DNA from: a virus
Lineage: Duplodnaviria; Heunggongvirae; Uroviricota; Caudoviricetes
IMG/VR virus record: IMGVR_UViG_3300042204_000022
Direction: 5' to 3' (one strand)
DNA length: 64,000 nt
The translations under genes and the position numbers were made by a program. The notes beneath the pieces are model-generated. The model did no database searches. It worked only from the letters and a program-made list of their open reading frames with translations, and was not told the DNA's origin. Shown in pieces: positions 1-64,000 of this stretch. How positions within the stretch are numbered: the first letter of the stretch is position 1; each line of letters begins with the position of its first letter.

Positions 1-190
1 GTGTAGCCGATCACACACGCTATATATGGGGTCTTGTATTGTTGCATATTGTCTGAAATTATATTATAAAATTAGTTATATTTTGGGGTTGTGATTGCTT
101 GCAATATGTCTATGTCTGATATATACTAGTAACAGTTAGCAAGAGTACAGGTTGCTACACAATAATATATAACTGTACAGGAGAACAACA

Positions 191-475
191 ATGGCAACAG
201 TAAAAGTAAATAGTATCCAGAGGAAGCTTTTTGTGGAGCACGCTGGCAAGCTAGTAGAAGTCAAGCAGATTGAGGACGCTACAGAGTATCCAAAGGGCAC
301 TACAATCTACACAAAAGAAGCAGCCAAGGGCAAGGAAGCGGGCAAGGCGCTATATGCCGTAGCCGTGGAGGACTTTATTCCAAAGAAGCGTAAAAGCTCC
401 AAGGAGTCCATCCAGTCTATGCTAGCCAATGGTATGAGCGCCGAGGAGATTGTCGCCAAGCTTGCGGGGCTATAG
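191..475 (+). CDS. hypothetical protein (Lys-rich, 94 aa)
   Basis: ORF with upstream AGGAG-like RBS; no recognisable motif. Confidence 0.45.
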   Translation: MATVKVNSIQRKLFVEHAGKLVEVKQIEDATEYPKGTTIYTKEAAKGKEAGKALYAVAVEDFIPKKRKSSKESIQSMLANGMSAEEIVAKLAGL

Positions 476-693
476 TACACAATACGGGAGACTATGCTAT
501 GTAGTGTAGTCTCCTTATATATATATAATACAAAAAGAGGAGGGACAGAGTATGCCCGCGAAAATAAAGCACGCTATAAATATATTGGCCGGATTCCTTA
601 TTATATGGGGAGGATGGACTTGTATTGTAGCGGATATAAATTATATATGCCTCCCGGCTTTTATGCTCGGACTTGTGGCGTATATGTTAAATA

Positions 694-1011
694 ATGAGGA
701 GGGAGTCCATGAGCTATAAAATACACGGGACGGGAGCCAGTCGGCTGTTAGTGCTGCCAATGAGGGAAGCCCACCGCTGGCGGTTTATGCAAGTTATAAA
801 TGGACAGGCGGTCCTAGTAAAGTTTACACAAGCGGGCAAGCGGCTGCTGGCGGCCGTATCGGACACGGTGCTAGTATATAAGAAGCCTCACGCCAACGCC
901 TTCCACTATGAGTATATGCAAGCCAACAGGGGAGCACTCTCCAGAGGGGAGCCGGGGGCGGACTCGGAGCGTATTCTGGACAATATGCTGGAGTATATAG
1001 AGGCAATATAG
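694..1011 (+). CDS. hypothetical protein
   Basis: ORF, GGAGG RBS upstream. Confidence 0.4.
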   Translation: MRRESMSYKIHGTGASRLLVLPMREAHRWRFMQVINGQAVLVKFTQAGKRLLAAVSDTVLVYKKPHANAFHYEYMQANRGALSRGEPGADSERILDNMLEYIEAI

Positions 1012-1140
1012 CCCGCCAAAAAATATACAATGCAATATAATATACAATCCTTCAAAATTGTTTGGAGGGTTGTTTTTATATTCCATCATATTTTGACAGG
1101 AAAGCAAGTTATGGGGAGGCATTTTTATGCCAAAGCGAGA

Positions 1141-1188
1141 AAATAGCGTTCGCCCCGCTAAACTGCCAATCGTCGGAATTTTTTTGGA
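1141..1188 (+). repeat. conserved early-region intergenic motif, copy 1 (AAATAGCGTTCGCCCCGCTAAACTGCC...TTTTTTTGGAAG)
   Basis: near-identical ~45-nt element recurs at 1196, 4477, 6854, 9587. Confidence 0.6.
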
Positions 1189-1195
1189 AGATAAA

Positions 1196-1245
1196 GAAAA
1201 TCGCGTCTGGGACGTTAAACTGCCAGACTACGGACATTTTTTGCA
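1196..1245 (+). repeat. conserved early-region intergenic motif, copy 2 (GGACGTTAAACTGCCAGACTACGGACATTTTTTG)
   Basis: shares CGYTAAACTGCC core + T-run. Confidence 0.5.
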
Positions 1246-1504
1246 AGTTGCAAGCGGCTTGTGAGAAATTAAAAATTAAAATTAAGGCTTGCAGAGGAGA
1301 CAATTATGTCAAACAATAATCCAGATAAAGATCAACTTTTGGCTGAGGAAATCGCACTAGTTTGCGTTCTTCAAGGAGTGGTATTGTAATGAAGTTTTTC
1401 GATATTATTCCAGAGCAATACAGAGTACGTAAGCCAATAACTGTTAAACAGCTAGGCATCAAAAAAGTGGTGGTTGTTCGCACTCGCCAGAATGGTGGTG
1501 TCGT

Positions 1505-1717
1505 ATGAGGCAAGAACAACTAATCCGAGACGAACACGATTACAATATCGAGTTTACGGATGTTATTAAAGTGGAGCAGGGGGAGCATTATACCTCCATA
1601 TCAAGGTTCTTCCGACTAGGTGAGAAAGCGGATATGGACCTGATACTCTTAACTCCACCAGAACTTAAGAAAATGGCTGAAGCATTGAATAATTTGCTCG
1701 CCGAGAAAGAAGGTTAG
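1505..1717 (+). CDS. hypothetical protein
   Basis: ORF. Confidence 0.4.
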   Translation: MRQEQLIRDEHDYNIEFTDVIKVEQGEHYTSISRFFRLGEKADMDLILLTPPELKKMAEALNNLLAEKEG

Positions 1718-1720
1718 TGT

Positions 1721-2248
1721 ATGGAAACCCCGAAACTATACTGCGGTACTTATGGCAAGTACAACAATGGCTCTATACAGGGTAAGTGGATGGACCTGTC
1801 TGAATACGATTCGGCAGAAGAGTTCTTCGCCGCCTGTAAAGAGTTGCACAAAGACGAGCGAGATCCTGAGTTTATGTTTCAGGACTTTGAGTGTTTTCCT
1901 AAGTCGCTTTATAGCGAAAGCATGGGAACCGAAGAAATTGAGGCTATTATAGCCTATGCAAAACTTAGCGACGACCAAAAAGAAATGGTTGAGGCGTTTT
2001 GTGATGCCACCGGATACACGATTGGCAAGTATTCCATAGAGCAAATCGAGGATGCGCTTGTGTTTACTGCTGATGGATCGAGCTTTTCTAGCGTAGAGGA
2101 GCAGCTTGGGTATGATTATGCCGAGAACGGGATGATTGATATTCCTGAAAGTGTAGCTCCTTATTTTAACTACAAAAGTTATGGCGAAGATATGATGATG
2201 GACCTATCTGAGTCGAATGGCTACGTGTTCAATCTGGACAACCTATAA
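1721..2248 (+). CDS. hypothetical acidic protein
   Basis: ORF, RBS; acidic composition. Confidence 0.5.
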   Translation: METPKLYCGTYGKYNNGSIQGKWMDLSEYDSAEEFFAACKELHKDERDPEFMFQDFECFPKSLYSESMGTEEIEAIIAYAKLSDDQKEMVEAFCDATGYTIGKYSIEQIEDALVFTADGSSFSSVEEQLGYDYAENGMIDIPESVAPYFNYKSYGEDMMMDLSESNGYVFNLDNL

Positions 2249-2299
2249 ATTAAAAGCCCCCAGATGGCGAAAAGTATAAATCTGGAGAAAGAATAAATT

Positions 2300-3175
2300 A
2301 TGCCAACTAAAAATGACGTTGCGACCGCTAAACAGGACCGCTACAAAATATTTTCTGACTATGTTGACAATCACGCCAACGAAATCTACATAGATTATCG
2401 GGACGAGTTGAGCAAAGAGCAGGTTAGTCAAATCCTAGAAGGCAAACTCGCAGAAGTTAGATGGGAAATCGAAGATAACGCAATGAGTTACATGGACAGG
2501 GAAGACTACTACTGGACTCATATGGCAGAAGAACTCAAAGTTGAAAAAGATGAGATTTTTGAGTGGCTTGACGACGAGGGCTTCTGGCCTCACAACGACT
2601 TGACTGACGATGGCATGCGAAGGTTGATGGAGAACACTTCTGTAGAGATTACGGCAATCGTATGGGATGCAGAGTGGAATTTCTACAACTGGGCGTATGG
2701 TGGACCTGTTAACTACTCAGACGTTAAAGAAAGCCTACGCATTCTAGGTATCAATCCACTAGAGTTCAAAAAAGCGTTCGATGATAGTTCAGTTAGCTTG
2801 GGAGGCTCGCACCGTTTGCGAGGGTACTTCCCTGATATGCCCAATCGTAAACCAGCCGTTGACGTAAACGAGCTACGTGGCAATATGATTGTTCTCTATG
2901 ATGGAGTTCTTAACTTCTGTCTAGGGGATTTAGCACAGGTGGCTGAAGTTGCGTCCGGCGAAACGAAGAATATCACATTTAAGGCGGGAACGAACGTCGT
3001 GATGTACGACTTCGGTAACGGGGCTGGTATCACAGAAGTCCAGCTGAAAGAAGACGTTACAATCCCACGCAAAAAAGTAGAGTTCAAAAACGATAACGAA
3101 AGTCGATACGGGATTCAGTCCTGTTATGGCTTTGTTCACAGTTATTGGACAGAAGGGAGCGTTCAAAATGGTTAG
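2300..3175 (+). CDS. hypothetical protein
   Basis: 291-aa ORF. Confidence 0.55.
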   Translation: MPTKNDVATAKQDRYKIFSDYVDNHANEIYIDYRDELSKEQVSQILEGKLAEVRWEIEDNAMSYMDREDYYWTHMAEELKVEKDEIFEWLDDEGFWPHNDLTDDGMRRLMENTSVEITAIVWDAEWNFYNWAYGGPVNYSDVKESLRILGINPLEFKKAFDDSSVSLGGSHRLRGYFPDMPNRKPAVDVNELRGNMIVLYDGVLNFCLGDLAQVAEVASGETKNITFKAGTNVVMYDFGNGAGITEVQLKEDVTIPRKKVEFKNDNESRYGIQSCYGFVHSYWTEGSVQNG

Positions 3176-3887
3176 TGTAGCAACAGATGGCGTAGTAACT
3201 GTACGAAGTTCAGCCTTGAGTGAGCAATTTTACACAATTGACACTTATGGGCAGTTTAGTACAGATTATCTCGACGAAGACTGGAAAGAAGAAAGTGTAT
3301 TTCATCATAAGCAGTTCGTAAAGGACCTTGCAGAGCTACACGCTGAAGTTATTGGCGAATACTGCGAACCGGGACGACCAGTTGAGGGATTACGTGTCGT
3401 AGATACATGGAGCCCGCGAGAATACAACTTTGCAACAGATCAGGCTGAGCTTGAGATTGACGTACATCTCGAAGAGCTTAGGAAATACCTAGAATATGGC
3501 GTTTCGACAGAGTTCGATGAGTTCCTGCACGAAAACTTCACCTCTAGGGACGGTTTTTGGTCGTTCACTCCGAACAATATCATGGACTTTAACGAAGTTC
3601 TTGATGGAGTGTCAGACGAATACAAAAGTCAGGAAGATTTTGATAAGTGCGTGGCTATTCTCGCTGGTTGGTATTTAACTCGTGAGGAGTTGACCGAGCA
3701 AGAGTACTTGGACGCTATGTACGACCGTGTCCATGAGCTGATGTACAACAATTTCGACCAGTTCACACAAGAAACGTGGGACGAGTACGATAAATGGTGC
3801 GAAACCCACACCGCCGAAGATGGAATGCGGGAGCTTGAAATCGACGAGTGGTTTAACGAATATAAGGAGAAGAAAGATGAGGTATAG
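3168..3887 (+). CDS. hypothetical acidic protein
   Basis: ORF; start moved to ATG 3168 (AAGGGAG RBS) to avoid overlap. Confidence 0.5.
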   Translation: MVSVATDGVVTVRSSALSEQFYTIDTYGQFSTDYLDEDWKEESVFHHKQFVKDLAELHAEVIGEYCEPGRPVEGLRVVDTWSPREYNFATDQAELEIDVHLEELRKYLEYGVSTEFDEFLHENFTSRDGFWSFTPNNIMDFNEVLDGVSDEYKSQEDFDKCVAILAGWYLTREELTEQEYLDAMYDRVHELMYNNFDQFTQETWDEYDKWCETHTAEDGMRELEIDEWFNEYKEKKDEV

Positions 3888-4122
3888 ACTATCTTGGCTA
3901 GAAACTTGGTCCGAGAAGCGTCAAGCTGATTTGCCTAACGTTGTTGTTGAGCATTTTGAAAACTCCGATGGTTGGTTCGACCACGAATACTCCTATCACT
4001 TTAGCGCGAACAGCGAGGACGAGGCGAAACAGATAGCGGCCGAATACTCACGACAATTTGAAGGCGGTGCTGTGTGGAGCCTCTATTGTGAAGATCCAAT
4101 AATGACAGAGGAGGATGTATGA
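3877..4122 (+). CDS. hypothetical protein
   Basis: ORF; internal ATG with AGGAGA RBS chosen. Confidence 0.4.
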   Translation: MRYRLSWLETWSEKRQADLPNVVVEHFENSDGWFDHEYSYHFSANSEDEAKQIAAEYSRQFEGGAVWSLYCEDPIMTEEDV

Positions 4123-4475
4123 GTCAAAGTATCATTGAAGAGTTGCATAAAATGCTAGTAAAGCCAACTAATAGCACGGACTACCCGTCAAAGACTGTAG
4201 ATTATACGCCTGAGCTATATTCTGACATCTGCGATAGCTTTCTGGACCACCACCAGACCGGATGGACCGTCTGCGGGGCTCAAGACCCTGCGGTTATTTA
4301 TCTAGGAGAGGCGTTCGCGAAGCAACACCCCGAACTGGCTGAATATGCCGTCGTTCGTGTTATAGATAAGTATTTGAACGAGTGGAACAGCGCAACTCTG
4401 CTCGAATTCTCTAATCAGGACATAACCGACGAGGAATATGCTCGTTACGAGGAGGTGATGCAAGAGCAGGAGTAG
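4119..4475 (+). CDS. hypothetical protein
   Basis: ORF, ATGA overlap with upstream gene. Confidence 0.5.
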   Translation: MSQSIIEELHKMLVKPTNSTDYPSKTVDYTPELYSDICDSFLDHHQTGWTVCGAQDPAVIYLGEAFAKQHPELAEYAVVRVIDKYLNEWNSATLLEFSNQDITDEEYARYEEVMQEQE

Positions 4476-4476
4476 A

Positions 4477-4528
4477 AAATGGCGTTCGGGGCGCTAAACT
4501 GCCTCGCTTACAAAAATTTTTCGAGATA
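4477..4528 (+). repeat. conserved early-region intergenic motif, copy 3
   Basis: AAAATGGCGTTCGGGGCGCTAAACTGCC...ACAAAAATTTTTCGAG immediately after stop codon. Confidence 0.6.
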
Positions 4529-4542
4529 AGAAAGGAACTGTT

Positions 4543-4884
4543 ATGAATATTTCGAGATTGCACTATCTTAGGGGCGAATTAGAAGCCGAAGAGATTAGTT
4601 TAGAAGAAATATCAGAGATTGAGGCTGCTTTTGCTGAAGTCCCTGATGTCGAGTTGACAGACTTGCGTGAAAATGCAATGGCTAGTGATATGCTAGACGT
4701 GCTCGAAGGGCGAGTTAGTACGGTTGAGAAAACTATCTACAATTGGGTGGAGCGAAACTTTGGCGAAAGCGAAGCGAACGACCCTAGCTGGGATATTAGT
4801 TCTCTGGCTGATGAAATAAATAATATACAAGTTATTTTCGGTGCTGAAGATAGCACACTAATCAAGCTCTTAGGAGAGGAGTAA
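4543..4884 (+). CDS. hypothetical acidic protein
   Basis: ORF. Confidence 0.5.
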   Translation: MNISRLHYLRGELEAEEISLEEISEIEAAFAEVPDVELTDLRENAMASDMLDVLEGRVSTVEKTIYNWVERNFGESEANDPSWDISSLADEINNIQVIFGAEDSTLIKLLGEE

Positions 4885-4888
4885 CATT

Positions 4889-5125
4889 ATGCGGTGGGCG
4901 AAAACAACAAAATATCAAGCAAGCGTGATGATAAATCTAAAAGCATACAACATTGTTTGTGAAGGCGAAGCAGGTGAAGACTACGCACTCAGTGTTAATG
5001 GAGAGTATATACGAGATGTATCGGCTCTACCAGAATATGAGGAGCTTGTTCAGATAATAGACGAAGAACTAATGCTCGAAGAGGAGGCCAATATTGGCTT
5101 TCCTCGTGAGCTAGAAAGGATTTAG
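4889..5125 (+). CDS. hypothetical protein
   Basis: ORF. Confidence 0.45.
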   Translation: MRWAKTTKYQASVMINLKAYNIVCEGEAGEDYALSVNGEYIRDVSALPEYEELVQIIDEELMLEEEANIGFPRELERI

Positions 5126-5126
5126 T

Positions 5127-5369
5127 ATGGTTCATTTAACTTTAGAGATAGCGTCGGCTGCGAAAGTAGAAAGGTACGACGAAAGTAAAAGCGACGCTTG
5201 GGAGCCTATAGCATCTTCGCAGGCTGAAGATGAGGTTGCAGCAAAGGCTCTTATGCTAGAAAATATATTAGAAGCCTTGAACGACGAGAGCTTACTGCCA
5301 ACAAATGAATGGCTACGCTTGACGTATCGTGATAAAAACTTTAAGTTCATCAAAAGGGAGACATTCTAA
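5127..5369 (+). CDS. hypothetical protein
   Basis: ORF. Confidence 0.45.
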   Translation: MVHLTLEIASAAKVERYDESKSDAWEPIASSQAEDEVAAKALMLENILEALNDESLLPTNEWLRLTYRDKNFKFIKRETF

Positions 5370-5698
5370 TGGGCTACCGAGCAAACGTAATAACACAACA
5401 TCGAGAATATGGCGACCAGTCGTTTAGCGATTGGGACTTATTTGAAGACCTGTGGGGCGACTTTACTGGTTTTGTGGAGATAAACGTGCCAGAGGCGTGG
5501 ACATCACGTTCTGAAAATCTCGATTATTTTGAAGCCTCGAAAGATGGTATTAAAGAATATATCGAACATATCAAAGTGTTGCCGCCAGAAGAGAAGCACT
5601 CTCATTATGTGGACTACACGAATAAAGAGGTAATCGAGACGCTTGAGCGGGCAATCGAACAAGCACCAGACGATTATGTCAGTTGGGAGTGGTTCTAA
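5369..5698 (+). CDS. hypothetical protein
   Basis: ORF. Confidence 0.5.
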   Translation: MGYRANVITQHREYGDQSFSDWDLFEDLWGDFTGFVEINVPEAWTSRSENLDYFEASKDGIKEYIEHIKVLPPEEKHSHYVDYTNKEVIETLERAIEQAPDDYVSWEWF

Positions 5699-6020
5699 TG
5701 GCGAAAATGAATAATGATGATGCAATAAACGCATTGGTAGTTGTCCTTGAGCAAGATCGGGGCGACTATCATCTAAGCGAGCAGGACCTAGACAGTGCGT
5801 TAAAAGCCTGCGAACACGTTATTAAAATTGTGCAGAAGTATAAGGAGAAGAATAATGCCTAGTGACGAAGAGCTAACGAACCACATTATTTGGCTTACGA
5901 TAAATGAAGCACTCACTGAGAAGCTTGGTATGGAGCATATTGGTGGGGGCGATGGCACGTTCGGGTTCGAGGACGAGTACAAAAAGGGTAACTTTAAGAT
6001 AACGATTGGAATGAAAAACA

Positions 6021-6626
6021 ATGGCTAATTTAAGTGATGCGTTCGGAACAGTTCGGGTCGATGGTGTAGGAAAAGAATTCTTAGAGTTCTTAGATGCAGT
6101 TCAGGGCACCGAAGAAAAAGCCTACTATAAGTTGGTAGATATTGAAGATTATCGAGAAGTTGAGCCCGACGAAAAGAATAATCTTGAGTTCACGTTCAGC
6201 ACATCAGGGCGATGGAGCTACGGTAATAACCTAGAGGGCTATCTGAAGGGTGAGTGGATGAATGGTGAAAATCGTGGTGCGTGGGAGAAACTCATTGACG
6301 CTCTACGAGACAGCGGTGGCTTTATCGAAGTCGATTACAAAGACAGCGACACGGCGATGGACTGGATGGGCGAGGGTGTTGCAACTTTACGAGTCAGTTC
6401 AGAAGAAGGTGGCGATATTGAGTTCAATGACAGTTTTGAGTCCGAAAACATTACTCTTGAGAAGTATGCAGAACAGCAAGGCTTTACAGAGTATGAAGCG
6501 TTTGAGTATATCTACGGCGATGAAGTAGCTGATAAATACAAAGAGTATTGCGAAACTGAAGAAGCGAAAGGTAACACCCCAGCCAAGCCAGATACGTGGT
6601 ACGAAAGTATTTACGAGGACGAATAG
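6021..6626 (+). CDS. hypothetical acidic protein
   Basis: 201-aa ORF. Confidence 0.55.
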   Translation: MANLSDAFGTVRVDGVGKEFLEFLDAVQGTEEKAYYKLVDIEDYREVEPDEKNNLEFTFSTSGRWSYGNNLEGYLKGEWMNGENRGAWEKLIDALRDSGGFIEVDYKDSDTAMDWMGEGVATLRVSSEEGGDIEFNDSFESENITLEKYAEQQGFTEYEAFEYIYGDEVADKYKEYCETEEAKGNTPAKPDTWYESIYEDE

Positions 6627-6627
6627 T

Positions 6628-6855
6628 ATGGATAGCGATGCGTTTTGGTGCATAACATTAGGATTGTTGATTCTGCGTGCGTTCTGGAAGCATCAACGTG
6701 CTAAGGGCGTAGTAGAACGCAATCGCAACACCGTGAAGGCTAAGTGGGACCGTAAGCGTTCTAGAAAGGAGGCGCAAGAAGAAAAAGAAGAGCGGGAGCA
6801 GGAAATAGCCGAGGTTATCTCAGTTATTATTCCTACGCTCGATAATGGACAGTAA
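6628..6855 (+). CDS. small membrane-anchored protein
   Basis: N-terminal hydrophobic helix, basic/acidic tail. Confidence 0.4.
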   Translation: MDSDAFWCITLGLLILRAFWKHQRAKGVVERNRNTVKAKWDRKRSRKEAQEEKEEREQEIAEVISVIIPTLDNGQ

Positions 6856-6903
6856 ATGGCGTTCGCACCGCCTAAACAGCACCGACTACAAAATTTTTTG
6901 AGG
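6854..6903 (+). repeat. conserved early-region intergenic motif, copy 4
   Basis: AAATGGCGTTCGCACCGCCTAAACAGC...ACAAAATTTTTTGAGG after stop. Confidence 0.6.
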
Positions 6904-6910
6904 AGAAAGT

Positions 6911-7273
6911 ATGAAAACATTTGAGATTGTTACCAAGAAAACGGTAACGCAAGAGCAAATCGAAAACATTCTTACGGATGCGTTCGAGGGTGGCGTTATG
7001 ACTGATTGGTGCGAGGGTGTTGTCATCGTGAAGGAGCCAGAAGAGCAGTACGATTATGCAAGTGAGGTACTAACTCGTGGTGGCGAACTGAGTATCGTTG
7101 ACGGTCAAGAATACATCCCCGAAACAGACAGTTATGGTAAGGCGTATACACTAACTTTAGATATGGTGCTGAAAGCACTGGGCGAGTCAAAGATTGATTT
7201 CGAAGACTATGATGCGGTTGATGCCGACCAAGTTATTCAGATTGCATTGTTTGGTGAGGTGATATATGGCTAA
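6911..7273 (+). CDS. hypothetical protein
   Basis: ORF. Confidence 0.5.
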   Translation: MKTFEIVTKKTVTQEQIENILTDAFEGGVMTDWCEGVVIVKEPEEQYDYASEVLTRGGELSIVDGQEYIPETDSYGKAYTLTLDMVLKALGESKIDFEDYDAVDADQVIQIALFGEVIYG

Positions 7274-7517
7274 GGTAGCATTTGAGATGAAGAAATGTCC
7301 TCGATGTGGTGAAGACAGCATGGATGACAGAGAAGTGATGAATGCGTTGAGTCGAAGGGATAACCACACCTATATTTGTAGCCCATGCGGTACGCAAGAA
7401 GCGTTCGTTGATATGGGGCTGATTAGTGAGGTTGAGTGGTATTCAACTATCCCGAAAGTAGAAGAAACGATTAAGGCGCTGGTGGGAGCAGGAAGGATTA
7501 AGTTACAGAATGAGTAA
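7266..7517 (+). CDS. zinc-ribbon protein (CPRCG...CSPCG)
   Basis: two CxxC pairs. Confidence 0.45.
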   Translation: MAKVAFEMKKCPRCGEDSMDDREVMNALSRRDNHTYICSPCGTQEAFVDMGLISEVEWYSTIPKVEETIKALVGAGRIKLQNE

Positions 7518-8217
7518 ATTTTTCGACGGAATAATGGAGGGGTACGATGCAGACGAGAAAGCCAGTAAGTACCCTGTCAGTTTAGGTTACACAGAAACTG
7601 GTACAGAAGTAAAACTGGACATCAAGCAGATGAAGCACACGCTTGTATCTGGTATGAGCCAGTCTGGTAAGAGTACAATGGTACGCAAGTTTTTACCTAG
7701 TCTTGTGAAGTATGCAGATGTTGCTATCTTTAGTACGAAGTCAAGCGATTTCGTTGACTATGAGAAGACGGCGTATGTTGCAGCCGATGTCGATCGAATG
7801 GGAAGTCTTATTCGACGAACGGTGGGCGAAGTAGAGCGACGTATTGACCGACTTGGTAAGCTACGACGAGAGAAGGGGATGGACCAGCAGTGTCCTGACA
7901 CGCCTCTTATTCTGTTGATTGACGAGTTTCAATCGTTTGCAGAACTGGCCGACCAAGCAACTAACGACGCACTGAAGCGGATTATCCGAGAGGGCGCTGG
8001 CTTGAACGTGTTTATCTACATCATTACACAGACTCCTAACAAGCGAGTGTTGGGTGATGGTCTACGAGATAACATTTCAACAGACATCGCCTTCAAACAG
8101 CGTGATGCGTATGGTTCACGAATGGCTATCGGTACACGAGAGGTCGAGTTCATCGAGCTACGACAGTGTATTGTCCGTAACATCGACAAGAAGTTCAAAA
8201 TTACACGTTTGCACTAA
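7510..8217 (+). CDS. P-loop NTPase (FtsK/HerA-like ATPase)
   Basis: Walker A GMSQSGKST, Walker B LILLIDEFQ. Confidence 0.55.
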   Translation: MSKFFDGIMEGYDADEKASKYPVSLGYTETGTEVKLDIKQMKHTLVSGMSQSGKSTMVRKFLPSLVKYADVAIFSTKSSDFVDYEKTAYVAADVDRMGSLIRRTVGEVERRIDRLGKLRREKGMDQQCPDTPLILLIDEFQSFAELADQATNDALKRIIREGAGLNVFIYIITQTPNKRVLGDGLRDNISTDIAFKQRDAYGSRMAIGTREVEFIELRQCIVRNIDKKFKITRLH

Positions 8218-8342
8218 TCACGGTTATATGGTACTTTAGGGTTTTTACGAGGGTCTACGACGATAGACGAGGGTAAAAAGGGTAAAAAAGTACCACACGT
8301 ATTTCAGTGAGGTGTTTACGTACATTACGATTAAATTGAAAG

Positions 8343-8801
8343 GTGATTATGCACAGAGGAAAAGCTATACAGCCAGATCGAGAATGCGAATGGTGCAACA
8401 AGCCGCTACCTGCTCTGCGACATCCGAGTACAAGATATTGTGATACGATTTGTCGTGGACGAGATCGTTGGCAGCGAGAAAACGTTGGTCAGGGCATTAA
8501 GTGTTTAGATTGCGGTAAGCGGTTCAATCGAGTGGGCAGCCACGTCGTACAGGTTCACGGTTATGAGAATGTTATCGAGTACCGCAGAGAGCATGGCTTA
8601 ATGGCGAAAGAGACCCACACAAAAGCACACGCTAATGCAATGCGTAAGAAGGTTGTTGATAAGTCTTTAGATAATCTAAAGCTTGGCAAGAGCACCCGTT
8701 TCGTTGAGGGCGGTTCGCACGCTGAAGAACTGAAGAAGTTCTGGGACAATCGCAAGCAGAAAAAGGGTTACATCGAAAATAATACGCCACTAGGGGGATA
8801 A
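8343..8801 (+). CDS. Ros/MucR-like zinc-finger DNA-binding protein
   Basis: CLDCGKRF...GSHVVQVHGYENVIEYRREHGL resembles Ros/MucR C2H2 finger. Confidence 0.5.
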   Translation: MIMHRGKAIQPDRECEWCNKPLPALRHPSTRYCDTICRGRDRWQRENVGQGIKCLDCGKRFNRVGSHVVQVHGYENVIEYRREHGLMAKETHTKAHANAMRKKVVDKSLDNLKLGKSTRFVEGGSHAEELKKFWDNRKQKKGYIENNTPLGG

Positions 8802-9256
8802 TGAAAGAAGAAAAATTGAAGGCAGCTATTCTGCTTGGCGCTGAGCTAATGATAGAGCACGGGCTAAGTGACTGGAAGTTAGACATCGTTAATAAGCGTA
8901 CAACTCTTGGCGAGACGTACTACCGCACGAAAACTATCGAGTTAAGTCAACGGTTTATTCTTGTCAGTACAAGAGATGAGTTTAGAGAAACAATGCTACA
9001 CGAGATAGCACACGCTCTGATTGGTCCTGGTTATGCACACGGCCCGGTGTTTGTCGAGAAGTGTCTAGCGATTGGCGGCAACCCTGAGTCATCGGGCAAT
9101 ATCACTATTCGCTCATACTTGTACCGTTGCGAGAACTGCGGTACGGCTGGTGGACACAATAAAGTTATTGACGCTTACTGTAAGAAGTGTTTCGATAAGG
9201 GCATATACGCAAAGTTAATCGGCGAAAAGAACAAAATAAAAGTAAGGAGTTGGTAG
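8801..9256 (+). CDS. SprT-like zinc metalloprotease
   Basis: HEIAH motif followed by C-terminal CxxC...CxxC zinc ribbon. Confidence 0.55.
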   Translation: MKEEKLKAAILLGAELMIEHGLSDWKLDIVNKRTTLGETYYRTKTIELSQRFILVSTRDEFRETMLHEIAHALIGPGYAHGPVFVEKCLAIGGNPESSGNITIRSYLYRCENCGTAGGHNKVIDAYCKKCFDKGIYAKLIGEKNKIKVRSW

Positions 9257-9522
9257 TGAGTAACCCTACGAAGACACGCTTGGCGAGAGATTTGTACGAC
9301 GAGCTACGAAAGCAGGATCTGGTACATATAATGTTTGAAGGACTAATGGGTGACGCGGTATGGATTAGTTCTGGTCGTCGAGCGTACAGACTAAAGGACT
9401 TAAGTGATATGCACCTAATGAATATCAAGCAAAAGTACTGGAAGAAATCTCAGTTAGTCCCTGAGTGCATTATGAATGAGTGGAACCGTCGGGAAGAGGC
9501 AAGATTGGCATCCAAATGTTAG
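9250..9522 (+). CDS. hypothetical protein
   Basis: ORF. Confidence 0.35.
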   Translation: MVVSNPTKTRLARDLYDELRKQDLVHIMFEGLMGDAVWISSGRRAYRLKDLSDMHLMNIKQKYWKKSQLVPECIMNEWNRREEARLASKC

Positions 9523-9586
9523 TGCCAGCAGGAAATGGTGATTGTTTGGCTAATCTACCAGCCACGTTTATCATTTCCGCCTCTGA

Positions 9587-9630
9587 AAATGGCGTTTGCG
9601 GCGTTAAACTGCCGTCTGTTGAAAAATCCG
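9587..9630 (+). repeat. conserved early-region intergenic motif, copy 5
   Basis: AAAATGGCGTTTGCGGCGTTAAACTGCC at the + / - strand convergence point. Confidence 0.55.
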
Positions 9631-9792
9631 CCACAAAACCGGGCACTGAAGCACCAACAATATCTGTTTCGATAGGCTGGACTATGAAACCGCCTATGGT
9701 CATATATCCCATGACTGCGTTATACTCATAGTCCCCAAATTGGTACAGATAATCTAAAAACTGCCCATAGAGAAAGATTTTATCGCCGAAAA

Positions 9793-10851
9793 CTACTTTG
9801 GGTTGACCCATACTGGCATTTTTCCTTCTTTTACGTAGACTTGACCGTCAAATAGGTCAATTTCATACACTTTACCTGAATAATTCTGCTTTTTGATGAA
9901 CTTGGGCGAGTAGGTGGCGGTAACTTCGGTTACTTCGAGCTGTAAAACGTCTTTTCTAAGCTCACCACGACCCGCATCAGTACCTTTTGCTGCGACAACA
10001 CGCACCATAGCACCAAAACCCCACACGGTACACAAAAGTACTAGACTTTTTATCAGTTTATCGTTATTTGTTGTAAATCTATAGGGTCCTTCAGTGTCTG
10101 GTTTACGAGTTAGGGACTTCATTGTGTCAATAAGAGCTTTTGAGAGCGTCTTAGAGCCCCCGTAGACCATTTTGTCGGGTAAATACATATCTTTGCGTTT
10201 AGAAGACCCTAGACGCGTTATAAGACGGTCTGAGAGCGTGTTATTCGTCTTTACACGTATCATCCACTTATCATTCGTGAAAGAAGGTATCAAAGACCAT
10301 TCAACGCCAATTCTGTCAAGTATGTCCGCGAGAAGAACAACCTCATCTTCTCTTTTATCTTTGTCTAGGTAGAGAGTGAGTGCTTTTTTGCGTGGTCCTG
10401 CTTTGTCGAAATAGCCTCTGCACAGCACGAAGCCCACCAAAACGTACCAGTCATGCTCTGAGATGGTTACCCACCTTCTGCCAAACTCTGAATGGATGAC
10501 AATAGTCTCCCTTTTGAATTCTTCTGGTGGAACGTACTTAAACTGACGATATATCCTATTATTTTTGTCAATTTTTAGATTTTTAGCTGGTTCATAACGA
10601 AAATCTCTACCCGAAACGTCAGTAGAGCGGTCATAAGCTACTTTATGGTCGGGAGTTGTAGAGAACTGCCAGTTTCTAGCACCGATCGTGAGGATTTCAC
10701 CGTTGTATTGGCTTTTTTTAAGGGCGAAAGGTTGTATAAACTCCGCATCACCTAAAAAATTTCTGACAAGAACCCTGTCACGACCACCGATGTCTTCGAT
10801 GTTCTTGAAGCCTGAGTCTGTGAAGATGGATGTACCTTCAATAAACGCCAT
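9793..10851 (-). CDS. free-standing Hint-domain / LAGLIDADG-like homing endonuclease-like protein
   Basis: intein-like blocks (TIGARNW..TTPDHKV; LVGFVLCRGYFDKAG) but no Cys1 or terminal HN; separate ORF abutting terL. Confidence 0.5.
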   Translation of the reverse strand: MAFIEGTSIFTDSGFKNIEDIGGRDRVLVRNFLGDAEFIQPFALKKSQYNGEILTIGARNWQFSTTPDHKVAYDRSTDVSGRDFRYEPAKNLKIDKNNRIYRQFKYVPPEEFKRETIVIHSEFGRRWVTISEHDWYVLVGFVLCRGYFDKAGPRKKALTLYLDKDKREDEVVLLADILDRIGVEWSLIPSFTNDKWMIRVKTNNTLSDRLITRLGSSKRKDMYLPDKMVYGGSKTLSKALIDTMKSLTRKPDTEGPYRFTTNNDKLIKSLVLLCTVWGFGAMVRVVAAKGTDAGRGELRKDVLQLEVTEVTATYSPKFIKKQNYSGKVYEIDLFDGQVYVKEGKMPVWVNPK

Positions 10852-10852
10852 G

Positions 10853-12289
10853 TTACCACCTAATATATGAGCTGATGTTCTTTGGCTTGAACTTATTAGC
10901 AGCCATATTTGCGATCATGGCTGAGTCGGCATGGTCAGGCGAGCGAGCAAGTAGCTGTCTCAGCTCTTTCTTGTTAGTAATACGAGGCTTGCCCGTGTCT
11001 AGGTCATAACGGTGAGCGGTGAGCTGTCTTAACAGGTTACCTTTTTCAAAAATTGTGTTGAGAACTTTAACCTTGCCTTCGTCACCGTCAAGCATGAACT
11101 GATAATAGCCTTCGTTTCTTGTCTGAAGCGTCGCCATGTACACATTAACAGCCCAACCGTAAACACGTAGTGCGTCTCTTAAACTGGCTCCGATTCCATT
11201 TCCTTCTATAGTGATGTTCTTTGCAAGGGGTTTAGAGAAACCATGCTTCTCGGCGAAAGCAATAAGCTTACCAGCGATGTGAAACCCAATAGCGTCATCT
11301 TTGCCCTGTGGTGATGAAATTTCGATCTGTTCTGTAATAATTCCATCTTCAACAAGAGTAACTACAGTATCGTCTTTACCTGCGTCTGAAGGGTCAACAC
11401 CAATAAACTTGTTGAACTTTCTGGGTTTTCCGTCTTCGTCAACTGAGTTACCGTCTTCATCATAGATATATTCTGGTCTCTTAAACACGGTCATCTTATC
11501 GACAAGCGCCATAGGGAACAGCGAGTCATCTTCATCCAAGTAATCCCAGTCACCGTCGAGCAGACGCTTCTTTTCTTGAGGGGGTAGACGACGTAGACCC
11601 TCAACGTAGTTCTGGTCAATAAATGGGTTGTCGAGTACGGTAGAACGAACGTATGCGCTGTACGCATCAACGCGTTCATCGTTTACCCAAACGTGACCGC
11701 TCTTCCAGCGTTGCATACGACCGCCACCAAGAGCGTCATATTTGTCGAAGTATTCTTGACGAACGAACCCCGGAGATGGGTTACAAGATGAAACTACCTT
11801 ACCAGTAATTCCATACTCTTTGTTCATCCAACGGTTAACACGAGAGGCAAGAACGTCATACGCTTTTTTATTTACCTCACCTACCTCGTCAACGAATGCA
11901 CCAGTAAGTTCAAGCGAACCGAGGCTTTCCATTTCAGGGTCTGATGGCTTTGCGGTTAGATCGAGCAGAAGAATAGATGAACCGTTCGTGTACTCAAGTG
12001 TTGAGTCAAGAAAGTTGATCTTGTAGTCATTCTCAGTAATCCCCAGTGTGCGATGCACTTTTGAAATAAGTGTGGCGAGAGTAGTTTGCTTTAGGCTCTT
12101 TAACTCTTTACGAGCGAGACCCCAACGCGTGCCGGGATATTTCTTACATGCGATCGCACACAAGAGACCAATGAGAAAGGACTTACCACCTCCTGCTCCA
12201 CCACCAAAGACAATAGATACGACTTGGGGGTCGTCAAACTGTTGCATGGCTAGGCTTTGCACTTCTGAGATTGTTAGGTCGGGGGACAT
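10853..12289 (-). CDS. terL: terminase large subunit
   Basis: Walker A VFGGGAGGGKSF near N-terminus; C-terminal nuclease motif IGVDPSDAGKDDTVV. Confidence 0.85.
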   Translation of the reverse strand: MSPDLTISEVQSLAMQQFDDPQVVSIVFGGGAGGGKSFLIGLLCAIACKKYPGTRWGLARKELKSLKQTTLATLISKVHRTLGITENDYKINFLDSTLEYTNGSSILLLDLTAKPSDPEMESLGSLELTGAFVDEVGEVNKKAYDVLASRVNRWMNKEYGITGKVVSSCNPSPGFVRQEYFDKYDALGGGRMQRWKSGHVWVNDERVDAYSAYVRSTVLDNPFIDQNYVEGLRRLPPQEKKRLLDGDWDYLDEDDSLFPMALVDKMTVFKRPEYIYDEDGNSVDEDGKPRKFNKFIGVDPSDAGKDDTVVTLVEDGIITEQIEISSPQGKDDAIGFHIAGKLIAFAEKHGFSKPLAKNITIEGNGIGASLRDALRVYGWAVNVYMATLQTRNEGYYQFMLDGDEGKVKVLNTIFEKGNLLRQLTAHRYDLDTGKPRITNKKELRQLLARSPDHADSAMIANMAANKFKPKNISSYIRW

Positions 12290-12290
12290 G

Positions 12291-12779
12291 TTACTCCTCT
12301 ATTTGCTTGATTTCGCCTTCAAGCACTTCTGACGCATCAATAGCATCGTCTAGTTGCTTAGAGGGAACAACCTGAATCGTAAACTCAGACTTCTGAAAGA
12401 AGCCGTTATCAGATTCGAGAAGAACCTTATCACCGAAACCAGTTTTGCGAATCCATTCAGCGGCTCTGATGTCTCCACCCATAGCCTTAACCATCATAAC
12501 GGTAGCAATAATGTAACCACCGCTTTTAGACGGTAGTCTGCTCCAGTATTCTGGCTGGTTAGCAACAACCTTATCAATCAAATCATCGTCGTTAAGAATA
12601 TCCCTAACGATCTTGTCGAGGTTGCGAGGACGCTTAGCGACAGAGACAGGGGGCACGTATACGCCCGCTTCTTTTGCTGCTTTAGCTTTTTCTCTTTTTT
12701 CTTTTTGAGCGGCTCTGGCTTTTTCGAGGTTTTTCAACAGCCTTTGCTTACGCTCTTCAGGCGTTTCTGTTTTTGTCAT
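12291..12779 (-). CDS. putative terminase small subunit
   Basis: Lys-rich small protein immediately upstream of terL; positional inference only. Confidence 0.35.
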   Translation of the reverse strand: MTKTETPEERKQRLLKNLEKARAAQKEKREKAKAAKEAGVYVPPVSVAKRPRNLDKIVRDILNDDDLIDKVVANQPEYWSRLPSKSGGYIIATVMMVKAMGGDIRAAEWIRKTGFGDKVLLESDNGFFQKSEFTIQVVPSKQLDDAIDASEVLEGEIKQIEE

Positions 12780-12807
12780 TCTCTATCTATTATAACAATT
12801 TTGCCTT

Positions 12808-12845
12808 TTTACAAATAAAAAACCACCGAGGAGGGTTCGGTGGCG
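12808..12845 (-). terminator. rho-independent terminator
   Basis: CCACCGAACCCTCCTCGGTGG hairpin followed by TTTTTTATTT on minus strand. Confidence 0.6.
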
Positions 12846-13127
12846 GGGGAATAATTTCCAAGGACGTGGTGATGGGCTGGGATACTACTTCTAGCACTTT
12901 ACCAGCATGTCTCGGCTACCTAACTAGTCTCAAAGTAAATTGTCGATTTGTTTTCTTGTAATTAGCCGATTTTCCTAAAACACTCCATTTCTGAAGACTC
13001 GTGCCGCGTCCATGGTTACTCCACGACACTTGTACTCTTTCGAGCTATTTCGGGCTTTATCCGTTAGGAAGATTGTTAAGCTACCATCACCTGTCTATAT
13101 CTAATTATAGCAAACCGTTTATGCTTG

Positions 13128-13748
13128 TCAAGCCTTTTTTGCACTTTTTTCCAAAAAATCGAAAGTTTCTTGCCATGTTGGGATTCTGACCACTGTTGGG
13201 TGGACTTCATGACGCATATTCCAGCCGTACTGACCGAATAAGATAGAGCGAACCCCCGCTTCGGCTGCTGCATTAACATGTTCAGGTGCGTCGTCTATTA
13301 AACAGACCGCCCCTATCTTTCTGCATATCTCTACTTTCGGTACTTCAGCTTCAGGTGTTCTATTAAAGTGTATGTCGCTGAAAACGTCAGGCAGTTGGGC
13401 TTCGACCCACTCTACGGTGCGATCTCTTGAACTATAATCCCTAGCAGTAATAATCTGAAGATCAAACCACCTCTTCAGACCGTTCAAGCCTATTCTTACC
13501 TCATCTGAGACAATTTGGCTATCGGGTTCAACACTCTCTTTGAACTGCTCATACCTATCAAGACATTCAGCAGCACCTATGCCTGCTGCACGACCGAGAG
13601 CACGTTCGTAGTACCCCCAGTAATCGTCGTGGTGCATAAAGTGGTCTAGGGTTAGATCAGTACCATACTTTTCGTTCTGGAATGCAATGAACGAGGCTAG
13701 AGAGGGATTTATAACGTCATCAATATCGATTGCAAGAGTTTCTTTCAT
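13128..13748 (-). CDS. HAD-superfamily 5'(3')-deoxyribonucleotidase-like
   Basis: N-terminal IDIDDV motif, HAD fold signature. Confidence 0.55.
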   Translation of the reverse strand: MKETLAIDIDDVINPSLASFIAFQNEKYGTDLTLDHFMHHDDYWGYYERALGRAAGIGAAECLDRYEQFKESVEPDSQIVSDEVRIGLNGLKRWFDLQIITARDYSSRDRTVEWVEAQLPDVFSDIHFNRTPEAEVPKVEICRKIGAVCLIDDAPEHVNAAAEAGVRSILFGQYGWNMRHEVHPTVVRIPTWQETFDFLEKSAKKA

Positions 13749-13767
13749 ATTTCTATTATACAGGAAG

Positions 13768-14127
13768 CTACCTATATTGCCTTATAATCTCTTTAATATC
13801 ATCTTCGGTTACTTTATTTTGAGCTGTGGACAAATAGTAAATGCCATCAACTGCGTCTTGACCATACGCCGCGACCAATTTAGCTTCGTACACCTTCAGA
13901 TTGCCCCCAAGCTCTACGTTGCAATGATTGCACTGAGGCCAGCAGTTAAATGGGTGCCAGCGAGTGTTTAAGTACCTTCTGGGGCGAAAATGACCGCACT
14001 GAAGCTCTTCTATAGATAAATAATCACCACAAGTAAAGCAGTGGTTGCGACCGAACCTCGCACCACGATTACGAATATGCAGGCTGAAAACACGATCAGC
14101 CTCTCTAATTGAGGTTTGTCTCGACAC
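13768..14127 (-). CDS. HNH endonuclease
   Basis: CFTCG...CGHF...H...CNHCN. Confidence 0.7.
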   Translation of the reverse strand: MSRQTSIREADRVFSLHIRNRGARFGRNHCFTCGDYLSIEELQCGHFRPRRYLNTRWHPFNCWPQCNHCNVELGGNLKVYEAKLVAAYGQDAVDGIYYLSTAQNKVTEDDIKEIIRQYR

Positions 14128-14408
14128 TACGCTCCCATTTTCTTGCGGTCTGCTGCCGAAATCTTTCTATCTGATCTCCATGTACGTAAACTCGCCCAAT
14201 AACTAGAGTTATTACCCATCGGTCCACCGCAATATTGACACGGTACGTTGTCGGTACGCATATCTTGCTTAGTGTATTTACCACAGTCAATGCAGGGCTT
14301 CATAACAAAGTCTCTATTAGCGATGTCTTCTTCGGTGTAGAGACCGTCCATCTCGAAGGTGGTAGGAACTTTATTCATCGGGAGTTGCATACTCCCAAAA
14401 ATCGTCAA
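14127..14408 (-). CDS. zinc-ribbon protein
   Basis: CIDCG...CQYCG. Confidence 0.4.
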   Translation of the reverse strand: MTIFGSMQLPMNKVPTTFEMDGLYTEEDIANRDFVMKPCIDCGKYTKQDMRTDNVPCQYCGGPMGNNSSYWASLRTWRSDRKISAADRKKMGA

Positions 14409-14658
14409 ACTTTTCGTACACTAAACAGGCGGGACAGCGAGAATCTGTACCAACAATTTCAGGGAAATCTTCAACGTCTTTCAGTTTACAGCGAGGACCC
14501 CAGCCCTTTCTGAGTAACCTTTCGACCTGTTTCTTGAGTTCTAGATACTCTTGACGGTCATTACTTATCTTTTTCTTCTTGAATAGCACGTAGCATCTCC
14601 TTTCTCGGTGGTTTTTCTGAGCGTCTGCGTCTTGCGTGTATCTCGTTATGTAGGGCAC
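14371..14658 (-). CDS. hypothetical protein
   Basis: ORF; overlaps neighbours, one of the pair may be shorter. Confidence 0.3.
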   Translation of the reverse strand: MPYITRYTQDADAQKNHRERRCYVLFKKKKISNDRQEYLELKKQVERLLRKGWGPRCKLKDVEDFPEIVGTDSRCPACLVYEKFDDFWEYATPDE

Positions 14659-14848
14659 GACAGATAAACACTTTATTGATTTCTAGCGCCCTAAACTGAC
14701 GCTCGACTTTCGTTTTGTAATCTCTTTCTGGCCAATACTCGTGATGAACATCTTCGTAGCATTCGCCTTCTCTTTCAAAGACACGACAATTCTCACGATC
14801 TTCAGGGCTACAGGGAAAGCTCTCCACTATCTTCTCTTTCTGACACAA
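14561..14848 (-). CDS. hypothetical Cys/His-rich protein
   Basis: ORF. Confidence 0.3.
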   Translation of the reverse strand: MCQKEKIVESFPCSPEDRENCRVFEREGECYEDVHHEYWPERDYKTKVERQFRALEINKVFICRALHNEIHARRRRSEKPPRKEMLRAIQEEKDK

Positions 14849-15131
14849 AAATCTTCATAGTTCTACCCTCATCTTGAACGCTCAGATTAACTTTTTTGTT
14901 TTTGTCCCACATCACCACCTGACGACCTATCATCTTTCTACCACAACAGATAGGACATACGTGCCCCGAAATAGAATAATTCTCTGCGACCACGATTCCC
15001 TTACCGTCGCAGGTGACACATGGCGTGTGGTCAATAATCTCAAGACGGCTTACGTCTGTACGTTGTCTCAGTTCTTCTAGTAGGTCTTCGATTTCATATT
15101 CGCCGAGACCGATTGTGTTTGGTTTTCTCAT
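14808..15131 (-). CDS. hypothetical zinc-binding protein
   Basis: CVTCDG...CPICCG. Confidence 0.4.
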   Translation of the reverse strand: MRKPNTIGLGEYEIEDLLEELRQRTDVSRLEIIDHTPCVTCDGKGIVVAENYSISGHVCPICCGRKMIGRQVVMWDKNKKVNLSVQDEGRTMKIFVSEREDSGELSL

Positions 15132-15385
15132 TTATCTAGTAGCTCCATTAGCTGACACTCAGCTTCGTAGTCTGCACGGTCTGCTTCAGGGTCGCCCTCA
15201 AGCTGTTCACCGCAATCTGCACAAACATACCCCTTGCTCTCGGTCTGATAATGACCGTTGATTCCTAGGTGGTCTTCTACGTAGTCAACAATCTCCATGT
15301 CTTCGTCGTGAAGACAGAAAAACATACCGCCCTCGAACTCCCACGTACATCCTGGTATATATTCGATTTTGATATGCTTTACCAT
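15128..15385 (-). CDS. hypothetical protein
   Basis: ORF; TATAAT 7 nt upstream of ATG. Confidence 0.4.
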   Translation of the reverse strand: MVKHIKIEYIPGCTWEFEGGMFFCLHDEDMEIVDYVEDHLGINGHYQTESKGYVCADCGEQLEGDPEADRADYEAECQLMELLDK

Positions 15386-15417
15386 AAGCTCTATTATAAA
15401 GCGGTCATGCTAAAAAA

Positions 15418-15630
15418 TCAAGAGACTGTTTCATTTTTCTCTGGTAGTTGTTTGATTATCTCTGATGCGATCTTCATTGCATTGTAATTACCGAACCTAA
15501 ACCACTTCACGACAGCGGGGTTTGGGTGTTCAATGCTCATCTTTTTTACATCTACCATCGTAAACGCCTTAAGAATCGCTTTTTTATCTGCTTTCGTTAG
15601 CACTCTACGGCGATCTCGCTTTCTGGCCAC
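15418..15630 (-). CDS. hypothetical basic protein
   Basis: ORF. Confidence 0.4.
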   Translation of the reverse strand: MARKRDRRRVLTKADKKAILKAFTMVDVKKMSIEHPNPAVVKWFRFGNYNAMKIASEIIKQLPEKNETVS

Positions 15631-15857
15631 AAGTCTTCGGGTGATAGGGTGTCCTCTACTGAGGTAATCTGTTTTGATTCGATCGCAATCTCTGCTGCCT
15701 CTTCTGGCAGAACGAATTGCTCTGAATTGGTGAGAAAACCTAGAATCTTTTCACCGCAGAGACCGAGCTTACTTCCTAATGAGGTTATCTCCCCATAATT
15801 ACGACCCCCAAGCACTTCTCCGTTAGCGTACATGATAGCTGCCCTTGTGATAACCAT
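15597..15857 (-). CDS. hypothetical protein
   Basis: ORF with AGGGG RBS. Confidence 0.4.
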   Translation of the reverse strand: MVITRAAIMYANGEVLGGRNYGEITSLGSKLGLCGEKILGFLTNSEQFVLPEEAAEIAIESKQITSVEDTLSPEDLWPESEIAVEC

Positions 15858-15920
15858 AAAACACCCCCTAATTAGCTTATATTCCTATTATAACGGAAAA
15901 TAATCCAAAATGGAAGTGCT

Positions 15921-16562
15921 TTAATTTAATTCGTAAATATATTTGAATTCGGTGTAGTAGACGGTACGATCGTTCATGTTATAAAGACCACCGTAGTTCA
16001 TTTCTCTAATCGTCACCCATTTTTGGTCAAGCGATACACCAGTAACGTATGCTACGTGCCCCGCCCAACCCTGAGTAGTGGTTGCAACGGCTCCCTTTTT
16101 AGGCAGGTCGCCAACACTCCAGCCTTGAGCCTTTGCGTTTTGGTACCAAGTATTTGCATTTCCCCAGAAGTTACCGATGTCTGGTCTCATCGACTTCACG
16201 TACCACGTACAGTTACCGGCAGCATAACGGTTGCCCGCTGCGTCTGGTGCGTACTTATTGATGTGTACGAACATATTATCAAGATTTGCAAGCTGTGATT
16301 TAAGGGCTGTTAGCTCTTTAGAAAGCTCTTCTTTTGTCTTGCTTACCGTTTCAAGCTCTTTAACATGAACCTGTACTTCTTGAGTCTTTGTTTGAACGGT
16401 GTTCTTAATGCTGTCTACTTCGGATTGACGGCTAAAACCCCCACCAAAGATAGAGGGTTCAAGCCCTAAAGCACTGACCTGAGACGAAAATAAAAAGACA
16501 CTGACGAATAAAACGCACAGTGTCGCTAAGATAAGTTCGGAGATTGGTCTAAAACGGCTCAT
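15921..16562 (-). CDS. membrane-anchored CHAP-domain peptidoglycan hydrolase
   Basis: N-terminal TM, coiled coil, C-terminal GNCTWYV...GHVAYV Cys/His CHAP signature; start set at ATG overlapping upstream stop (TAATG). Confidence 0.6.
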   Translation of the reverse strand: MSRFRPISELILATLCVLFVSVFLFSSQVSALGLEPSIFGGGFSRQSEVDSIKNTVQTKTQEVQVHVKELETVSKTKEELSKELTALKSQLANLDNMFVHINKYAPDAAGNRYAAGNCTWYVKSMRPDIGNFWGNANTWYQNAKAQGWSVGDLPKKGAVATTTQGWAGHVAYVTGVSLDQKWVTIREMNYGGLYNMNDRTVYYTEFKYIYELN

Positions 16563-17263
16563 TAGTACCAACCCATCCTGTCGTGGTGTTCTTTTGCTGC
16601 CTCCCATGAGCCATAACGACCATATACGTAAGACTGCATCCAACGTAGTTGACAAACAGCGTCGGTCATCGCACACCCTGCGGTGTCACGAAGTTTTGAG
16701 CATGGTAGAGCCTGTGGGATGCCACACGCTGCGTTACCCTTATAATTACAGTCTGACTGACCGGGATTGTAAGCACATGGGTTACAAACTGATTCGCGAG
16801 TAATCAGATCAACGGCTATTGGGTGGGTTATACCAGCTTGTGCTAACCACGTAGAGCAGTTACCGCTGAGAGCTGATGCTGTCTGGGTTGCTGTTGCTGC
16901 GTTGATAACACGACTTGAAGAAGCTGCGAGTTTGGCTTTAGCTTCTGCTTTGGCTTGAAGCTCTTTTTCTAACCTCTGTCGCTCTTGTTCAAGTTTATTT
17001 TTTTCTTCTTCTAGTTTTTGAACTTCTTCTTGACTCTTTTGTTTGGACTCTTTGGTATGGTCAAGTTCTTTATCAAGCTTCTTGTACTCAGTGTTGAGTT
17101 GCTCGATACTATTTTTCTGGTTCTGTAAGTTTTGCCAAGTTCTTACGGCGTCCTGGAATCCTATGTATGCGATAGTCGCTACGAGGATTAGACCAAGGAC
17201 TATGGTAATTCTTTTGGTACTCATAATCCGGTTGCTGTTACGATTGCTCGTGTGAGTAGACAA
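16562..17263 (-). CDS. membrane-anchored coiled-coil protein with Cys-rich C-terminal domain (possible lytic/transglycosylase-like)
   Basis: TM + long coiled coil + 12-Cys C-terminal domain. Confidence 0.45.
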   Translation of the reverse strand: MSTHTSNRNSNRIMSTKRITIVLGLILVATIAYIGFQDAVRTWQNLQNQKNSIEQLNTEYKKLDKELDHTKESKQKSQEEVQKLEEEKNKLEQERQRLEKELQAKAEAKAKLAASSSRVINAATATQTASALSGNCSTWLAQAGITHPIAVDLITRESVCNPCAYNPGQSDCNYKGNAACGIPQALPCSKLRDTAGCAMTDAVCQLRWMQSYVYGRYGSWEAAKEHHDRMGWY

Positions 17264-17275
17264 CCTTGGTTCTCC

Positions 17276-17659
17276 CTATTTATACAATTTTGAGAATGCT
17301 TTAACTAATATTACCAGCCCGAAAACTGCTTGCGGAAGCAGAGCGATTCTCGATTCTGGGCTATCTACACCTATGAAGATGGTAGCGGTGCTGTAGGCAA
17401 TACTCACAAATACCAGCAGCTGTCCTATCCCCATTATAACATTATTTCTCTCCCTTTTGGCTTGCTCTTTCTCAGCTTTGGTGAGTTTTTTTGCTTTTTT
17501 AGGTGCTAATTTCACTTTTTTGACCGCTTTTGTAGCTTCAATAGCTGCGGTTTTAATCGCCTTAATAGGCGTGAACTCGAACTTTAGTTTATACTTTGAT
17601 AATTCACTCGTTTTCTTGCTCATGTTTCTTATGTTACTAAACGTAAGCACGATTGTCAA
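17276..17659 (-). CDS. holin-like small membrane protein
   Basis: Lys-rich N-terminus, two C-terminal TM helices. Confidence 0.4.
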   Translation of the reverse strand: MTIVLTFSNIRNMSKKTSELSKYKLKFEFTPIKAIKTAAIEATKAVKKVKLAPKKAKKLTKAEKEQAKRERNNVIMGIGQLLVFVSIAYSTATIFIGVDSPESRIALLPQAVFGLVILVKAFSKLYK

Positions 17660-17687
17660 GTATAATTTGTTATACTTGAAAGAGGTT

Positions 17688-18086
17688 ATGTTAAAAGATA
17701 AAAAGAAAATATGCTACAAATGCAAGGGAACTGACGATTTATTCGAGATCAGGGCTCATAAGGGCAAGAATATATACTTCTTGTGCAAACCTTGCAATAA
17801 AAAAGATAAAAAATACTACCACGATTCGGGTAAGAAGATGGTATACGAACATTATGGGGCACGTTGCAACTGCTGTGGCGAAAGCAAGTACCAGTTTCTC
17901 TCTGTTGACCATGTGAACAACGACGGTGGCGAGGAGAGATGGCCTAATGGCAACAGAATAACCGGAGTTCACCTATATAGAAGAATAATTTCATCCAATT
18001 TCCCCGACAAATACCAGATTTTGTGTATGAATTGTAATTTTGGTAAGCGTATGAACGGCGGAATTTGTCCTCACGCAACAGAGTAA
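17688..18086 (+). CDS. HNH endonuclease
   Basis: CYKCKG...CKPCN...CNCCG...VDHVNN...N; start trimmed to ATG with AAGAGG RBS. Confidence 0.7.
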   Translation: MLKDKKKICYKCKGTDDLFEIRAHKGKNIYFLCKPCNKKDKKYYHDSGKKMVYEHYGARCNCCGESKYQFLSVDHVNNDGGEERWPNGNRITGVHLYRRIISSNFPDKYQILCMNCNFGKRMNGGICPHATE

Positions 18087-18092
18087 GAACAG

Positions 18093-18410
18093 ATGTATGT
18101 AAAAAGAAATGGTAGATTAGTTAAAATCACCAAAATATCAATCGGTGCGGTGTCGCCATCACTTCTAAAGACAAAAAGAGACGCTTTCGAACGCAAAAAG
18201 AAGACAGCGGCATTCAAGAGGTGGAGAAAATACCAATATGCCATCGTTCAGAAGGGTCGCTGTTACTACTGCCACAGACCAATTAAGGGTAAATGGGTGA
18301 CAGACCACATCATTCCCCTGTTTAGAGGGGGCACTTCAGCGTATAAAAACCTCTGCGTAACATGCTGGGAGTGCAATCAACGCAAAGGTATTAAGATTTT
18401 GAAGCCGTAG
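18093..18410 (+). CDS. HNH endonuclease
   Basis: CYYCHRP...DHIIP...CWECNQRKG. Confidence 0.7.
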   Translation: MYVKRNGRLVKITKISIGAVSPSLLKTKRDAFERKKKTAAFKRWRKYQYAIVQKGRCYYCHRPIKGKWVTDHIIPLFRGGTSAYKNLCVTCWECNQRKGIKILKP

Positions 18411-18470
18411 ATATTGACATCGCTTATGTTATATAATATACTGCACTTATAAAATAATTAAGGAGAAGCG

Positions 18471-18905
18471 ATGTCAAAGAATACTAAAGAGTGGGACGAT
18501 ATGACAAAATCAGAAAAAAGAATTGGTATTATCGGTCTGATAGTTATATGTATTATAGTCCTAGGGGTTATAGGCTCTCTATTCGGTGGGGGCGACGCAG
18601 CGAGCGACAGAAGCATAAACCTCAATGATATTAAGGGCAAAGAGGGTCTAGTGGTATACAAAGACCTAGTAAACAAAAACTACGTCGTGAGCGCTGAGTA
18701 TGTCAACGATAGACTTCCGTCTGTGAACAAAGATATGACAGAATCATTTACGTCGGCGAATGTAGACAATTGCGAAGATAGGTTGGGATTTGATGCCTAC
18801 ACCGTGAGCGATATTGAGCAGAGCGGCGATAACGTGAAGATTGTTCTAACTGTAACGCCAAACAGTAACCAGACATGCCCTGACGGTTCAAAATATAATC
18901 CATAG
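18471..18905 (+). CDS. membrane-anchored hypothetical protein
   Basis: signal-anchor TM after Lys-rich N-terminus. Confidence 0.45.
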   Translation: MSKNTKEWDDMTKSEKRIGIIGLIVICIIVLGVIGSLFGGGDAASDRSINLNDIKGKEGLVVYKDLVNKNYVVSAEYVNDRLPSVNKDMTESFTSANVDNCEDRLGFDAYTVSDIEQSGDNVKIVLTVTPNSNQTCPDGSKYNP

Positions 18906-18923
18906 AAATAATACCTTGATTAA

Positions 18924-18957
18924 AAAACACCCTGCGATGTGGGGTGTTTTATTTTGA
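18924..18957 (+). terminator. rho-independent terminator (bidirectional)
   Basis: AAAAAACACCCTGCGATGTGGGGTGTTTTATTTT. Confidence 0.65.
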
Positions 18958-18969
18958 GGCCGTGAGACG

Positions 18970-19341
18970 CTAGATAGAATAGGGAGTGTGACAATGAGGA
19001 CAGATTATGTCAGACGCTCTCTGCCCGTACCTTATTCCACCCAGCCATAACTCTAAATTCTCTGGACGGTTATCCGTTCTGATGCCGTTGACATGGTGGA
19101 CACTCTCATTACGCTCCAGCTTCCTACCGAGTTTTTCTTGCATCACTACTCTGTGATGAGCGATTCTCTTGCCCTCATGCCAGACCTGGACATACCCATC
19201 CTTGTCTATGTATGTCTCATCGGCCCTGCGACCACGCTGCGATAATGAGTAATGGTCGTTGCACTTGACATGCTTAACTACCTTGCCTAGACGAACATAG
19301 GTCTTAACGGGTCCACCGCAGCCGTCTACTATACAAGTCAT
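18970..19341 (-). CDS. HNH endonuclease (HNH_3-type)
   Basis: HHRVVMQEKLGRKL...VHHVNGIRTDNRPENLELW; start trimmed to internal ATG. Confidence 0.65.
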   Translation of the reverse strand: MTCIVDGCGGPVKTYVRLGKVVKHVKCNDHYSLSQRGRRADETYIDKDGYVQVWHEGKRIAHHRVVMQEKLGRKLERNESVHHVNGIRTDNRPENLELWLGGIRYGQRASDIICPHCHTPYSI

Positions 19342-19628
19342 GACTTCGTGTAACGCTCTACAAGCACGGTAATCGCTGAAAACGATATTGCATACGCTAT
19401 AACCTGAAAAGCGTCTGTAGCGACGAATAGAGCGGTCACAGCACCTATATAGATCGAGAGACAGGTCATACACGATATAAGATCGAATAAACCGCCTCTT
19501 TGTTGCTGGTTTTTAGCTAATTTTGCCCTCAATATCTCGAAAATAGCGACGGGACCCATTTCGTGTGCGAGCATATACGATAAACGCCACGTAATTAGGC
19601 CGCCGACAATAATGGTTACGATGTCCAT
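19338..19628 (-). CDS. membrane protein
   Basis: 3 TM helices; start at MDIVTIIVGG. Confidence 0.35.
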   Translation of the reverse strand: MDIVTIIVGGLITWRLSYMLAHEMGPVAIFEILRAKLAKNQQQRGGLFDLISCMTCLSIYIGAVTALFVATDAFQVIAYAISFSAITVLVERYTKS

Positions 19629-19632
19629 GTCT

Positions 19633-19875
19633 CTAGGCCGGGCTGTCCGGAGTCTCAGGCTCTTCGACTTTATCGGGGTGGCTTGCAAGAATCTTGTCGA
19701 GTTCTTCTTGGTCCATTTTTGTCCCCGAAACGACAAAGCCATCTTGGGAGGTAACGAAGTAGGTGCCGTCCTCAAGCTTATAGATTAAGCCTGTCATAAA
19801 CATACGCTTAGACAGCTCTTCGTCGAATAGTGTCTCAACTACCTTAAGCATCTGTGGTAGCCTCTTCTGGTTCAT
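19633..19875 (-). CDS. hypothetical protein
   Basis: ORF. Confidence 0.4.
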   Translation of the reverse strand: MNQKRLPQMLKVVETLFDEELSKRMFMTGLIYKLEDGTYFVTSQDGFVVSGTKMDQEELDKILASHPDKVEEPETPDSPA

Positions 19876-20236
19876 TTAAGAATCCATTATCGTCAAGACC
19901 ACGCTCTTCGATTGCGGCAAGGTAATCCTTTAGCTGTTGTGCTTTGTTCTCGTAGACTGTAATACGTGACTGAACTTCAGCTTTCTCGATGTCTTCGTAC
20001 TTGAACTCTTTAAGTGCTGTCTCAAGAGCAGCCTTCAGTTCATTAAACGAGTTGAACCTGAATGGGATCTCCTGCACGTGACGAGATGGAGAGGTGATAA
20101 GTGCAGAGTACTTAACCTTGCCCGGTTCGATACTAGAGGTTGACACCTGAACCGTATAATCAAGGGTTGAATCCTTGAATACGTTGCGAATAATTTTCTT
20201 GATGATTTTTTCTGCTGCTAGTATGTCTTTTTCCAT
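19844..20236 (-). CDS. hypothetical protein
   Basis: ORF. Confidence 0.45.
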   Translation of the reverse strand: MEKDILAAEKIIKKIIRNVFKDSTLDYTVQVSTSSIEPGKVKYSALITSPSRHVQEIPFRFNSFNELKAALETALKEFKYEDIEKAEVQSRITVYENKAQQLKDYLAAIEERGLDDNGFLNEPEEATTDA

Positions 20237-20571
20237 TATTTTCTTCCTAATTTACGTTTGCGTTTTAATTCTTTGCGAGACTGACGAGCCCATGTTGCTT
20301 TTGTCTTATCTGGGTCATCTGGTGGAAATGTCCTGCGAGTCTTGCGGTTATTGACAACGATTTCGCCGTCGTTGCTAAAATTCAGGTTGTTTGATTTTTC
20401 TACTGGTCCCATTTACTTTTCCTTCTGTCCGAAGCCGAGCTTTTCTTTGTTTATGTGTTTTAAGTACCTGTTAAAAGCCTTAGCTAGAATCCTGACCTCT
20501 TTATTCTCGGCAGATTCTTCGAGGTCTTCTAGCCTCAGCAACAGTAACGCAAGTTCATCCATACTTCTATT

Positions 20572-21627
20572 TTAATCTTTTTTCTTACGCTTGTCCAGCA
20601 CAATATCTGTTCTTTCGTTAGAAAACTTCAGACGGTGGCATATTCCTGTGTTAATTTCACGAGCGATTTTCTTTTGTAGGTCGTACCCGATGTAACCGTA
20701 CTCGTCCCACTTACGAGACGCTGGCATTGACACATGCTCTAACCACTTCTTCCACCTAACATCTACACTGTCTTCTGGTGAGAAGATAGGATTAGCGTGT
20801 AGTTGCTCCATATCAAAGGTGTAGTGACGCTTCGACCACTCGTTGCCAGCAACTTTGTTCTGGTTAATCATAAACGAAAGCTCAGGGATCATAAACTTCA
20901 GAACTCCGAACTCCTCTAGTAAGGCGATACCAGTGTTGTGGTACTCGCCCATGAGAAGTTTGTCAATTTCCTGCACCCAACGCTCCTTTGAAACGTCAAG
21001 AATGCGATCTGCGAGCTGACGAGACTTACCAGTGAAATTAGGGTCAATATTGAAACCGTAGCGTGCGGCAAAGCGGGCAGCACGAAGAATACGAAGTGGG
21101 TCTTCTTGAATGCGGTCTTTAGGCATACCGACAGTCTTAATCTGCTTTGCGTAGATGTCGAGCTTACCGCCATAAGGGTCATAGATAGAACCGTCAGAGC
21201 GTAGAACCATTGCGTTCATCGTGAAGTCACGACGAGCAAGGTCTTCGTCAAGAGAAGTTACAAATGCTACCTCTGGCTTACGAGACTTAGAGGTGTAAAC
21301 TTCTGAGCGGAAGGTGGTTACTTCAACGTATTCGTACTTAAATACAGCATCAGAGAACCCGTATCCGTCATCGCCTATCATCTCAAGCTTGTCTTGAATC
21401 GGCACCTTAAAACCGATAGTACCAAACTTCTCACCGATAGTGTAGACACGACGACCCGCAGCCTTGACCTTCTCTGTCATTTCATCGGGCAGTAGAGAGG
21501 TGGTGAAATCGTAGTCTTTAGGTGTGTTACCCATTACGAGGTCACGAACAGAACCACCGACAAGATAAACATCTTCGGTGCCTAAAATTTTCTGTACTTC
21601 TTTTTGTATGTATAGTGCTTTTTCCAT
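20572..21627 (-). CDS. tRNA nucleotidyltransferase (CCA-adding enzyme / poly(A) polymerase family)
   Basis: GGSVRDL...DYDF nucleotidyltransferase head motif, RRDFTMNA, LRILRAARFAA; start set at MEKALYIQ. Confidence 0.75.
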   Translation of the reverse strand: MEKALYIQKEVQKILGTEDVYLVGGSVRDLVMGNTPKDYDFTTSLLPDEMTEKVKAAGRRVYTIGEKFGTIGFKVPIQDKLEMIGDDGYGFSDAVFKYEYVEVTTFRSEVYTSKSRKPEVAFVTSLDEDLARRDFTMNAMVLRSDGSIYDPYGGKLDIYAKQIKTVGMPKDRIQEDPLRILRAARFAARYGFNIDPNFTGKSRQLADRILDVSKERWVQEIDKLLMGEYHNTGIALLEEFGVLKFMIPELSFMINQNKVAGNEWSKRHYTFDMEQLHANPIFSPEDSVDVRWKKWLEHVSMPASRKWDEYGYIGYDLQKKIAREINTGICHRLKFSNERTDIVLDKRKKKD

Positions 21628-21896
21628 TATTCTATTTCCTCTAGGGTTGAAATGTCGATTTCGTGCATCTCCATCTCGATACGCATTCCCCAATCAGCCC
21701 AACCGTTTTCAATGATGTAATGTTTTGTGTGTTCTTTTACGAATTGATCGTGTTCTTCTTGTGTGCTTATCGGGTAGGGCTGAGCAGATAAATGCTTTAC
21801 ATAATACCCTTTGACTTCACGAGTTCTATAGCCAACAAATGGGTCGGGCGTTTCTGGGGGCAGTGTTGTAGCCTTATACCTTTTTGGCTCAGTCAT
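21627..21896 (-). CDS. hypothetical protein
   Basis: ORF. Confidence 0.4.
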   Translation of the reverse strand: MTEPKRYKATTLPPETPDPFVGYRTREVKGYYVKHLSAQPYPISTQEEHDQFVKEHTKHYIIENGWADWGMRIEMEMHEIDISTLEEIE

Positions 21897-22093
21897 TAGT
21901 CTTTATTCCCGCGAATTGCACCACCGAACAGCCACAGAAGGGCGTTGATGGCTAATGCTACATGAAATACGAGTGGCGTTGCACCGTAGTATTCAAGAAT
22001 AATGTTAGTCAAGAGCATAAGAACGAATGCACTTGCGAAAAAAATACCTACGAATAGGACTGCGATCATCCCTGTTGCTAAAAATGCTTTCAC
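21896..22093 (-). CDS. small membrane protein
   Basis: 2 TM helices. Confidence 0.4.
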   Translation of the reverse strand: MKAFLATGMIAVLFVGIFFASAFVLMLLTNIILEYYGATPLVFHVALAINALLWLFGGAIRGNKD

Positions 22094-22347
22094 TTCTTTG
22101 TCTCCTTTTCGACATATTCTTTGCCGTTTACTTTAATGGTTGTCTTACCGTTTTTAGTGACGATTTCAATCTTATTACCACCCTGTGAGATGGTTGATCT
22201 GCTCGTACCGAATGAAGATTTCTGAACTACCGAGCTATTGCCGTTAATGACAATATTATTCTCGCCGACAGAGTTAATCTCATTTTCGATTTGATCTGGC
22301 AGAGAATCCATCAAATCACTAAATTTATCCCAAAATCCCTTTTTCAT
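22090..22347 (-). CDS. hypothetical protein
   Basis: ORF. Confidence 0.4.
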   Translation of the reverse strand: MKKGFWDKFSDLMDSLPDQIENEINSVGENNIVINGNSSVVQKSSFGTSRSTISQGGNKIEIVTKNGKTTIKVNGKEYVEKETKK

Positions 22348-22465
22348 AGCTCGTCCTTTCTGTAATTTACGATTGCGTATAATTGGTCGTAGGTGAATGG
22401 GAATTCTGTGAGAAAAGCCTCGCTCACAACTGTTTTTTGCATATAGCTTGTAACAAAGATACTCA

Positions 22466-23395
22466 TTATTTTACCCTCTTATAACGACCTTTTATTTTTG
22501 GCTCACCATAATCTCCAGTATCTTCACGAGCCGATAGTAATTGGTCAATCAACTTAAAGTCCTCATCGCTAACGGTAAGCTGTTCTGATTTAGCTCTTGC
22601 TGGCGGCTTGCCCGTGCTGAACCAACTCCATTTATTCTCTACGTGTCTCTTAAGAAATGGTGTTAGACTAAGTTCGCCATCATAAGTTTCAGAATATGAC
22701 ATCCACGCAAGAACCTTGACAGGCTTTTCTCTTTTGACGAGAGTTCTGCGAGACCTGTTATACCAATACCTGTTGTCCTGTTCCTCTTTTTCTTCGTAGT
22801 AATCCCATACTTCACCAATACAGATGCTTTTCTGGGTAATCGTAGCATAAACACCACCGATCTCCCACTTAGTAGTCTTTTTAGCACTCTTCATTGCCTC
22901 TTTGTGGTTCTTGTCTTTGACAGCCTCTGCGTAAGCGTCCATACCCTCGTGTATGAATCCCGGTTGACCGCCCTTGCGAACAAACATAAGACCCTGTTTG
23001 ACTTTACCCTTCTCCATATCGCTATTGCGAATTAGGTCGGCGAGAATAGCGTCATTAACACCTACGATGAACTCCACCCCATCTTTCTCTACCTTGCACT
23101 TCCAGAACGATAGACGACCGCCTTGAGATGAACCGCCCGCTGAGTCAAGAATTGTAACGGTGAACCCGCTATTATCGAAAATATGTACATTTGGTGCGTG
23201 CACGATCGTCTCTTTGTCGTTATCGTACCTATTGTCGTAGCGAGTAGCCCAATCTTCTGCCGTTTTGCGAGCTTTTTCGTCATCGGCTTCGAAAATATAG
23301 CCGTCAAACGTCTCTTTACCGCGCCAAGACTGCTGTTTCTGAGAGCAGACAGCAACGCCTACTTTGTCCATCATTTTCCAGTAGTTATACGCCAT
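22466..23395 (-). CDS. hypothetical protein (member of RNA-repair cassette)
   Basis: 309-aa ORF, no recognised motif. Confidence 0.5.
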   Translation of the reverse strand: MAYNYWKMMDKVGVAVCSQKQQSWRGKETFDGYIFEADDEKARKTAEDWATRYDNRYDNDKETIVHAPNVHIFDNSGFTVTILDSAGGSSQGGRLSFWKCKVEKDGVEFIVGVNDAILADLIRNSDMEKGKVKQGLMFVRKGGQPGFIHEGMDAYAEAVKDKNHKEAMKSAKKTTKWEIGGVYATITQKSICIGEVWDYYEEKEEQDNRYWYNRSRRTLVKREKPVKVLAWMSYSETYDGELSLTPFLKRHVENKWSWFSTGKPPARAKSEQLTVSDEDFKLIDQLLSAREDTGDYGEPKIKGRYKRVK

Positions 23396-24074
23396 GTTTC
23401 ATCCTTATCTCGTACAAGAGATTGTTAAGTCTTTCATAGTCTGGCTCATCTGGCAGCACAGATACAATATTCTCAAACTCTGCGTCTTGACGCATAAACT
23501 CATCAACCACTTCATCTGCTGTCTTTTCGCCCATAGCAAAGAGGTATTCACGCTGTTCTGGGGTGACCTTAACCTGAAGCGTGCCAGTTTCAAGTAGCTG
23601 ACGTGCTTGCATGAGAAGTCTGAAGCAGTGACGTGTGTGTTTTGCGAAACGATTCTTAAGAGAACTGTCGTAGCCGTCGAGACCCTGCTCGGTGCGGTTG
23701 TTCAGACGCTTAGCTTGCGAGAATGCGTACCCACGATAGGCGTTCATCACCGCTTTCGTAGATAGAAATGCGTCGCGGTTATCAATCAACATCTGACCGA
23801 TAGGTGAAAGCTCTGTGTATTCATTTAAGTAAAGAAGCTCGGTGACAGTTGGGTTGCCCGAAACGACAAGTTTCATAAATTTACCCACTTCGTGATATAC
23901 CCAATCTGGGTCTACGTGGTCTTTTGTCGTGTGCTGTGGGTCGAAGCCCATCTCCAACACCTTGCGGGTAGGAAGTAAGTAAACACCCTTAATATCAACA
24001 TCCGAATTTTCAGTGTTAAGTCCGTATGCGGTGCTACCCGTAATACCTTCTAGAATAATATTATCTGGCTTCAT
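23385..24074 (-). CDS. Pol-beta-superfamily nucleotidyltransferase
   Basis: GSTAYGLNTENSDVDIKGV (GS-x9-SDxD nucleotidyltransferase fold motif). Confidence 0.55.
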   Translation of the reverse strand: MKPDNIILEGITGSTAYGLNTENSDVDIKGVYLLPTRKVLEMGFDPQHTTKDHVDPDWVYHEVGKFMKLVVSGNPTVTELLYLNEYTELSPIGQMLIDNRDAFLSTKAVMNAYRGYAFSQAKRLNNRTEQGLDGYDSSLKNRFAKHTRHCFRLLMQARQLLETGTLQVKVTPEQREYLFAMGEKTADEVVDEFMRQDAEFENIVSVLPDEPDYERLNNLLYEIRMKHGV

Positions 24075-24432
24075 CTCTCTTCGCTTTCATTAGAGTTATT
24101 CCATCTTTTGCATCTTGCAGTCTTTTTTCGGTGTATTCGCTTTTGTAAGAGCCTTTTTCATAGTCTGCGATGTCGCCATCAACCATATCTGACATCATGT
24201 CTATAACACTAGTCGCTTTTAGCTCTTCTTCTTTGACTTCGATCTCGACAATTTCAGCATCGAGATAAACCTCAGCACGTGACGGCCTATAGCTATAGCG
24301 GTCCATAAACTGACGTAGGTGATTTTTAAGGTGACCGATGTTAGCCCAAGTCTTACCGCCCTTAGTAAAGTCAGGGTCCATTCCACCAGAGGAGTAACGT
24401 CCATCTTTGTCTCTAATCCTATAGACTTTCAC
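24061..24432 (-). CDS. hypothetical protein
   Basis: ORF. Confidence 0.4.
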   Translation of the reverse strand: MKVYRIRDKDGRYSSGGMDPDFTKGGKTWANIGHLKNHLRQFMDRYSYRPSRAEVYLDAEIVEIEVKEEELKATSVIDMMSDMVDGDIADYEKGSYKSEYTEKRLQDAKDGITLMKAKRDEAR

Positions 24433-24901
24433 GTGCAGCCTTTTTCAGACCCCTAAATACGAATCCGCTTTCTACTTTTAGATTTCCGGGAATAATAATC
24501 TTCTCTTTTGTACCTACGTCGATACCAAGTGCTGTGTCTACGTGCTTTACAGTTACGTGACCATTGTAAAGTGGGAATGCTTCGAATACCTGACGCAGCT
24601 CCTCGTTGTCACCTACGAATGCTGCAAGAGCGGTGATAGAGTATGCGTCTACTTCGTTTACGCCTTCATCGATGTAATAATCTGAGTCAATCTCAGCACC
24701 GTCGAGGTAAATTGCGAGGTTCTGAAGTTGCATGGCGTTCTTCGCTTCAAGAACAATTACTGTGCGACGAAAATCGCTTAAGAAGTCTTCTTTAGAGTTG
24801 CCATTAAGTAACATTGCTGAGTGAACAGCTTGAGCAGCTGCTTTGCCGGGAGACATCTTTAGCTCGCCGTTCAAAACTACGTACATTATTGGATTTTTCA
24901 T
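24419..24901 (-). CDS. peptidyl-tRNA hydrolase, PTH2 family
   Basis: YVVLNGELKMSPGKAAAQAVHSA resembles PTH2 N-terminal signature. Confidence 0.6.
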   Translation of the reverse strand: MKNPIMYVVLNGELKMSPGKAAAQAVHSAMLLNGNSKEDFLSDFRRTVIVLEAKNAMQLQNLAIYLDGAEIDSDYYIDEGVNEVDAYSITALAAFVGDNEELRQVFEAFPLYNGHVTVKHVDTALGIDVGTKEKIIIPGNLKVESGFVFRGLKKAARESL

Positions 24902-25230
24902 TTTTGTGCCTCCATAAGATAGTCGTACAGCTCGCCAGCGTCATGAATCGCCAACCTTTTGGTGTTCGGGTCATCTGCATCGCCGAGATAAACAGCATAC
25001 GTCTCAGCATTCTTGCCACACTCAGGGCCGTCCCAGAACCACCAGCTGATGATTTCATCGTGGTCGAGCGTCTCAATTACCTTCTCTACGAGAGGAGTAC
25101 TGAACACAAGACTATGATTAAATCCGTCTTTTACAACATTATCCAGAGACTTACCAATTTCCCTGTCACGTTCTTCTTGTGCGATTAGTGCGTTGATGAT
25201 TTGTACGAACTGCTCTTTTGATATATTCAT
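24898..25230 (-). CDS. hypothetical protein
   Basis: ORF. Confidence 0.4.
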   Translation of the reverse strand: MNISKEQFVQIINALIAQEERDREIGKSLDNVVKDGFNHSLVFSTPLVEKVIETLDHDEIISWWFWDGPECGKNAETYAVYLGDADDPNTKRLAIHDAGELYDYLMEAQK

Positions 25231-25265
25231 GTACTAAATATAACAAAGCATAAGCAGAATGTCAA

Positions 25266-26180
25266 CTAAAATTCGTAACGAACATCACCCCTCTGTAGGA
25301 CGTTGATTCCATAGTAGTCTCTCAGGTGATTTGCTACACGAGGACGGTCATCAATCCAGAATAGGATGTTATACTTCCCGCGAATATGCTCTTCGATGAA
25401 CTCACCTTTAACGATAGCGTCGTTGCGGTTGTCGTTCTCTGCACGCATCACGAGCTTGTCGTATTCGATGTCGTTTTTCTCTAACCATGCCTCAGTTTCT
25501 GGGCGACATACTGCGTCACGTCCTGAGAAGATAAATAGCTCTACGTCATCTATGCCACGTTTGCCGTGTATAAACTGCACCCCGTCTAATAAGGCTGCAA
25601 CACCGAGGTTAATTTCGTCATTACCAACTTTATGCCATTCATAAGGCGAACGGTTTTTTGGACCGTTTGTGAGACTGCCGTCTAGGTCGCTTACTACCAA
25701 CCATTTGAGGCTTGGGTCGTAGCTAAGAAATGTTGGCAGCGTCTTAACGCTTTCATGAAACATTCTGCGGATAACTTGTTCGCCAACACTGTCTTCACGG
25801 TTCTTATCACGTTCAATCACCTCTGCGAGTGGTACATCTAAGAAACTTTCGATGACCACCTCAGCACCAAATTCTTTTGCGATATTTGTGATTCTGGTGA
25901 CGTGTTTTTGCACAAGGTTTGTGTCTGAAGAGACTACGCTTTTACCTTGTGAAAGTGCTTGCTGAATAAGACGGTCACGTTCTTTGATAACGATTGACTC
26001 ATCGCCACGTTTGTGACTGTACGCACCGTCCTTAAACAGGCGACCATCTTTGCGGATTTCATCTTTTTCTACACGTACACGATTCTCTTTATCTTCTGAT
26101 ACCCATTGACGGGCGAACGTAGTTTTACCAGAAGCCGGTAGACCCCTAGTAATTACTACGGTTAATTTACTATTCTTCAT
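25266..26180 (-). CDS. polynucleotide 5'-kinase / 3'-phosphatase (Pnkp, T4 PseT-like)
   Basis: N-terminal P-loop GLPASGKTTFA; C-terminal HAD phosphatase DLDGSL...FWIDDRP. Confidence 0.75.
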   Translation of the reverse strand: MKNSKLTVVITRGLPASGKTTFARQWVSEDKENRVRVEKDEIRKDGRLFKDGAYSHKRGDESIVIKERDRLIQQALSQGKSVVSSDTNLVQKHVTRITNIAKEFGAEVVIESFLDVPLAEVIERDKNREDSVGEQVIRRMFHESVKTLPTFLSYDPSLKWLVVSDLDGSLTNGPKNRSPYEWHKVGNDEINLGVAALLDGVQFIHGKRGIDDVELFIFSGRDAVCRPETEAWLEKNDIEYDKLVMRAENDNRNDAIVKGEFIEEHIRGKYNILFWIDDRPRVANHLRDYYGINVLQRGDVRYEF

Positions 26181-26412
26181 TTTGATTTTCTCCACGAAGG
26201 GCTACGAGTGTGGTGTCTCTTTTTCTAAGTATAGTATCTACGGTAACTCCGTAAGCGCCTTCAAGTACCTCTGATGCGAGGTTCATTCTTTTTTCTATTT
26301 CTGTAGCTTTTTCGCCAAGCTTTAGTATATGATCTACGATTCCTTCTGGACCCATAGATTCGAGTAGTTCAACTTCTGACAATCCGGGCAATGATTCTTG
26401 GCGTTCTATCAT
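26170..26412 (-). CDS. hypothetical protein
   Basis: ORF. Confidence 0.35.
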   Translation of the reverse strand: MIERQESLPGLSEVELLESMGPEGIVDHILKLGEKATEIEKRMNLASEVLEGAYGVTVDTILRKRDTTLVALRGENQNEE

Positions 26413-27680
26413 TCTACTTTACCTTCCTCTTCCATATCTAGTGCTTCTTCGTCCATCATCTTGCTTTCGTGAGCAAAAAATAGAGGACTCTTCAGCTTAG
26501 CAATATATGGGGCTAGACCTTCGATGCGAATACACACGCCTTCGTCACAAGGGCTTTCCTTGTCTAGCGGTACAGCATTAGCGTAACCACCATGTAGTGT
26601 ATCATGATAATTCGTATCTAACCACTCTTCAGGGTTAAAGTCTTGGTGCTTACCACGCCATAGTTCTGGCACGTGCTTCAAGCCACGATCGCGAGTCCAC
26701 TCTTTGAGCTGATCCCAGCTAAGGTCAGTCATAATACCCTGACCGTTGATCTGTGCGACACGGTAAACGTAGAAGTCGTTTGTCATGTGAGGCACACGGT
26801 AGGTATAGTTCTTCTGAATTGGTACACCATCTGGTGTCCATCCGATTAGCTCGCCATAAACGACGAAGTTTTCAGGAACGAGGTCGTCGTACTTCTTCGC
26901 TGCTTCAGTCCAGATGTCGTGTTCATAGAAGTGCATCTGACGTTCGTTATTCGCATCCTTAATAACACGGTTTGAACCGTACACGTGGTCGTATTCAGTT
27001 TTCTGCACACGTACACCAAGCTTAGATGCGACCTTCTCAACGACAGATAGTTTGCGTGCTACGGGAATGTTAGAGAAACGAAGCAGGGTACCGTGAAGCT
27101 TCTGAGTCACGATGATTTCTGTGTATGGCTTGAACGTATCGAGAACACGGTAGTACTGTGATGTGTCATAGTGACGAGGGAAGAGTTTTTCGTCTACACG
27201 AGTGAACACCTTGTGCTTGTTATTTTCGTGAGCTGGTGTTGATTTGCGCTTGACTTCATACTTCTTACAGATTTCGAAGCCATTCAATTCTTCAAATACG
27301 TCACCGACCTTAAGTTCGCTCAGGTCTACCTTAGTGTAGGCGAGAGATGAAAGTGGCATGAACAACGCATCAGAGCGGTTGCCGCGAAGCTTAATAGCCT
27401 TAACACGACGGTTGTCTTCGATGAATCCAGTCTTGTCTTTGTCTTCGTTAAACTCGTGATGACGAAACAGGTTGTTCTTAGCAGTGTACTCATCGCTAAG
27501 CTGCGTTCCCGCTACGAATACGACACCGACAGTGCCAATCTCAGTTTCCTTAGAAACTACCGCCTGCATACCCAGCAGTGGTGCACCAAGAAGATTGTCA
27601 CTGTTTTCAAGTGGGTTGAGAGCACTAATCTTTACGATCTGTGCTGCATAGTTTATGTTTTCAGGTTCTTTTAGTTTCAC
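26409..27680 (-). CDS. ATP-dependent RNA ligase (Rnl2-like motifs; N-terminal extension + C-terminal nucleotidyltransferase domain, DraRnl/Rnl5-like architecture)
   Basis: motif I TQKLHGT (KxHGT), motif III-like VYGELIGW, motif IV EGVCIRIEG, C-terminal K-rich; NTase domain located in C-terminal half. Confidence 0.65.
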   Translation of the reverse strand: MKLKEPENINYAAQIVKISALNPLENSDNLLGAPLLGMQAVVSKETEIGTVGVVFVAGTQLSDEYTAKNNLFRHHEFNEDKDKTGFIEDNRRVKAIKLRGNRSDALFMPLSSLAYTKVDLSELKVGDVFEELNGFEICKKYEVKRKSTPAHENNKHKVFTRVDEKLFPRHYDTSQYYRVLDTFKPYTEIIVTQKLHGTLLRFSNIPVARKLSVVEKVASKLGVRVQKTEYDHVYGSNRVIKDANNERQMHFYEHDIWTEAAKKYDDLVPENFVVYGELIGWTPDGVPIQKNYTYRVPHMTNDFYVYRVAQINGQGIMTDLSWDQLKEWTRDRGLKHVPELWRGKHQDFNPEEWLDTNYHDTLHGGYANAVPLDKESPCDEGVCIRIEGLAPYIAKLKSPLFFAHESKMMDEEALDMEEEGKVE

Positions 27681-28038
27681 TTTCTTTTTCCTTTTTGAAT
27701 AAATCGTTTAGCTCTGGTAAATTCTCCTCATAGAACATTAGTGCCATTGCGTTCCATGCTACTGCTGCTATGTGGTCTTCAGTTCTGTCGCCCTCTCTCC
27801 ATTGAATGAGGTGACGAAATAATGATGCGTAGGCACGAGAAAACGGTTGACCTTTCTTCCAGTTGTCGTCGCCGTATTTCTCTGCACCACGTGCATACAA
27901 GTCTGCGAGTCTGCGAAGCCCCTCTGTTGGGATTAGATCAAAGCGAGGCTTGCCATCTTGAACGTCTCTCACCATGCCAGTTGAAAAGCTCTGCCTCTTG
28001 CCAGAATCCTTTGTAATAAATTCTTTCTTACCGCTCAT
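27661..28038 (-). CDS. MazG-like / dNTP diphosphohydrolase N-terminal-domain-like protein
   Basis: RFDLIPTEGLRRLADLYARGAEKYGDDNWKKG; start moved to ATG 28038 (leaderless). Confidence 0.35.
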   Translation of the reverse strand: MSGKKEFITKDSGKRQSFSTGMVRDVQDGKPRFDLIPTEGLRRLADLYARGAEKYGDDNWKKGQPFSRAYASLFRHLIQWREGDRTEDHIAAVAWNAMALMFYEENLPELNDLFKKEKESETKRT

Positions 28039-28075
28039 GCTTTTATTATATCTGAGCAAAGTGCTTATGTCAACT
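28039..28075 (-). promoter_or_regulatory. sigma70-like promoter, leaderless start (TTGACA-N17-TATAAT-N6-ATG)
   Basis: minus-strand TTGACATAAGCACTTTGCTCAGATATAATAAAAGC-ATG. Confidence 0.6.
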
Positions 28076-28867
28076 AGAGACGTACCAAATTCCCTCAGAT
28101 TGATACGTGAACTTTACGACGATTGATCTATCTGTTGCGGGTATCTCAATTTCAAGATTCTGAAAGCTTGTGAGGTGGGTTACGTGAACTGACCAGTCAA
28201 TATAATTCTTAAACCCTTGCTGACGAAGAAACAGCCCCAAGTTAACATCGGGACCGAGCCCGTTACTTGAGAAGAACCTATGCTGGACATAGTAATCAGC
28301 CCTAATAAGAGCACAATAGAGACCACAAGCATCAATTTCATCTATTGTAGGGTCTTTTGCTTTACTTTCGAGTGAAGTGACGGCTTTCGGTTCAAATACA
28401 TCATTCGCACGCCACGCACCAACATAAAACGAACCCCACCTGCCAAGCTCGACACCAGTAATCATTCCTGCATCTGGTTTTGACTCAGCGATAGCAACGA
28501 GACGCTCTAGGGCGTTGGGGGGTAGAATACCGTCATCTTCAATGCTAAAAACCCAGCTCGGCTCATAATCTTCTGTCACGAGCTCTGGGGCTGGCGGCAG
28601 TATGTCTGCAATCTGGTTGTGTATGTTTGAGATGTTTATGCGACGCTCAGCGATGGTCGCACCGGGACCGCTATTTGTTGATTTGACGCAAAGCTTCTGC
28701 TCAAAATCTAGTTCGAGTATTTTGTTTCTTACAGTTACAAAGTCTTCATCAGAGCCATCAAATATGACTATGAGATTATTCGGTTTATGTGTTTGTTTTA
28801 ATAGGGATTCAATAACTCTATCTAGGTACTTCGTCCTCGACACTGGCAGTATTGTTGTTATCGTCAT
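28070..28867 (-). CDS. glycosyltransferase family 2-like (GT-A)
   Basis: ILPVSRTKYL...VIFDGSDED pattern. Confidence 0.45.
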   Translation of the reverse strand: MTITTILPVSRTKYLDRVIESLLKQTHKPNNLIVIFDGSDEDFVTVRNKILELDFEQKLCVKSTNSGPGATIAERRINISNIHNQIADILPPAPELVTEDYEPSWVFSIEDDGILPPNALERLVAIAESKPDAGMITGVELGRWGSFYVGAWRANDVFEPKAVTSLESKAKDPTIDEIDACGLYCALIRADYYVQHRFFSSNGLGPDVNLGLFLRQQGFKNYIDWSVHVTHLTSFQNLEIEIPATDRSIVVKFTYQSEGIWYVSS

Positions 28868-29519
28868 TTTTGTTTAATTCTATTTTGTTAAATTCCTTGC
28901 CATCGATAATCTCTAGCACGGTTTGATCGCCGATAGGCGTGTTGTCTTGATGTTCTGAGAATGTGTCTATGCACCAAACATTCTCTTGTGGGTTCCAGAT
29001 CGTCTCGCTTGGGTTGTGTCCGATCACCTGTGGACCTGACTTATAGGTAACATACCCGCCGTACTCTCTAGGGCGAGCCCAAATAGGGCTTGTGTCATTC
29101 CATAAACCAGCTACACTTTCATCGCCGTCCCATTCTTCAGTAACGCCAGCATGAGAGAATGTTACTCCATCTAGCTCAAGAATTGGCGGTAGAGATAGAA
29201 GCCATTGTTTGATTTTCTTATTTTCTGGTGCGTTAACAAGTTGGTAAGTCACCCCATTCCATCCACTTGAGCGACCTGCAATTTCTGGGTGAATGTAGGC
29301 GTAGTCATGGTTGCCAATAACAGCGAACACCTTTTTAGGATTAGAATCCATTAGCATCTTTAGTAGACGCCACGTTGCAAGAGATTCACCGGGAGTCGTG
29401 TTCCAGTTATCTGCGTAGTCCCCGCAAAAAACAACAGCATCGTAATCTTCTACGATCTTTTCTACTTTTTCAATCATCCATGACTTTGTGTGTACGTCAC
29501 CTACCGCAAGTATCTTCAT
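28818..29519 (-). CDS. calcineurin-like metallophosphoesterase
   Basis: GDVH...GDYAD...GNHD motifs. Confidence 0.65.
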   Translation of the reverse strand: MKILAVGDVHTKSWMIEKVEKIVEDYDAVVFCGDYADNWNTTPGESLATWRLLKMLMDSNPKKVFAVIGNHDYAYIHPEIAGRSSGWNGVTYQLVNAPENKKIKQWLLSLPPILELDGVTFSHAGVTEEWDGDESVAGLWNDTSPIWARPREYGGYVTYKSGPQVIGHNPSETIWNPQENVWCIDTFSEHQDNTPIGDQTVLEIIDGKEFNKIELNKNDDNNNTASVEDEVPR

Positions 29520-29526
29520 ATCTCTA

Positions 29527-30585
29527 TTATACCTCTAATTTCGCCAAAAGTAAATCCCACTTATGCTTAATTACTTCGTAAGAGTATTGGTCTTTTGCTA
29601 TTTTTCTTGCTGAATCCTTGTACCCGATTCTTAACTCGTCACCTAAGACAGCAAACTGAGTGATTCTACCCGCCAGAGCGGTGTGGTCTGCTGAGTAAAC
29701 ATCAATCATGGTTCTCGCCATAAACTCGGTCTTTTTTTCTGCTGGTACGAGCCAGTAGGGTGGCAAAATCTTATTATTAGGGTCAATGTCGGTCATAATG
29801 ACGGGCAAACCCGCTGCGAGTGCTTCATTCATCGGTAAGCACGCCCCAGCGTACCTGCGAGGTAGAATCATAGCGTCATACCAGCGGTAAAGCTCCCTCT
29901 CATCTGCTGGCTCTTCTCTGTCAATTCTCACCCTTGGGTCATCTGACTCAACTTCAGTTGTTTGCGTTTTAATAACAAGCTCAAAGTCTACCTCAGCAGG
30001 AATAAGTTTAACTGCTGCGAGTAGGTCTTGTGTACCGTTGCGATCTTCATACGTTTTACGGCCAGCGATATGTAGAAACCTAGGCTTACCAAATCTGTGC
30101 CTATTCTGCTGGTAGATGATGTCATACGCCTCTAGGTCTACTGGTGATTTTAGAATAGGTACTTCGCCGAAAATCGTCTCAAGCTTATCGTTGTTCCACT
30201 CAGAGTGATTTGCGAGAATATCTGGTCTAGGTAGAAGTGGACGCTGAAGCCAGTCGCAGAACTCATAATTAGACACCAAAATAGTCTTAACACCAAGCTG
30301 TTTTGCACGAGCAGTCAGTTCATACCCAGCCGTGTAGTCGATTTCGCACGTAACGAGAACATCTATGCCTTCAAGTACCTGATCGAGATTTCTCAAATTG
30401 ATGAAACCGTGTACGCTGTATCTATTGTCTGTGAGACCATCTAATAGCTCTGGATGCTGTTCGTTGCCATTAACCGAACTGAAGTCTATGACGATCAACT
30501 TGTCAGCGTTCAACATCTTAGCGATGTTTCTTGTCTGCACCCCTAAACCAGTAAGGTCTTGACGAACAATAACTCCTATTTTCAT
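29527..30585 (-). CDS. GT-B-fold glycosyltransferase (GT4-like)
   Basis: C-terminal EALAAGLPVIMTD nucleotide-sugar binding motif. Confidence 0.5.
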   Translation of the reverse strand: MKIGVIVRQDLTGLGVQTRNIAKMLNADKLIVIDFSSVNGNEQHPELLDGLTDNRYSVHGFINLRNLDQVLEGIDVLVTCEIDYTAGYELTARAKQLGVKTILVSNYEFCDWLQRPLLPRPDILANHSEWNNDKLETIFGEVPILKSPVDLEAYDIIYQQNRHRFGKPRFLHIAGRKTYEDRNGTQDLLAAVKLIPAEVDFELVIKTQTTEVESDDPRVRIDREEPADERELYRWYDAMILPRRYAGACLPMNEALAAGLPVIMTDIDPNNKILPPYWLVPAEKKTEFMARTMIDVYSADHTALAGRITQFAVLGDELRIGYKDSARKIAKDQYSYEVIKHKWDLLLAKLEV

Positions 30586-31205
30586 GCTAGCCCCCTTCTT
30601 TTTCTCTCTATGTCCAGATCGTAGCCCGCATTATTTTTGTAATTCTTTGTACGCTCTTCGTGTGGGTGCCAATGATGGATAAAAGAGTCTGGGGTGTCCC
30701 TAATCATCGTGTGGTTCAGTTTATACGGTTCGACGAACATGTTATCGTCACCGCCGTATGATTTCCACTCAACCCACTTGTGATCTTCCCATTGCTGTTT
30801 TGTGACCGCTACTTGCCCGAATGAATGAACGCCCCAATCGCCCGTTTTGCGATCTTCGTTCTCCATCCACATTATCGGTGCATAAACCCACCCTTCGGGT
30901 ACTAACCTAACAATTTTATCGATAACTTCTTGCACCACGACCACATCAGCATCTAAGAAGAAGAGAATATCACCCTTTGCGCTCTCTGCTGCAACATTTT
31001 TCGCTTTACCTATTGACCAGTCGCCTTCCCATCTAGCTACGGTGATCTCAAATTCATACGCATGAGCTAGCGCCTCCCAGTTAATGTCGTCTGAGTAGTT
31101 GTCCCCGATAACAACCTCAAAGTCGCCCTTAACACGTCTTAGCGAATCTAGACAACGAATTAAGTTGGCTGCACGGTTCTTTAGTGGGATGCAAATTGAA
31201 ATCAT
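30582..31205 (-). CDS. glycosyltransferase family 2
   Basis: ICIPLKNR...EVVIGDNYSDD...ILFFLDADV (DxD). Confidence 0.7.
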   Translation of the reverse strand: MISICIPLKNRAANLIRCLDSLRRVKGDFEVVIGDNYSDDINWEALAHAYEFEITVARWEGDWSIGKAKNVAAESAKGDILFFLDADVVVVQEVIDKIVRLVPEGWVYAPIMWMENEDRKTGDWGVHSFGQVAVTKQQWEDHKWVEWKSYGGDDNMFVEPYKLNHTMIRDTPDSFIHHWHPHEERTKNYKNNAGYDLDIERKRRGLA

Positions 31206-31912
31206 TTGTGGTTCTCTAGGTAGATGTTACAGCCTCTTTCTGGTACGCCGAACGTGGAGAAGCTGAAGTCACTTAAGAATGGTTTAATAATCGATACGAA
31301 GTCTTCTACATTGTTGTGTTCGTCAAACTCAATCGCATACCTTCTCGCTCTGAGAATTGAAGCTTCACTCGCACCAGTAATCATTGGTAGCTCTGAGCCC
31401 TCGATGTCGCACTTAACGAAGTCAATTTTGTTTTCACTCACTTCTTCCAACAACTCATCGTAGGTGATAATCTCAATCTCTTGAGTATTGACAGCACCCG
31501 TAAGGCGGGAGCTACCTGCGTTGTTCGTGATGCCCGAATAGCCACTAAAGTCAGATACACCCTTTGGTATAACCGTTACCTTAGAGCCTCTTTCGAAAAG
31601 CTGTTTGTTTGCGAGAAGGTTTTTGCGAAGTATCTCAATGTTATTCTCTTCTGGCTCAACCGCATAAACGTGAACCGCTTTTCCTGCTTCGTGAGCGACG
31701 CTCAGAACGAATAGGGTGAAGACACCGATGTTCGCGCCAATATCAAGCACGACAGGATTTTTCTGCTCTAGAAAGTTGCCATCGAACCTATAAATGTTGA
31801 GGTTGAATATTTCTCTAACCACGGCATAGTCATCGTCGCTGTCGGGACGAGTGCTGATTATTATGTCGGTGTATAGACCGGGAATTGTATAATCTCTATA
31901 CTTCATTTTCAA
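31202..31912 (-). CDS. FkbM-family methyltransferase
   Basis: VLDIGANIGVFTL...VYAVEPEENNIEIL. Confidence 0.6.
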   Translation of the reverse strand: MKMKYRDYTIPGLYTDIIISTRPDSDDDYAVVREIFNLNIYRFDGNFLEQKNPVVLDIGANIGVFTLFVLSVAHEAGKAVHVYAVEPEENNIEILRKNLLANKQLFERGSKVTVIPKGVSDFSGYSGITNNAGSSRLTGAVNTQEIEIITYDELLEEVSENKIDFVKCDIEGSELPMITGASEASILRARRYAIEFDEHNNVEDFVSIIKPFLSDFSFSTFGVPERGCNIYLENHK

Positions 31913-32849
31913 ATACCGTGTTTAGAATTGTTTGCCAGCGGGTAACGTAGGTATGGTCACGCTTCGTTCTCAGGAAACCTGCATGACGAATCGCCTCACG
32001 TTCTTCGTCGTGGGTAAGATAATAGTCAATTTTCTCTTTAAGGTCGTCAAGATTTCCGTGCTCGTAAAGAACAATTTCTTTACCATCTTCGTACTGGTCT
32101 TCAACTCCTTTAATGTTGGGGAAAATCTGAAATGCGCCACGCCCAGGCTGCTCAAAGAGACGGTCGCTAAAGTAATATGGGTACTCGAAGTTGAGATTAA
32201 GCGTGTCACCAACCGCAATCTTCGCATTGCGATAAATCTGATTAAGCGGTAGACCTCTAATCTGACCAACATCTCCGTCGTTGCCGATATGAATAAAACG
32301 CTGACCGTATGTCTTCTTTAGAAAATCAACCAACTGTGGGCGGTACGGGTACTCTGGGTGGTACTTTCTACTTCCTGTGAATACGATGTCGTATCTGACA
32401 CGTTGCTGTGGTAGCATCTGCACTTCTTCGCCGAATACACCAGCCGGTAGATAAACTCCCTTAGTGTCGGTGTTTTCATTCATCCAGTCAGCCATTAACT
32501 TGTCTACTGTGAAGAAATAATGAAGACTCTTGTAATAGTCGTCGTTCGTAATATCTTTTTCACGATCAAGACCGAACCATAGGTCGAGGTGATAAGTGAT
32601 GAAGGGAATACCCTTATCTTTGAGTGCATCTGAAACCATTTGCCACGTCATAAAGCCGGGGGTGTTCCACCCGTGCGTGTGAATCGCAACAACGAGATCG
32701 CTTCTAAGACCGTGCTCTAGTAGTTGTTCCTTCGTCGTGTGCGATTCTTGAAGCCTTACTACCTCATGCCCCATTGAAGATAGGCTACGGGCGTGGTGAG
32801 ACTCACTGGTAAAATCGACAGAAAAATTGCCTAATATAACTATCTTCAT
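31896..32849 (-). CDS. CgeB-like / GT1-like glycosyltransferase
   Basis: C-terminal GRGAF...EAIRHAGF...TW pattern; weak. Confidence 0.4.
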   Translation of the reverse strand: MKIVILGNFSVDFTSESHHARSLSSMGHEVVRLQESHTTKEQLLEHGLRSDLVVAIHTHGWNTPGFMTWQMVSDALKDKGIPFITYHLDLWFGLDREKDITNDDYYKSLHYFFTVDKLMADWMNENTDTKGVYLPAGVFGEEVQMLPQQRVRYDIVFTGSRKYHPEYPYRPQLVDFLKKTYGQRFIHIGNDGDVGQIRGLPLNQIYRNAKIAVGDTLNLNFEYPYYFSDRLFEQPGRGAFQIFPNIKGVEDQYEDGKEIVLYEHGNLDDLKEKIDYYLTHDEEREAIRHAGFLRTKRDHTYVTRWQTILNTVFENEV

Positions 32850-33089
32850 CTACTTCTCGTCTACGGGAACAACCCTCGCCGTTCTCGCCTCTGTATCAAA
32901 TTCAACAGTGATATATTCTCCGTACTCCCACCATTCGCCTGCGACATCAAGAGCCTTCTCTACACGTAACTCACGAACCGCTTCTTGTTCGTCTTCAGCG
33001 AGACCGCTATTCTTTAGCTCTTCGTCTACGGCTTCTTCTACTGCGTCTTGAAGAACGTCTGTGTCTTTAATAAATACTTTTACTTTCAT
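32850..33089 (-). CDS. hypothetical acidic protein
   Basis: ORF. Confidence 0.4.
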   Translation of the reverse strand: MKVKVFIKDTDVLQDAVEEAVDEELKNSGLAEDEQEAVRELRVEKALDVAGEWWEYGEYITVEFDTEARTARVVPVDEK

Positions 33090-33349
33090 GCTAACTCCTT
33101 TGGCTTTTGGGTGCTCGTGCCTTTAATACCGCATTGAACTGCGAGCGACATTTGGTCTACTGGTGATGAATAATCGTTTGGTCCCGATTTAAGAATTGCT
33201 TGGCGAAACTGAGTGATGCCCTGACGATTCCAGTTATTGTACTGGTTGTAGGATACGTACTGACCACCGCCGACGCTAACGACGACCATTTCTGGGTACA
33301 AGACGTAGGTTAGTTTTCCCCTATTGATGATTTTTGGTTTTTCTTTCAT
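33086..33349 (-). CDS. hypothetical protein
   Basis: ORF. Confidence 0.4.
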   Translation of the reverse strand: MKEKPKIINRGKLTYVLYPEMVVVSVGGGQYVSYNQYNNWNRQGITQFRQAILKSGPNDYSSPVDQMSLAVQCGIKGTSTQKPKELA

Positions 33350-33369
33350 ACACTCAGATTAGCATAACC

Positions 33370-34182
33370 TTAAACATTTACAAACTCTGGTTTTACGTCT
33401 CCCTGACTCTCTGTTATCGCCTTGCGATCACTAAAGTAGCCATAACACTCGTTACACTGGTACTGGCGGTAGCGAGAAGTGTTTGTCGTGCGATACGCCT
33501 TAACCCTGAAACTATATGAACCACAGCGAGGGCAGGAATCCCACTCTCCCGAAATACGAGATAAACTTGGGTGCGAGTGCATAAACGAACGCATCTTGAG
33601 GTAGATTCCCGTCGTGACCCTTACGTCTTGCTCGTTATAAATCTTGAGCTTCTTGTAGGCTTTAGGATCGTTATTGATGAAACAATCCTCCCACAAATCT
33701 CCGACCTTGAATTTTGTCTTTTTGCCGACACCCAATTCTTCGCCCAAGTTGTCTAGGGTGTTGTTGTTGAACCTGAAGTAACGCTTAGCGATCTTCTTGG
33801 TGTCGATTGACTTAGTAGGTGGAATCGGCTCTAGACCGTTATGGATAAAGAACGTATTCGCCATCTTGATGTCGAAATTGTCTGAGTTCTGACCGAGAAT
33901 AATGTCTGCGTCAGAAAGAACCTTGTGTAGTTCGAGTGCGAGCAGTTTGTCGTTGTGCGGGTCAACCTTAAAGGTGTCCATGTCAGCGAGACTAAGCGAG
34001 TGAATCTTCTTCTGCCCTACCACCTGCCACGCAAAGCTCATGAGCACTTGGCGATCTTTTACTTTTAATATTCCCGTCTCCCATGTTGGCGGGTAGAAAT
34101 AGCCTAACGCCGGGCTGACCTCTAGGTCAAAGCTAATGATGCAAGGCTTTTTGATTGCTTGGATTGGTTCGTCATGTTGCAA
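33370..34182 (-). CDS. RNase H-fold 3'-5' exonuclease-like protein with C-terminal zinc ribbon
   Basis: ISFDLE (DxE), QNSDNFDI, YNEQDV acidic motifs; CPRCG...CNEC. Confidence 0.4.
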   Translation of the reverse strand: MQHDEPIQAIKKPCIISFDLEVSPALGYFYPPTWETGILKVKDRQVLMSFAWQVVGQKKIHSLSLADMDTFKVDPHNDKLLALELHKVLSDADIILGQNSDNFDIKMANTFFIHNGLEPIPPTKSIDTKKIAKRYFRFNNNTLDNLGEELGVGKKTKFKVGDLWEDCFINNDPKAYKKLKIYNEQDVRVTTGIYLKMRSFMHSHPSLSRISGEWDSCPRCGSYSFRVKAYRTTNTSRYRQYQCNECYGYFSDRKAITESQGDVKPEFVNV

Positions 34183-34236
34183 GATTTTGTTTCTCCATAT
34201 CTGTTCCTCCTATAATAACCATAAGCGTTTTGAATG

Positions 34237-35133
34237 TCAAGACTTTTTCCTAATTTTCACACTTTCCTTGAGGATTTTAGGGGCGACGTGCTTCCACTTG
34301 ACTGTATGATGAACCCTGAACGCATCCGTATTCACCCTATCGCCCCTGTTATGAAGAACTCCGATCTTAACACCAGAAGGGTGGCTCATAACCGAGTAGA
34401 AGGATTTAACATACGTGCCAAACTTTTTGTACATATCGGTGTTACCGCTATTGTTACTTTGGGTTTGCTTCTGGTTGATTGCGATGAATCCTGTCGTCAA
34501 GAAGAGCACGCCTCTACTGGATAGGGTGGTGTATGCAACAACATCGTCGTTCATTGTGCCCGAAAAGTCGAATGGTCTCTCGGTATCGATAATCCATGAA
34601 TTCATGCCTTTTCTTCTATACTGATCGACCGCCATTTTTGATTGACCGCCCCCAATATAGTCGCCTGACTGAGCCATGCAGATGGACTGAAGTCTTGGTG
34701 TTGATTTTAGGTAATCAAGCATTATTTCGAACACTTTGTCAAGTGCATTATTGTCTTCAGCGAGCATTTTTGAAGAATATTCGATCTGAGGATTCATTCT
34801 CCACCTAACTGAGTCGTAATCGTCTTCAAACTCAGCGAAATACCTGTAGCCAAGACCCTGTGCAATGTCAATACACGCTTGACGAGCGTAAACGATTGAT
34901 TTATGAAAGTTGAAGTTGTCCATAGAGTCGGTTAACCCCATGTAGGTCTTCTTGTTGAATACGACAATCTTGTCTTCGCCGAAAATCTCTTTATAGCGGT
35001 CTATAGTGGGGTCTAAATCATCAAGTACGATGTACCAATCCCCCGTATAGCCAAACCTTTTAAGAGTATTGACAGTAAATACGTTATCTGGTCTGCCATG
35101 AGACAAAATTAGAACACAAAAATTACTCTTCAC
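34237..35133 (-). CDS. putative nucleotide-sugar transferase (GT-A-like)
   Basis: ILSHGRPDN...LDDLD pattern; weak. Confidence 0.3.
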   Translation of the reverse strand: MKSNFCVLILSHGRPDNVFTVNTLKRFGYTGDWYIVLDDLDPTIDRYKEIFGEDKIVVFNKKTYMGLTDSMDNFNFHKSIVYARQACIDIAQGLGYRYFAEFEDDYDSVRWRMNPQIEYSSKMLAEDNNALDKVFEIMLDYLKSTPRLQSICMAQSGDYIGGGQSKMAVDQYRRKGMNSWIIDTERPFDFSGTMNDDVVAYTTLSSRGVLFLTTGFIAINQKQTQSNNSGNTDMYKKFGTYVKSFYSVMSHPSGVKIGVLHNRGDRVNTDAFRVHHTVKWKHVAPKILKESVKIRKKS

Positions 35134-35467
35134 TCTTGCGAATCTCCATCAGACGCTTATTCATCTGAACGAAGCCATTTGCGATCGCATCATCAAAGTC
35201 GATAATCACTAAACCTGATTGTTCGAACAATTCCTGCACTTCAGCAGGAGAATTTGCGTAATATTCAGCGACTTTGTCGTAATTGAACTTGTAATGACGA
35301 GTCGCAGCAGCACGCAAGAAAGTTTTCACGCCATTCGGTGCCACGCTATCGTTAATTTTGCTTATTAAGTCATCAAATACAGTTGTGTCAACTAATTCTG
35401 AGAGTTTTGGCTTTTCTCCCTTAATTTCATAGATGGGGGCCTTAATTTTTGATGTGTACTCACTCAT
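35123..35467 (-). CDS. hypothetical protein
   Basis: ORF. Confidence 0.4.
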   Translation of the reverse strand: MSEYTSKIKAPIYEIKGEKPKLSELVDTTVFDDLISKINDSVAPNGVKTFLRAAATRHYKFNYDKVAEYYANSPAEVQELFEQSGLVIIDFDDAIANGFVQMNKRLMEIRKSEE

Positions 35468-35867
35468 TTCTGATTTTTAGAACCTCTTTTGTTGTTGACC
35501 ATTTGTGTTTTCTTGGTAAATATTGTAAACGTTCGTTTCCGATTATTTTTTTGCCTTCTTCGAATCCTGTTTCTTTGTACTCGTCTGACAAAAAATACAC
35601 GTCGTAGTCTAGTAATTTTAGTAGTTCTAACAGGTTTTCCTCACTTTCACAAGGGATTACCTCATCGACACACTCTAGCGCCATCAATTTCAGGTATCTT
35701 TCTTCGATCGGCTCTGTATAGAGCTTATGACTTCTAATACTTTGGTCTCTGACTATGATGCAAATCAATTTTGTACAATGTTTTTTTGCTAATTTCAATG
35801 CTTCGATGTGACCGACGTGTAGAAGGTTGAACCCACCGGGCATTATTCCGATTTTTTCAGTATTCAT
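35460..35867 (-). CDS. cytidylyltransferase-like nucleotidyltransferase (HxGH)
   Basis: GGFNLLHVGHIEAL motif as in glycerol-3-P cytidylyltransferase/PPAT. Confidence 0.65.
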   Translation of the reverse strand: MNTEKIGIMPGGFNLLHVGHIEALKLAKKHCTKLICIIVRDQSIRSHKLYTEPIEERYLKLMALECVDEVIPCESEENLLELLKLLDYDVYFLSDEYKETGFEEGKKIIGNERLQYLPRKHKWSTTKEVLKIRNE

Positions 35868-36282
35868 ATTTCTATTATACAGGAATGGTTTTCTAAAGCG
35901 TAAGAAAAATGGTATTTCAGAGAGAGGGCAAGGAGACTCCTCCCCCTACCCCTCCAAGAGATAGGGAGAGAGAATGACTTATTTCGTCGGTCGGTTAGTC
36001 AACTGGCGGTTCCCCTCGGATTTCTCCTATTATACCCGCCCAACAAACTCGCCGTCTACGTCTACCGCACCTTGACCATTTCTGCCCACGCTAGTACTAA
36101 CGAACCATTTTGGTAATTAACAGCATTGGGGACTTGCACCCCTCTTATGACCCCCGTCATATAGCTTGTTGCTCATTCGCTCGTCTGAAAGACTTGCTCT
36201 TCTAAGTTTAGCACGTAAAGCTTATGCTTTGCAAGACCATAAGCGGGACAAACTGTCCAATTTATTATCATGCTAATGTCTA

Positions 36283-36318
36283 TTGCTTTTATTTTACGCT
36301 AATGCTATATTAAAACGC
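36283..36318 (+). promoter_or_regulatory. sigma70-like promoter (TTGCTT-N17-TATATT)
   Basis: sequence inspection upstream of 36332. Confidence 0.4.
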
Positions 36319-36331
36319 AAGGGGAATCAAA

Positions 36332-36796
36332 ATGTTTATAGAACTCAAAAAAGCTGTCGTTAACACAAACCTTATAGAATCATTCACTGAGCAGTACGTG
36401 TGGTTTACGTCAAGCAGAGAAGCGATGGCTATTGATACTGATGACTACCAAAAACTTTACGACGCTCTAGTGCCTCGTACTCGCAAGACAAAAGATGTTG
36501 TACCAAAAAATGAATTAAACATTTTATTCGACGAACTACACACGCTCACTGGCGGCAAGGGTAAAGCGGTCTTCTCGCTGAACCGTGAAAAGAAACTGAA
36601 CGATCTTATTACCAAGCACAGGTTGACTCCTGAAATACTCAAGGTCGCAGCCGAGAACATTGGTAAAGACGCTTTCTTGCAGGGCGATAATGATTCTAAA
36701 AAACGCTACGGCGATATTGACTATTTGCTTCGCCCAGATAAGGCCGCTAAATGGTCTGAAGTGGTAGTGCAAAGAAAGAGGGGAATGTTTCAGTAA
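36332..36796 (+). CDS. hypothetical protein (possibly replication-associated)
   Basis: ORF immediately upstream of dnaB-like gene. Confidence 0.5.
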   Translation: MFIELKKAVVNTNLIESFTEQYVWFTSSREAMAIDTDDYQKLYDALVPRTRKTKDVVPKNELNILFDELHTLTGGKGKAVFSLNREKKLNDLITKHRLTPEILKVAAENIGKDAFLQGDNDSKKRYGDIDYLLRPDKAAKWSEVVVQRKRGMFQ

Positions 36797-38109
36797 TGGA
36801 TGATAACGCCGTATATGACATCGATGCAGAAATGTCGGTGCTTGGTTCACTGATGATTGATGGCGAGAGAATCGCCAAAGTAATGGAAATTTTGACTCAC
36901 GAGGATTTCTACGAAAGACGTAATGAACTCGTATTTCGTGGTATGGAGTGGCTCGCTAAAAAGGGAATTGAGATTGACATCATCACCCTATCTGATGCGC
37001 TGAAGCAGGCGAAAGTTCTCGACGAGATCGGAGGCAGTGCGTATCTTGCAGAAGTCACAAATTATGTTCCTACATCTTTGCATGTGTTAAACTATGCAAA
37101 GATAGTAGCAGACCATTCTGCGAAAAGAAAAATAAACAAAATGGCAGTAGAAATGTCAGAGATGTCAACCAACGGTGCGAGCCTCGAAGAGACTCTTGCT
37201 AAGGTTAAAGAGAAAATCTCTGAAGTTAATAACTTGGGCGGTAAAGAGAATAAATACCAAGTTGCTTCGATGCTTGATTATATTGACGAAGCCCAAGAGA
37301 GGTATGATAACTGGGGTAAGATGCAGGGATTATCAACTGGTTTTCCTAGTATCGACAAACTCACTCTCGGTCTTGTTGGCGGTGAGCTGATTATTGTCGC
37401 AGGTCAGACATCTCGTGGTAAAACACTATTGTCTATGAATATCGCTAATAACATAGCAAAGACAGGTAAGACGGTTCTTTTTGTCACGCTCGAAATGACA
37501 CACGCCGAGCTTACGTCAAGGTATATGTTTGTGAACGGTGGTGCTGGCAGCGAGAGTTTTGGCGGGGTTGCAGCAAACACGCTATTTCAGGCGAATGACG
37601 AACTCGACTGGAAAGACATCGATGGTCTCATCAAGAACGCAAAAGAAGAGCTGAACGTTGACCTTGTAGTGATTGACCACCTTCACTATTTCACTCGTGA
37701 ACTTGCAAACGTCGCTGAAGATTTAGGTCGTATCACGAAAGAGTTCAAGAAGAACGCCATTCGCTATAACATTCCTATTATCCTCATTTCGCACGTGAGA
37801 AAGATGGCTAAAGACGAGCAGCTGTCAGGTGAATCGCTTCGTGGTTCATCGCTTATCGCACAGGACGCAGACATCGTGCTTCTCGTTGACCGTGACCCAG
37901 AAACTAATGCAATGGGTGTGATGGTTGATAAGAACCGTAACCGTGGAAAGCTCAGTGATCGTACTAAAGACTGGCAGGGCAAGGACGAGCGTGAGATTAA
38001 CACCATCTTCCTTGAATTCAACAACACGAAGTTGCACGACCCAGAAGATGTACCGAAGCCTCTTCAGCAGTTATTTCCCGGCTCGGTCTCAGTCCCTCTA
38101 AACGAATAG
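36796..38109 (+). CDS. dnaB: DnaB-type replicative helicase
   Basis: N-terminal DnaB domain (AEMSVLGSLMID), Walker A GQTSRGKT, ISHVRK. Confidence 0.85.
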   Translation: MDDNAVYDIDAEMSVLGSLMIDGERIAKVMEILTHEDFYERRNELVFRGMEWLAKKGIEIDIITLSDALKQAKVLDEIGGSAYLAEVTNYVPTSLHVLNYAKIVADHSAKRKINKMAVEMSEMSTNGASLEETLAKVKEKISEVNNLGGKENKYQVASMLDYIDEAQERYDNWGKMQGLSTGFPSIDKLTLGLVGGELIIVAGQTSRGKTLLSMNIANNIAKTGKTVLFVTLEMTHAELTSRYMFVNGGAGSESFGGVAANTLFQANDELDWKDIDGLIKNAKEELNVDLVVIDHLHYFTRELANVAEDLGRITKEFKKNAIRYNIPIILISHVRKMAKDEQLSGESLRGSSLIAQDADIVLLVDRDPETNAMGVMVDKNRNRGKLSDRTKDWQGKDEREINTIFLEFNNTKLHDPEDVPKPLQQLFPGSVSVPLNE

Positions 38110-38135
38110 TTTTGCCAAAATAGTATAATGAAGGT

Positions 38136-38510
38136 ATGAAACTAACCATAAGCGGCGACTGTCCTTCAAAGAAAAACAACAAAAGGATAGTCACAAACAG
38201 AAAAACAGGCAAGCCCTTCATTATCTCCAGCGAACGTCATAATACGTGGGAGTCTACTGCACTAGTAGAGCTTCAGCAACAATTTCAGGGTTGTAAAGTG
38301 ACCGAATACCCGATCGGAATTACCGCAATATTTTATAACGGTTCTAAAAGAAGAAAAGACCTAGATAATCAAATATCAAGCGTGCTTGATGTGATGGTAA
38401 AAGCAGGGGTAATCGAAGACGACAATGTTAATTTTATAGACTCAATTCAGCTACAGTATGGCGGGGTCGATAAAGAAGCACCTCGTGTTGAAATATTCTT
38501 AGACGATTGA
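38136..38510 (+). CDS. rusA: RusA-like Holliday junction resolvase
   Basis: KDLDNQISSVLDVMVKAGVIEDDNVN matches RusA catalytic motif. Confidence 0.7.
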   Translation: MKLTISGDCPSKKNNKRIVTNRKTGKPFIISSERHNTWESTALVELQQQFQGCKVTEYPIGITAIFYNGSKRRKDLDNQISSVLDVMVKAGVIEDDNVNFIDSIQLQYGGVDKEAPRVEIFLDD

Positions 38511-38578
38511 CAATAAGATTTTAATTCTGTATAATTCGAATCGGTGGCATTACTAGCTAAAAACCAGCAGGAGGACAT

Positions 38579-38758
38579 ATGTTCGGTTTTAAGAAGAAGG
38601 TGCAAGAAATCAAAGAGCAGCCAGTCAAGAAGAAGACAGCTCCTCGCAAATACAAGCAACTAGCAGTTACAGCTGAAGCTCACGCTAAAGTCAGCAAGAT
38701 GGCTCTAAAGAAAAACACGACAATCATCGATCTAGTAGACGAACTTGTCGGAGTCTAA
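38579..38758 (+). CDS. ribbon-helix-helix DNA-binding protein
   Basis: KQLAVTAEAHAKVSKMALKKNTTIIDLVDELV RHH pattern. Confidence 0.45.
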   Translation: MFGFKKKVQEIKEQPVKKKTAPRKYKQLAVTAEAHAKVSKMALKKNTTIIDLVDELVGV

Positions 38759-38773
38759 CAGAAAGGGAGAAAC

Positions 38774-39328
38774 ATGGGAATACTAAAAGACTGGAAAGAA
38801 GATACCAATGGGTATGTTTTTACTTCTAGAGTAGCCTATTTTTTCTCCCCTAAAGTTTGGCTCAGACTTCACAAGTGGCGTAAACAGCGTGCTGATCGTG
38901 GATGGTCAGACCGTGACACTTGGGGTGCTGGCGACCATATCGCAAGAATGACAGCTGAAATGCTTCAGCACTTAAACGACGAGAGTTACTGTGATTGGCC
39001 TGAGTGGTTCAGGCTGAATGTAAAAGAAGAAGGAAAAGGGGCGTACAAAGACCTTCAGTCTGTAATTGATGACATCAACCAATTTCTTGACTTCACACAT
39101 ACGACTTGGGCTGACGGTCTATCACCAAAACCAAAGAGCGAAGGACTAGTAATTGACGGAGTCTATAATTCACCCAACTGGGTAGAAGACGAGACCGGCA
39201 AGACCCTCACCGAAGCAGCCGTCAAGCGTCGCATCACTAAGCACGCAGACGAATGGAACAGACGCTATAAGAAAGCAAATAAGGCGATGGGATTCTTCGG
39301 TCGCCATTTTACTAGCTTCTGGGACTAA
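38774..39328 (+). CDS. hypothetical protein
   Basis: ORF. Confidence 0.5.
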   Translation: MGILKDWKEDTNGYVFTSRVAYFFSPKVWLRLHKWRKQRADRGWSDRDTWGAGDHIARMTAEMLQHLNDESYCDWPEWFRLNVKEEGKGAYKDLQSVIDDINQFLDFTHTTWADGLSPKPKSEGLVIDGVYNSPNWVEDETGKTLTEAAVKRRITKHADEWNRRYKKANKAMGFFGRHFTSFWD

Positions 39329-39332
39329 AAAA

Positions 39333-39356
39333 GAACCCCCAACTAAGGGGGTTTTA
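39333..39356 (+). terminator. rho-independent terminator
   Basis: AGAACCCCCAACTAAGGGGGTTTTAAT. Confidence 0.65.
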
Positions 39357-40006
39357 ATATTCAGTACGGCTAGATGTAAAGCTTTGCGACCATTAAGTTC
39401 GCTGAGATGATACATATCTACACACTAGCCGTATTCGCGAGAGATAACGCTCTTTTTCTTTTTGTAGACTCTGTATCTATCTACTCTCATTATACATCAA
39501 GCTTATGCTTTGTAAAGTTCAAAATGGTGGAGCTGCGGGGTACTGCCCCCCGGTCCTCATAAAATCCAACTAGACTTCTACAGGTTTAGTTTCATTTATC
39601 CGTGAAACGACGGGATGTTTGCGGGGATCTCCTGCCAGGGCACTTTTTACGTTAAGTCCGAAACGTAAAGTTTGAGTTCGCTTTTGGCGAAACTCTTGTT
39701 CATTCTTCTCAATAGTTTGTGATACAGCCTGATCTCTTTGCGTCCAGAGCGTTTATTCTCCTTCTTCCCAGAGGGGCAATATCTACAGTAAGACAGACTA
39801 GCTGCCATAACGCGTCTCTTAAACCAGTGCGTAAGCTGGCTGAAGGCTAAACATTGCCTTCACTTTTGCGAATAGTTTTGCAATTAAAATAGTTTTAAGT
39901 CTTACGACTACCTGCGATCTAATTTTCAATATACAAGTCGAATCTTGGTCAACCCCATATAACTATTATATACCATAAGCATAAATAAAAAAAGTCTAAA
40001 AAAGTG

Positions 40007-40042
40007 TTGACATTGAAAAACATAAGCTGTATAGTGGGTTAT
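40007..40042 (+). promoter_or_regulatory. sigma70-like promoter (TTGACA-N17-TATAGT)
   Basis: TTGACATTGAAAAACATAAGCTGTATAGT upstream of 40059. Confidence 0.55.
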
Positions 40043-40058
40043 ATAAGGAGAAAAAGAT

Positions 40059-41501
40059 ATGAGCTTTTTAGACGAATTGCAAAAGAATACAAACAAGAAC
40101 ACTCGCACACTCAATGGTGCGGTAACTAACGATAGTACCCTAGATGCTAATCTAGACTACTTCTCACTCGCAGGAGCGATGCGTAATCGTGTAAACGATA
40201 CACGCCGCCTTTTCGCTAAGGCTTTCGCAGCCGACCCGCAGACAGCTTTGCGTACACTATTCTATCTACGTGACATTCGTGGTGGTCAGGGTGAGCGTGA
40301 AGTCTTTCGTGCTGGTCTTCAGGAGCTAGAAGATATTTCGCCAGAAACCGCTAACTTGGTAATCCAAAACAACTGGATCGGTGAGTATGGCCGTTACGAT
40401 GATCTATTATCATTCCGCAACGGCGAAACACTCGGCGCTCTTGCAGAATTCATTCGTCACCAGCTCGATGCCGACACTGACGCTATGGCTGATGGTGATC
40501 CAGTATCGTTGCTTGCTAAGTGGCTACCTTCAGAAAACGCATCAAGCAAGACTACTCGTGGTCAGGCTGTTGCACTAGCTAAGTTGCTTGGCTTGAAGCC
40601 AAGTCAGTACCGCCGTAAGATCGTTGCTCTTCGTAAGTACATCAAGTTGCTTGAACAGCAGATGTCTAAGAACGAATGGTCTGAAATTGACTACTCTAAG
40701 ATTCCTTCACAGGCTGGTCGCAAGCACGTTAAGGCGTTTATGCGTCATGACGAAGAACGCTACCGTGACTTCTTGAGCAAGGTAGAAAAGGGTGAAGCTA
40801 AGATCAATACAAGCACTCTATACACATACGAAGTGTTTGACATGGTTCGCAGTGGTCACGACCAAGCTGCAAACGCAATGTGGGCTAACCTACCAGATTA
40901 CACAAACGGTACAGACGCACTTGTTCTCGCCGACGTATCTGGTTCAATGAGCGGTCGTCCTATGAGCGTATCAGTATCACTTGCCCTTTACTTCGCAGAA
41001 CGTAACAAGGGTGTGTTCAGTAACAAGTTTATGACCTTCAGCGAACGCCCAGCGGTTGTAGATGTAGTTGGTAACTCTCTCACAGATAAGCTTCGTTTCA
41101 TCGAAAGCCGTGACTGGGGTATGAGCACCAACCTTGAAGCTGCATTTGACGCTATTCTGTCAGCAGCCGTAGCATCTGGTCAGGGTCAAGACGGTATGCC
41201 TAAGACTCTATATGTCATCTCAGACATGGAGTTCAATCAGGCTGTATCAAACCCAAGCGAAAGCATCTTCGACAACGCACAGCGTAAGTTCAAAGAAAAG
41301 GGTCTTGAGCTACCACACGTAGTGTTCTGGAACGTCAACTCATGGCAAGACCAAGCACCAGCGACAAAATTTGACAATCGTGTTACACTTATCTCAGGTT
41401 CGAGTCAGAGCACATTCCAGCACGCCGTGAACGGCAAGACACCAATCGAGCTCATGCTAGATGTAGTGAACAGCGAACGCTACGCACAAATCGTACTTTA
41501 A
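40059..41501 (+). CDS. vWA-domain protein with N-terminal helical domain (DUF2828/TROVE-Ro60-like architecture)
   Basis: MIDAS motif LVLADVSGSMSG; ~280-aa N-terminal domain; immediately followed by tRNA-like ncRNA array. Confidence 0.55.
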   Translation: MSFLDELQKNTNKNTRTLNGAVTNDSTLDANLDYFSLAGAMRNRVNDTRRLFAKAFAADPQTALRTLFYLRDIRGGQGEREVFRAGLQELEDISPETANLVIQNNWIGEYGRYDDLLSFRNGETLGALAEFIRHQLDADTDAMADGDPVSLLAKWLPSENASSKTTRGQAVALAKLLGLKPSQYRRKIVALRKYIKLLEQQMSKNEWSEIDYSKIPSQAGRKHVKAFMRHDEERYRDFLSKVEKGEAKINTSTLYTYEVFDMVRSGHDQAANAMWANLPDYTNGTDALVLADVSGSMSGRPMSVSVSLALYFAERNKGVFSNKFMTFSERPAVVDVVGNSLTDKLRFIESRDWGMSTNLEAAFDAILSAAVASGQGQDGMPKTLYVISDMEFNQAVSNPSESIFDNAQRKFKEKGLELPHVVFWNVNSWQDQAPATKFDNRVTLISGSSQSTFQHAVNGKTPIELMLDVVNSERYAQIVL

Positions 41502-41564
41502 TAGATTAGACGCTTACAGCAACCATAAAAAAATTCAATTTTGCATTTGAAAAAGCTCATGCGT

Positions 41565-41647
41565 CTAGGTACATTTAGAACATTTTAGTCTCCAACAGCA
41601 ACACTACAAAAACTTTCAACTATTCAATGAAACAAATAAGTGAGACT
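41565..41647 (+). ncRNA. tandem ncRNA module 1 (minimal; closing helix AGTCTC/GAGACT + CAACAGCAAC motif)
   Basis: CTAGGTAC leader, helix 41587-92/41642-47. Confidence 0.4.
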
Positions 41648-41652
41648 AGGTA

Positions 41653-41784
41653 CATAGAAATTTAACAATTAGACCCAACCAGCAACTATCTACTTTCCAC
41701 TTTCAATTGGAGTGATGTCGGTTCGAATCCGGCTGGAGCTTCGGCTCTATCGTCTAACGGTAGGACACTATTTATTTGGGTCTA
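41653..41784 (+). ncRNA. tandem ncRNA module 2: circularly permuted tRNA-Glu(UUC)-like domain
   Basis: closing helix TAGACCC/GGGTCTA; anticodon arm (CUUUCAA)-T arm GGTTCGAATCC-acceptor 3' TGGAGCT-2 nt-acceptor 5' GGCTCTA-D arm TCGTCTAACGGTAGGAC; acceptor strands pair 7/7. Confidence 0.5.
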
Positions 41785-41788
41785 GGTA

Positions 41789-41931
41789 CATTGACATATT
41801 TAGTCACTTCCAGCAACTATATCGCATAGGGAGCGAGATCATGGTGGTTCGAGTCCACCCGCCCTGAACATGACAGTGTGTAGCCGAATTGGTTTAGGCG
41901 CTCGCACGCAACAACAGTGACTAGGTACTTT
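41789..41931 (+). ncRNA. tandem ncRNA module 3: permuted tRNA-like domain
   Basis: closing helix AGTCACT/AGTGACT; T arm GGTGGTTCGAGTCCACC, acceptor 3' CGCCCTG-A-6 nt-acceptor 5' CAGTGTG-D arm. Confidence 0.45.
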
Positions 41932-41936
41932 GAAAA

Positions 41937-42120
41937 TTTAGGCGCAACCAGCAATTATATATTTGGATGTTAACCACGTGGTCGCAGGTTCAAGTCCTGC
42001 CTCCCCGACCAAATACTGTTCATTAAGCCTCGACTCATGCGGATGGAGCTATGAGCCATCAGGGTGGACAGTACCGGCGGGGAGTAGCTCAGTTGGTAGA
42101 GCACGTATTATTTGCGCCTA
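41937..42120 (+). ncRNA. tandem ncRNA module 4: permuted tRNA-like domain with encoded CCA
   Basis: closing helix TAGGCGC/GCGCCTA; T arm GCAGGTTCAAGTCCTGC-CTCCCCG-A-CCA ... CGGGGAG-TAGCTCAGTTGGTAGAGC. Confidence 0.45.
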
Positions 42121-42234
42121 GTATTAAAATCTTCAGTGTTTTAACGACGATATTGGTGATGGGTTTGAGTCTCATTCCAGTGCACGCTGGCTAGTATCGT
42201 CTTTTAAGCACTGAAAAGTAATAAAGGAGAGAGA

Positions 42235-42861
42235 ATGTCCAAAAAGAGCGTAGAGAAGAAGCTCAAAGGTGGGTTCTTCAGCTTCAATCAGAAGATTCCT
42301 AGTGGGATAACACTCACAAGCGAAGAGACCAAAGAGGTCATCGAGCTATGGAAAGAAGACGTAGAGGTCATAAAGACCAACACCGAGAAGCTTAACAGCG
42401 CCGACACAGCAATCGAGAGAAATCTGACTAGACTGCCAGAAAGTCTCTCTCAAGTTAGCAACGCCAGAAACGATGCTATACGTTACTTTAAGATCACCAA
42501 AGACCCGATTAAGCGTCGTGAGTGGGCTCGCAGGTTGATAGTTGCAGATAATGCACATAAGTCAATCAAAGCATCTCAAGACCGCATGAACGTCACCAGA
42601 GCGAGAATTCAGTCAGTCGTCAAAGACGCTGCACTCGAAAAACTAGCACTAGACGTGAGAATTTCAGAAGCAGAAGCCTACGTGAAGATGGGCGAGGGTC
42701 TTCAACTAGTAGGTGAGATGCTTGTCTCGGCGAGAACAAGGGCAAAGAGAGCTGATATGGAGTTCTCGACGCTTGAGTTTAACACCGAACAGCTAGAAGC
42801 CCACGTCGTAAACTATAAAGATGAAAAACTAATCGCAGAAGCGGAGAAAATACTAGGTTAA
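42235..42861 (+). CDS. hypothetical coiled-coil protein
   Basis: ORF with GGAG RBS. Confidence 0.5.
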   Translation: MSKKSVEKKLKGGFFSFNQKIPSGITLTSEETKEVIELWKEDVEVIKTNTEKLNSADTAIERNLTRLPESLSQVSNARNDAIRYFKITKDPIKRREWARRLIVADNAHKSIKASQDRMNVTRARIQSVVKDAALEKLALDVRISEAEAYVKMGEGLQLVGEMLVSARTRAKRADMEFSTLEFNTEQLEAHVVNYKDEKLIAEAEKILG

Positions 42862-42863
42862 TT

Positions 42864-43055
42864 ATGAGCGGTAAATTAGACGAAATTGTAGAAAAGTTCA
42901 AAGATCAAGCACCCGAATTGGTCAAAGACAACAAAGGTGCACTTATTGGTGCGGTACTTGGTTACCTTCTGACTGACAGTAAGCAAGCCCAGAGCACTAT
43001 TCTCGGTGCAATCGCTGGTGCTGTTATCGTAGACAAGAAGAAGGACGAAGAATAA
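42864..43055 (+). CDS. small membrane protein (glycine-zipper)
   Basis: GALIGAVLGYLL...GAIAGAVI. Confidence 0.4.
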   Translation: MSGKLDEIVEKFKDQAPELVKDNKGALIGAVLGYLLTDSKQAQSTILGAIAGAVIVDKKKDEE

Positions 43056-43330
43056 TGAAAGTACTCGAAGTTTACGGAGATGGCGATTATTCAGCTGTTA
43101 GCTATGAAGACGCTATCAGTAGCGGTGAAGTCAACGCCCTAGAGCTGTGGAATAAAGCAAATGAAAACGGTAGTTCGCTCGAATACGAGAACGAAGACAC
43201 CGATACATACTTCGAGTACGAAGCACATGAGTTCGGCGAAGTAGACCCAGCATTTATTAGTTTCGTGCTTGATGAAATCTGTGATTATGATTATCTTAAG
43301 CACCACAATATGTACGTGGTAGAGGGCTAA
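43055..43330 (+). CDS. hypothetical acidic protein
   Basis: ORF. Confidence 0.4.
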   Translation: MKVLEVYGDGDYSAVSYEDAISSGEVNALELWNKANENGSSLEYENEDTDTYFEYEAHEFGEVDPAFISFVLDEICDYDYLKHHNMYVVEG

Positions 43331-43486
43331 GATGATTTTGGTAATACTAGGGTGTTTAACCGCTCTTCTAAACCTAATCATAGCTGCGTTTGTCGGGCTT
43401 AGCTCGTCAACGTTTCTTGGTCTAGGGTTCTCTGCAATAACAATTATTATCGGTTTCGCCGACATAGCACTAGAAAGGAAAAAGTA

Positions 43487-43816
43487 ATGGCAAAGGCAAC
43501 AAAATCATTAGTTGACGCACAACTACCATCAACCATTAAAGAGGGCGTTGAAGCGATCGCAAAAGGTCTTGGAGTAGCAGCTATCGAGCTTTGGTCAATC
43601 TTCGTTCGCCAGTACGTAGTTAAAGGTATCACAGAAGTGTTTACCGCACTTGTCCTTATCGGTGCTGGTGTATTTATCGCATTTCAGGCTGGTTATTGGG
43701 CGTTAATTCCACTTACAGCAGCGTTACCGTTCTGCTATGGTGCAATTCTGCTTCTTGGCAACCCAAAATACTACGCAATTCAGGATATTACGAAGAAAAT
43801 TAAAGAGCTGAAGTAA
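43487..43816 (+). CDS. membrane protein
   Basis: 2-3 TM helices. Confidence 0.45.
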   Translation: MAKATKSLVDAQLPSTIKEGVEAIAKGLGVAAIELWSIFVRQYVVKGITEVFTALVLIGAGVFIAFQAGYWALIPLTAALPFCYGAILLLGNPKYYAIQDITKKIKELK

Positions 43817-44115
43817 TGTTTGTCGTCTCTCATCATATCGGCGAAATCTACAGTCGCAAGAATGAAGCCTACGAAAAGATGATTAAAGAGAGGGCTCGTA
43901 ACTCTAGCTACTATACAGAATCAGAGCTACGCGATCGTTACCCAAGCCCAAAGGCACAAATCATCAAGTTTCTCAAGATGACATCCGCCTCTGTCGGTAT
44001 AGCGTTGTTCGGTATTGCTTTCATTGCATACATCGTAACGCACGTCGAGGTTGAGGTAGAAAGTAATCAAACAACAAGTCAGGAGCAAAAGAATGCAACA
44101 GATACTAGCAAGTAA
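43816..44115 (+). CDS. membrane protein
   Basis: C-terminal TM. Confidence 0.4.
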   Translation: MFVVSHHIGEIYSRKNEAYEKMIKERARNSSYYTESELRDRYPSPKAQIIKFLKMTSASVGIALFGIAFIAYIVTHVEVEVESNQTTSQEQKNATDTSK

Positions 44116-44656
44116 GTGGGCGAAACCAGCAATCATTGCGGGTATCGTATTAGTCGCCTTACTCACAATAATCCCTATCTTTTCGGGGACATATAATCGT
44201 GTCGTTACCCTAGAAGAGAATATCAACACATCAAATAGTAACATCAACAAAGAAGAACAGCGTCGTGTAGACCTATTCAATAACTTGGTTGATGCGGTTG
44301 AGTCTTCTAAGAAGTTCGAGCAAGACACTATTGTAAAGCTGTCTGAAGCACGTGGTCTCGCTAATTCAGGTAAGATCGAGCAAGCACAGCTAACACTCGC
44401 GGCAACCGTTGAGGCGTACCCAGAGATTAAATCGGTCGCACTTTATGACAAGACAATGACCGAGTTCTCTATAACAGAAAACCGCATTGCTGGCTACCGT
44501 GAGCAGTATAACAGCGATGTTCGTTCATATAACCGTAAAGTTCGTTCGTTCCCTACAAACCTAGTTCTAGGTATCATGGGTTACGAGAAACAGGATTTCA
44601 AGTACTTGGATTATGATGTACCAGCCCAAGGACATCGCAACCTATTTAGCGAATAA
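44093..44656 (+). CDS. LemA-family protein
   Basis: N-terminal TM then RRVDLFNNLV...YPEIKS...ENRIA..R..YN..V..YN....FP pattern. Confidence 0.65.
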   Translation: MQQILASKWAKPAIIAGIVLVALLTIIPIFSGTYNRVVTLEENINTSNSNINKEEQRRVDLFNNLVDAVESSKKFEQDTIVKLSEARGLANSGKIEQAQLTLAATVEAYPEIKSVALYDKTMTEFSITENRIAGYREQYNSDVRSYNRKVRSFPTNLVLGIMGYEKQDFKYLDYDVPAQGHRNLFSE

Positions 44657-45461
44657 GAAAAGACTGCTGTACCTTGCTGTTGTAGCGGGTGCAGTATTTC
44701 TTATATTCATAGGCATACCGATTAAGTATGCAATTATGGATGGTGCTGAGCAAGAGGCTCGTCTCTATCAAACTGCTATACAGGCTGCCGATACTACACA
44801 GTTAAACTATTCTATTGATACAAAGCAGGGCAATGTTCTCGCCGAAGTAACTGTTAAGTCGGTTGACCTAGTTAAGTTCCCAGAAATGAACAAATCATTC
44901 TCTAAAGTAGAGAAGAGAGAGCAAACCTACACTAAGCACTACCGCACCGTCTGTACCTACGATGATGAGGGCAATGTTAAAGAGTGCCACCAAGAAACTT
45001 ATTATACTTGGGACACCACTGATAATTGGGAGCTGTCAGGCAGTCAAGTTGAGATGGCTGAGAGAAAGTACCCAATTAGTCTATTCGCATTAAGCACTCG
45101 TGGTGTTGATGCAAGTGAAATTATTGATGGTCAAGATGGTCATTACGTCTACGAACGCACAAAGGGTGGTATTTTTGGTAGATCATGGCTGAGTAGTGAT
45201 ACTGAGGGCGATAAAAGGTATTCTTATAGCATTTTAGAGCTGCCTAAGTCAGGCACGATTTTTTTGAACCTCTCAGAGAGCGTACAACCAGTTTTCGGTA
45301 ACAAAGTTGAGTTGCGTACCAAGAAACCAGCTGAACTCGTCACAGACGCTCAGAATAGCGTACAAACAAAAAGCACCGTTTTCACGGTGTTTTGGGTAAT
45401 TCTGATTCTTGCAGAGCTTGGCGGCCTAGGTTACGCTGTCTTTCGTTACGAAGATTATTAG
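44613..45461 (+). CDS. membrane protein (N- and C-terminal TM, periplasmic middle)
   Basis: downstream partner of LemA. Confidence 0.5.
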   Translation: MMYQPKDIATYLANKKRLLYLAVVAGAVFLIFIGIPIKYAIMDGAEQEARLYQTAIQAADTTQLNYSIDTKQGNVLAEVTVKSVDLVKFPEMNKSFSKVEKREQTYTKHYRTVCTYDDEGNVKECHQETYYTWDTTDNWELSGSQVEMAERKYPISLFALSTRGVDASEIIDGQDGHYVYERTKGGIFGRSWLSSDTEGDKRYSYSILELPKSGTIFLNLSESVQPVFGNKVELRTKKPAELVTDAQNSVQTKSTVFTVFWVILILAELGGLGYAVFRYEDY

Positions 45462-45609
45462 CTCTGACTTCTTCTAGAACCCTATTCATGACTCTAAAGA
45501 ATATTTCATCGTACTGCTGACACATCTCGTCAGCTATTTCGCTCACTCTTGCTTGACGCTCGAATGGGTCTTCTGGTAAATTCCATGTGTTTATTTTTTC
45601 GGGGCTCAT
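45382..45609 (-). CDS. hypothetical protein
   Basis: ORF convergent with upstream gene; weak. Confidence 0.25.
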   Translation of the reverse strand: MSPEKINTWNLPEDPFERQARVSEIADEMCQQYDEIFFRVMNRVLEEVRANNLRNERQRNLGRQALQESELPKTP

Positions 45610-45627
45610 ACCCCTATTATACTCTTG

Positions 45628-45702
45628 TGGCTCAGAGACTAGGGCTCGAACCTAGATAACAACCTTCAAAGGGTTGCGTCCTACCAGTTAGACGATCTCT
45701 GA
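45628..45702 (-). tRNA. tRNA-Gln(TTG)
   Basis: manual cloverleaf: acceptor TCAGAGA/TCTCTGA, T-loop GGTTCGAGCCC, anticodon loop CTTTGAA, CCA encoded. Confidence 0.7.
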
Positions 45703-45705
45703 TTA

Positions 45706-45793
45706 TGGCGGAAGACGTAGGACACGAACCCAACGCCCTTGCGAACGCACATATCTTAGCAGGATAGTCTAGCACCTCGCTAGTTCATCTTCC
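45706..45793 (-). tRNA. tRNA-Ser(GCT), type II
   Basis: 88 nt, long variable arm, anticodon loop CTGCTAA; T-loop with T58. Confidence 0.55.
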
Positions 45794-45797
45794 ATCT

Positions 45798-45871
45798 TGG
45801 CTGCCTCGCGTGGATTCGAACCACAATTAACTGATTCAGAGTCAGTCGTCCTACCATTAGACGACAAGGCA
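45798..45871 (-). tRNA. tRNA-Gln(CTG)
   Basis: anticodon loop ACTCTGA, T-loop GGTTCGAATCC. Confidence 0.65.
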
Positions 45872-45878
45872 ATAATTA

Positions 45879-45953
45879 TGGGGTGTCAGACGAGTCCCGA
45901 CATCGCAACTCCAACGTCACAGGTTGGTATGATTCCTTTTCACTACCGACACC
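45879..45953 (-). tRNA. tRNA-His(GTG)-like with G-1/C73 and aberrant T arm
   Basis: G-1 + GTGTCGG/CTGACAC acceptor, anticodon loop CTGTGAC; T arm non-canonical. Confidence 0.35.
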
Positions 45954-45961
45954 ATATTGTT

Positions 45962-46050
45962 TGGCGGAAGGCTGAAGTGTCGATCTCCAAGAGGTTGCCC
46001 CCTCCAACTGTTTTCAAGACAGTGCCCAGAGCCGTCTGGGATAACCTTCC
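45962..46050 (-). tRNA. tRNA-Ser(TGA)-like, type II, non-canonical T-loop ATCGACA
   Basis: acceptor GGAAGGT/GCCTTCC, anticodon stem ACTGT/ACAGT loop CTTGAAA. Confidence 0.4.
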
Positions 46051-46056
46051 TTATTT

Positions 46057-46139
46057 GGTCGCCCTACTAGGATTCGAACCTAGAGTCAATTAAGACAGCG
46101 GGTTTAAGCCGCCTGCGTGAACCTTTTCGCCATAGAGCG
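46057..46139 (-). tRNA. tRNA-Leu(TAA), type II
   Basis: anticodon loop CTTAAAC, T-loop GGTTCGAATCC. Confidence 0.6.
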
Positions 46140-46145
46140 ATATTC

Positions 46146-46231
46146 TGGTGCCGAAGGAGAGACTCGAACTCTCACGCCCTCACGGGCACTGGTTTCTAAA
46201 ACCAGCGTGTCTACCATTCCACCACTTCGGC
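46146..46231 (-). tRNA. tRNA-Leu(TAG), type II
   Basis: anticodon loop TTTAGAA, variable arm GCCCGTGAGGGCG. Confidence 0.6.
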
Positions 46232-46244
46232 ATAAATTGTTAAT

Positions 46245-46330
46245 TGGTACGTCTAGCTAGATTCGAACTAGCACACCCTTTCGGGCAACAGGGTTTGAGC
46301 CTGCCGTGTCTACCGTTCCACCATAGACGC
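46245..46330 (-). tRNA. tRNA-Leu(CAA), type II
   Basis: anticodon loop CTCAAAC. Confidence 0.6.
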
Positions 46331-46335
46331 TTATC

Positions 46336-46410
46336 TGGAGCACCCAACCGGAATCGAACCGATGTATTCCGCTTTGCAGGCGGTCGCCTAGGCCACTCGG
46401 CCATAGGTGC
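46336..46410 (-). tRNA. tRNA-Cys(GCA)
   Basis: anticodon loop CTGCAAA, T-loop GGTTCGATTCC. Confidence 0.65.
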
Positions 46411-46417
46411 ATAATTT

Positions 46418-46493
46418 TGGTGGCACCGGTTGGACTTGAACCAACGACCCCTCCCTTTTCAGGGGAGTGCTCTACCAGCTGAGCTACAGTGCC
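46418..46493 (-). tRNA. tRNA-Phe(GAA)
   Basis: anticodon loop CTGAAAA, D arm GCTCAGCTGGTAGAGC. Confidence 0.7.
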
Positions 46494-46496
46494 ACA

Positions 46497-46571
46497 TGGT
46501 CAGAGTTCTGGGAGTCGAACCCAGCATATCCCGCGTCCAAGGCGGGCATCACACCCCGCAATCTAACTCTG
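46497..46571 (-). tRNA. tRNA-Pro(TGG)
   Basis: anticodon stem CCCGC/GCGGG loop CTTGGAC. Confidence 0.55.
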
Positions 46572-46577
46572 ATAATA

Positions 46578-46654
46578 TGGTCAGGATAGGAAGTGCTGCC
46601 CTCCCCGCCTCTGAGTCCCAAACCCAGCGCTCTGCTAACATGAGCTATATCCTG
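46578..46654 (-). tRNA. tRNA-Pro(TGG)-like with non-canonical T-loop GGCAGCA
   Basis: good acceptor/D/anticodon arms (loop TTTGGGA) but T-loop lacks TTC. Confidence 0.4.
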
Positions 46655-46657
46655 ATA

Positions 46658-46731
46658 TGGCTCCTCCGACTGGACTCGAACCAGTAATAACTCCTTAACA
46701 GGGAGACGTGTTACCATTACACTACAGAGGA
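46658..46731 (-). tRNA. tRNA-Asn(GTT)
   Basis: anticodon loop CTGTTAA. Confidence 0.65.
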
Positions 46732-46745
46732 ATAAATTGTTAATT

Positions 46746-46821
46746 TGGCGGAGAAGACGGGATTCGAACCCGCGATCTCTCCCGTGACAGGGGAGTGTGT
46801 TAACCGCTACACCACATCTCC
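46746..46821 (-). tRNA. tRNA-Asp(GTC)
   Basis: anticodon loop CTGTCAC, T-loop GGTTCGAATCC. Confidence 0.65.
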
Positions 46822-46826
46822 AAATT

Positions 46827-46900
46827 TGGCAGGCCCCAAAAGATTTGAACTCTTACTAAGGGGTTTGGAATCCCTTGTGCTGCCATTACACTAGAGGCCT
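46827..46900 (-). tRNA. tRNA-Trp(CCA)
   Basis: anticodon loop TTCCAAA, T-loop AGTTCAAATCT. Confidence 0.6.
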
Positions 46901-47404
46901 AAAAGTGCTTAGTTTTGTTGATTTGTACTAAGCTTCACCGATTGGCGCTACCTGTCGCCATCAAATCGGGAACAAAATCCGGCAAGACCTTTCATCGGTA
47001 GCCTTGCATGAGCCTGACACTATGCTGTTTTCGCTTATTCAACACATAGCCGCGAACGTACTCGCAGAGGGCAGCGAAGCCCTATCGTACAACCAATATT
47101 CGTGGTTCAGTCTTTCAGCTAGACACGACGCATAGCTAGCTATAGCACTATACGCCTCTCAATTGGCTATCACCACTTATAGTATATGACCACGCGCCTC
47201 CCACAGTCGTGTTGGTTTCCCTCATACTCCTCTCTTTCGAGTGCTACCCTCATCACCGTGTTTTCGAGCTTTCGCATGTTCACAGCATGTTAGGGTAACT
47301 TTTAGCCTTGTCCGTCATTCTAATTGTTAAAGTAAAAGCACCAACCTTTGTGGGATTGGTGCCTTATATGTTTGTTTTACTTTGCTCTAACTATAGAGAA
47401 AACA

Positions 47405-47478
47405 TTAGACACCAATACCAAACTGATCTGGGCAATTCCAGAGCAATGAGGGCTGTAGATGACTAAATAAGTTACTCA
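47405..47478 (-). CDS. tiny leaderless ORF (24 aa) downstream of tRNA-array promoter
   Basis: ATG 7 nt after TATAAT; MSNLFSHLQPSLLWNCPDQFGIGV. Confidence 0.25.
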
Positions 47479-47479
47479 T

Positions 47480-47514
47480 ATCTCTATTATAGCACACATA
47501 AATATAAACGCAAG
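47480..47514 (-). promoter_or_regulatory. sigma70-like promoter with extended -10 (TTGCGT-N16-TGTGCTATAAT) feeding minus-strand tRNA array 1
   Basis: near-identical to promoter at 56720-56755. Confidence 0.55.
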
Positions 47515-47635
47515 CACTTTTTATAAAAATAAACAAAAACACCCCACTCGAATGGGGTGACAACCACTGCGTTATACCTGATACGGCGGTCAAGGCAACC
47601 GTCCTTCCCGTAACGAGGTGTGTGATTCTTCGTTA

Positions 47636-47671
47636 CTTCTTATTATAGGCGGTCAAAATGCTTATGTCAAT
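47636..47671 (-). promoter_or_regulatory. sigma70-like promoter (TTGACATAAGC-N-TATAAT)
   Basis: minus-strand TTGACATAAGCATTTTGACCGCCTATAAT. Confidence 0.5.
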
Positions 47672-47814
47672 AGTCTGGGGGAGGGTTTTCGGCGAAAAAC
47701 ATTTGTTACCCTCTAATTTGTGTGGTCTTACATCAGAATTGATGAACGAATTCTACCCATCAAATCAACTACCTACCGATACGCTTATGTTATCAAATTA
47801 AATCTATATGTCAA

Positions 47815-47901
47815 TGGTACCAGCTGGAGGATTCGAACCTTCCGAAGCCCGAAGGCGAGTGATTTACAGTCACTATGCTTTGACCGCTTGCATAAACTGG
47901 C
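47815..47901 (-). tRNA. tRNA-Tyr(GTA), long variable arm
   Basis: anticodon loop CTGTAAA, T-loop GGTTCGAATCC, CCA encoded. Confidence 0.6.
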
Positions 47902-47904
47902 TTA

Positions 47905-47979
47905 TGGTGACCCTAGCGGGATTCGAACCCGCGATCCGGGAGTGAAAGTCCCGTGACTTAACCGCTTGTCCATAGGGCC
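47905..47979 (-). tRNA. tRNA-Glu(TTC)
   Basis: anticodon loop CTTTCAC, T-loop GGGTTCGAATCCCGC. Confidence 0.65.
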
Positions 47980-48079
47980 ATGAAATTAAAAAACCGCCTC
48001 TCGGCGATCTACTTTGAGCATATACAAAGAGTGCCGAGTTATTCGGTTACACGTTCCTCGTATGAATATGTCTTGCTCA

Positions 48080-48116
48080 TACCCTTATTATAGCACATGA
48101 AAAAAATAAGCACAAT
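48080..48116 (-). promoter_or_regulatory. candidate promoter with extended -10 TGTGCTATAAT for tRNA-Glu/Tyr
   Basis: weak -35 TTGTGC. Confidence 0.35.
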
Positions 48117-48121
48117 AAGTA

Positions 48122-48157
48122 TTGACTTTATTTCCGCTTACGCCTATAATGAAAAGC
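48122..48157 (+). promoter_or_regulatory. sigma70-like promoter (TTGACT-N17-TATAAT)
   Basis: upstream of 48192. Confidence 0.6.
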
Positions 48158-48191
48158 ATAAGCAGTCCTAAACTTCAAGAAAGGAAGAAAC

Positions 48192-48407
48192 ATGAAAGAA
48201 ATTAAAGAGCTTATCGATGTCACCCTAGCTTGGGGTAGTGATATAGCGGATTTGTGGACAGGTACACAATTCGAAAAACAAATAGACTTGCAGCAAGCAC
48301 AAATAATAAAAGCAGCAGAAAAAGAAGACTGGAAGAAAGCCGAAAATCTCACCACAGACTTAGCACAATTTCTCTTCTACGCTGAAGAGGAGTACGCACG
48401 TGGCTAA
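48192..48407 (+). CDS. hypothetical protein
   Basis: ORF. Confidence 0.4.
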   Translation: MKEIKELIDVTLAWGSDIADLWTGTQFEKQIDLQQAQIIKAAEKEDWKKAENLTTDLAQFLFYAEEEYARG

Positions 48408-49473
48408 CACAACCAGTTATCATAGTAAATTAGTAGGAGTCAGCTTTGAGGGTCGTCAAGACGTTATTGCTGATATTAAGCAGTTAGTTGATGACGGTAA
48501 CGACATCGATCTTCGTTTTCGCCGTGAACCAGATAATGAATACGACAAAGACGCAGTGGCGATTGACGCTCTCATTCCCGGCGGTACTGTTGGCTTTGAT
48601 GACAACACTAGCGTAGATGTGTCTGAAGAATGGGTACAGGTAGGTTATATCGCCCGTGATAAGAACAGCGAGCTTGCAAGTGTGCTAGATGCGGGTAAGA
48701 AAGCAAGCATTAAACTGAGCGACATCACTGGTGGCGACGGTAAAAGCTATGGTGTCAACGTCTACATCGAATACGAGAAGAAACGTAAGACAGTTAGACC
48801 AGAAACAGCAGAGCTTGTCAAAGACATCTTCGGTAACGAAATCTTTTACGATGACGCAAGCCACCAATACACCAACGCATTAGGTGAAATTTACCTTTCG
48901 GGCAGTAAATATGCTGAACAATTCGAAAAACCATTCCCTAAAGAGCAGATTAGTAACGCCATGGCGAGAAAGAACGGTCTCGGTGATGGTGGCGCGAAAG
49001 AAATTCAAGAAATGTGGGAGCTAAAAGCACTTGCTTCAGCTTCATTCGGTACAGCGATTCACGCTGCACTAGAGCTTTACGGTCGTTTTAAGAAGCTTGC
49101 AGAGAGTGTAGGTAAAGAAACCCACCTTCACGACAATACGGTGCTAGGACAAGCTGTGACGAGCTTCTACGAAGAGCATCCAGACGTTACTAACGCTCGT
49201 TACGAGTGCTTGGTGGTTGACCACAACAAAAAGCGTGCTGGTCGCATTGACCGTATTGAAATTAACGAAGATAAGAGCGTGTATATCACCGACTTCAAGA
49301 CCAACTCAGATATTCAGAAGAGTCTCAGCAAGTATTGGCTACAGCTCAGTTTCTACGCTGCGATTCTGAAGGCGAACGGTGTTAAGGTTAAGGGTCTGAA
49401 GATTTACCACTACGCAGGTGACAAATGGAACACAATTCTCGGCGATGTAGTCGATATTGACAATGAAGCTTAA
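48400..49473 (+). CDS. HIRAN-domain / PD-(D/E)xK nuclease fusion protein
   Basis: N-terminal HIRAN-like LVGVSFEGRQ...LRFRREPDNEYDKDAV; C-terminal GRIDRIE...YITDFKT...QLSFYAA (D..D/ExK + QxxxY as in RecB/Cas4-family nucleases). Confidence 0.5.
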   Translation: MANTTSYHSKLVGVSFEGRQDVIADIKQLVDDGNDIDLRFRREPDNEYDKDAVAIDALIPGGTVGFDDNTSVDVSEEWVQVGYIARDKNSELASVLDAGKKASIKLSDITGGDGKSYGVNVYIEYEKKRKTVRPETAELVKDIFGNEIFYDDASHQYTNALGEIYLSGSKYAEQFEKPFPKEQISNAMARKNGLGDGGAKEIQEMWELKALASASFGTAIHAALELYGRFKKLAESVGKETHLHDNTVLGQAVTSFYEEHPDVTNARYECLVVDHNKKRAGRIDRIEINEDKSVYITDFKTNSDIQKSLSKYWLQLSFYAAILKANGVKVKGLKIYHYAGDKWNTILGDVVDIDNEA

Positions 49474-49491
49474 GCTTGATAGTATAAAACC

Positions 49492-49995
49492 ATGAGCAAT
49501 TACATTTTCGTAGACGTAGAAGCACGCGGGTCATCACCAGTAAACGGTACGATGACAGAATTTGGTGCAGTACATGGAACAAGCAAAGAAACATATCACG
49601 GTGTACTATTTGAGGGTTCACCAGACCCAGAAAACCCGGCTATTCCCGTAGTAGGTAAGCGTCTTCTATCAGACAAAGAGGTCGCTGAAGACTTTCTTAA
49701 CTGGTTGAGGCATGTTTGTAAGAATGACCGTCCCGTATTCGTGAGCGACAACGTAGCTTACGACTGGATGTGGATTGCTGGTATGTTTGATCGTGCAGGT
49801 ATCGATAACCCATTTGGTCATTCTGGTCGTCGCATTTCTGACTTTTGGGCTGGTCTTCAACATAATTTCGGCGAAACACAGTCGTGGAAGCGTTTTCGTA
49901 AGACTAAGCACGACCATAACCCTGTAAACGACGCTATGGGCAACGTAGAAGCATTCGAAGAGATTAAGAAGATAGCAAAGGAGTTAAGAAAATGA
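49492..49995 (+). CDS. DEDDh 3'-5' exonuclease (DnaQ-like)
   Basis: FVDVEARG (DxE), SDNVAYDWMW (D), HNPVNDAMG (H..D). Confidence 0.6.
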   Translation: MSNYIFVDVEARGSSPVNGTMTEFGAVHGTSKETYHGVLFEGSPDPENPAIPVVGKRLLSDKEVAEDFLNWLRHVCKNDRPVFVSDNVAYDWMWIAGMFDRAGIDNPFGHSGRRISDFWAGLQHNFGETQSWKRFRKTKHDHNPVNDAMGNVEAFEEIKKIAKELRK

Positions 49996-50095
49996 GACGC
50001 TTACTATGTTTCATAGGATTCCATTCGTATAGAGTGATTGGCATCATTACCACGCCGCTATTCAGCGAAGAAGGCCGTGCCACAGTGTGTAAAGT

Positions 50096-50449
50096 GTGCG
50101 GGAAAAGCAAGTGATTATGTCGAACTACATAGACGAAGTAAAAGAAGAGCTCGCTAAGCACATTAGGGTCGGCAAGGGGTTGATGAATGTCTACTCCCTG
50201 CTGGTGCTTGTGAAGGGTACAGATACCACCCTAGAAGACGTACACGACGCTTGGGCTGTCAATATTAACCAGTCGTGGGACAAAGAACAATACGGTGAAC
50301 ATTTCTCGATGGTGCCATTTAACGAATTAAAGAAGGAGACGCAAGACAAAGATCAGCATTTTGTAGACGGTATTCATAAAACAGCTCAGATACTTAAGGA
50401 GAGGGTATGGCAGTCAGAGATACAAGCAAGAGAGCATACGAAGAAGTAG
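50096..50449 (+). CDS. hypothetical protein
   Basis: ORF. Confidence 0.45.
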   Translation: MREKQVIMSNYIDEVKEELAKHIRVGKGLMNVYSLLVLVKGTDTTLEDVHDAWAVNINQSWDKEQYGEHFSMVPFNELKKETQDKDQHFVDGIHKTAQILKERVWQSEIQAREHTKK

Positions 50450-50682
50450 CCCCAGAGTTGGGCGACCGACAGAAAGTCGTGTTAGAGACCATTGGTCGTG
50501 CGAAGAGACCTGTTAATAATCAAGAGATAGCTAATTTTCTCGGAAAACCTATTAACACTATCACCCCAAGAACCAATGAACTCGTAGGACTAGAAAAGGT
50601 AGAGCTTGCGTTCAAAGCAGTCTATCCAGCAACAAAGAGAACGGTCTGTTACTGGAAAATAAAAGATGTGTCTATTGCATAA
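50407..50682 (+). CDS. winged-helix DNA-binding protein (MarR-like)
   Basis: VLETIGRAKRPVNNQEIANFLGKPINTITPRTNELV. Confidence 0.4.
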   Translation: MAVRDTSKRAYEEVAPELGDRQKVVLETIGRAKRPVNNQEIANFLGKPINTITPRTNELVGLEKVELAFKAVYPATKRTVCYWKIKDVSIA

Positions 50683-50772
50683 GTACCAATACATCGGGTA
50701 CGTGATGGTCACAAGGTGGCTAGGAGGTGTCGCAGGGGGAATACCCTATGAACACCTAGAAGAAGCAAAAAA

Positions 50773-51138
50773 ATGCAAAAAGTGCGGGAAGATAAAGGTA
50801 ATAGAATGAGATACGGAAAAATACAAGAAACCAATCAGTCAGCTGAAGACTTCAGAAAAGATACTGTTCTGTACGACATAGATCGTGGTCAGTTCGGTAA
50901 TGGTGGCTTCAGCAAGGAGATGGTTGAGTTTTTGAGAACTAATAAAGAAGAAATTCAGGATATATTCTGTGACAGCGATACGGTCTATATTCTACCAGCA
51001 TCAAAGCAGTTCGCAGCCGACTTATTTAATAAGTGTATCGGCGAAAAAGACAGCTATGACGATTATTCTGGTATTGCAGATGAAATCGACTGGCTAAAAC
51101 TCGGAAAGCGCTATTGGCTGCGTCTATGGTGGGACTAG
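50773..51138 (+). CDS. hypothetical protein
   Basis: ORF. Confidence 0.4.
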   Translation: MQKVREDKGNRMRYGKIQETNQSAEDFRKDTVLYDIDRGQFGNGGFSKEMVEFLRTNKEEIQDIFCDSDTVYILPASKQFAADLFNKCIGEKDSYDDYSGIADEIDWLKLGKRYWLRLWWD

Positions 51139-51626
51139 ACCAGTATGTCACAATCGCTACTGACGTAAGTTCTGACCACGAACACGGTATTACGACTTGG
51201 GCTTGCTATATACGACATGATGGAGGTGTAATAAAATATGTTGCACCATTCAAAGAACATTATGTCAATACAGCACTCGCCGAAACTTACGCCTTAGCGA
51301 ACGCATTAGTTCTTGCAGAAAAAAGCATCAAAGACTGGTCTCGTAGCAAAGTTATCATATATAACGAAGTTGCGATCGTACTAAGTCCTTGCAAAACAAA
51401 AGCGGGTAATATACGCAAAAGAGATGCCATAAGGTCAGAGCAAATCATGAAAATTTCTCTACCAATTCTGAACAGGGCGAAGAGCTATGAGCTGCGTGAC
51501 ATCAAAGCCCACTACAAACACTGGAGAACCGATGCAAACCCAGCCAAGTACGCAATTAACAGATGGTGCGATGTTGAATCAAGAACTTTACTGAGGTACT
51601 TGAGAAGACAGAAAAAACGCAAATAA
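51114..51626 (+). CDS. hypothetical protein
   Basis: ORF. Confidence 0.4.
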   Translation: MAASMVGLDQYVTIATDVSSDHEHGITTWACYIRHDGGVIKYVAPFKEHYVNTALAETYALANALVLAEKSIKDWSRSKVIIYNEVAIVLSPCKTKAGNIRKRDAIRSEQIMKISLPILNRAKSYELRDIKAHYKHWRTDANPAKYAINRWCDVESRTLLRYLRRQKKRK

Positions 51627-51692
51627 AGTGCTTGTGCTTATCGATTTTTTCAGCTATAATTAGATAAGAAAGAAATAATATAAGGAGAATCA

Positions 51693-52379
51693 ATGAGTCT
51701 ATCACAAGAAAGACCAACTAACCCAGCGACACGCTTTTTGAAAGTCAAGAGCGGTGCCGTAGTATATTACGATAAAGAAACCCAAGAGAATGTAACGGTA
51801 CCAACGCCATTTGAGTTCATCGTTCTCGATCAGCTTGCAACCATTCGTGGGTGGAGCGACGCAGACGGCTCAGGCTTCTGGAGCAATGAAGTTCGCAAGG
51901 TAGGTAGCGATACACTTACAGTTCGTACCTCAAAGGGTATCAAAGAATCTGGTATCTGGCGTGACATCAAGGGAAGTGCAGACCTTTCGGGTGCTAAGTA
52001 TAATGCAAGCATCTATGTAGCACATGCGTCTACAAACGGTCTCGCAATCGCAAACTTTGGTTTGTCAGGTGCAGCACTCAATGCGTGGATTGAATTCACA
52101 CAGAAGAACCGTGTTACAAACTCAAAGGTCGTCCTAAAAGAATGGGCTGACGCTAAGAAGGGTGCAGTATCTTACAAAGTGCCTGTATTCGAAGCAGTAC
52201 CATTGACCGATGCAGAAAAAGCCGAAGCAGTACAGCTCGACCAAGAGCTTCAGGCTTACTTCGCTGAATATTTTAGCTACACACCAGATAGCCACACAGA
52301 AGCTGTTGGCTTGACTCAAGACGTAGTTATTGACGACATCGATGACGGACCTATTGACCTAAGCGAGATTCCTTTCTAG
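51693..52379 (+). CDS. SSB-like protein with acidic C-terminal tail
   Basis: C-terminus VVIDDIDDGPIDLSEIPF resembles SSB DDDIPF protein-interaction tail. Confidence 0.4.
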   Translation: MSLSQERPTNPATRFLKVKSGAVVYYDKETQENVTVPTPFEFIVLDQLATIRGWSDADGSGFWSNEVRKVGSDTLTVRTSKGIKESGIWRDIKGSADLSGAKYNASIYVAHASTNGLAIANFGLSGAALNAWIEFTQKNRVTNSKVVLKEWADAKKGAVSYKVPVFEAVPLTDAEKAEAVQLDQELQAYFAEYFSYTPDSHTEAVGLTQDVVIDDIDDGPIDLSEIPF

Positions 52380-52507
52380 GAGAATCGTATGGCAGCTGGT
52401 CTATTGATCGTAGCTCTAGTTCTGGCGGTATGTACAGTGATCTTACTGGTTACCGTCAGGGCTGACATAAAAGAACAAAATAATAAAACTAAGAAGGGCA
52501 AGAAGTA

Positions 52508-53302
52508 ATGTATAGCGGTAACAACACTCGTAAGTATGTAGGTTTGATTCTCGCAGGTATTTTGGTACTTTTGGGCGTAATCACTCTATTCTCATCGATG
52601 CGTAGTGTAGACACTGGTCAAGTTGGTGTCGTAACACAGTATGGTCGTGTAACAGGTCGTGAACTGAGCGAAGGTTTCTCATGGGTTCTTCCTTGGGGAA
52701 TTAACAACGTCACAGTATATGATGTCAAAAATCAAAAAGAAGAAGTTCAAAGCAACGCTGCAACAAAAGACTTGCAGGACGTTGGCGGTACTCTCGTTAT
52801 CAACTACCAGTTGAATCGTGGCGAAGTATCAAAGATGCACAAAGAGGTTGGTAAAGAGTACAAAGATAAGCTCGTAACACCAGCTCTCAACGAAGTGTTC
52901 AAGGCGGCTACAGCCAAATACAACGCAAGTGAGCTAATCACCCAGCGTGCTGAAGTCAAGAACGACGTGTATGAAGGTCTTAAGTCTCGTCTAGAGAAGT
53001 ACGGCATTCAGGTACTCGATGTAAGCATCACAAACTTTAACTTCAGTAAAGAATTCAACGCAGCTATCGAAGCAGTTCAGATCGCAAATCAGAACGTAGC
53101 ACGTGCTCGTCAGGAACTTGAAACAGCTAAGGTTGAGGCAGAAAAGAAGGTCGCAGAAGCAGAGGGTGCAGCTGAAGCACAGCGTCTACAGCAGCAGACA
53201 TTGACCCAAGAACTGTTGACAAAGCAGTACCTCGAAAAGTGGGACGGTAAACTACCAACCTACGTAGGTAACGGCGCAAACTTCTACATGCCGGTAAAAT
53301 AA
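52508..53302 (+). CDS. SPFH/band-7 (prohibitin/HflK-like) membrane protein
   Basis: N-terminal TM; VDTGQVGVV...QVLDVSITNFNFSKEF...coiled coil. Confidence 0.7.
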   Translation: MYSGNNTRKYVGLILAGILVLLGVITLFSSMRSVDTGQVGVVTQYGRVTGRELSEGFSWVLPWGINNVTVYDVKNQKEEVQSNAATKDLQDVGGTLVINYQLNRGEVSKMHKEVGKEYKDKLVTPALNEVFKAATAKYNASELITQRAEVKNDVYEGLKSRLEKYGIQVLDVSITNFNFSKEFNAAIEAVQIANQNVARARQELETAKVEAEKKVAEAEGAAEAQRLQQQTLTQELLTKQYLEKWDGKLPTYVGNGANFYMPVK

Positions 53303-53304
53303 AC

Positions 53305-53673
53305 ATGAACATCGATACCGCAATCAGTGGTATGATGCAAGCAAGGGAGGCTCTTCAAGAAGCAGAGAGCCTCTCATCACCAACACACATCAGCGACAAC
53401 ATGTACCGTCTCGCACAATACGTCTCAGCGGTCGAAGAAGGTCTTGGTACACTAGAAGAAGACCTCGAAGTAAAAGAGTCAGTATTCTTCAAGGAAATGA
53501 CCGACGCTGGTAACTCGGTTAACGCAACTCAAGTGTCGATGAAATACGAGTTTGCAAAAGACAGGGCATACATAAACAAGATAACGAGACTCGTGTCAAG
53601 TAGCTGGAAGCTAATTAGTGCATCACAGTCACGCATAAAAAATCTCGTAGAAGAAAGCAAAAACCAAATATAA
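53305..53673 (+). CDS. hypothetical protein
   Basis: ORF. Confidence 0.45.
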   Translation: MNIDTAISGMMQAREALQEAESLSSPTHISDNMYRLAQYVSAVEEGLGTLEEDLEVKESVFFKEMTDAGNSVNATQVSMKYEFAKDRAYINKITRLVSSSWKLISASQSRIKNLVEESKNQI

Positions 53674-53675
53674 AA

Positions 53676-53703
53676 AAGCCCCAACTAAGGGGCTCTTTTT
53701 TTA
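53676..53703. terminator. bidirectional rho-independent terminator
   Basis: AAAAAAGCCCCAACTAAGGGGCTCTTTTTTT between convergent genes. Confidence 0.7.
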
Positions 53704-54048
53704 TTCCCAATCTTCGGGAAAACTATCCATCGTTGCGAGATCGTGCAGTGAAGCTCTCTCGAATGCTTCAACGTCTGATCTTGAAATTTCTGGTAGGTTA
53801 AGGTGTTGTGGGTATTCGTTCTCTTTCATATATTCTGAAAGCTCTTGATACCCGTTTACAAAGTTGAACACATAGAACGATTGCTGAACTTCGTTGTCTC
53901 TGACATCATAGCAGTAAACGTGGTTGTAAATAGCGAGTTTACCCATGAAGGTGTATAGCGACGCGGTGTCTCTTCTCGCTTCAAACGTCTCCCCATTAGG
54001 GAGAGTTAGCTTTGCAACTGGCTCACTCTCATTCATGTCTCTTTCCAT
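53701..54048 (-). CDS. hypothetical protein
   Basis: ORF. Confidence 0.45.
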   Translation of the reverse strand: MERDMNESEPVAKLTLPNGETFEARRDTASLYTFMGKLAIYNHVYCYDVRDNEVQQSFYVFNFVNGYQELSEYMKENEYPQHLNLPEISRSDVEAFERASLHDLATMDSFPEDWE

Positions 54049-55024
54049 CTAGATAGAATCCGTCTTCTTGGAACATCACCGGCTGTATGTGGTGGTTTGA
54101 ACCGTTATGATCTATCATTATTAGTCCTTGCTGCCAGTCTTCGGCTCTTTTAACCAGTACGCCTTGCGAATCAACAGTATGACGAAAACCAGGCACAGCC
54201 CCGTCAGTACGAGCCAGACAACCGGGAGAAGCAGCAGCAATAGTAAGTTGGCCAATCCTGCGAGGGAAAGTACGATAAGCAAGCTCCTGTCTGTGGGTGT
54301 GTCCGTAGAGAGTTGTTTCTCTTTCTTCTTTGAGGTATTTTGCGGCATTTGAGCCTCCCTTGGCTACATTAGTTCCGTGAATAGCCTTTAGGTTATCCTC
54401 TAGCCACAATGTGCCGTTAGGGTAGCCGTCTATGCTGTTTATTTCTAGGTCATCGTATCTCACGAGATACTGAAGTGTTAGAACCGCAAGTTCGTGTGCT
54501 GCGTTCGCACGTCTCAATCCCAGAACTTCAGCTGCATTTTTGCGGACATAATCGTCCATGCGTTGTTCGTGATTGCCGTGTACAACAGAGATATTAGCAT
54601 CAGGTGCATTAGCACGGGTTTGTGCTAAGAAGTTATGATATGTATCGATAGCTCCCTGTGTTGACCCAACCCACTCTGTTCTTTGTGCGAAACGTGACAT
54701 TGATGGTAGGTCAACCATGTCGCCGACAAAAACAATGTTGTCTGGCTGAGTTTCAACTACCGCCTTCTGAAACCTATCGAATGCTTCTTGGTCGTGAAAG
54801 GGGATTTGTGCATCACCAGCGACGAGAGTACGAGCATCCGATCTGAAAGCTTTGCCTCTTCTGGTTGGCGTTATTTTAGTTGGTGCTGCTCTACTGACTA
54901 CTAGATCGTGTATATCTACATCTTCTACTGTGTGGTCATAGCTGTGAAGGGTTGTATGAACCCACTCACCTTTTTCGCGGTCGAAGGCACCAGCCTCCCA
55001 TGATTTGGCAGGTTTCTGCTCCAT
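54029..55024 (-). CDS. calcineurin-like metallophosphoesterase
   Basis: GDMVD...GNHE...GHTH motifs. Confidence 0.6.
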   Translation of the reverse strand: MEQKPAKSWEAGAFDREKGEWVHTTLHSYDHTVEDVDIHDLVVSRAAPTKITPTRRGKAFRSDARTLVAGDAQIPFHDQEAFDRFQKAVVETQPDNIVFVGDMVDLPSMSRFAQRTEWVGSTQGAIDTYHNFLAQTRANAPDANISVVHGNHEQRMDDYVRKNAAEVLGLRRANAAHELAVLTLQYLVRYDDLEINSIDGYPNGTLWLEDNLKAIHGTNVAKGGSNAAKYLKEERETTLYGHTHRQELAYRTFPRRIGQLTIAAASPGCLARTDGAVPGFRHTVDSQGVLVKRAEDWQQGLIMIDHNGSNHHIQPVMFQEDGFYLDGKRHE

Positions 55025-55153
55025 ATATTTTCTCTCCGATTATTTGTTTTATATGCAGCATCTACCGTGCTTGTTTTGAACTGTGTTTTTTGTAAGGTTC
55101 TATACTCATTATAGCAAATTAAAAGACCCATCTCTGGGTCTGGGATTTTTCTA

Positions 55154-55229
55154 TGGAGGGCTCGGTGGGGATCGAACCCACGACTTTTCGGTTAAGAGCC
55201 GAATGCTCTGCCAGCTGAGCTACAAGCCC
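55154..55229 (-). tRNA. tRNA-Lys(CTT)
   Basis: anticodon loop CTCTTAA, T-loop GGGTTCGATCCCC. Confidence 0.65.
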
Positions 55230-55237
55230 ATAGTTTT

Positions 55238-55314
55238 TGGTGGAGTGACGGGGAGTCGAACCCCGCTCAGTCTGCTTGCAAAGCAGTCTCGCCTACCTCG
55301 GAACATGTCACCCC
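55238..55314 (-). tRNA. tRNA-Ala(TGC)
   Basis: anticodon loop TTTGCAA, T-loop GGTTCGACTCC. Confidence 0.65.
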
Positions 55315-55319
55315 GTGTA

Positions 55320-55396
55320 TGGTGCAGAGTCAGGGATTCGAACCCCGAACCTTCACGTTCGTAGCGTGATGCTCTATCCAGTTGAGCTAACCCTGC
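55320..55396 (-). tRNA. tRNA-Arg(ACG)
   Basis: anticodon loop CTACGAA, D arm GCTCAACTGGATAGAGC. Confidence 0.65.
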
Positions 55397-55399
55397 TTA

Positions 55400-55474
55400 T
55401 GGTTGCGGGCCAGGGAGTTGAACCCTGCTCTTAGGCTTATGAGACCTACCAGTTCACCGGAACTGTAACCCGCA
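55400..55474 (-). tRNA. tRNA-Met(CAT) (elongator/initiator/Ile2 not distinguished)
   Basis: anticodon loop CTCATAA, T-loop GGTTCAACTCC. Confidence 0.6.
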
Positions 55475-55500
55475 TTATGGGTACACTATTGCTACAATCA

Positions 55501-55571
55501 ACTCTTGGTTGGATTCGAACCAACGACCTACGGGTTTTCGACCCGTTGCTCTACCGCTGAGCTACAAATTC
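55501..55571 (-). pseudogene. chimeric tRNA-like element with non-complementary acceptor strands
   Basis: good D arm, anticodon arm (loop TCGAAAA, C33) and T arm GTTGGTTCGAATCCAAC but 5' GAATTTG vs 3' CAAGAGT do not pair. Confidence 0.4.
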
Positions 55572-55635
55572 TGACATAGTGTACGGTTCTGTAAAAGTAG
55601 GCGTGCACACCTACATGAACATACGAATTGTTAAA

Positions 55636-55712
55636 TGGTGGCTCCTCAAGGACTCGAACCTTGAACTTCTGGTATGTAACACCAGCGCTCTAACCAATTG
55701 AGCTAAGGAGCC
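55636..55712 (-). tRNA. tRNA-Val(TAC)
   Basis: anticodon loop GTTACAT, T-loop GGTTCGAGTCC. Confidence 0.6.
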
Positions 55713-55726
55713 ATGAGTTGTTATTT

Positions 55727-55800
55727 TGGTCGGCGTAGAAGGTAACGCTCCTTCGTCAACCGCGTATAAGACGGTCGCTCTACTTTTGAGCTATACGCCA
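55727..55800 (-). tRNA. tRNA-Ile(TAT)-like with non-canonical T-loop AGCGTTA
   Basis: acceptor TGGCGTA/TACGCCG, anticodon loop CTTATAC. Confidence 0.35.
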
Positions 55801-55804
55801 TTAT

Positions 55805-55880
55805 TGGTACCGCCGGAAGGATTTGAACCCTCACCGCCGACGTTAGAACCGTCGTGTGCTATCCATTACACTACAGCGGT
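55805..55880 (-). tRNA. tRNA-Arg(TCT)
   Basis: anticodon stem CGACG/CGTCG loop GTTCTAA, T-loop GGTTCAAATCC. Confidence 0.65.
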
Positions 55881-56216
55881 ATATCTTTGATAGGTTCTCT
55901 CTGCATGACAGTTCGCACAGACAACCTCACATTTCGCAATCTCATCAAGTATTCTTTTTTCTGAGTACCCCTTCTTGTGAGCTTTGCCTAGATCGAATAG
56001 CTTATCTTCATCACTCACGTGGTCATATTGCATGACATAAGGAGGGTACTGTATACCACAGTCTACACAAGGTTTCTGCTTATACGACCTGATTAGGTCA
56101 AGCAGTTTCTTCTTACGTGCGTCTGCCCTATCGATGTAATATTGCTTGTTGTTTTTGTAATGTTCACGAATATACTTTGCCATATATTCTTTTCTATTTT
56201 TGTGTTCTAAGGTCAT
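55866..56216 (-). CDS. HNH endonuclease inserted in tRNA array
   Basis: CVDCG...YDHVSDE...CANCH; 3' end overlaps 5' end of tRNA-Arg(TCT) by ~13 nt. Confidence 0.65.
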   Translation of the reverse strand: MTLEHKNRKEYMAKYIREHYKNNKQYYIDRADARKKKLLDLIRSYKQKPCVDCGIQYPPYVMQYDHVSDEDKLFDLGKAHKKGYSEKRILDEIAKCEVVCANCHAERTYQRYTAVV

Positions 56217-56245
56217 AATATAATTATAACACTTATGCTTTTGGT

Positions 56246-56323
56246 CGTGCTTCAGGGATTCGAACCCTGACCGTCTGGTTGGAAGCCAGAAATGCTAATC
56301 CATTGAACACCAAAGCACGGTCT
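56246..56323 (-). tRNA. tRNA-Gly(TCC)
   Basis: anticodon loop CTTCCAA, perfect acceptor CGTGCTT/AAGCACG. Confidence 0.6.
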
Positions 56324-56327
56324 TGGA

Positions 56328-56403
56328 GCCGCCTTCCGGAATCGAACCGGAAACCTGATGCTTACAAAGCAACTGCTCTACCAATTGAGCTAAGGCGGCG
56401 TAT
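56328..56403 (-). tRNA. tRNA-Thr(TGT)
   Basis: anticodon loop TTTGTAA, D arm GCTCAATTGGTAGAGC. Confidence 0.6.
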
Positions 56404-56406
56404 GGT

Positions 56407-56481
56407 TGGCGATGGAGGTGCTGCCCCTCCGACCTCTTGAGTATCAGACAAGTGCTCTACTGCTGAGCTAATCGCCAAAAT
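56407..56481 (-). tRNA. tRNA-Ile(GAT) with non-canonical T-loop GGCAGCA
   Basis: perfect acceptor TGGCGAT/ATCGCCA, anticodon loop CTGATAC; T-loop identical to that of 46578-46654. Confidence 0.45.
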
Positions 56482-56492
56482 GTTAATGTGGT

Positions 56493-56568
56493 GGGCTCGG
56501 TCGGAGTCGAACCGACGATCGTTCGCTTAAAAGGCGAGTGCTTGACCAAACTAGCTTCGAGCCCTTAA
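56493..56568 (-). tRNA. tRNA-Lys(TTT)
   Basis: anticodon loop CTTTTAA, T-loop GGTTCGACTCC. Confidence 0.55.
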
Positions 56569-56719
56569 GAATGAAAAAAGGGCTTTTTGCCCCTTACTAT
56601 AATCTACTTGAATGTGAAAATAATAAGGGTTTACTGTTTGGCTTTGCCTCCGCGAATGACCATAGCGAAAGAAGCCGTTGTCACGGTTGCCTTTGTTGTA
56701 GCTATAATTCTTTCAGCCA

Positions 56720-56755
56720 TATCTCTATTATAGCACAGAGAATAATAAACGCAAG
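56720..56755 (-). promoter_or_regulatory. sigma70-like promoter with extended -10 (TTGCGT-N17-TGTGCTATAAT) feeding minus-strand tRNA array 2
   Basis: near-identical to 47480-47514; followed 7 nt later by a tiny leaderless ORF. Confidence 0.55.
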
Positions 56756-56790
56756 CGATTTCACAAAGATTTTTATTTTCAGGTAATATT

Positions 56791-56826
56791 GTTGACAAAC
56801 ATAAGCGTTTTGTGTAGTATAGTGAT
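56791..56826 (+). promoter_or_regulatory. sigma70-like promoter (TTGACA-N17-TAGTAT)
   Basis: TTGACAAACATAAGCGTTTTGTGTAGTAT upstream of 56851. Confidence 0.55.
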
Positions 56827-56850
56827 ATAAACCATCAATAGGGCAAAAAC

Positions 56851-57105
56851 ATGAGTTTATTCAAAAAATATCGAGCGTTCATAGAATCAATCAAGCCATA
56901 CGGTCTCTACACCGAAATATCAAAGAAGCACTTGAAGATCATGAAAGATGGCAAGATGGTTACGAGCGTGTCACTCACCCCTAGAGAAACTGAAGTCGCT
57001 ATCGATCATACCCTTCGACACTTGATAAAAGATGGTCACTTACCTAAAATAAACAGAAGTCACTACGAGCACGAACTAAAGCAGCTAGCACGGAATAAAT
57101 CATGA
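56851..57105 (+). CDS. hypothetical protein
   Basis: ORF. Confidence 0.4.
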   Translation: MSLFKKYRAFIESIKPYGLYTEISKKHLKIMKDGKMVTSVSLTPRETEVAIDHTLRHLIKDGHLPKINRSHYEHELKQLARNKS

Positions 57106-57305
57106 ATATAGTATTTGATAAATCACTCGGTAGAAAATTGCTAGTAGCTATCTTTAAGAGGCAATCTTCTAGGTGTCAGTACTGCGACAAGAAGGTCACC
57201 GAGAAGAACTTGGGAATGGTCGTGCAAACTGAAGATGGTATGCGTGCTAGGTGTAACAGCGTCTTGTGCTTGATTCAATATATTAACGAAAAGGACAGTA
57301 AGTAG
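57102..57305 (+). CDS. hypothetical Cys-containing protein
   Basis: ORF. Confidence 0.35.
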   Translation: MNIVFDKSLGRKLLVAIFKRQSSRCQYCDKKVTEKNLGMVVQTEDGMRARCNSVLCLIQYINEKDSK

Positions 57306-57553
57306 TGTTATACGAGAAAGTTTTTAACAGAATCTTTCGCAGGTGGAGGTGCGACCACGACCCAGTTGAGTATGACAAAGAGGTGTATAAGACATCAGAC
57401 AGTGGCGGTAGTTTTTACTACTATTACGACTACCATACCGTGTATACGCACACAACTACGTTTTATAAATGTTCTTTTTGCGGGTATAAGACTAAAGAGA
57501 CGAAGACGACAGGCGAAAGGATTGAACATAGCAGGAGTACATACTGGAGATGA
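57305..57553 (+). CDS. zinc-ribbon protein
   Basis: CDHD...CSFCG. Confidence 0.35.
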   Translation: MLYEKVFNRIFRRWRCDHDPVEYDKEVYKTSDSGGSFYYYYDYHTVYTHTTTFYKCSFCGYKTKETKTTGERIEHSRSTYWR

Positions 57554-57963
57554 GAACCCTAGAAAAGAGGTTTGGCGATAAGGTGATACGCATACAGGTT
57601 GACTCTGACGACCCAGATGTTGTTGCTTACGCACAGAATCAGCTAGACACTTACGAAGAACGTGAAGAGCAGAAAAGACTTAACACTATTCGTCGTGGTC
57701 GTATTGAGTTATTACTTATTGAGCTAAAGGCTATTGACCAGAAGATATTGAACGCCGCAAAACACTACGCACCGTTTGGGTATCAGCCATTTGTTGATAG
57801 CTACTCTGCTTTGATTACCGCTACGCTGCTTCAGGGGGGTGTTGTGCTTGGTCTAATCAACCAGAAAGAACTGTCGCTCATTCACGAACTCAGACGCTCT
57901 GTTCCTATTGATTTATATGAAGAGAAGAAGCGTATTGAACAAGAATTGGAACTTTTGAGATGA
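57550..57963 (+). CDS. hypothetical protein
   Basis: ORF. Confidence 0.4.
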   Translation: MRTLEKRFGDKVIRIQVDSDDPDVVAYAQNQLDTYEEREEQKRLNTIRRGRIELLLIELKAIDQKILNAAKHYAPFGYQPFVDSYSALITATLLQGGVVLGLINQKELSLIHELRRSVPIDLYEEKKRIEQELELLR

Positions 57964-58126
57964 GTGAAATCAGCAATGCTGAATACGAAGCGGCACTAGA
58001 GAGACTTGCAGAGATCGAGTCTGAGGCCGATGGTCTGTATGACCGTCTTGATGAGTTACAGAATGAGCGACAGGAACTCGATGATGTGGTGTATCTTTAC
58101 GAAAGAGAGCAGGAGGCTTTAGACGA

Positions 58127-58549
58127 ATGAAAGTATTATTTCTTGACATCGATGGCGTGGTAAACAAGCAAGAGAACTTCGATCGCAGTAAAAACCCCGG
58201 ACCATACCCGCTTGACAGCTACTGTGCGTTCTTAGTGGGTCGCATACAGCTTCAGACGGGTTGTGAGGTCGTTCTAAGCTCAAGTTGGAGACATCACCCA
58301 GAAGGTGTGCAGAACGTCTCTGAGAGGGTCGTGCCGCTCTTAGACAAGACACCTTATTTACCGGGAGTTCGTGGTGATGAAATCAAAGCATGGCTAGACA
58401 AGCACCCCGAAGTAGAAGGATATGCAATTCTCGATGACGATAGCGACATGCTTGACGAACAGAAGCCTCATTTCTTTAAGACCAGTTTCAAAAAAGGTCT
58501 GACTGATGAGATAGCCGAGAAAGTGATTGAGCATCTTGGGCGTATTTAA
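58127..58549 (+). CDS. small HAD-superfamily phosphatase-like protein (RNA-repair-associated HAD type)
   Basis: LFLDIDGVVN ... SSW ... ILDDDSD. Confidence 0.5.
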   Translation: MKVLFLDIDGVVNKQENFDRSKNPGPYPLDSYCAFLVGRIQLQTGCEVVLSSSWRHHPEGVQNVSERVVPLLDKTPYLPGVRGDEIKAWLDKHPEVEGYAILDDDSDMLDEQKPHFFKTSFKKGLTDEIAEKVIEHLGRI

Positions 58550-58808
58550 TAAGAGGTGGAGCCAACTGTGGTGTCTACACTTCTGGTGTAAGGGTGTTGC
58601 TATTTCTGCCGAGTACGGCAAGGGCTATCTATACAGGTATCATTGTACCGAATGCGATAAGGTCATTCATCGTTGGTCGGCTTACGGAGAACCTATTAGC
58701 GGTATCGTCAGAACAAGGTGGGAAGAATATAAAAAGAAGGACCCAAGATATAACTTAAGTCCTCCGATTATACCTTTGAATAAAGATATATCTGATTATC
58801 TAGATTAG
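58527..58808 (+). CDS. hypothetical protein
   Basis: ORF; start uncertain. Confidence 0.3.
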   Translation: MSILGVFNKRWSQLWCLHFWCKGVAISAEYGKGYLYRYHCTECDKVIHRWSAYGEPISGIVRTRWEEYKKKDPRYNLSPPIIPLNKDISDYLD

Positions 58809-58830
58809 TGTCGCCGGATAAGTTTTTATT

Positions 58831-59292
58831 TTATCCTATTGATAGGGTGTAGTTTGTTTTGTATTGATCGCCAGTGGTGCCTGACATTCTCACATTATCA
58901 CCAACCCAATATTTTTCCCAGTATGGGTTTAGACGACGGGGTACTTCTACGACCCTTGTGAACGGTACGATCTGCGTAACGTTAGGGCGAGCAAGCAGGT
59001 CTTTGACCATCTCCTGAAGAGTGTTTACCATCTCTTTAAGAGCCTCTACTTCGTCTGATTGTTTGACATCCTCTTTGAAGAGAATGTCTCTTGCTTCTTC
59101 TGGCTTAATAACGCCAGTCTCAACAAGTTGTGCTACCGAACTTGCTGTTGGTAGTTCTTTTAGTTTCCAAGTCAATTTCTTTTCTAATTCTGGTGCTTGA
59201 CCAGTTCCCTTTGGGGGTAGTGTTTCTTTCTTCATCTTCTTCATCTCCGATTGACCCGGCAACACTACTTTTATTATATCAAAAAGCCCCAA
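58831..59292 (-). CDS. hypothetical protein
   Basis: ORF. Confidence 0.45.
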   Translation of the reverse strand: MGLFDIIKVVLPGQSEMKKMKKETLPPKGTGQAPELEKKLTWKLKELPTASSVAQLVETGVIKPEEARDILFKEDVKQSDEVEALKEMVNTLQEMVKDLLARPNVTQIVPFTRVVEVPRRLNPYWEKYWVGDNVRMSGTTGDQYKTNYTLSIG

Positions 59293-59329
59293 CTGTGGAG
59301 GAGGGGCTTTGCTGTATATTAGCAGTATT

Positions 59330-59569
59330 TTATACTGTCGTCAACGCTGCGAGAAGTGATGGTCTGTCGAAACCACGAATAACTTTGCCGTTAATGACCG
59401 TTACAGGGACTGAAGTGCCGACGTTTAGTGCTTCAAGCTCTGCAAGTGCTTCATCATCTGAGTCGATCATCTTTGAGACATATTTATGCCCAAGCGAATC
59501 AAGCCACTGCTTTTCAGTCTTGCAGAATGCACACCACTCAGTCGAGTAGATTGTTATCACTACTGGCAA
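59330..59569 (-). CDS. nrdH: glutaredoxin-like NrdH-redoxin
   Basis: IYSTEWCAFCK CxxC thioredoxin-fold motif, 79 aa. Confidence 0.6.
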   Translation of the reverse strand: MPVVITIYSTEWCAFCKTEKQWLDSLGHKYVSKMIDSDDEALAELEALNVGTSVPVTVINGKVIRGFDRPSLLAALTTV

Positions 59570-59845
59570 CCTTCACACATAGTAAGGTCTGCTGGGTCAA
59601 CTGGAGCGTCAGCCTGACGACCGTTCTTCTTGTTAAAATCAACCTTCGCCGCTTCCATGGCTGCATCGATTGCCTTGAGTTTATCTTCGAGTGACATTTC
59701 GTCAGTAATAATTGCGTTTGCGTTCATGAAACCCTCCTTTTGGGCGAAAAATAATAACGTCCAGAGAGGAAGTTATATTCAATTTAATTGTGTCTGTCTT
59801 CTAATTATAGCACTTTGAGACTATGACATATTGTAGAGAAATGAA

Positions 59846-59872
59846 AAGAGCCCGAAGGCTCTAATCACCACT
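59846..59872 (-). terminator. rho-independent terminator
   Basis: minus-strand AGAGCCTTCGGGCTCTTTTCATTT. Confidence 0.5.
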
Positions 59873-59877
59873 AATGA

Positions 59878-60117
59878 CTACTTTTTTTTAGTGTCAACAA
59901 CCAATGAGGCTGTGTCTGTACCAGAGGTGGCAGCAGAACCAACACTGGTCAAAACTGATAGAACACCAGCACCGACAGCTACGCCGATTGCCTGAGCCCA
60001 GTCAACAGTAAGAATGTTAAACACTGCGTCGCTTGTAAGCCACAATGTAACAAGTGTCTGTGCCATAGTCTTGATAGCACGCTCTACTGCGTCTTTCCAG
60101 AATAGTTTTGTAAACAT
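59878..60117 (-). CDS. holin
   Basis: 79 aa, two TM helices, charged C-terminus KKK; immediately upstream of endolysin. Confidence 0.55.
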   Translation of the reverse strand: MFTKLFWKDAVERAIKTMAQTLVTLWLTSDAVFNILTVDWAQAIGVAVGAGVLSVLTSVGSAATSGTDTASLVVDTKKK

Positions 60118-61526
60118 TATTTGTCTCCCTTTAATTTGTTAATAAACTCACTGATTAGCTTCACAATCATTTCTAAGAATGCTGTTACCACGTTCTTGTC
60201 GATAGTCTCGATAGGTGGCTGTTCAGGAGCTGGAGCTGTAGGTTCTTCGGTAACAGGCTTCAGGTCGAGGTCGTCGAGGCGAATACCACGTCCTTCTTTC
60301 TTTTCTGTGCTGTACTGCGTAATCGCGTATTTGTGACCGAACCACTCAGTCATAGAGGCGACACGAATCTTCTCGCCACGAGGGATAACCTTAACAGTTG
60401 AACCATCTTCTAGGTTAACGAGGTCTGTGTCTGCACGAGTGTACATATCAACGTCTTCGATGTCGTACCACTTTTCTAGCCATTCTGGTTTTTCGTTGCC
60501 AGGAGTTTCAGGTACACCAACGTCTGCACGCTTGATGCCGTTTGCTACAGCGTGTTCTGCTGACCAGCTAGAGATGAGATACTCAACACCACCGACTGTC
60601 GTGGTCTTTACGAAGTCAACCCACGTACCGCCACCGAGTTGCTTAACGATAGAACCGTCAAGAAGGTTTACGATTGGGGTCTGTGTTGTAAGAACCTGAA
60701 GCTTAACAGGGGCAATATCTTTAAGGTTACGCTCCCATTCAGGCTTGGTTGGCACTGGTGCTGGGGCTACATAAATATCAAGGTCAGCTTGGTTGAAGCC
60801 ATTTGTAATTTTCTGCGTATAACTGTATTCAGTTAGTAGATAGGTAGAGCCGACAGACTTGTTAGTAACTTTACCGTAAATATCTACACGGTCGCCCTTA
60901 GCGAAAGTCTTAACTGAAATCATTCCTGCATGAGTAGTGGCGTTGAAGTTCCATAGATTTGTCTGCTTATTGAAGACATAAGTAACAGGTTTTGCAAGTT
61001 TCTCCCACACAAGGTCTGCTTTTGTTACTGGTGGTGGAGTAGGAGTGTTTGAAGAGTTGATAATCTGGGTAGCACGGTTCCAGATTTCTTCTACAGGAAG
61101 GTCGGCAGAGCAGAGCGTGTAAACTGAAGAAACATCACGGTGACGGTAGTAGTGGTTTACTATGCCACGATCACGAAGCCACGCCACAAGCTGTGCGGCG
61201 TTCTGAATAACAGTCTCGTTACGATAACCATTACGCCAGTCGCCATGATGTTCTACTGTAATAGAACGACGGTTTGAGGCGAGATTGCCGTCAGCCCAAG
61301 AGGTGTTTGCTTCAGATACTGCTTGATAAACAACTCCCGGAGTTGCAGTCACGATGTATGTAGCACTCGCTTGACGACTAGGGTTCTGAAATACCGCAGC
61401 AGCAGAGTCCGCCGACCCTACTACGTGGTGAAATGTGTGCTGACCATTACGACCACCGACACGACCAACTGTGTAGTTGTTTGGGTGGGCTGGTTTTTGA
61501 ATAATTGTTGGTGCTGCTACTGCCAT
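60117..61526 (-). CDS. endolysin: N-acetylmuramoyl-L-alanine amidase (Amidase_2/PGRP) with C-terminal duplicated binding domains
   Basis: HHVVG...ATYIV...SWADG...SITVEHHG...HYYRHRD...CSADLP; two C-terminal ~70-aa repeats. Confidence 0.75.
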   Translation of the reverse strand: MAVAAPTIIQKPAHPNNYTVGRVGGRNGQHTFHHVVGSADSAAAVFQNPSRQASATYIVTATPGVVYQAVSEANTSWADGNLASNRRSITVEHHGDWRNGYRNETVIQNAAQLVAWLRDRGIVNHYYRHRDVSSVYTLCSADLPVEEIWNRATQIINSSNTPTPPPVTKADLVWEKLAKPVTYVFNKQTNLWNFNATTHAGMISVKTFAKGDRVDIYGKVTNKSVGSTYLLTEYSYTQKITNGFNQADLDIYVAPAPVPTKPEWERNLKDIAPVKLQVLTTQTPIVNLLDGSIVKQLGGGTWVDFVKTTTVGGVEYLISSWSAEHAVANGIKRADVGVPETPGNEKPEWLEKWYDIEDVDMYTRADTDLVNLEDGSTVKVIPRGEKIRVASMTEWFGHKYAITQYSTEKKEGRGIRLDDLDLKPVTEEPTAPAPEQPPIETIDKNVVTAFLEMIVKLISEFINKLKGDK

Positions 61527-61545
61527 GTTTATTTTCCTACTCTTT

Positions 61546-62202
61546 TTAGTTTCTTAGATCGATTGGGTTTGTACATTCTGCCCAAGTTGGTAGTTTGTAT
61601 AAGTCACGCCATTCTGTTTTTGCTTCTGTGGTGTACTTCCACGCTACGTATCTCGTAGCAAGTGAATTGGTCGTGCGAATCACACAGGCGATTTCTGGTG
61701 TCAAACCGTTTGTACCGTTTGAACCCGCTGCCCCTGTCGCACCAGTTGCCCCCGTGTCACCTTTATCACCTTTGTCTCCCTTGAGGCCGATAAGTGATGC
61801 AAGCCATTCACTTTGAGTTCCTGCGAACCCATTTGCTGTCGCTACCTGATATGCTGAAAGACCTCTTGGTCCAATCAACGATGTGAGCCAGTCTGACTCG
61901 CTACCGTTGTAGCCGTTTTGTGCTGCTACTTGATAAGCACTAAGACCGTTGCTGCCGGGCTGCCCTTTGAAGGTCGCAAGCCACTCGGTTTCTGAACCCT
62001 TGTACCCGTTTCTGACGGCGATTTCGTATGCTGATTCACCTGCTTTTCCGGGAGCGCCGGGTGTAACGATACTGACTGGTTGTTTTCCCTGCCTGCTGAG
62101 TTCGTTTACTGTCTCATAATTCCGAATCATGAGCAACGACATCACTACGAGGACTACTCCTATTGTTGCTGGGAAAATTATCTTTTTTAGCGTGTTGCGC
62201 AT
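61546..62202 (-). CDS. collagen-like repeat protein (fibre-like)
   Basis: GxY triplets GLKGDKGDKGDTGATGATGAAGSNGTNG; three SAYQVA..NGY.GSE.WL repeats; N-terminal TM. Confidence 0.55.
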   Translation of the reverse strand: MRNTLKKIIFPATIGVVLVVMSLLMIRNYETVNELSRQGKQPVSIVTPGAPGKAGESAYEIAVRNGYKGSETEWLATFKGQPGSNGLSAYQVAAQNGYNGSESDWLTSLIGPRGLSAYQVATANGFAGTQSEWLASLIGLKGDKGDKGDTGATGATGAAGSNGTNGLTPEIACVIRTTNSLATRYVAWKYTTEAKTEWRDLYKLPTWAECTNPIDLRN

Positions 62203-62207
62203 TTTGT

Positions 62208-62513
62208 TTATACCTTCGCGGAGTTAACCACTAGTTGCCAAATGATTAGTACAACGACAGGTATCAGGGTGCTTACGATCAACCAAACTACCTTGTTGTA
62301 GGTATTCAGGTTCTTACGTAGCTCGGTGATCTTGTTGTCCCTCTTTTCTAGTTCGAGGGCGAGTTCTGTTTTTGTGGGGAAGTTTGCTGACTGATCTTTT
62401 ATTAGCTGCTTAATCTCGTTTTGAGTTGTCACAATGCTATCGATCTTGTCGGCTAGGTCAGTTACCTGCCATACCTTTGCTGGCTTCTCAGATTCTTCAA
62501 TTGTTTTTGTCAT
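62208..62513 (-). CDS. membrane protein with coiled coil
   Basis: C-terminal TM. Confidence 0.4.
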   Translation of the reverse strand: MTKTIEESEKPAKVWQVTDLADKIDSIVTTQNEIKQLIKDQSANFPTKTELALELEKRDNKITELRKNLNTYNKVVWLIVSTLIPVVVLIIWQLVVNSAKV

Positions 62514-62521
62514 TTTTTGTT

Positions 62522-62899
62522 TTATATATAGTTAGATTTATCTACGGCTACTAACTCTACCGTGACTTCACCATATTTGCACTCATTCAAGAAGCTTACC
62601 TTGTGGTCTGCTGCATAATACTGTGCTGTTTTATGTGAACTCGTCTGGGTGTCCCAAAACGTAACAGAGAAATAATCTTGGTTAATCGCTGCTGAAAGTG
62701 ACTGTGCGTGTGAGAAGTCGAGCACGCTTGTTGTCACGCTAATGTTTGGATAGACACCTATCATTGTCGCAACAATTCGTCCACTCATGTTACGATTAGC
62801 GTTCTTCCACAACTTGTTATACGTTAAAGTATAGTCAGTTACCTGACTAGTTGTTAAAGATACGCCATTGATGGTGATGATAGGGTTAGTTACGGACAT
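62522..62899 (-). CDS. hypothetical protein
   Basis: ORF. Confidence 0.4.
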   Translation of the reverse strand: MSVTNPIITINGVSLTTSQVTDYTLTYNKLWKNANRNMSGRIVATMIGVYPNISVTTSVLDFSHAQSLSAAINQDYFSVTFWDTQTSSHKTAQYYAADHKVSFLNECKYGEVTVELVAVDKSNYI

Positions 62900-62951
62900 T
62901 TTTTGTTTTTATCTCTTGTTTTATTATAACATAAAACAGATACTCTTCCAG

Positions 62952-63803
62952 CTAGACGCGAGTGAGCTTGGCGTGGGCTTTTTCTATGTCGTCTGTAATC
63001 AAATGTTCGTATAATTGTGTGATAGAAACGTTTGCATGACCCATAAGACGTTGCGTGTGCGAAAGTGATACGCCTTTTCTGAGTAGTTCTGTTGCGAATG
63101 AGTGTCTTAGGGCGTGGGGATATGCGTTAGGATAACCCGCTAAAATCATAGCTTTCTTAACTACGTGGTACGCCTTCTTTCTGGTGAGTGGTTCTCCCTC
63201 TGGGTCTATAAAACAAAAACCGCCATTTTCGGCGGATAATTGCTCAAGTTCGTCATATAGGTCTCTGGTCAGGAAAATCGGTCTCATATTACCACCCTTG
63301 CTCTTGATATAGAGCGTCGTGTCCCCCATTAAGTCTCTCTCGTTGATTGATATTGCCTCGCTGATTCGCATTCCCGTTGTGTACATAAGCCTTATTAGGG
63401 TGTCAGCAGGGTATTCTGCACATCTAACTATTTGTTTTATCTGTGCTGGTCGTAACCACGTTCTCGATTTGTAGTGTGGTCTGCACTTGACTTGGGTTTC
63501 ATCTACGTCCACCTCGATACCCATTTGTCTGATGAAATTTATATAAGATCGGATTGAGTTGTAGTAGGTGTACAAGGTTGATCGGGAGATTGTTTCGAGC
63601 TTTATCTCGCCCCACCTGAGTACGCTTTTTGTTGTTATCTGCGAGAAACTTCTTATTCTCATGTCTCTGATGTACATCGAGGTGTTCAGAACCACTCGGT
63701 CTATTGTTTGCTGAGAGTACCCCATGGATTTCTTTCTCGCATAGTACTGCTCAAGCAGTTTCTTCGGTGTTTCGTTCACTATTGATCTCCTTCTACCCTC
63801 CAA
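62952..63803 (-). CDS. int: tyrosine recombinase / integrase (XerC/D family)
   Basis: C-terminal HALRHSFATELLRKGVSLSHTQRLMGHANVSITQLYEHL with catalytic Tyr. Confidence 0.8.
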   Translation of the reverse strand: MEGRRRSIVNETPKKLLEQYYARKKSMGYSQQTIDRVVLNTSMYIRDMRIRSFSQITTKSVLRWGEIKLETISRSTLYTYYNSIRSYINFIRQMGIEVDVDETQVKCRPHYKSRTWLRPAQIKQIVRCAEYPADTLIRLMYTTGMRISEAISINERDLMGDTTLYIKSKGGNMRPIFLTRDLYDELEQLSAENGGFCFIDPEGEPLTRKKAYHVVKKAMILAGYPNAYPHALRHSFATELLRKGVSLSHTQRLMGHANVSITQLYEHLITDDIEKAHAKLTRV

Positions 63804-64000
63804 AACGTTAATGATTTTCCCCGTCCGACTATTCTATACTAAAATATATACTTTGTCAAGGCCCAATCGTTCAACACTCTTGCAGATAATGTTATAACGC
63901 CAAGAAAACTCAATACTGGCGCGACTACAGCTTTTGTAGCCACACAGCAAAGCACCTCTACGGTCGGTTCTTTTGTTGACTTAGCAACTACAGGTCCATC

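What the first reader, a model, noticed from the sequence alone, without database searches (positions are those of the whole stretch)
46578..46654. tRNAs with intact stems but non-canonical T-loops (GGCAGCA twice, ATCGACA, AGCGTTA)
- At least four genes have good acceptor, D and anticodon arms but T-loops lacking the universal T54-Psi55-C56: 46578-46654, 56407-56481, 45962-46050 and 55727-55800.
- Two unrelated isoacceptors (Pro-like and Ile-GAT) share the identical 17-nt T arm GGGAG-GGCAGCA-CTTCC.
- That argues for a functional, possibly recombined or engineered variant rather than random decay.
- These could be decoys or nuclease-resistant tRNAs, or they may need phage-specific processing.
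Basis: seen in the sequence. Interest (0 to 1): 0.55.

Follow-up and report, generated by a model that had tools for sequence, protein, structure and literature searches.

The report
Phage tRNAs with an alternative elbow
Several transfer-RNA genes of this phage are intact but replace the supposedly universal contact between their two outer loops with a matching alternative pair; this design is widespread in phages and some bacteria, is largely missed by one standard tRNA finder, and may protect the tRNAs from enzymes that cut the standard loop.

Summary
The four loci are real minus-strand tRNA genes in a phage that carries about 28 tRNAs: Pro-UGG (46578-46654), Ile-GAU (56403-56477), Ile-UAU (55727-55800) and Ser-UGA (45962-46050). 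I found a fifth, His-GUG (45879-45953, GUCGGGA).

The "identical 17-nt T arm" is wrong: the stems differ at 3 positions. C56 is kept everywhere.

The D-loop has A18-G19 and the T-loop has N54-G55-C56-R57.

Across 1,350 unique tRNAs not selected by my search patterns (about 240 loci):
- G18/U55 occurs 907 times and A18/G55 249 times.
- Mixed combinations occur only 27 times.
- 54:58 switches among U:A, G:G and A:U, and 19:56 between G:C and A:U.

The same elbows sit on about 40 anticodons in phage contigs, a cultured Erythrobacter phage, a Nostoc plasmid array and apparently chromosomal Melainabacteria tRNAs. Complete 23-26-gene phage arrays use them. ARAGORN finds only 7% of the GGCAGCA type.

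Best reading: these are functional tRNAs with a co-adapted, GNRA-like alternative elbow that lacks the UUC motif. A benefit from resisting T-loop nucleases (Schlafen/Cash) is plausible but untested. I found no description of this in the searched literature.

The parts
46578..46654 (-). tRNA-Pro(UGG) copy 2 with the alternative elbow. D-loop is AUGUUAGCA (A18-G19); T arm is GGGAG-GGCAGCA-CUUCC (G54 G55 C56 A57 G58); C1:G72, A73 and CCA are encoded.
   Evidence: Rfam RF00005 36.1 bits. Found by my structure-only parser. The MFE fold is a cloverleaf. Missed by ARAGORN. Closest homologue is L111 Pro-UGG, 80% identical with the same acceptor stem.
46497..46571 (-). Canonical tRNA-Pro(UGG) copy 1 (D-loop with GG, T-loop UUCGACU). 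It lies 6 nt from copy 2 and serves as a natural matched control.
   Evidence: ARAGORN, Rfam 37.3 bits, parser.
56403..56477 (-). tRNA-Ile(GAU) with the alternative elbow. D-loop is AGCAGUA (A18-G19); T arm is GGAGG-GGCAGCA-CCUCC; A73 and CCA are encoded.
   Evidence: Rfam 51.2 bits. The model alignment puts AGCAGUA under AaUGGUA and GGCAGCA under UUCgAaU. Parser; cloverleaf MFE; missed by ARAGORN.
55727..55800 (-). tRNA-Ile(UAU) with the second alternative elbow. D-loop is AAAAGUA (A18-G19); variable loop is 4 nt (UGAC); T arm is GAAGG-AGCGUUA-CCUUC (A54 G55 C56 G57 U58).
   Evidence: ARAGORN, Rfam 50.9 bits with alignment, textbook cloverleaf MFE with z -2.43. The same D-loop/T-loop pair occurs on 62 viral contigs.
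45962..46050 (-). Class II tRNA-Ser(UGA) with a mild variant. G18-G19 are present; the T-loop AUCGACA has A54 and A58 with U55, C56 and G57 kept.
   Evidence: Parser and MFE cloverleaf with a long variable arm. Its best Rfam hit is the tRNA-Sec model at 45.5 bits, below that family's 47; the anticodon is UGA, not UCA. Missed by ARAGORN.
45879..45953 (-). tRNA-His(GUG) with encoded G-1. The D-loop AAAGGAA has G18-G19. The T-loop is GUCGGGA (G54 U55 C56 G57 G58), and the U53-C61 pair is mismatched.
   Evidence: Seen by reading the gap. Rfam 35.0 bits when the search space is small. Syntenic with a His gene in relative L001.
45628..47979 (-). tRNA cluster 1, in transcription order: Glu, Tyr ... 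Trp, Asp, Asn, Pro2, Pro, Phe, Cys, three Leu, Ser-UGA, His, Gln-CUG, candidate Ser-GCU, Gln-UUG.
   Evidence: A perfect sigma-70-like promoter match lies at 47642-47670 on the minus strand.
55154..56564 (-). tRNA cluster 2, in transcription order: Lys-UUU, Ile-GAU, Thr, Gly, [HNH gene], Arg-UCU, Ile-UAU, Val, [tRNA-like element], Met, Arg-ACG, Ala, Lys-CUU.
   Evidence: A terminator-like hairpin lies at 55124-55141 on the minus strand, just after the last gene. The HNH endonuclease is at 55866-56216.
25266..27680 (-). Context: a T4-type tRNA repair pair. Polynucleotide kinase-phosphatase is at 25266-26195 and RNA ligase at 26409-27680.
   Evidence: Pfam HAD_PNKP plus AAA_33, and RNA_ligase; PHROG RNA ligase.
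20572..21693 (-). Context: phage-encoded tRNA nucleotidyltransferase (CCA-adding enzyme).
   Evidence: PHROG 2244 at E 5.5e-61; Pfam PolyA_pol plus PolyA_pol_RNAbd.

Best explanation
These are genuine, working elongator tRNA genes of a phage, built on an alternative version of the tRNA elbow.

How the elbow differs (shown from sequence):
- In ordinary tRNAs, G18 of the D-loop contacts Psi55, G19 pairs with C56, and U54 pairs with A58 (reverse Hoogsteen).
- Here the G18:U55 contact is replaced by A18:G55.
- The 54:58 pair is replaced by G:G (GGCAGCA) or A:U (AGCGUUA).
- G19:C56 and purine 57 are kept. These form the outer stacking face read by the ribosome, RNase P and other elbow readers.

Structural reading (inferred): G55-C56-R57 plus A18 is equivalent to a GNRA turn whose closing A is supplied in trans by the D-loop, so the L-shape is preserved. 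The tRNAs would then be charged by the host IleRS and ProRS and decode normally. Ser-UGA (A54:A58) and His-GUG (G54:G58) carry only the 54:58 part of the change.

Consequence: the TPsiC/UUC motif is gone. The tRNAs cannot be substrates of TrmA (T54), TruB (Psi55) or TrmH (Gm18), and they lack the sequence that T-loop-cutting nucleases recognise.

Why they are kept: my leading guess, at about one in three, is resistance to T-loop-directed antiviral tRNases. A near-neutral alternative fold that spreads by gene transfer is about equally likely.

Shown: gene integrity, covariation and wide recurrence. Inferred: the 3D geometry, charging, and any selective benefit.
For: 1. Integrity. Stems are 7/4/5/5 bp, with U33, R37, a discriminator and encoded CCA. 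MFE folds are cloverleaves. Rfam tRNA scores run 35-51 bits against a gathering score of 29.

2. D-loop/T-loop covariation.
- In the window, 21 of 21 U55 tRNAs have GG and 3 of 3 G55 tRNAs have AG.
- Among 1,350 unique tRNAs not selected by my patterns: G18/U55 907, A18/G55 249, G18/G55 20, A18/U55 7. The A18/G55 set covers 40 anticodons and 80 loci.
- In a gap-free set with 7-nt D-loops, mutual information peaks sharply at 18x55 (0.80-0.93 bit) and 19x56.
- 54x58 counts are U:A 245, G:G 26 and A:U 21.
- Position 57 is a purine in 372 of 372 G55 tRNAs.

3. A search constrained only on the T arm returned D-loops reading CAG or TAG in 116 of 119 unique GGCAGCA tRNAs.

4. Stem compensation. RNAalifold on 22 Pro and Ile GGCAGCA tRNAs finds compensatory changes in 18 of 20 pairs.

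5. Use in cells and phages.
- Melainabacteria Pro-UGG and Tyr-GUA carry the elbow in a conserved tRNA cluster.
- Phage contig L045 (terminase, endolysin) has 23 of 23 tRNAs with G55.
- The cultured Erythrobacter phage vB_EliS-L02 has a Val-GAC of this type.
- The Nostoc pCC7120delta array has an Ile-GAU of this type.

6. The two Ile tRNAs are the phage's only Ile tRNAs.

7. Structural rationale. GNRA tetraloops superpose on the D/T-loop motif, with their G.A pair in place of U55-G18 (PMC10484739). Elbow anatomy is from PMC4810234.

8. Nuclease idea. CbCash cuts T-loops at UUC, and single U54 or U55 mutations abolish cutting (PMC13462974). The phage also carries PNKP, an RNA ligase and a CCA-adding enzyme, the classic answer to tRNA cleavage.
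Against: - There are no expression, charging or structural data for any of these tRNAs.
- The covariation counts are not corrected for shared ancestry, and the loci were fetched because they contain at least one variant tRNA.
- The A18:G55 geometry is inferred by analogy, not modelled.
- Only 5 of about 28 tRNAs in the window lack U54-U55. That would give only partial protection against a broad T-loop nuclease.
- The same elbow in apparently chromosomal tRNAs of Melainabacteria and Levyibacteriota shows it needs no phage context. This weakens the defence-evasion reading.
- The host and its defence systems are unknown.
Confidence: 0.75

Rival explanations
1. Near-neutral alternative. The A18:G55 elbow is another stable solution of the same fold. 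It arises or is transferred now and then and persists without any special advantage. The phage simply inherited or picked up such genes.
For: - The same elbow occurs in apparently chromosomal bacterial tRNAs: Melainabacteria Pro and Tyr, and Levyibacteriota His.
- The elbow type differs between orthologous tRNAs of the window and its relative L001. Ile-UAU is alternative here and canonical there; Phe and Leu-CAA are the reverse. The tRNAs themselves are only 55-78% identical.
- Only a minority of the window's tRNAs are affected.
Against: - Phage contigs and arrays exist in which every one of 8-26 tRNAs has G55. That is hard to reach by drift.
- Exact heptamers (GGCAGCA, AGCGTTA) recur on 12-22 different anticodons, which suggests a sharply selected state.
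- The window keeps a canonical and a variant Pro-UGG side by side.
Confidence: 0.35
2. Decoys or sponges. The variant tRNAs are not used in translation but bind and titrate a host tRNA-directed defence protein or nuclease.
For: Phage-encoded tRNAs are known to neutralise tRNA-targeting defence systems (titles and abstracts listed, for example PMC11464382 on PARIS). The duplicated Pro-UGG could fit a spare, non-translating copy.
Against: - A decoy for a nuclease that reads UUC should keep UUC, not lose it.
- Anticodon loops, discriminator bases and CCA are fully conserved.
- The Ile variants are the only Ile tRNAs of the phage.
- The same design serves as what appears to be the chromosomal Pro and Tyr tRNA in some bacteria.
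Confidence: 0.05
3. Decaying pseudogenes that happen to keep their stems.
For: Rfam scores are lower than for neighbouring tRNAs. A truly degenerate tRNA-like element exists nearby at 55505-55567.
Against: - All stems are intact and CCA is kept.
- The changes are confined to positions that touch each other in 3D and covary across hundreds of sequences.
- 18 of 20 stem pairs show compensatory changes.
Confidence: 0.03
4. Dependence on phage-specific enzymes. The variants need the phage's own CCA-adding enzyme, repair enzymes or an unknown modification enzyme to mature.
For: The phage encodes a CCA-adding enzyme, PNKP and an RNA ligase. CCA-adding enzymes are among the factors that read the tRNA elbow (my recollection of the literature; the passages of PMC4810234 read do not mention them).
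Against: CCA is already encoded. G19:C56, the face that elbow readers stack on, is retained. Identical elbows occur in bacterial and plasmid tRNA clusters; their flanks were not screened for such enzymes.
Confidence: 0.05
5. Artefact of misplaced stem boundaries. With correct boundaries the loops would be canonical.
Against: Three independent methods give the same boundaries and loops: the Infernal alignment to RF00005, a structure-only parser and thermodynamic folding.
Confidence: 0.01

Closest known systems
Canonical bacterial and phage elongator tRNAs (Rfam RF00005)
   Same: Same cloverleaf and arm sizes, 7-nt T-loop and anticodon loop, U33 and R37, G19:C56, purine 57, encoded CCA, and clustering in phage tRNA arrays.
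   Different: G18:Psi55 is replaced by A18:G55. U54:A58 is replaced by G:G or A:U. There is no TPsiC motif, so no T54, Psi55 or Gm18 is possible.
tRNAPyl (Methanosarcina, Desulfitobacterium)
   Same: A natural, functional tRNA outside organelles that lacks both G18G19 and T54-Psi55-C56 (PMC1851642; PMC7609411).
   Different: tRNAPyl has a 5-nt D-loop, one connector nucleotide, a 6-bp anticodon stem, a 3-nt variable loop, no G19:C56, and a dedicated synthetase. The window tRNAs have standard dimensions, keep G19:C56 and carry ordinary sense anticodons.
Mammalian mitochondrial type II tRNAs
   Same: The G18G19 and TPsiC motifs are not conserved (PMC7609411).
   Different: In mitochondrial tRNAs the D/T-loop interaction is lost and loop sizes vary. 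Here loop sizes are canonical, and strict covariation shows the loops still interact.
GNRA tetraloop and the T-loop motif family
   Same: G55-C56-R57 plus A18 has the composition of a GNRA turn. GNRA loops superpose on the D/T-loop motif, with their G.A pair where U55-G18 sits (PMC10484739).
   Different: Here the closing A would come in trans from another loop. No structure of such a tRNA elbow was found.
Phage tRNAs that escape anticodon nucleases (anticodon-loop variants; T5 tRNALys against PARIS)
   Same: Phage-encoded tRNAs that differ from host tRNAs at the site a defence nuclease recognises (PMC10264068 and PMC11464382).
   Different: Those changes are in the anticodon loop, and that paper does not mention the T-loop. 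Here the change is in the elbow, and resistance is only predicted from the U54/U55 requirement of CbCash.
Long tRNA gene arrays on mobile elements (L-arrays, e.g. Nostoc PCC 7120 pCC7120delta)
   Same: Large mobile tRNA arrays. The Nostoc array contains one Ile-GAU with D-loop GAAAAGUGA and T-loop GGCAGUA (record positions 49836-49907).
   Different: The rest of that array is canonical. The passages I searched in the paper on L-arrays do not discuss tertiary-pair variants (PMC8421152).

Membership tests
tRNA (Rfam RF00005) | Cloverleaf with a 7-bp acceptor stem, 3-4-bp D stem, 5-bp anticodon stem and 5-bp T stem, plus 7-nt anticodon and T loops | tested here: met
   A structure-only parser finds all of them. 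MFE folds are cloverleaves. The Infernal alignments cover the full model, positions 1-71.
tRNA (Rfam RF00005) | Score at or above the curated gathering threshold of 29 bits | tested here: met
   Pro2 36.1, Ile-GAU 51.2, Ile-UAU 50.9 and His 35.0 bits. Ser-UGA is reported only under the clan-mate tRNA-Sec model at 45.5 bits, below that model's 47. It is a class II tRNA with anticodon UGA.
tRNA (Rfam RF00005) | U33, purine 37, discriminator base and a 3' CCA | tested here: met
   All five have these features and encode CCA.
tRNA (functional, translating) | Transcribed, processed, aminoacylated and used on the ribosome | not testable with these tools
   Only indirect evidence exists: promoter-like and terminator-like sites flank the clusters, there is covariation, and the design is used in apparently chromosomal bacterial tRNAs.
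Canonical tRNA elbow | G18-G19 in the D-loop together with U54-U55-C56 and A58 in the T-loop | tested here: not met
   Pro2, Ile-GAU and Ile-UAU have A18 and G55, with G54/G58 or A54/U58. Ser-UGA has A54. His has G54/G58. G19, C56 and R57 are kept in all five.
tRNAPyl-like | 5-nt D-loop, a single connector nucleotide, 6-bp anticodon stem, 3-nt variable loop and CUA anticodon | tested here: not met
   D-loops are 7-9 nt, there are two connector nucleotides, anticodon stems are 5 bp, variable loops are 4-5 nt, and the anticodons are sense anticodons.
Mitochondrial-type tRNA without a D/T-loop interaction | Loss of the interaction, variable loop sizes, and no covariation between the loops | tested here: not met
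   There is strong 18:55 and 19:56 covariation, and the T-loop is a fixed 7 nt.
tRNAProX mistranslating tRNAs | C1:G72 together with A33, A34, G21 and A15:A48, and a non-Pro anticodon (PMC10404621) | tested here: not met
   Pro2 has C1:G72 but also U33, U34, A21 and a normal UGG anticodon.
Nuclease-escape phage tRNA | Demonstrated resistance to a defined host tRNase that cuts the host counterpart | not testable with these tools
   This is only a prediction from the published U54/U55 requirement of CbCash. The host and its defence systems are unknown.
tRNA pseudogene | Broken stems, a lost CCA or discriminator, and uncompensated substitutions | tested here: not met
   Stems are intact and compensatory changes occur across homologues.

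The most novel reading that the evidence does not exclude
The A18:G55 ('split GNRA') elbow, with its G54:G58 or A54:U58 partners, may be a previously undescribed and widespread second architecture of the tRNA elbow. Phages and mobile tRNA arrays would deploy it, up to complete 23-26-gene sets, to keep translating when T-loop-directed nucleases of the Schlafen/Cash type destroy tRNAs that carry the UUC motif. The adjacent canonical and variant Pro-UGG genes in this window would then be a sensitive/resistant pair.
Probability: 0.27. Interest if true: 0.85.

Novelty: new variant of a known kind. Interest (0 to 1): 0.68.

Why it matters
- G18:Psi55 and T54:A58 are taught as near-universal tRNA features. 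A recurrent, co-adapted replacement found on about 40 anticodons would revise that picture. It occurs in phages, a plasmid array and some bacterial lineages.
- It offers a natural set of elbow variants for structural work and for designing orthogonal tRNAs.
- These genes are under-annotated. ARAGORN detects 7% of the GGCAGCA class, and Rfam's filters dropped one gene in a 14-kb search. Phage tRNA repertoires and codon-supply analyses are therefore biased.
- A 2026 study of a T-loop-cutting Schlafen nuclease states that whether phage tRNAs are targeted is an open question. These tRNAs lack exactly the two uridines that enzyme needs, so the question can be tested directly with the paired Pro-UGG genes.

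Tried and rejected
- **GenBank phages.** Megablast of both tRNA clusters gave only short hits to single tRNAs and no relative.
- **Relatives through the adjacent metallophosphoesterase.** I found one syntenic IMG/VR contig (L001). The single metagenome scan added one more relative (L248), but it has no tRNAs near the gene. Turnover of elbow types could therefore be followed in only one pair.
- **Extra tertiary pairs 17:58 (C:G against A:U) and 54:59 (G:C against A:U).** There is an association, but it weakens in the unselected set and cannot be separated from lineage effects. I do not claim it.
- **The count of structure pairs.** Not used for 18:55, because it counts only G-C, A-U and G-U as pairs and would score A:G as broken. 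I used my own contingency and mutual-information tables instead.
- **Flanks of the all-G55 arrays in Verrucomicrobiota and Chthoniobacter MAGs.** They gave no informative Pfam hits, so prophage versus chromosomal origin stays open. A homologous array on L045 is clearly phage-borne.
- **Literature.** Searches for A18/G55, phage T-loop variants, tRNA arrays and Schlafen escape found no description of this covariation. Classic T-loop motif papers were not held.
- **tRNAProX.** Considered for the actinomycete relatives and rejected on its defining features.
- **Ro/Y-RNA idea for the tRNA-like element at 55478-55590.** The candidate protein has no PDB sequence relative. Left open.
Full report
**What is there.** The window is a phage genome segment. 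It encodes:
- a large terminase (10853-12289), a DnaB-like helicase and an endolysin;
- an integrase (62952-63803);
- a T4-style tRNA repair set: PNKP (25266-26195), an RNA ligase (26409-27680) and a CCA-adding enzyme (20572-21693).

It has no close relative among GenBank phages.

Two minus-strand tRNA clusters lie at 45628-47979 and 55154-56564. ARAGORN tRNAs. Rfam adds 46581-46654, 56406-56477, 45966-50 and a truncated tRNA-like hit at 55505-55567. Reading the remaining gaps added two more:
- His-GUG at 45879-45953, at 35 bits once the search space is small;
- a candidate Ser-GCU at 45706-45793, which no tool confirms.

| Locus | Identity | T-loop / T arm |
|---|---|---|
| 46578-46654 | Pro-UGG | GGGAG-GGCAGCA-CTTCC |
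| 56403-56477 | Ile-GAU | GGAGG-GGCAGCA-CCTCC |
| 55727-55800 | Ile-UAU | AGCGTTA |
| 45962-46050 | Ser-UGA | ATCGACA |

All four encode CCA, have U33 and R37, and fold as cloverleaves by energy alone.

Three statements need correction:
- The two GGCAGCA arms are not an identical 17-mer. Their stems differ at three positions.
- C56 and purine 57 are retained in every case, and Ser-UGA deviates only at position 54.
- The D arms are not simply 'good'. The three strongly deviant tRNAs have D-loops AUGUUAGCA, AGCAGUA and AAAAGUA, that is A18-G19 instead of G18-G19.

The Infernal alignment places AGCAGUA and AAAAGUA column for column under the consensus AaUGGUA, and GGCAGCA and AGCGUUA under UUCgAaU. 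Every other tRNA in the window has GG and UUC. His-GUG is a fifth non-UUC case (GUCGGGA: G54 and G58, with U55 and GG kept).

**The change is coordinated.** In canonical tRNA, G18 contacts Psi55, G19 pairs with C56, U54 pairs with A58, and A58-G18-G57-G19-C56 form one stack (PMC4810234). A18 together with G55 in three tRNAs suggested covariation of a tertiary pair, so I looked for relatives.

The one syntenic relative is L001, found through the adjacent metallophosphoesterase at 81% identity. It has the same gene order, but different isoacceptors carry odd elbows:
- Phe-GAA has D-loop AAAAGCCA and T-loop AGCGTTA.
- Leu-CAA has ACAG and TGCGAAT.
- His has TAG and TGCAAGT.
- Ile-GAU has G18-A19 with TTTGAAT (A19:U56).
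- Its Ile-UAU is canonical, although it shares the acceptor and T stems with the window's gene.

**Wider survey.**
- A scan of IMG/VR for the AAAAG...AGCGTTA pair gave 62 contigs. All hits are good tRNAs, mostly Ile-GAU, but also His, Val, Asn, CAU, Thr and Phe.
- A scan constrained only on the D stem and the T arm (GGGCAGCAC), with the D-loop left free, gave 56 viral contigs, of which 53 hold real tRNAs.
- Among 119 unique GGCAGCA tRNAs, the D-loop reads CAG in 110 and TAG in 6.

I then wrote a cloverleaf parser that uses stems only and ran it on the window and loci L001-L240. Results for 1,350 unique tRNAs that my search patterns did not select:

| Combination | Count |
|---|---|
| G18/U55 | 907 |
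| A18/G55 | 249 |
| G18/G55 | 20 |
| A18/U55 | 7 |

The A18/G55 set covers 40 anticodons and 80 loci. Fisher's exact test gives p of about 1e-220, uncorrected for ancestry.

In a gap-free subset with 7-nt D-loops:
- the D-loop by T-loop mutual-information matrix has one sharp peak at 18x55 (0.80-0.93 bit) and a second at 19x56;
- 19:56 is G:C 285, A:U 4 and U:A 4;
- 54:58 is U:A 245, G:G 26 and A:U 21.

Position 57 is a purine in all 372 G55 tRNAs. G55 also occurs with an otherwise normal loop (UGCRANU), so the 18:55 switch is separable from the 54:58 switch.

RNAalifold on 22 Pro and Ile GGCAGCA tRNAs gives the cloverleaf, with compensatory changes in 18 of 20 pairs.

**Where such tRNAs live.**
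- *Phages.* The cultured Erythrobacter phage vB_EliS-L02 has a Val-GAC of this type in a stretch of the record with no annotated features.
- *Whole arrays.* L011, L038 and L045 have 23-26 tRNAs, all G55. L045 also encodes a gpA terminase, an M15 endolysin and an RlaP RNA-repair protein. Homologous all-G55 arrays of 8-22 genes sit in Verrucomicrobiota and Chthoniobacter MAG contigs. Their flanks were uninformative.
- *Plasmids.* The Nostoc PCC 7120 delta-plasmid array has one such Ile-GAU.
- *Apparently chromosomal genes.* Melainabacteria Pro-UGG and Tyr-GUA sit inside a conserved Asp-His-Pro-Tyr-Leu-Gln cluster. Levyibacteriota His-GUG is another case.

So the design is not phage-specific, and it appears to work with ordinary translation machinery.

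**Mechanism.**

*Shown:* intact genes, and loops that covary exactly at the positions that touch in 3D.

*Inferred:*
- G55-C56-R57 with A18 is the GNRA counterpart of the U55-C56-R57 U-turn with G18. A structural survey reports that GNRA tetraloops superpose on the D/T-loop motif, with their closing non-canonical pair in place of U55-G18 (PMC10484739).
- Keeping G19:C56 and R57 preserves the flat outer face used by the ribosomal L1 stalk and L5, RNase P and T-boxes (PMC4810234).
- The 54:58 alternatives (G:G, A:U, A:A, C:A) are combinations that can replace a reverse-Hoogsteen U:A. This agrees with my recollection of in vivo selections by the Steinberg laboratory (from memory; the paper was not retrievable).
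- Ile-UAU and Ile-GAU carry A73, C4:G69 and U12:A23, which I recall as E. coli IleRS identity elements. Pro2 carries C1:G72 and A73 (from memory).

**Why keep such an elbow.** The variants lack the TPsiC motif, so they cannot receive T54, Psi55 or Gm18.

More concretely, a 2026 paper shows that CRISPR-associated Schlafen (CbCash) cuts tRNAs mainly in the T-loop at UUC. The scissile phosphate lies 5' of U55, and single U54 or U55 mutations abolish cutting. Schlafen nucleases are widespread in defence systems, and the authors say it is open whether phage tRNAs are targeted (PMC13462974). All five variant tRNAs of the window lack U54-U55 (GG, GG, AG, AU, GU).

Other points that fit an arms race over tRNA cleavage:
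- all-G55 phage arrays;
- the side-by-side canonical and variant Pro-UGG genes;
- the phage's PNKP, ligase and CCA-enzyme set.

The published anticodon-loop escape hypothesis does not consider T-loops.

Against the escape idea:
- only 5 of about 28 tRNAs here are variant;
- the host is unknown;
- chromosomal bacterial tRNAs use the same elbow.

I put defence evasion at roughly one in three and a near-neutral alternative fold at about the same. Decoys, pseudogenes, phage-specific processing and misassigned stems are each unlikely, for the reasons listed under rivals.

**Comparison with known cases.** These are members of the tRNA family by every structural test, but they fail the canonical-elbow definition.
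- They are not tRNAPyl-like or mitochondrial-like. Dimensions are normal, G19:C56 is kept and the loops clearly interact.
- They are not tRNAProX.
- A review of natural non-canonical tRNAs covers Sec, Pyl and mitochondrial tRNAs, and phages are not mentioned in it.
- Full-text searches for A18/G55 and related terms found no description of this covariation.

Absence from the searchable library is not proof of novelty. I rate it a new variant of a known kind.

**Practical consequence.** ARAGORN recovered 100% of UUC tRNAs in the fetched loci. For the G55 classes it recovered:

| T-loop start | Recovered |
|---|---|
| UGC | 88% |
| AGC | 66% |
| CGC | 33% |
| GGC | 7% |

Rfam's default filters dropped the His gene in a 14-kb search.

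**Limits.**
- The loci were collected because they contain a variant, so frequencies are not population estimates.
- The statistics are not phylogeny-corrected.
- The parser misses tRNAs with imperfect T stems and yields a few false positives.
- No RNA 3D modelling or expression data were available.

Noticed in passing
window 55478-55590 (-), core 55505-55567: A tRNA-like element with normal D, anticodon and T arms (T-loop UUCGAAU, anticodon loop UCGAAAA with C33). It scores 55.4 bits on Rfam tRNA but only over model positions 5-66. Instead of a 7-bp acceptor stem and CCA, it is closed by a long interrupted stem (GTACACTAT...ATAGTGTAC). MFE is -33.9 with z -3.43. It may be a tRNA-derived structured RNA or a pseudogene.
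   Followed up: partly
window 45706-45793 (-): Candidate tRNA-Ser(GCU): acceptor GGAAGAT/GTCTTCC, G73, CCA, anticodon loop CUGCUAA, long variable arm and T-loop UUCGUGU. It has three nucleotides between the acceptor and D stems. It is syntenic with Ser-GCU of relative L001, but neither ARAGORN nor Rfam finds it, even at E<=10.
   Followed up: partly
L122-L237 (28 actinomycete genome loci, e.g. L127:806-952, L225:6889-7114): One to four tandem tRNA-like genes share an almost invariant body (C1:G72, mostly G73, A18/G55 elbow with GGCAGCA or GGCGGAA, mostly no encoded CCA). They carry more than 20 different anticodons between species and paralogues, including UCA (opal). In Streptomyces locus L127 the neighbours are glycosyl hydrolase family 3 and BadF-type ATPase genes, and at least one neighbour ORF family is shared by all 28 loci. 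The family resembles the idea of the tRNAProX mistranslating tRNAs but lacks their defining A33/A34/G21.
   Followed up: partly
L011, L038, L045 (viral); L129, L144, L150, L158, L170, L175, L180, L182, L184, L186, L188, L203, L204, L216 (MAG contigs): Complete tRNA arrays of 8-26 genes in which every tRNA has G55 and nearly all have A18, with many T-loop flavours (UGCRANU, GGCAGCA, AGCGUUA, CGCGAUA, AGCGAAG). L045 is clearly a phage (terminase, endolysin) and has an RlaP RNA-repair gene next to the array.
   Followed up: partly
L065, L068/L075/L090/L106, L098/L099 (viral contigs): GGCAGCA-type tRNAs whose anticodon loops appear to be 9 nt long (CCUAAUGAA, AGUAAUGAC, ACCAUGGAC). These could be frameshift, suppressor or otherwise unusual decoders.
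   Followed up: no
L001:8872-8947, L001:9746-9821 and other loci: A second tertiary-pair switch. D-loops with G18-A19 go with T-loops UUU (A19:U56; 21 'GA' D-loops against 1 'GG' among UUU T-loops). An Ala tRNA with T-loop UUAGAUU may have U19:A56. In the 7-nt D-loop set, 19:56 is A:U 4 times and U:A 4 times.
   Followed up: partly
window 20572-21693, 25266-26195, 26409-27680 (all -): The phage carries a CCA-adding enzyme, a polynucleotide kinase-phosphatase and an RNA ligase. This is the T4-type kit for repairing cleaved tRNAs, and it lies about 18-25 kb from the tRNA clusters.
   Followed up: partly
window 40059-41501 (+): A 480-aa protein with DUF2828, DUF7788 and VWA domains, which PHROGs labels 'RNA-binding protein' (phrog_850, E 4e-149). 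It has no PDB sequence relative. Whether it pairs with the tRNA-like RNA at 55478-55590 in the manner of Ro and Y RNA is pure speculation.
   Followed up: partly
L001:19978-20053: In the relative phage, the tRNA with anticodon UAA (Leu) is only 76 nt long and has a short variable loop. It therefore lacks the long variable arm expected of bacterial tRNA-Leu.
   Followed up: no
window 55866-56216 (-): An HNH endonuclease gene is inserted inside tRNA cluster 2, between Gly-UCC and Arg-UCU. HNH genes also sit next to the Nostoc plasmid tRNA array.
   Followed up: no
window 34237-35133 (-) and L045:11965-13050: A TET-associated glycosyltransferase (TAGT, a DNA hypermodification enzyme) is encoded in the window phage. 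A weak match also occurs in the all-G55-array phage L045.
   Followed up: no
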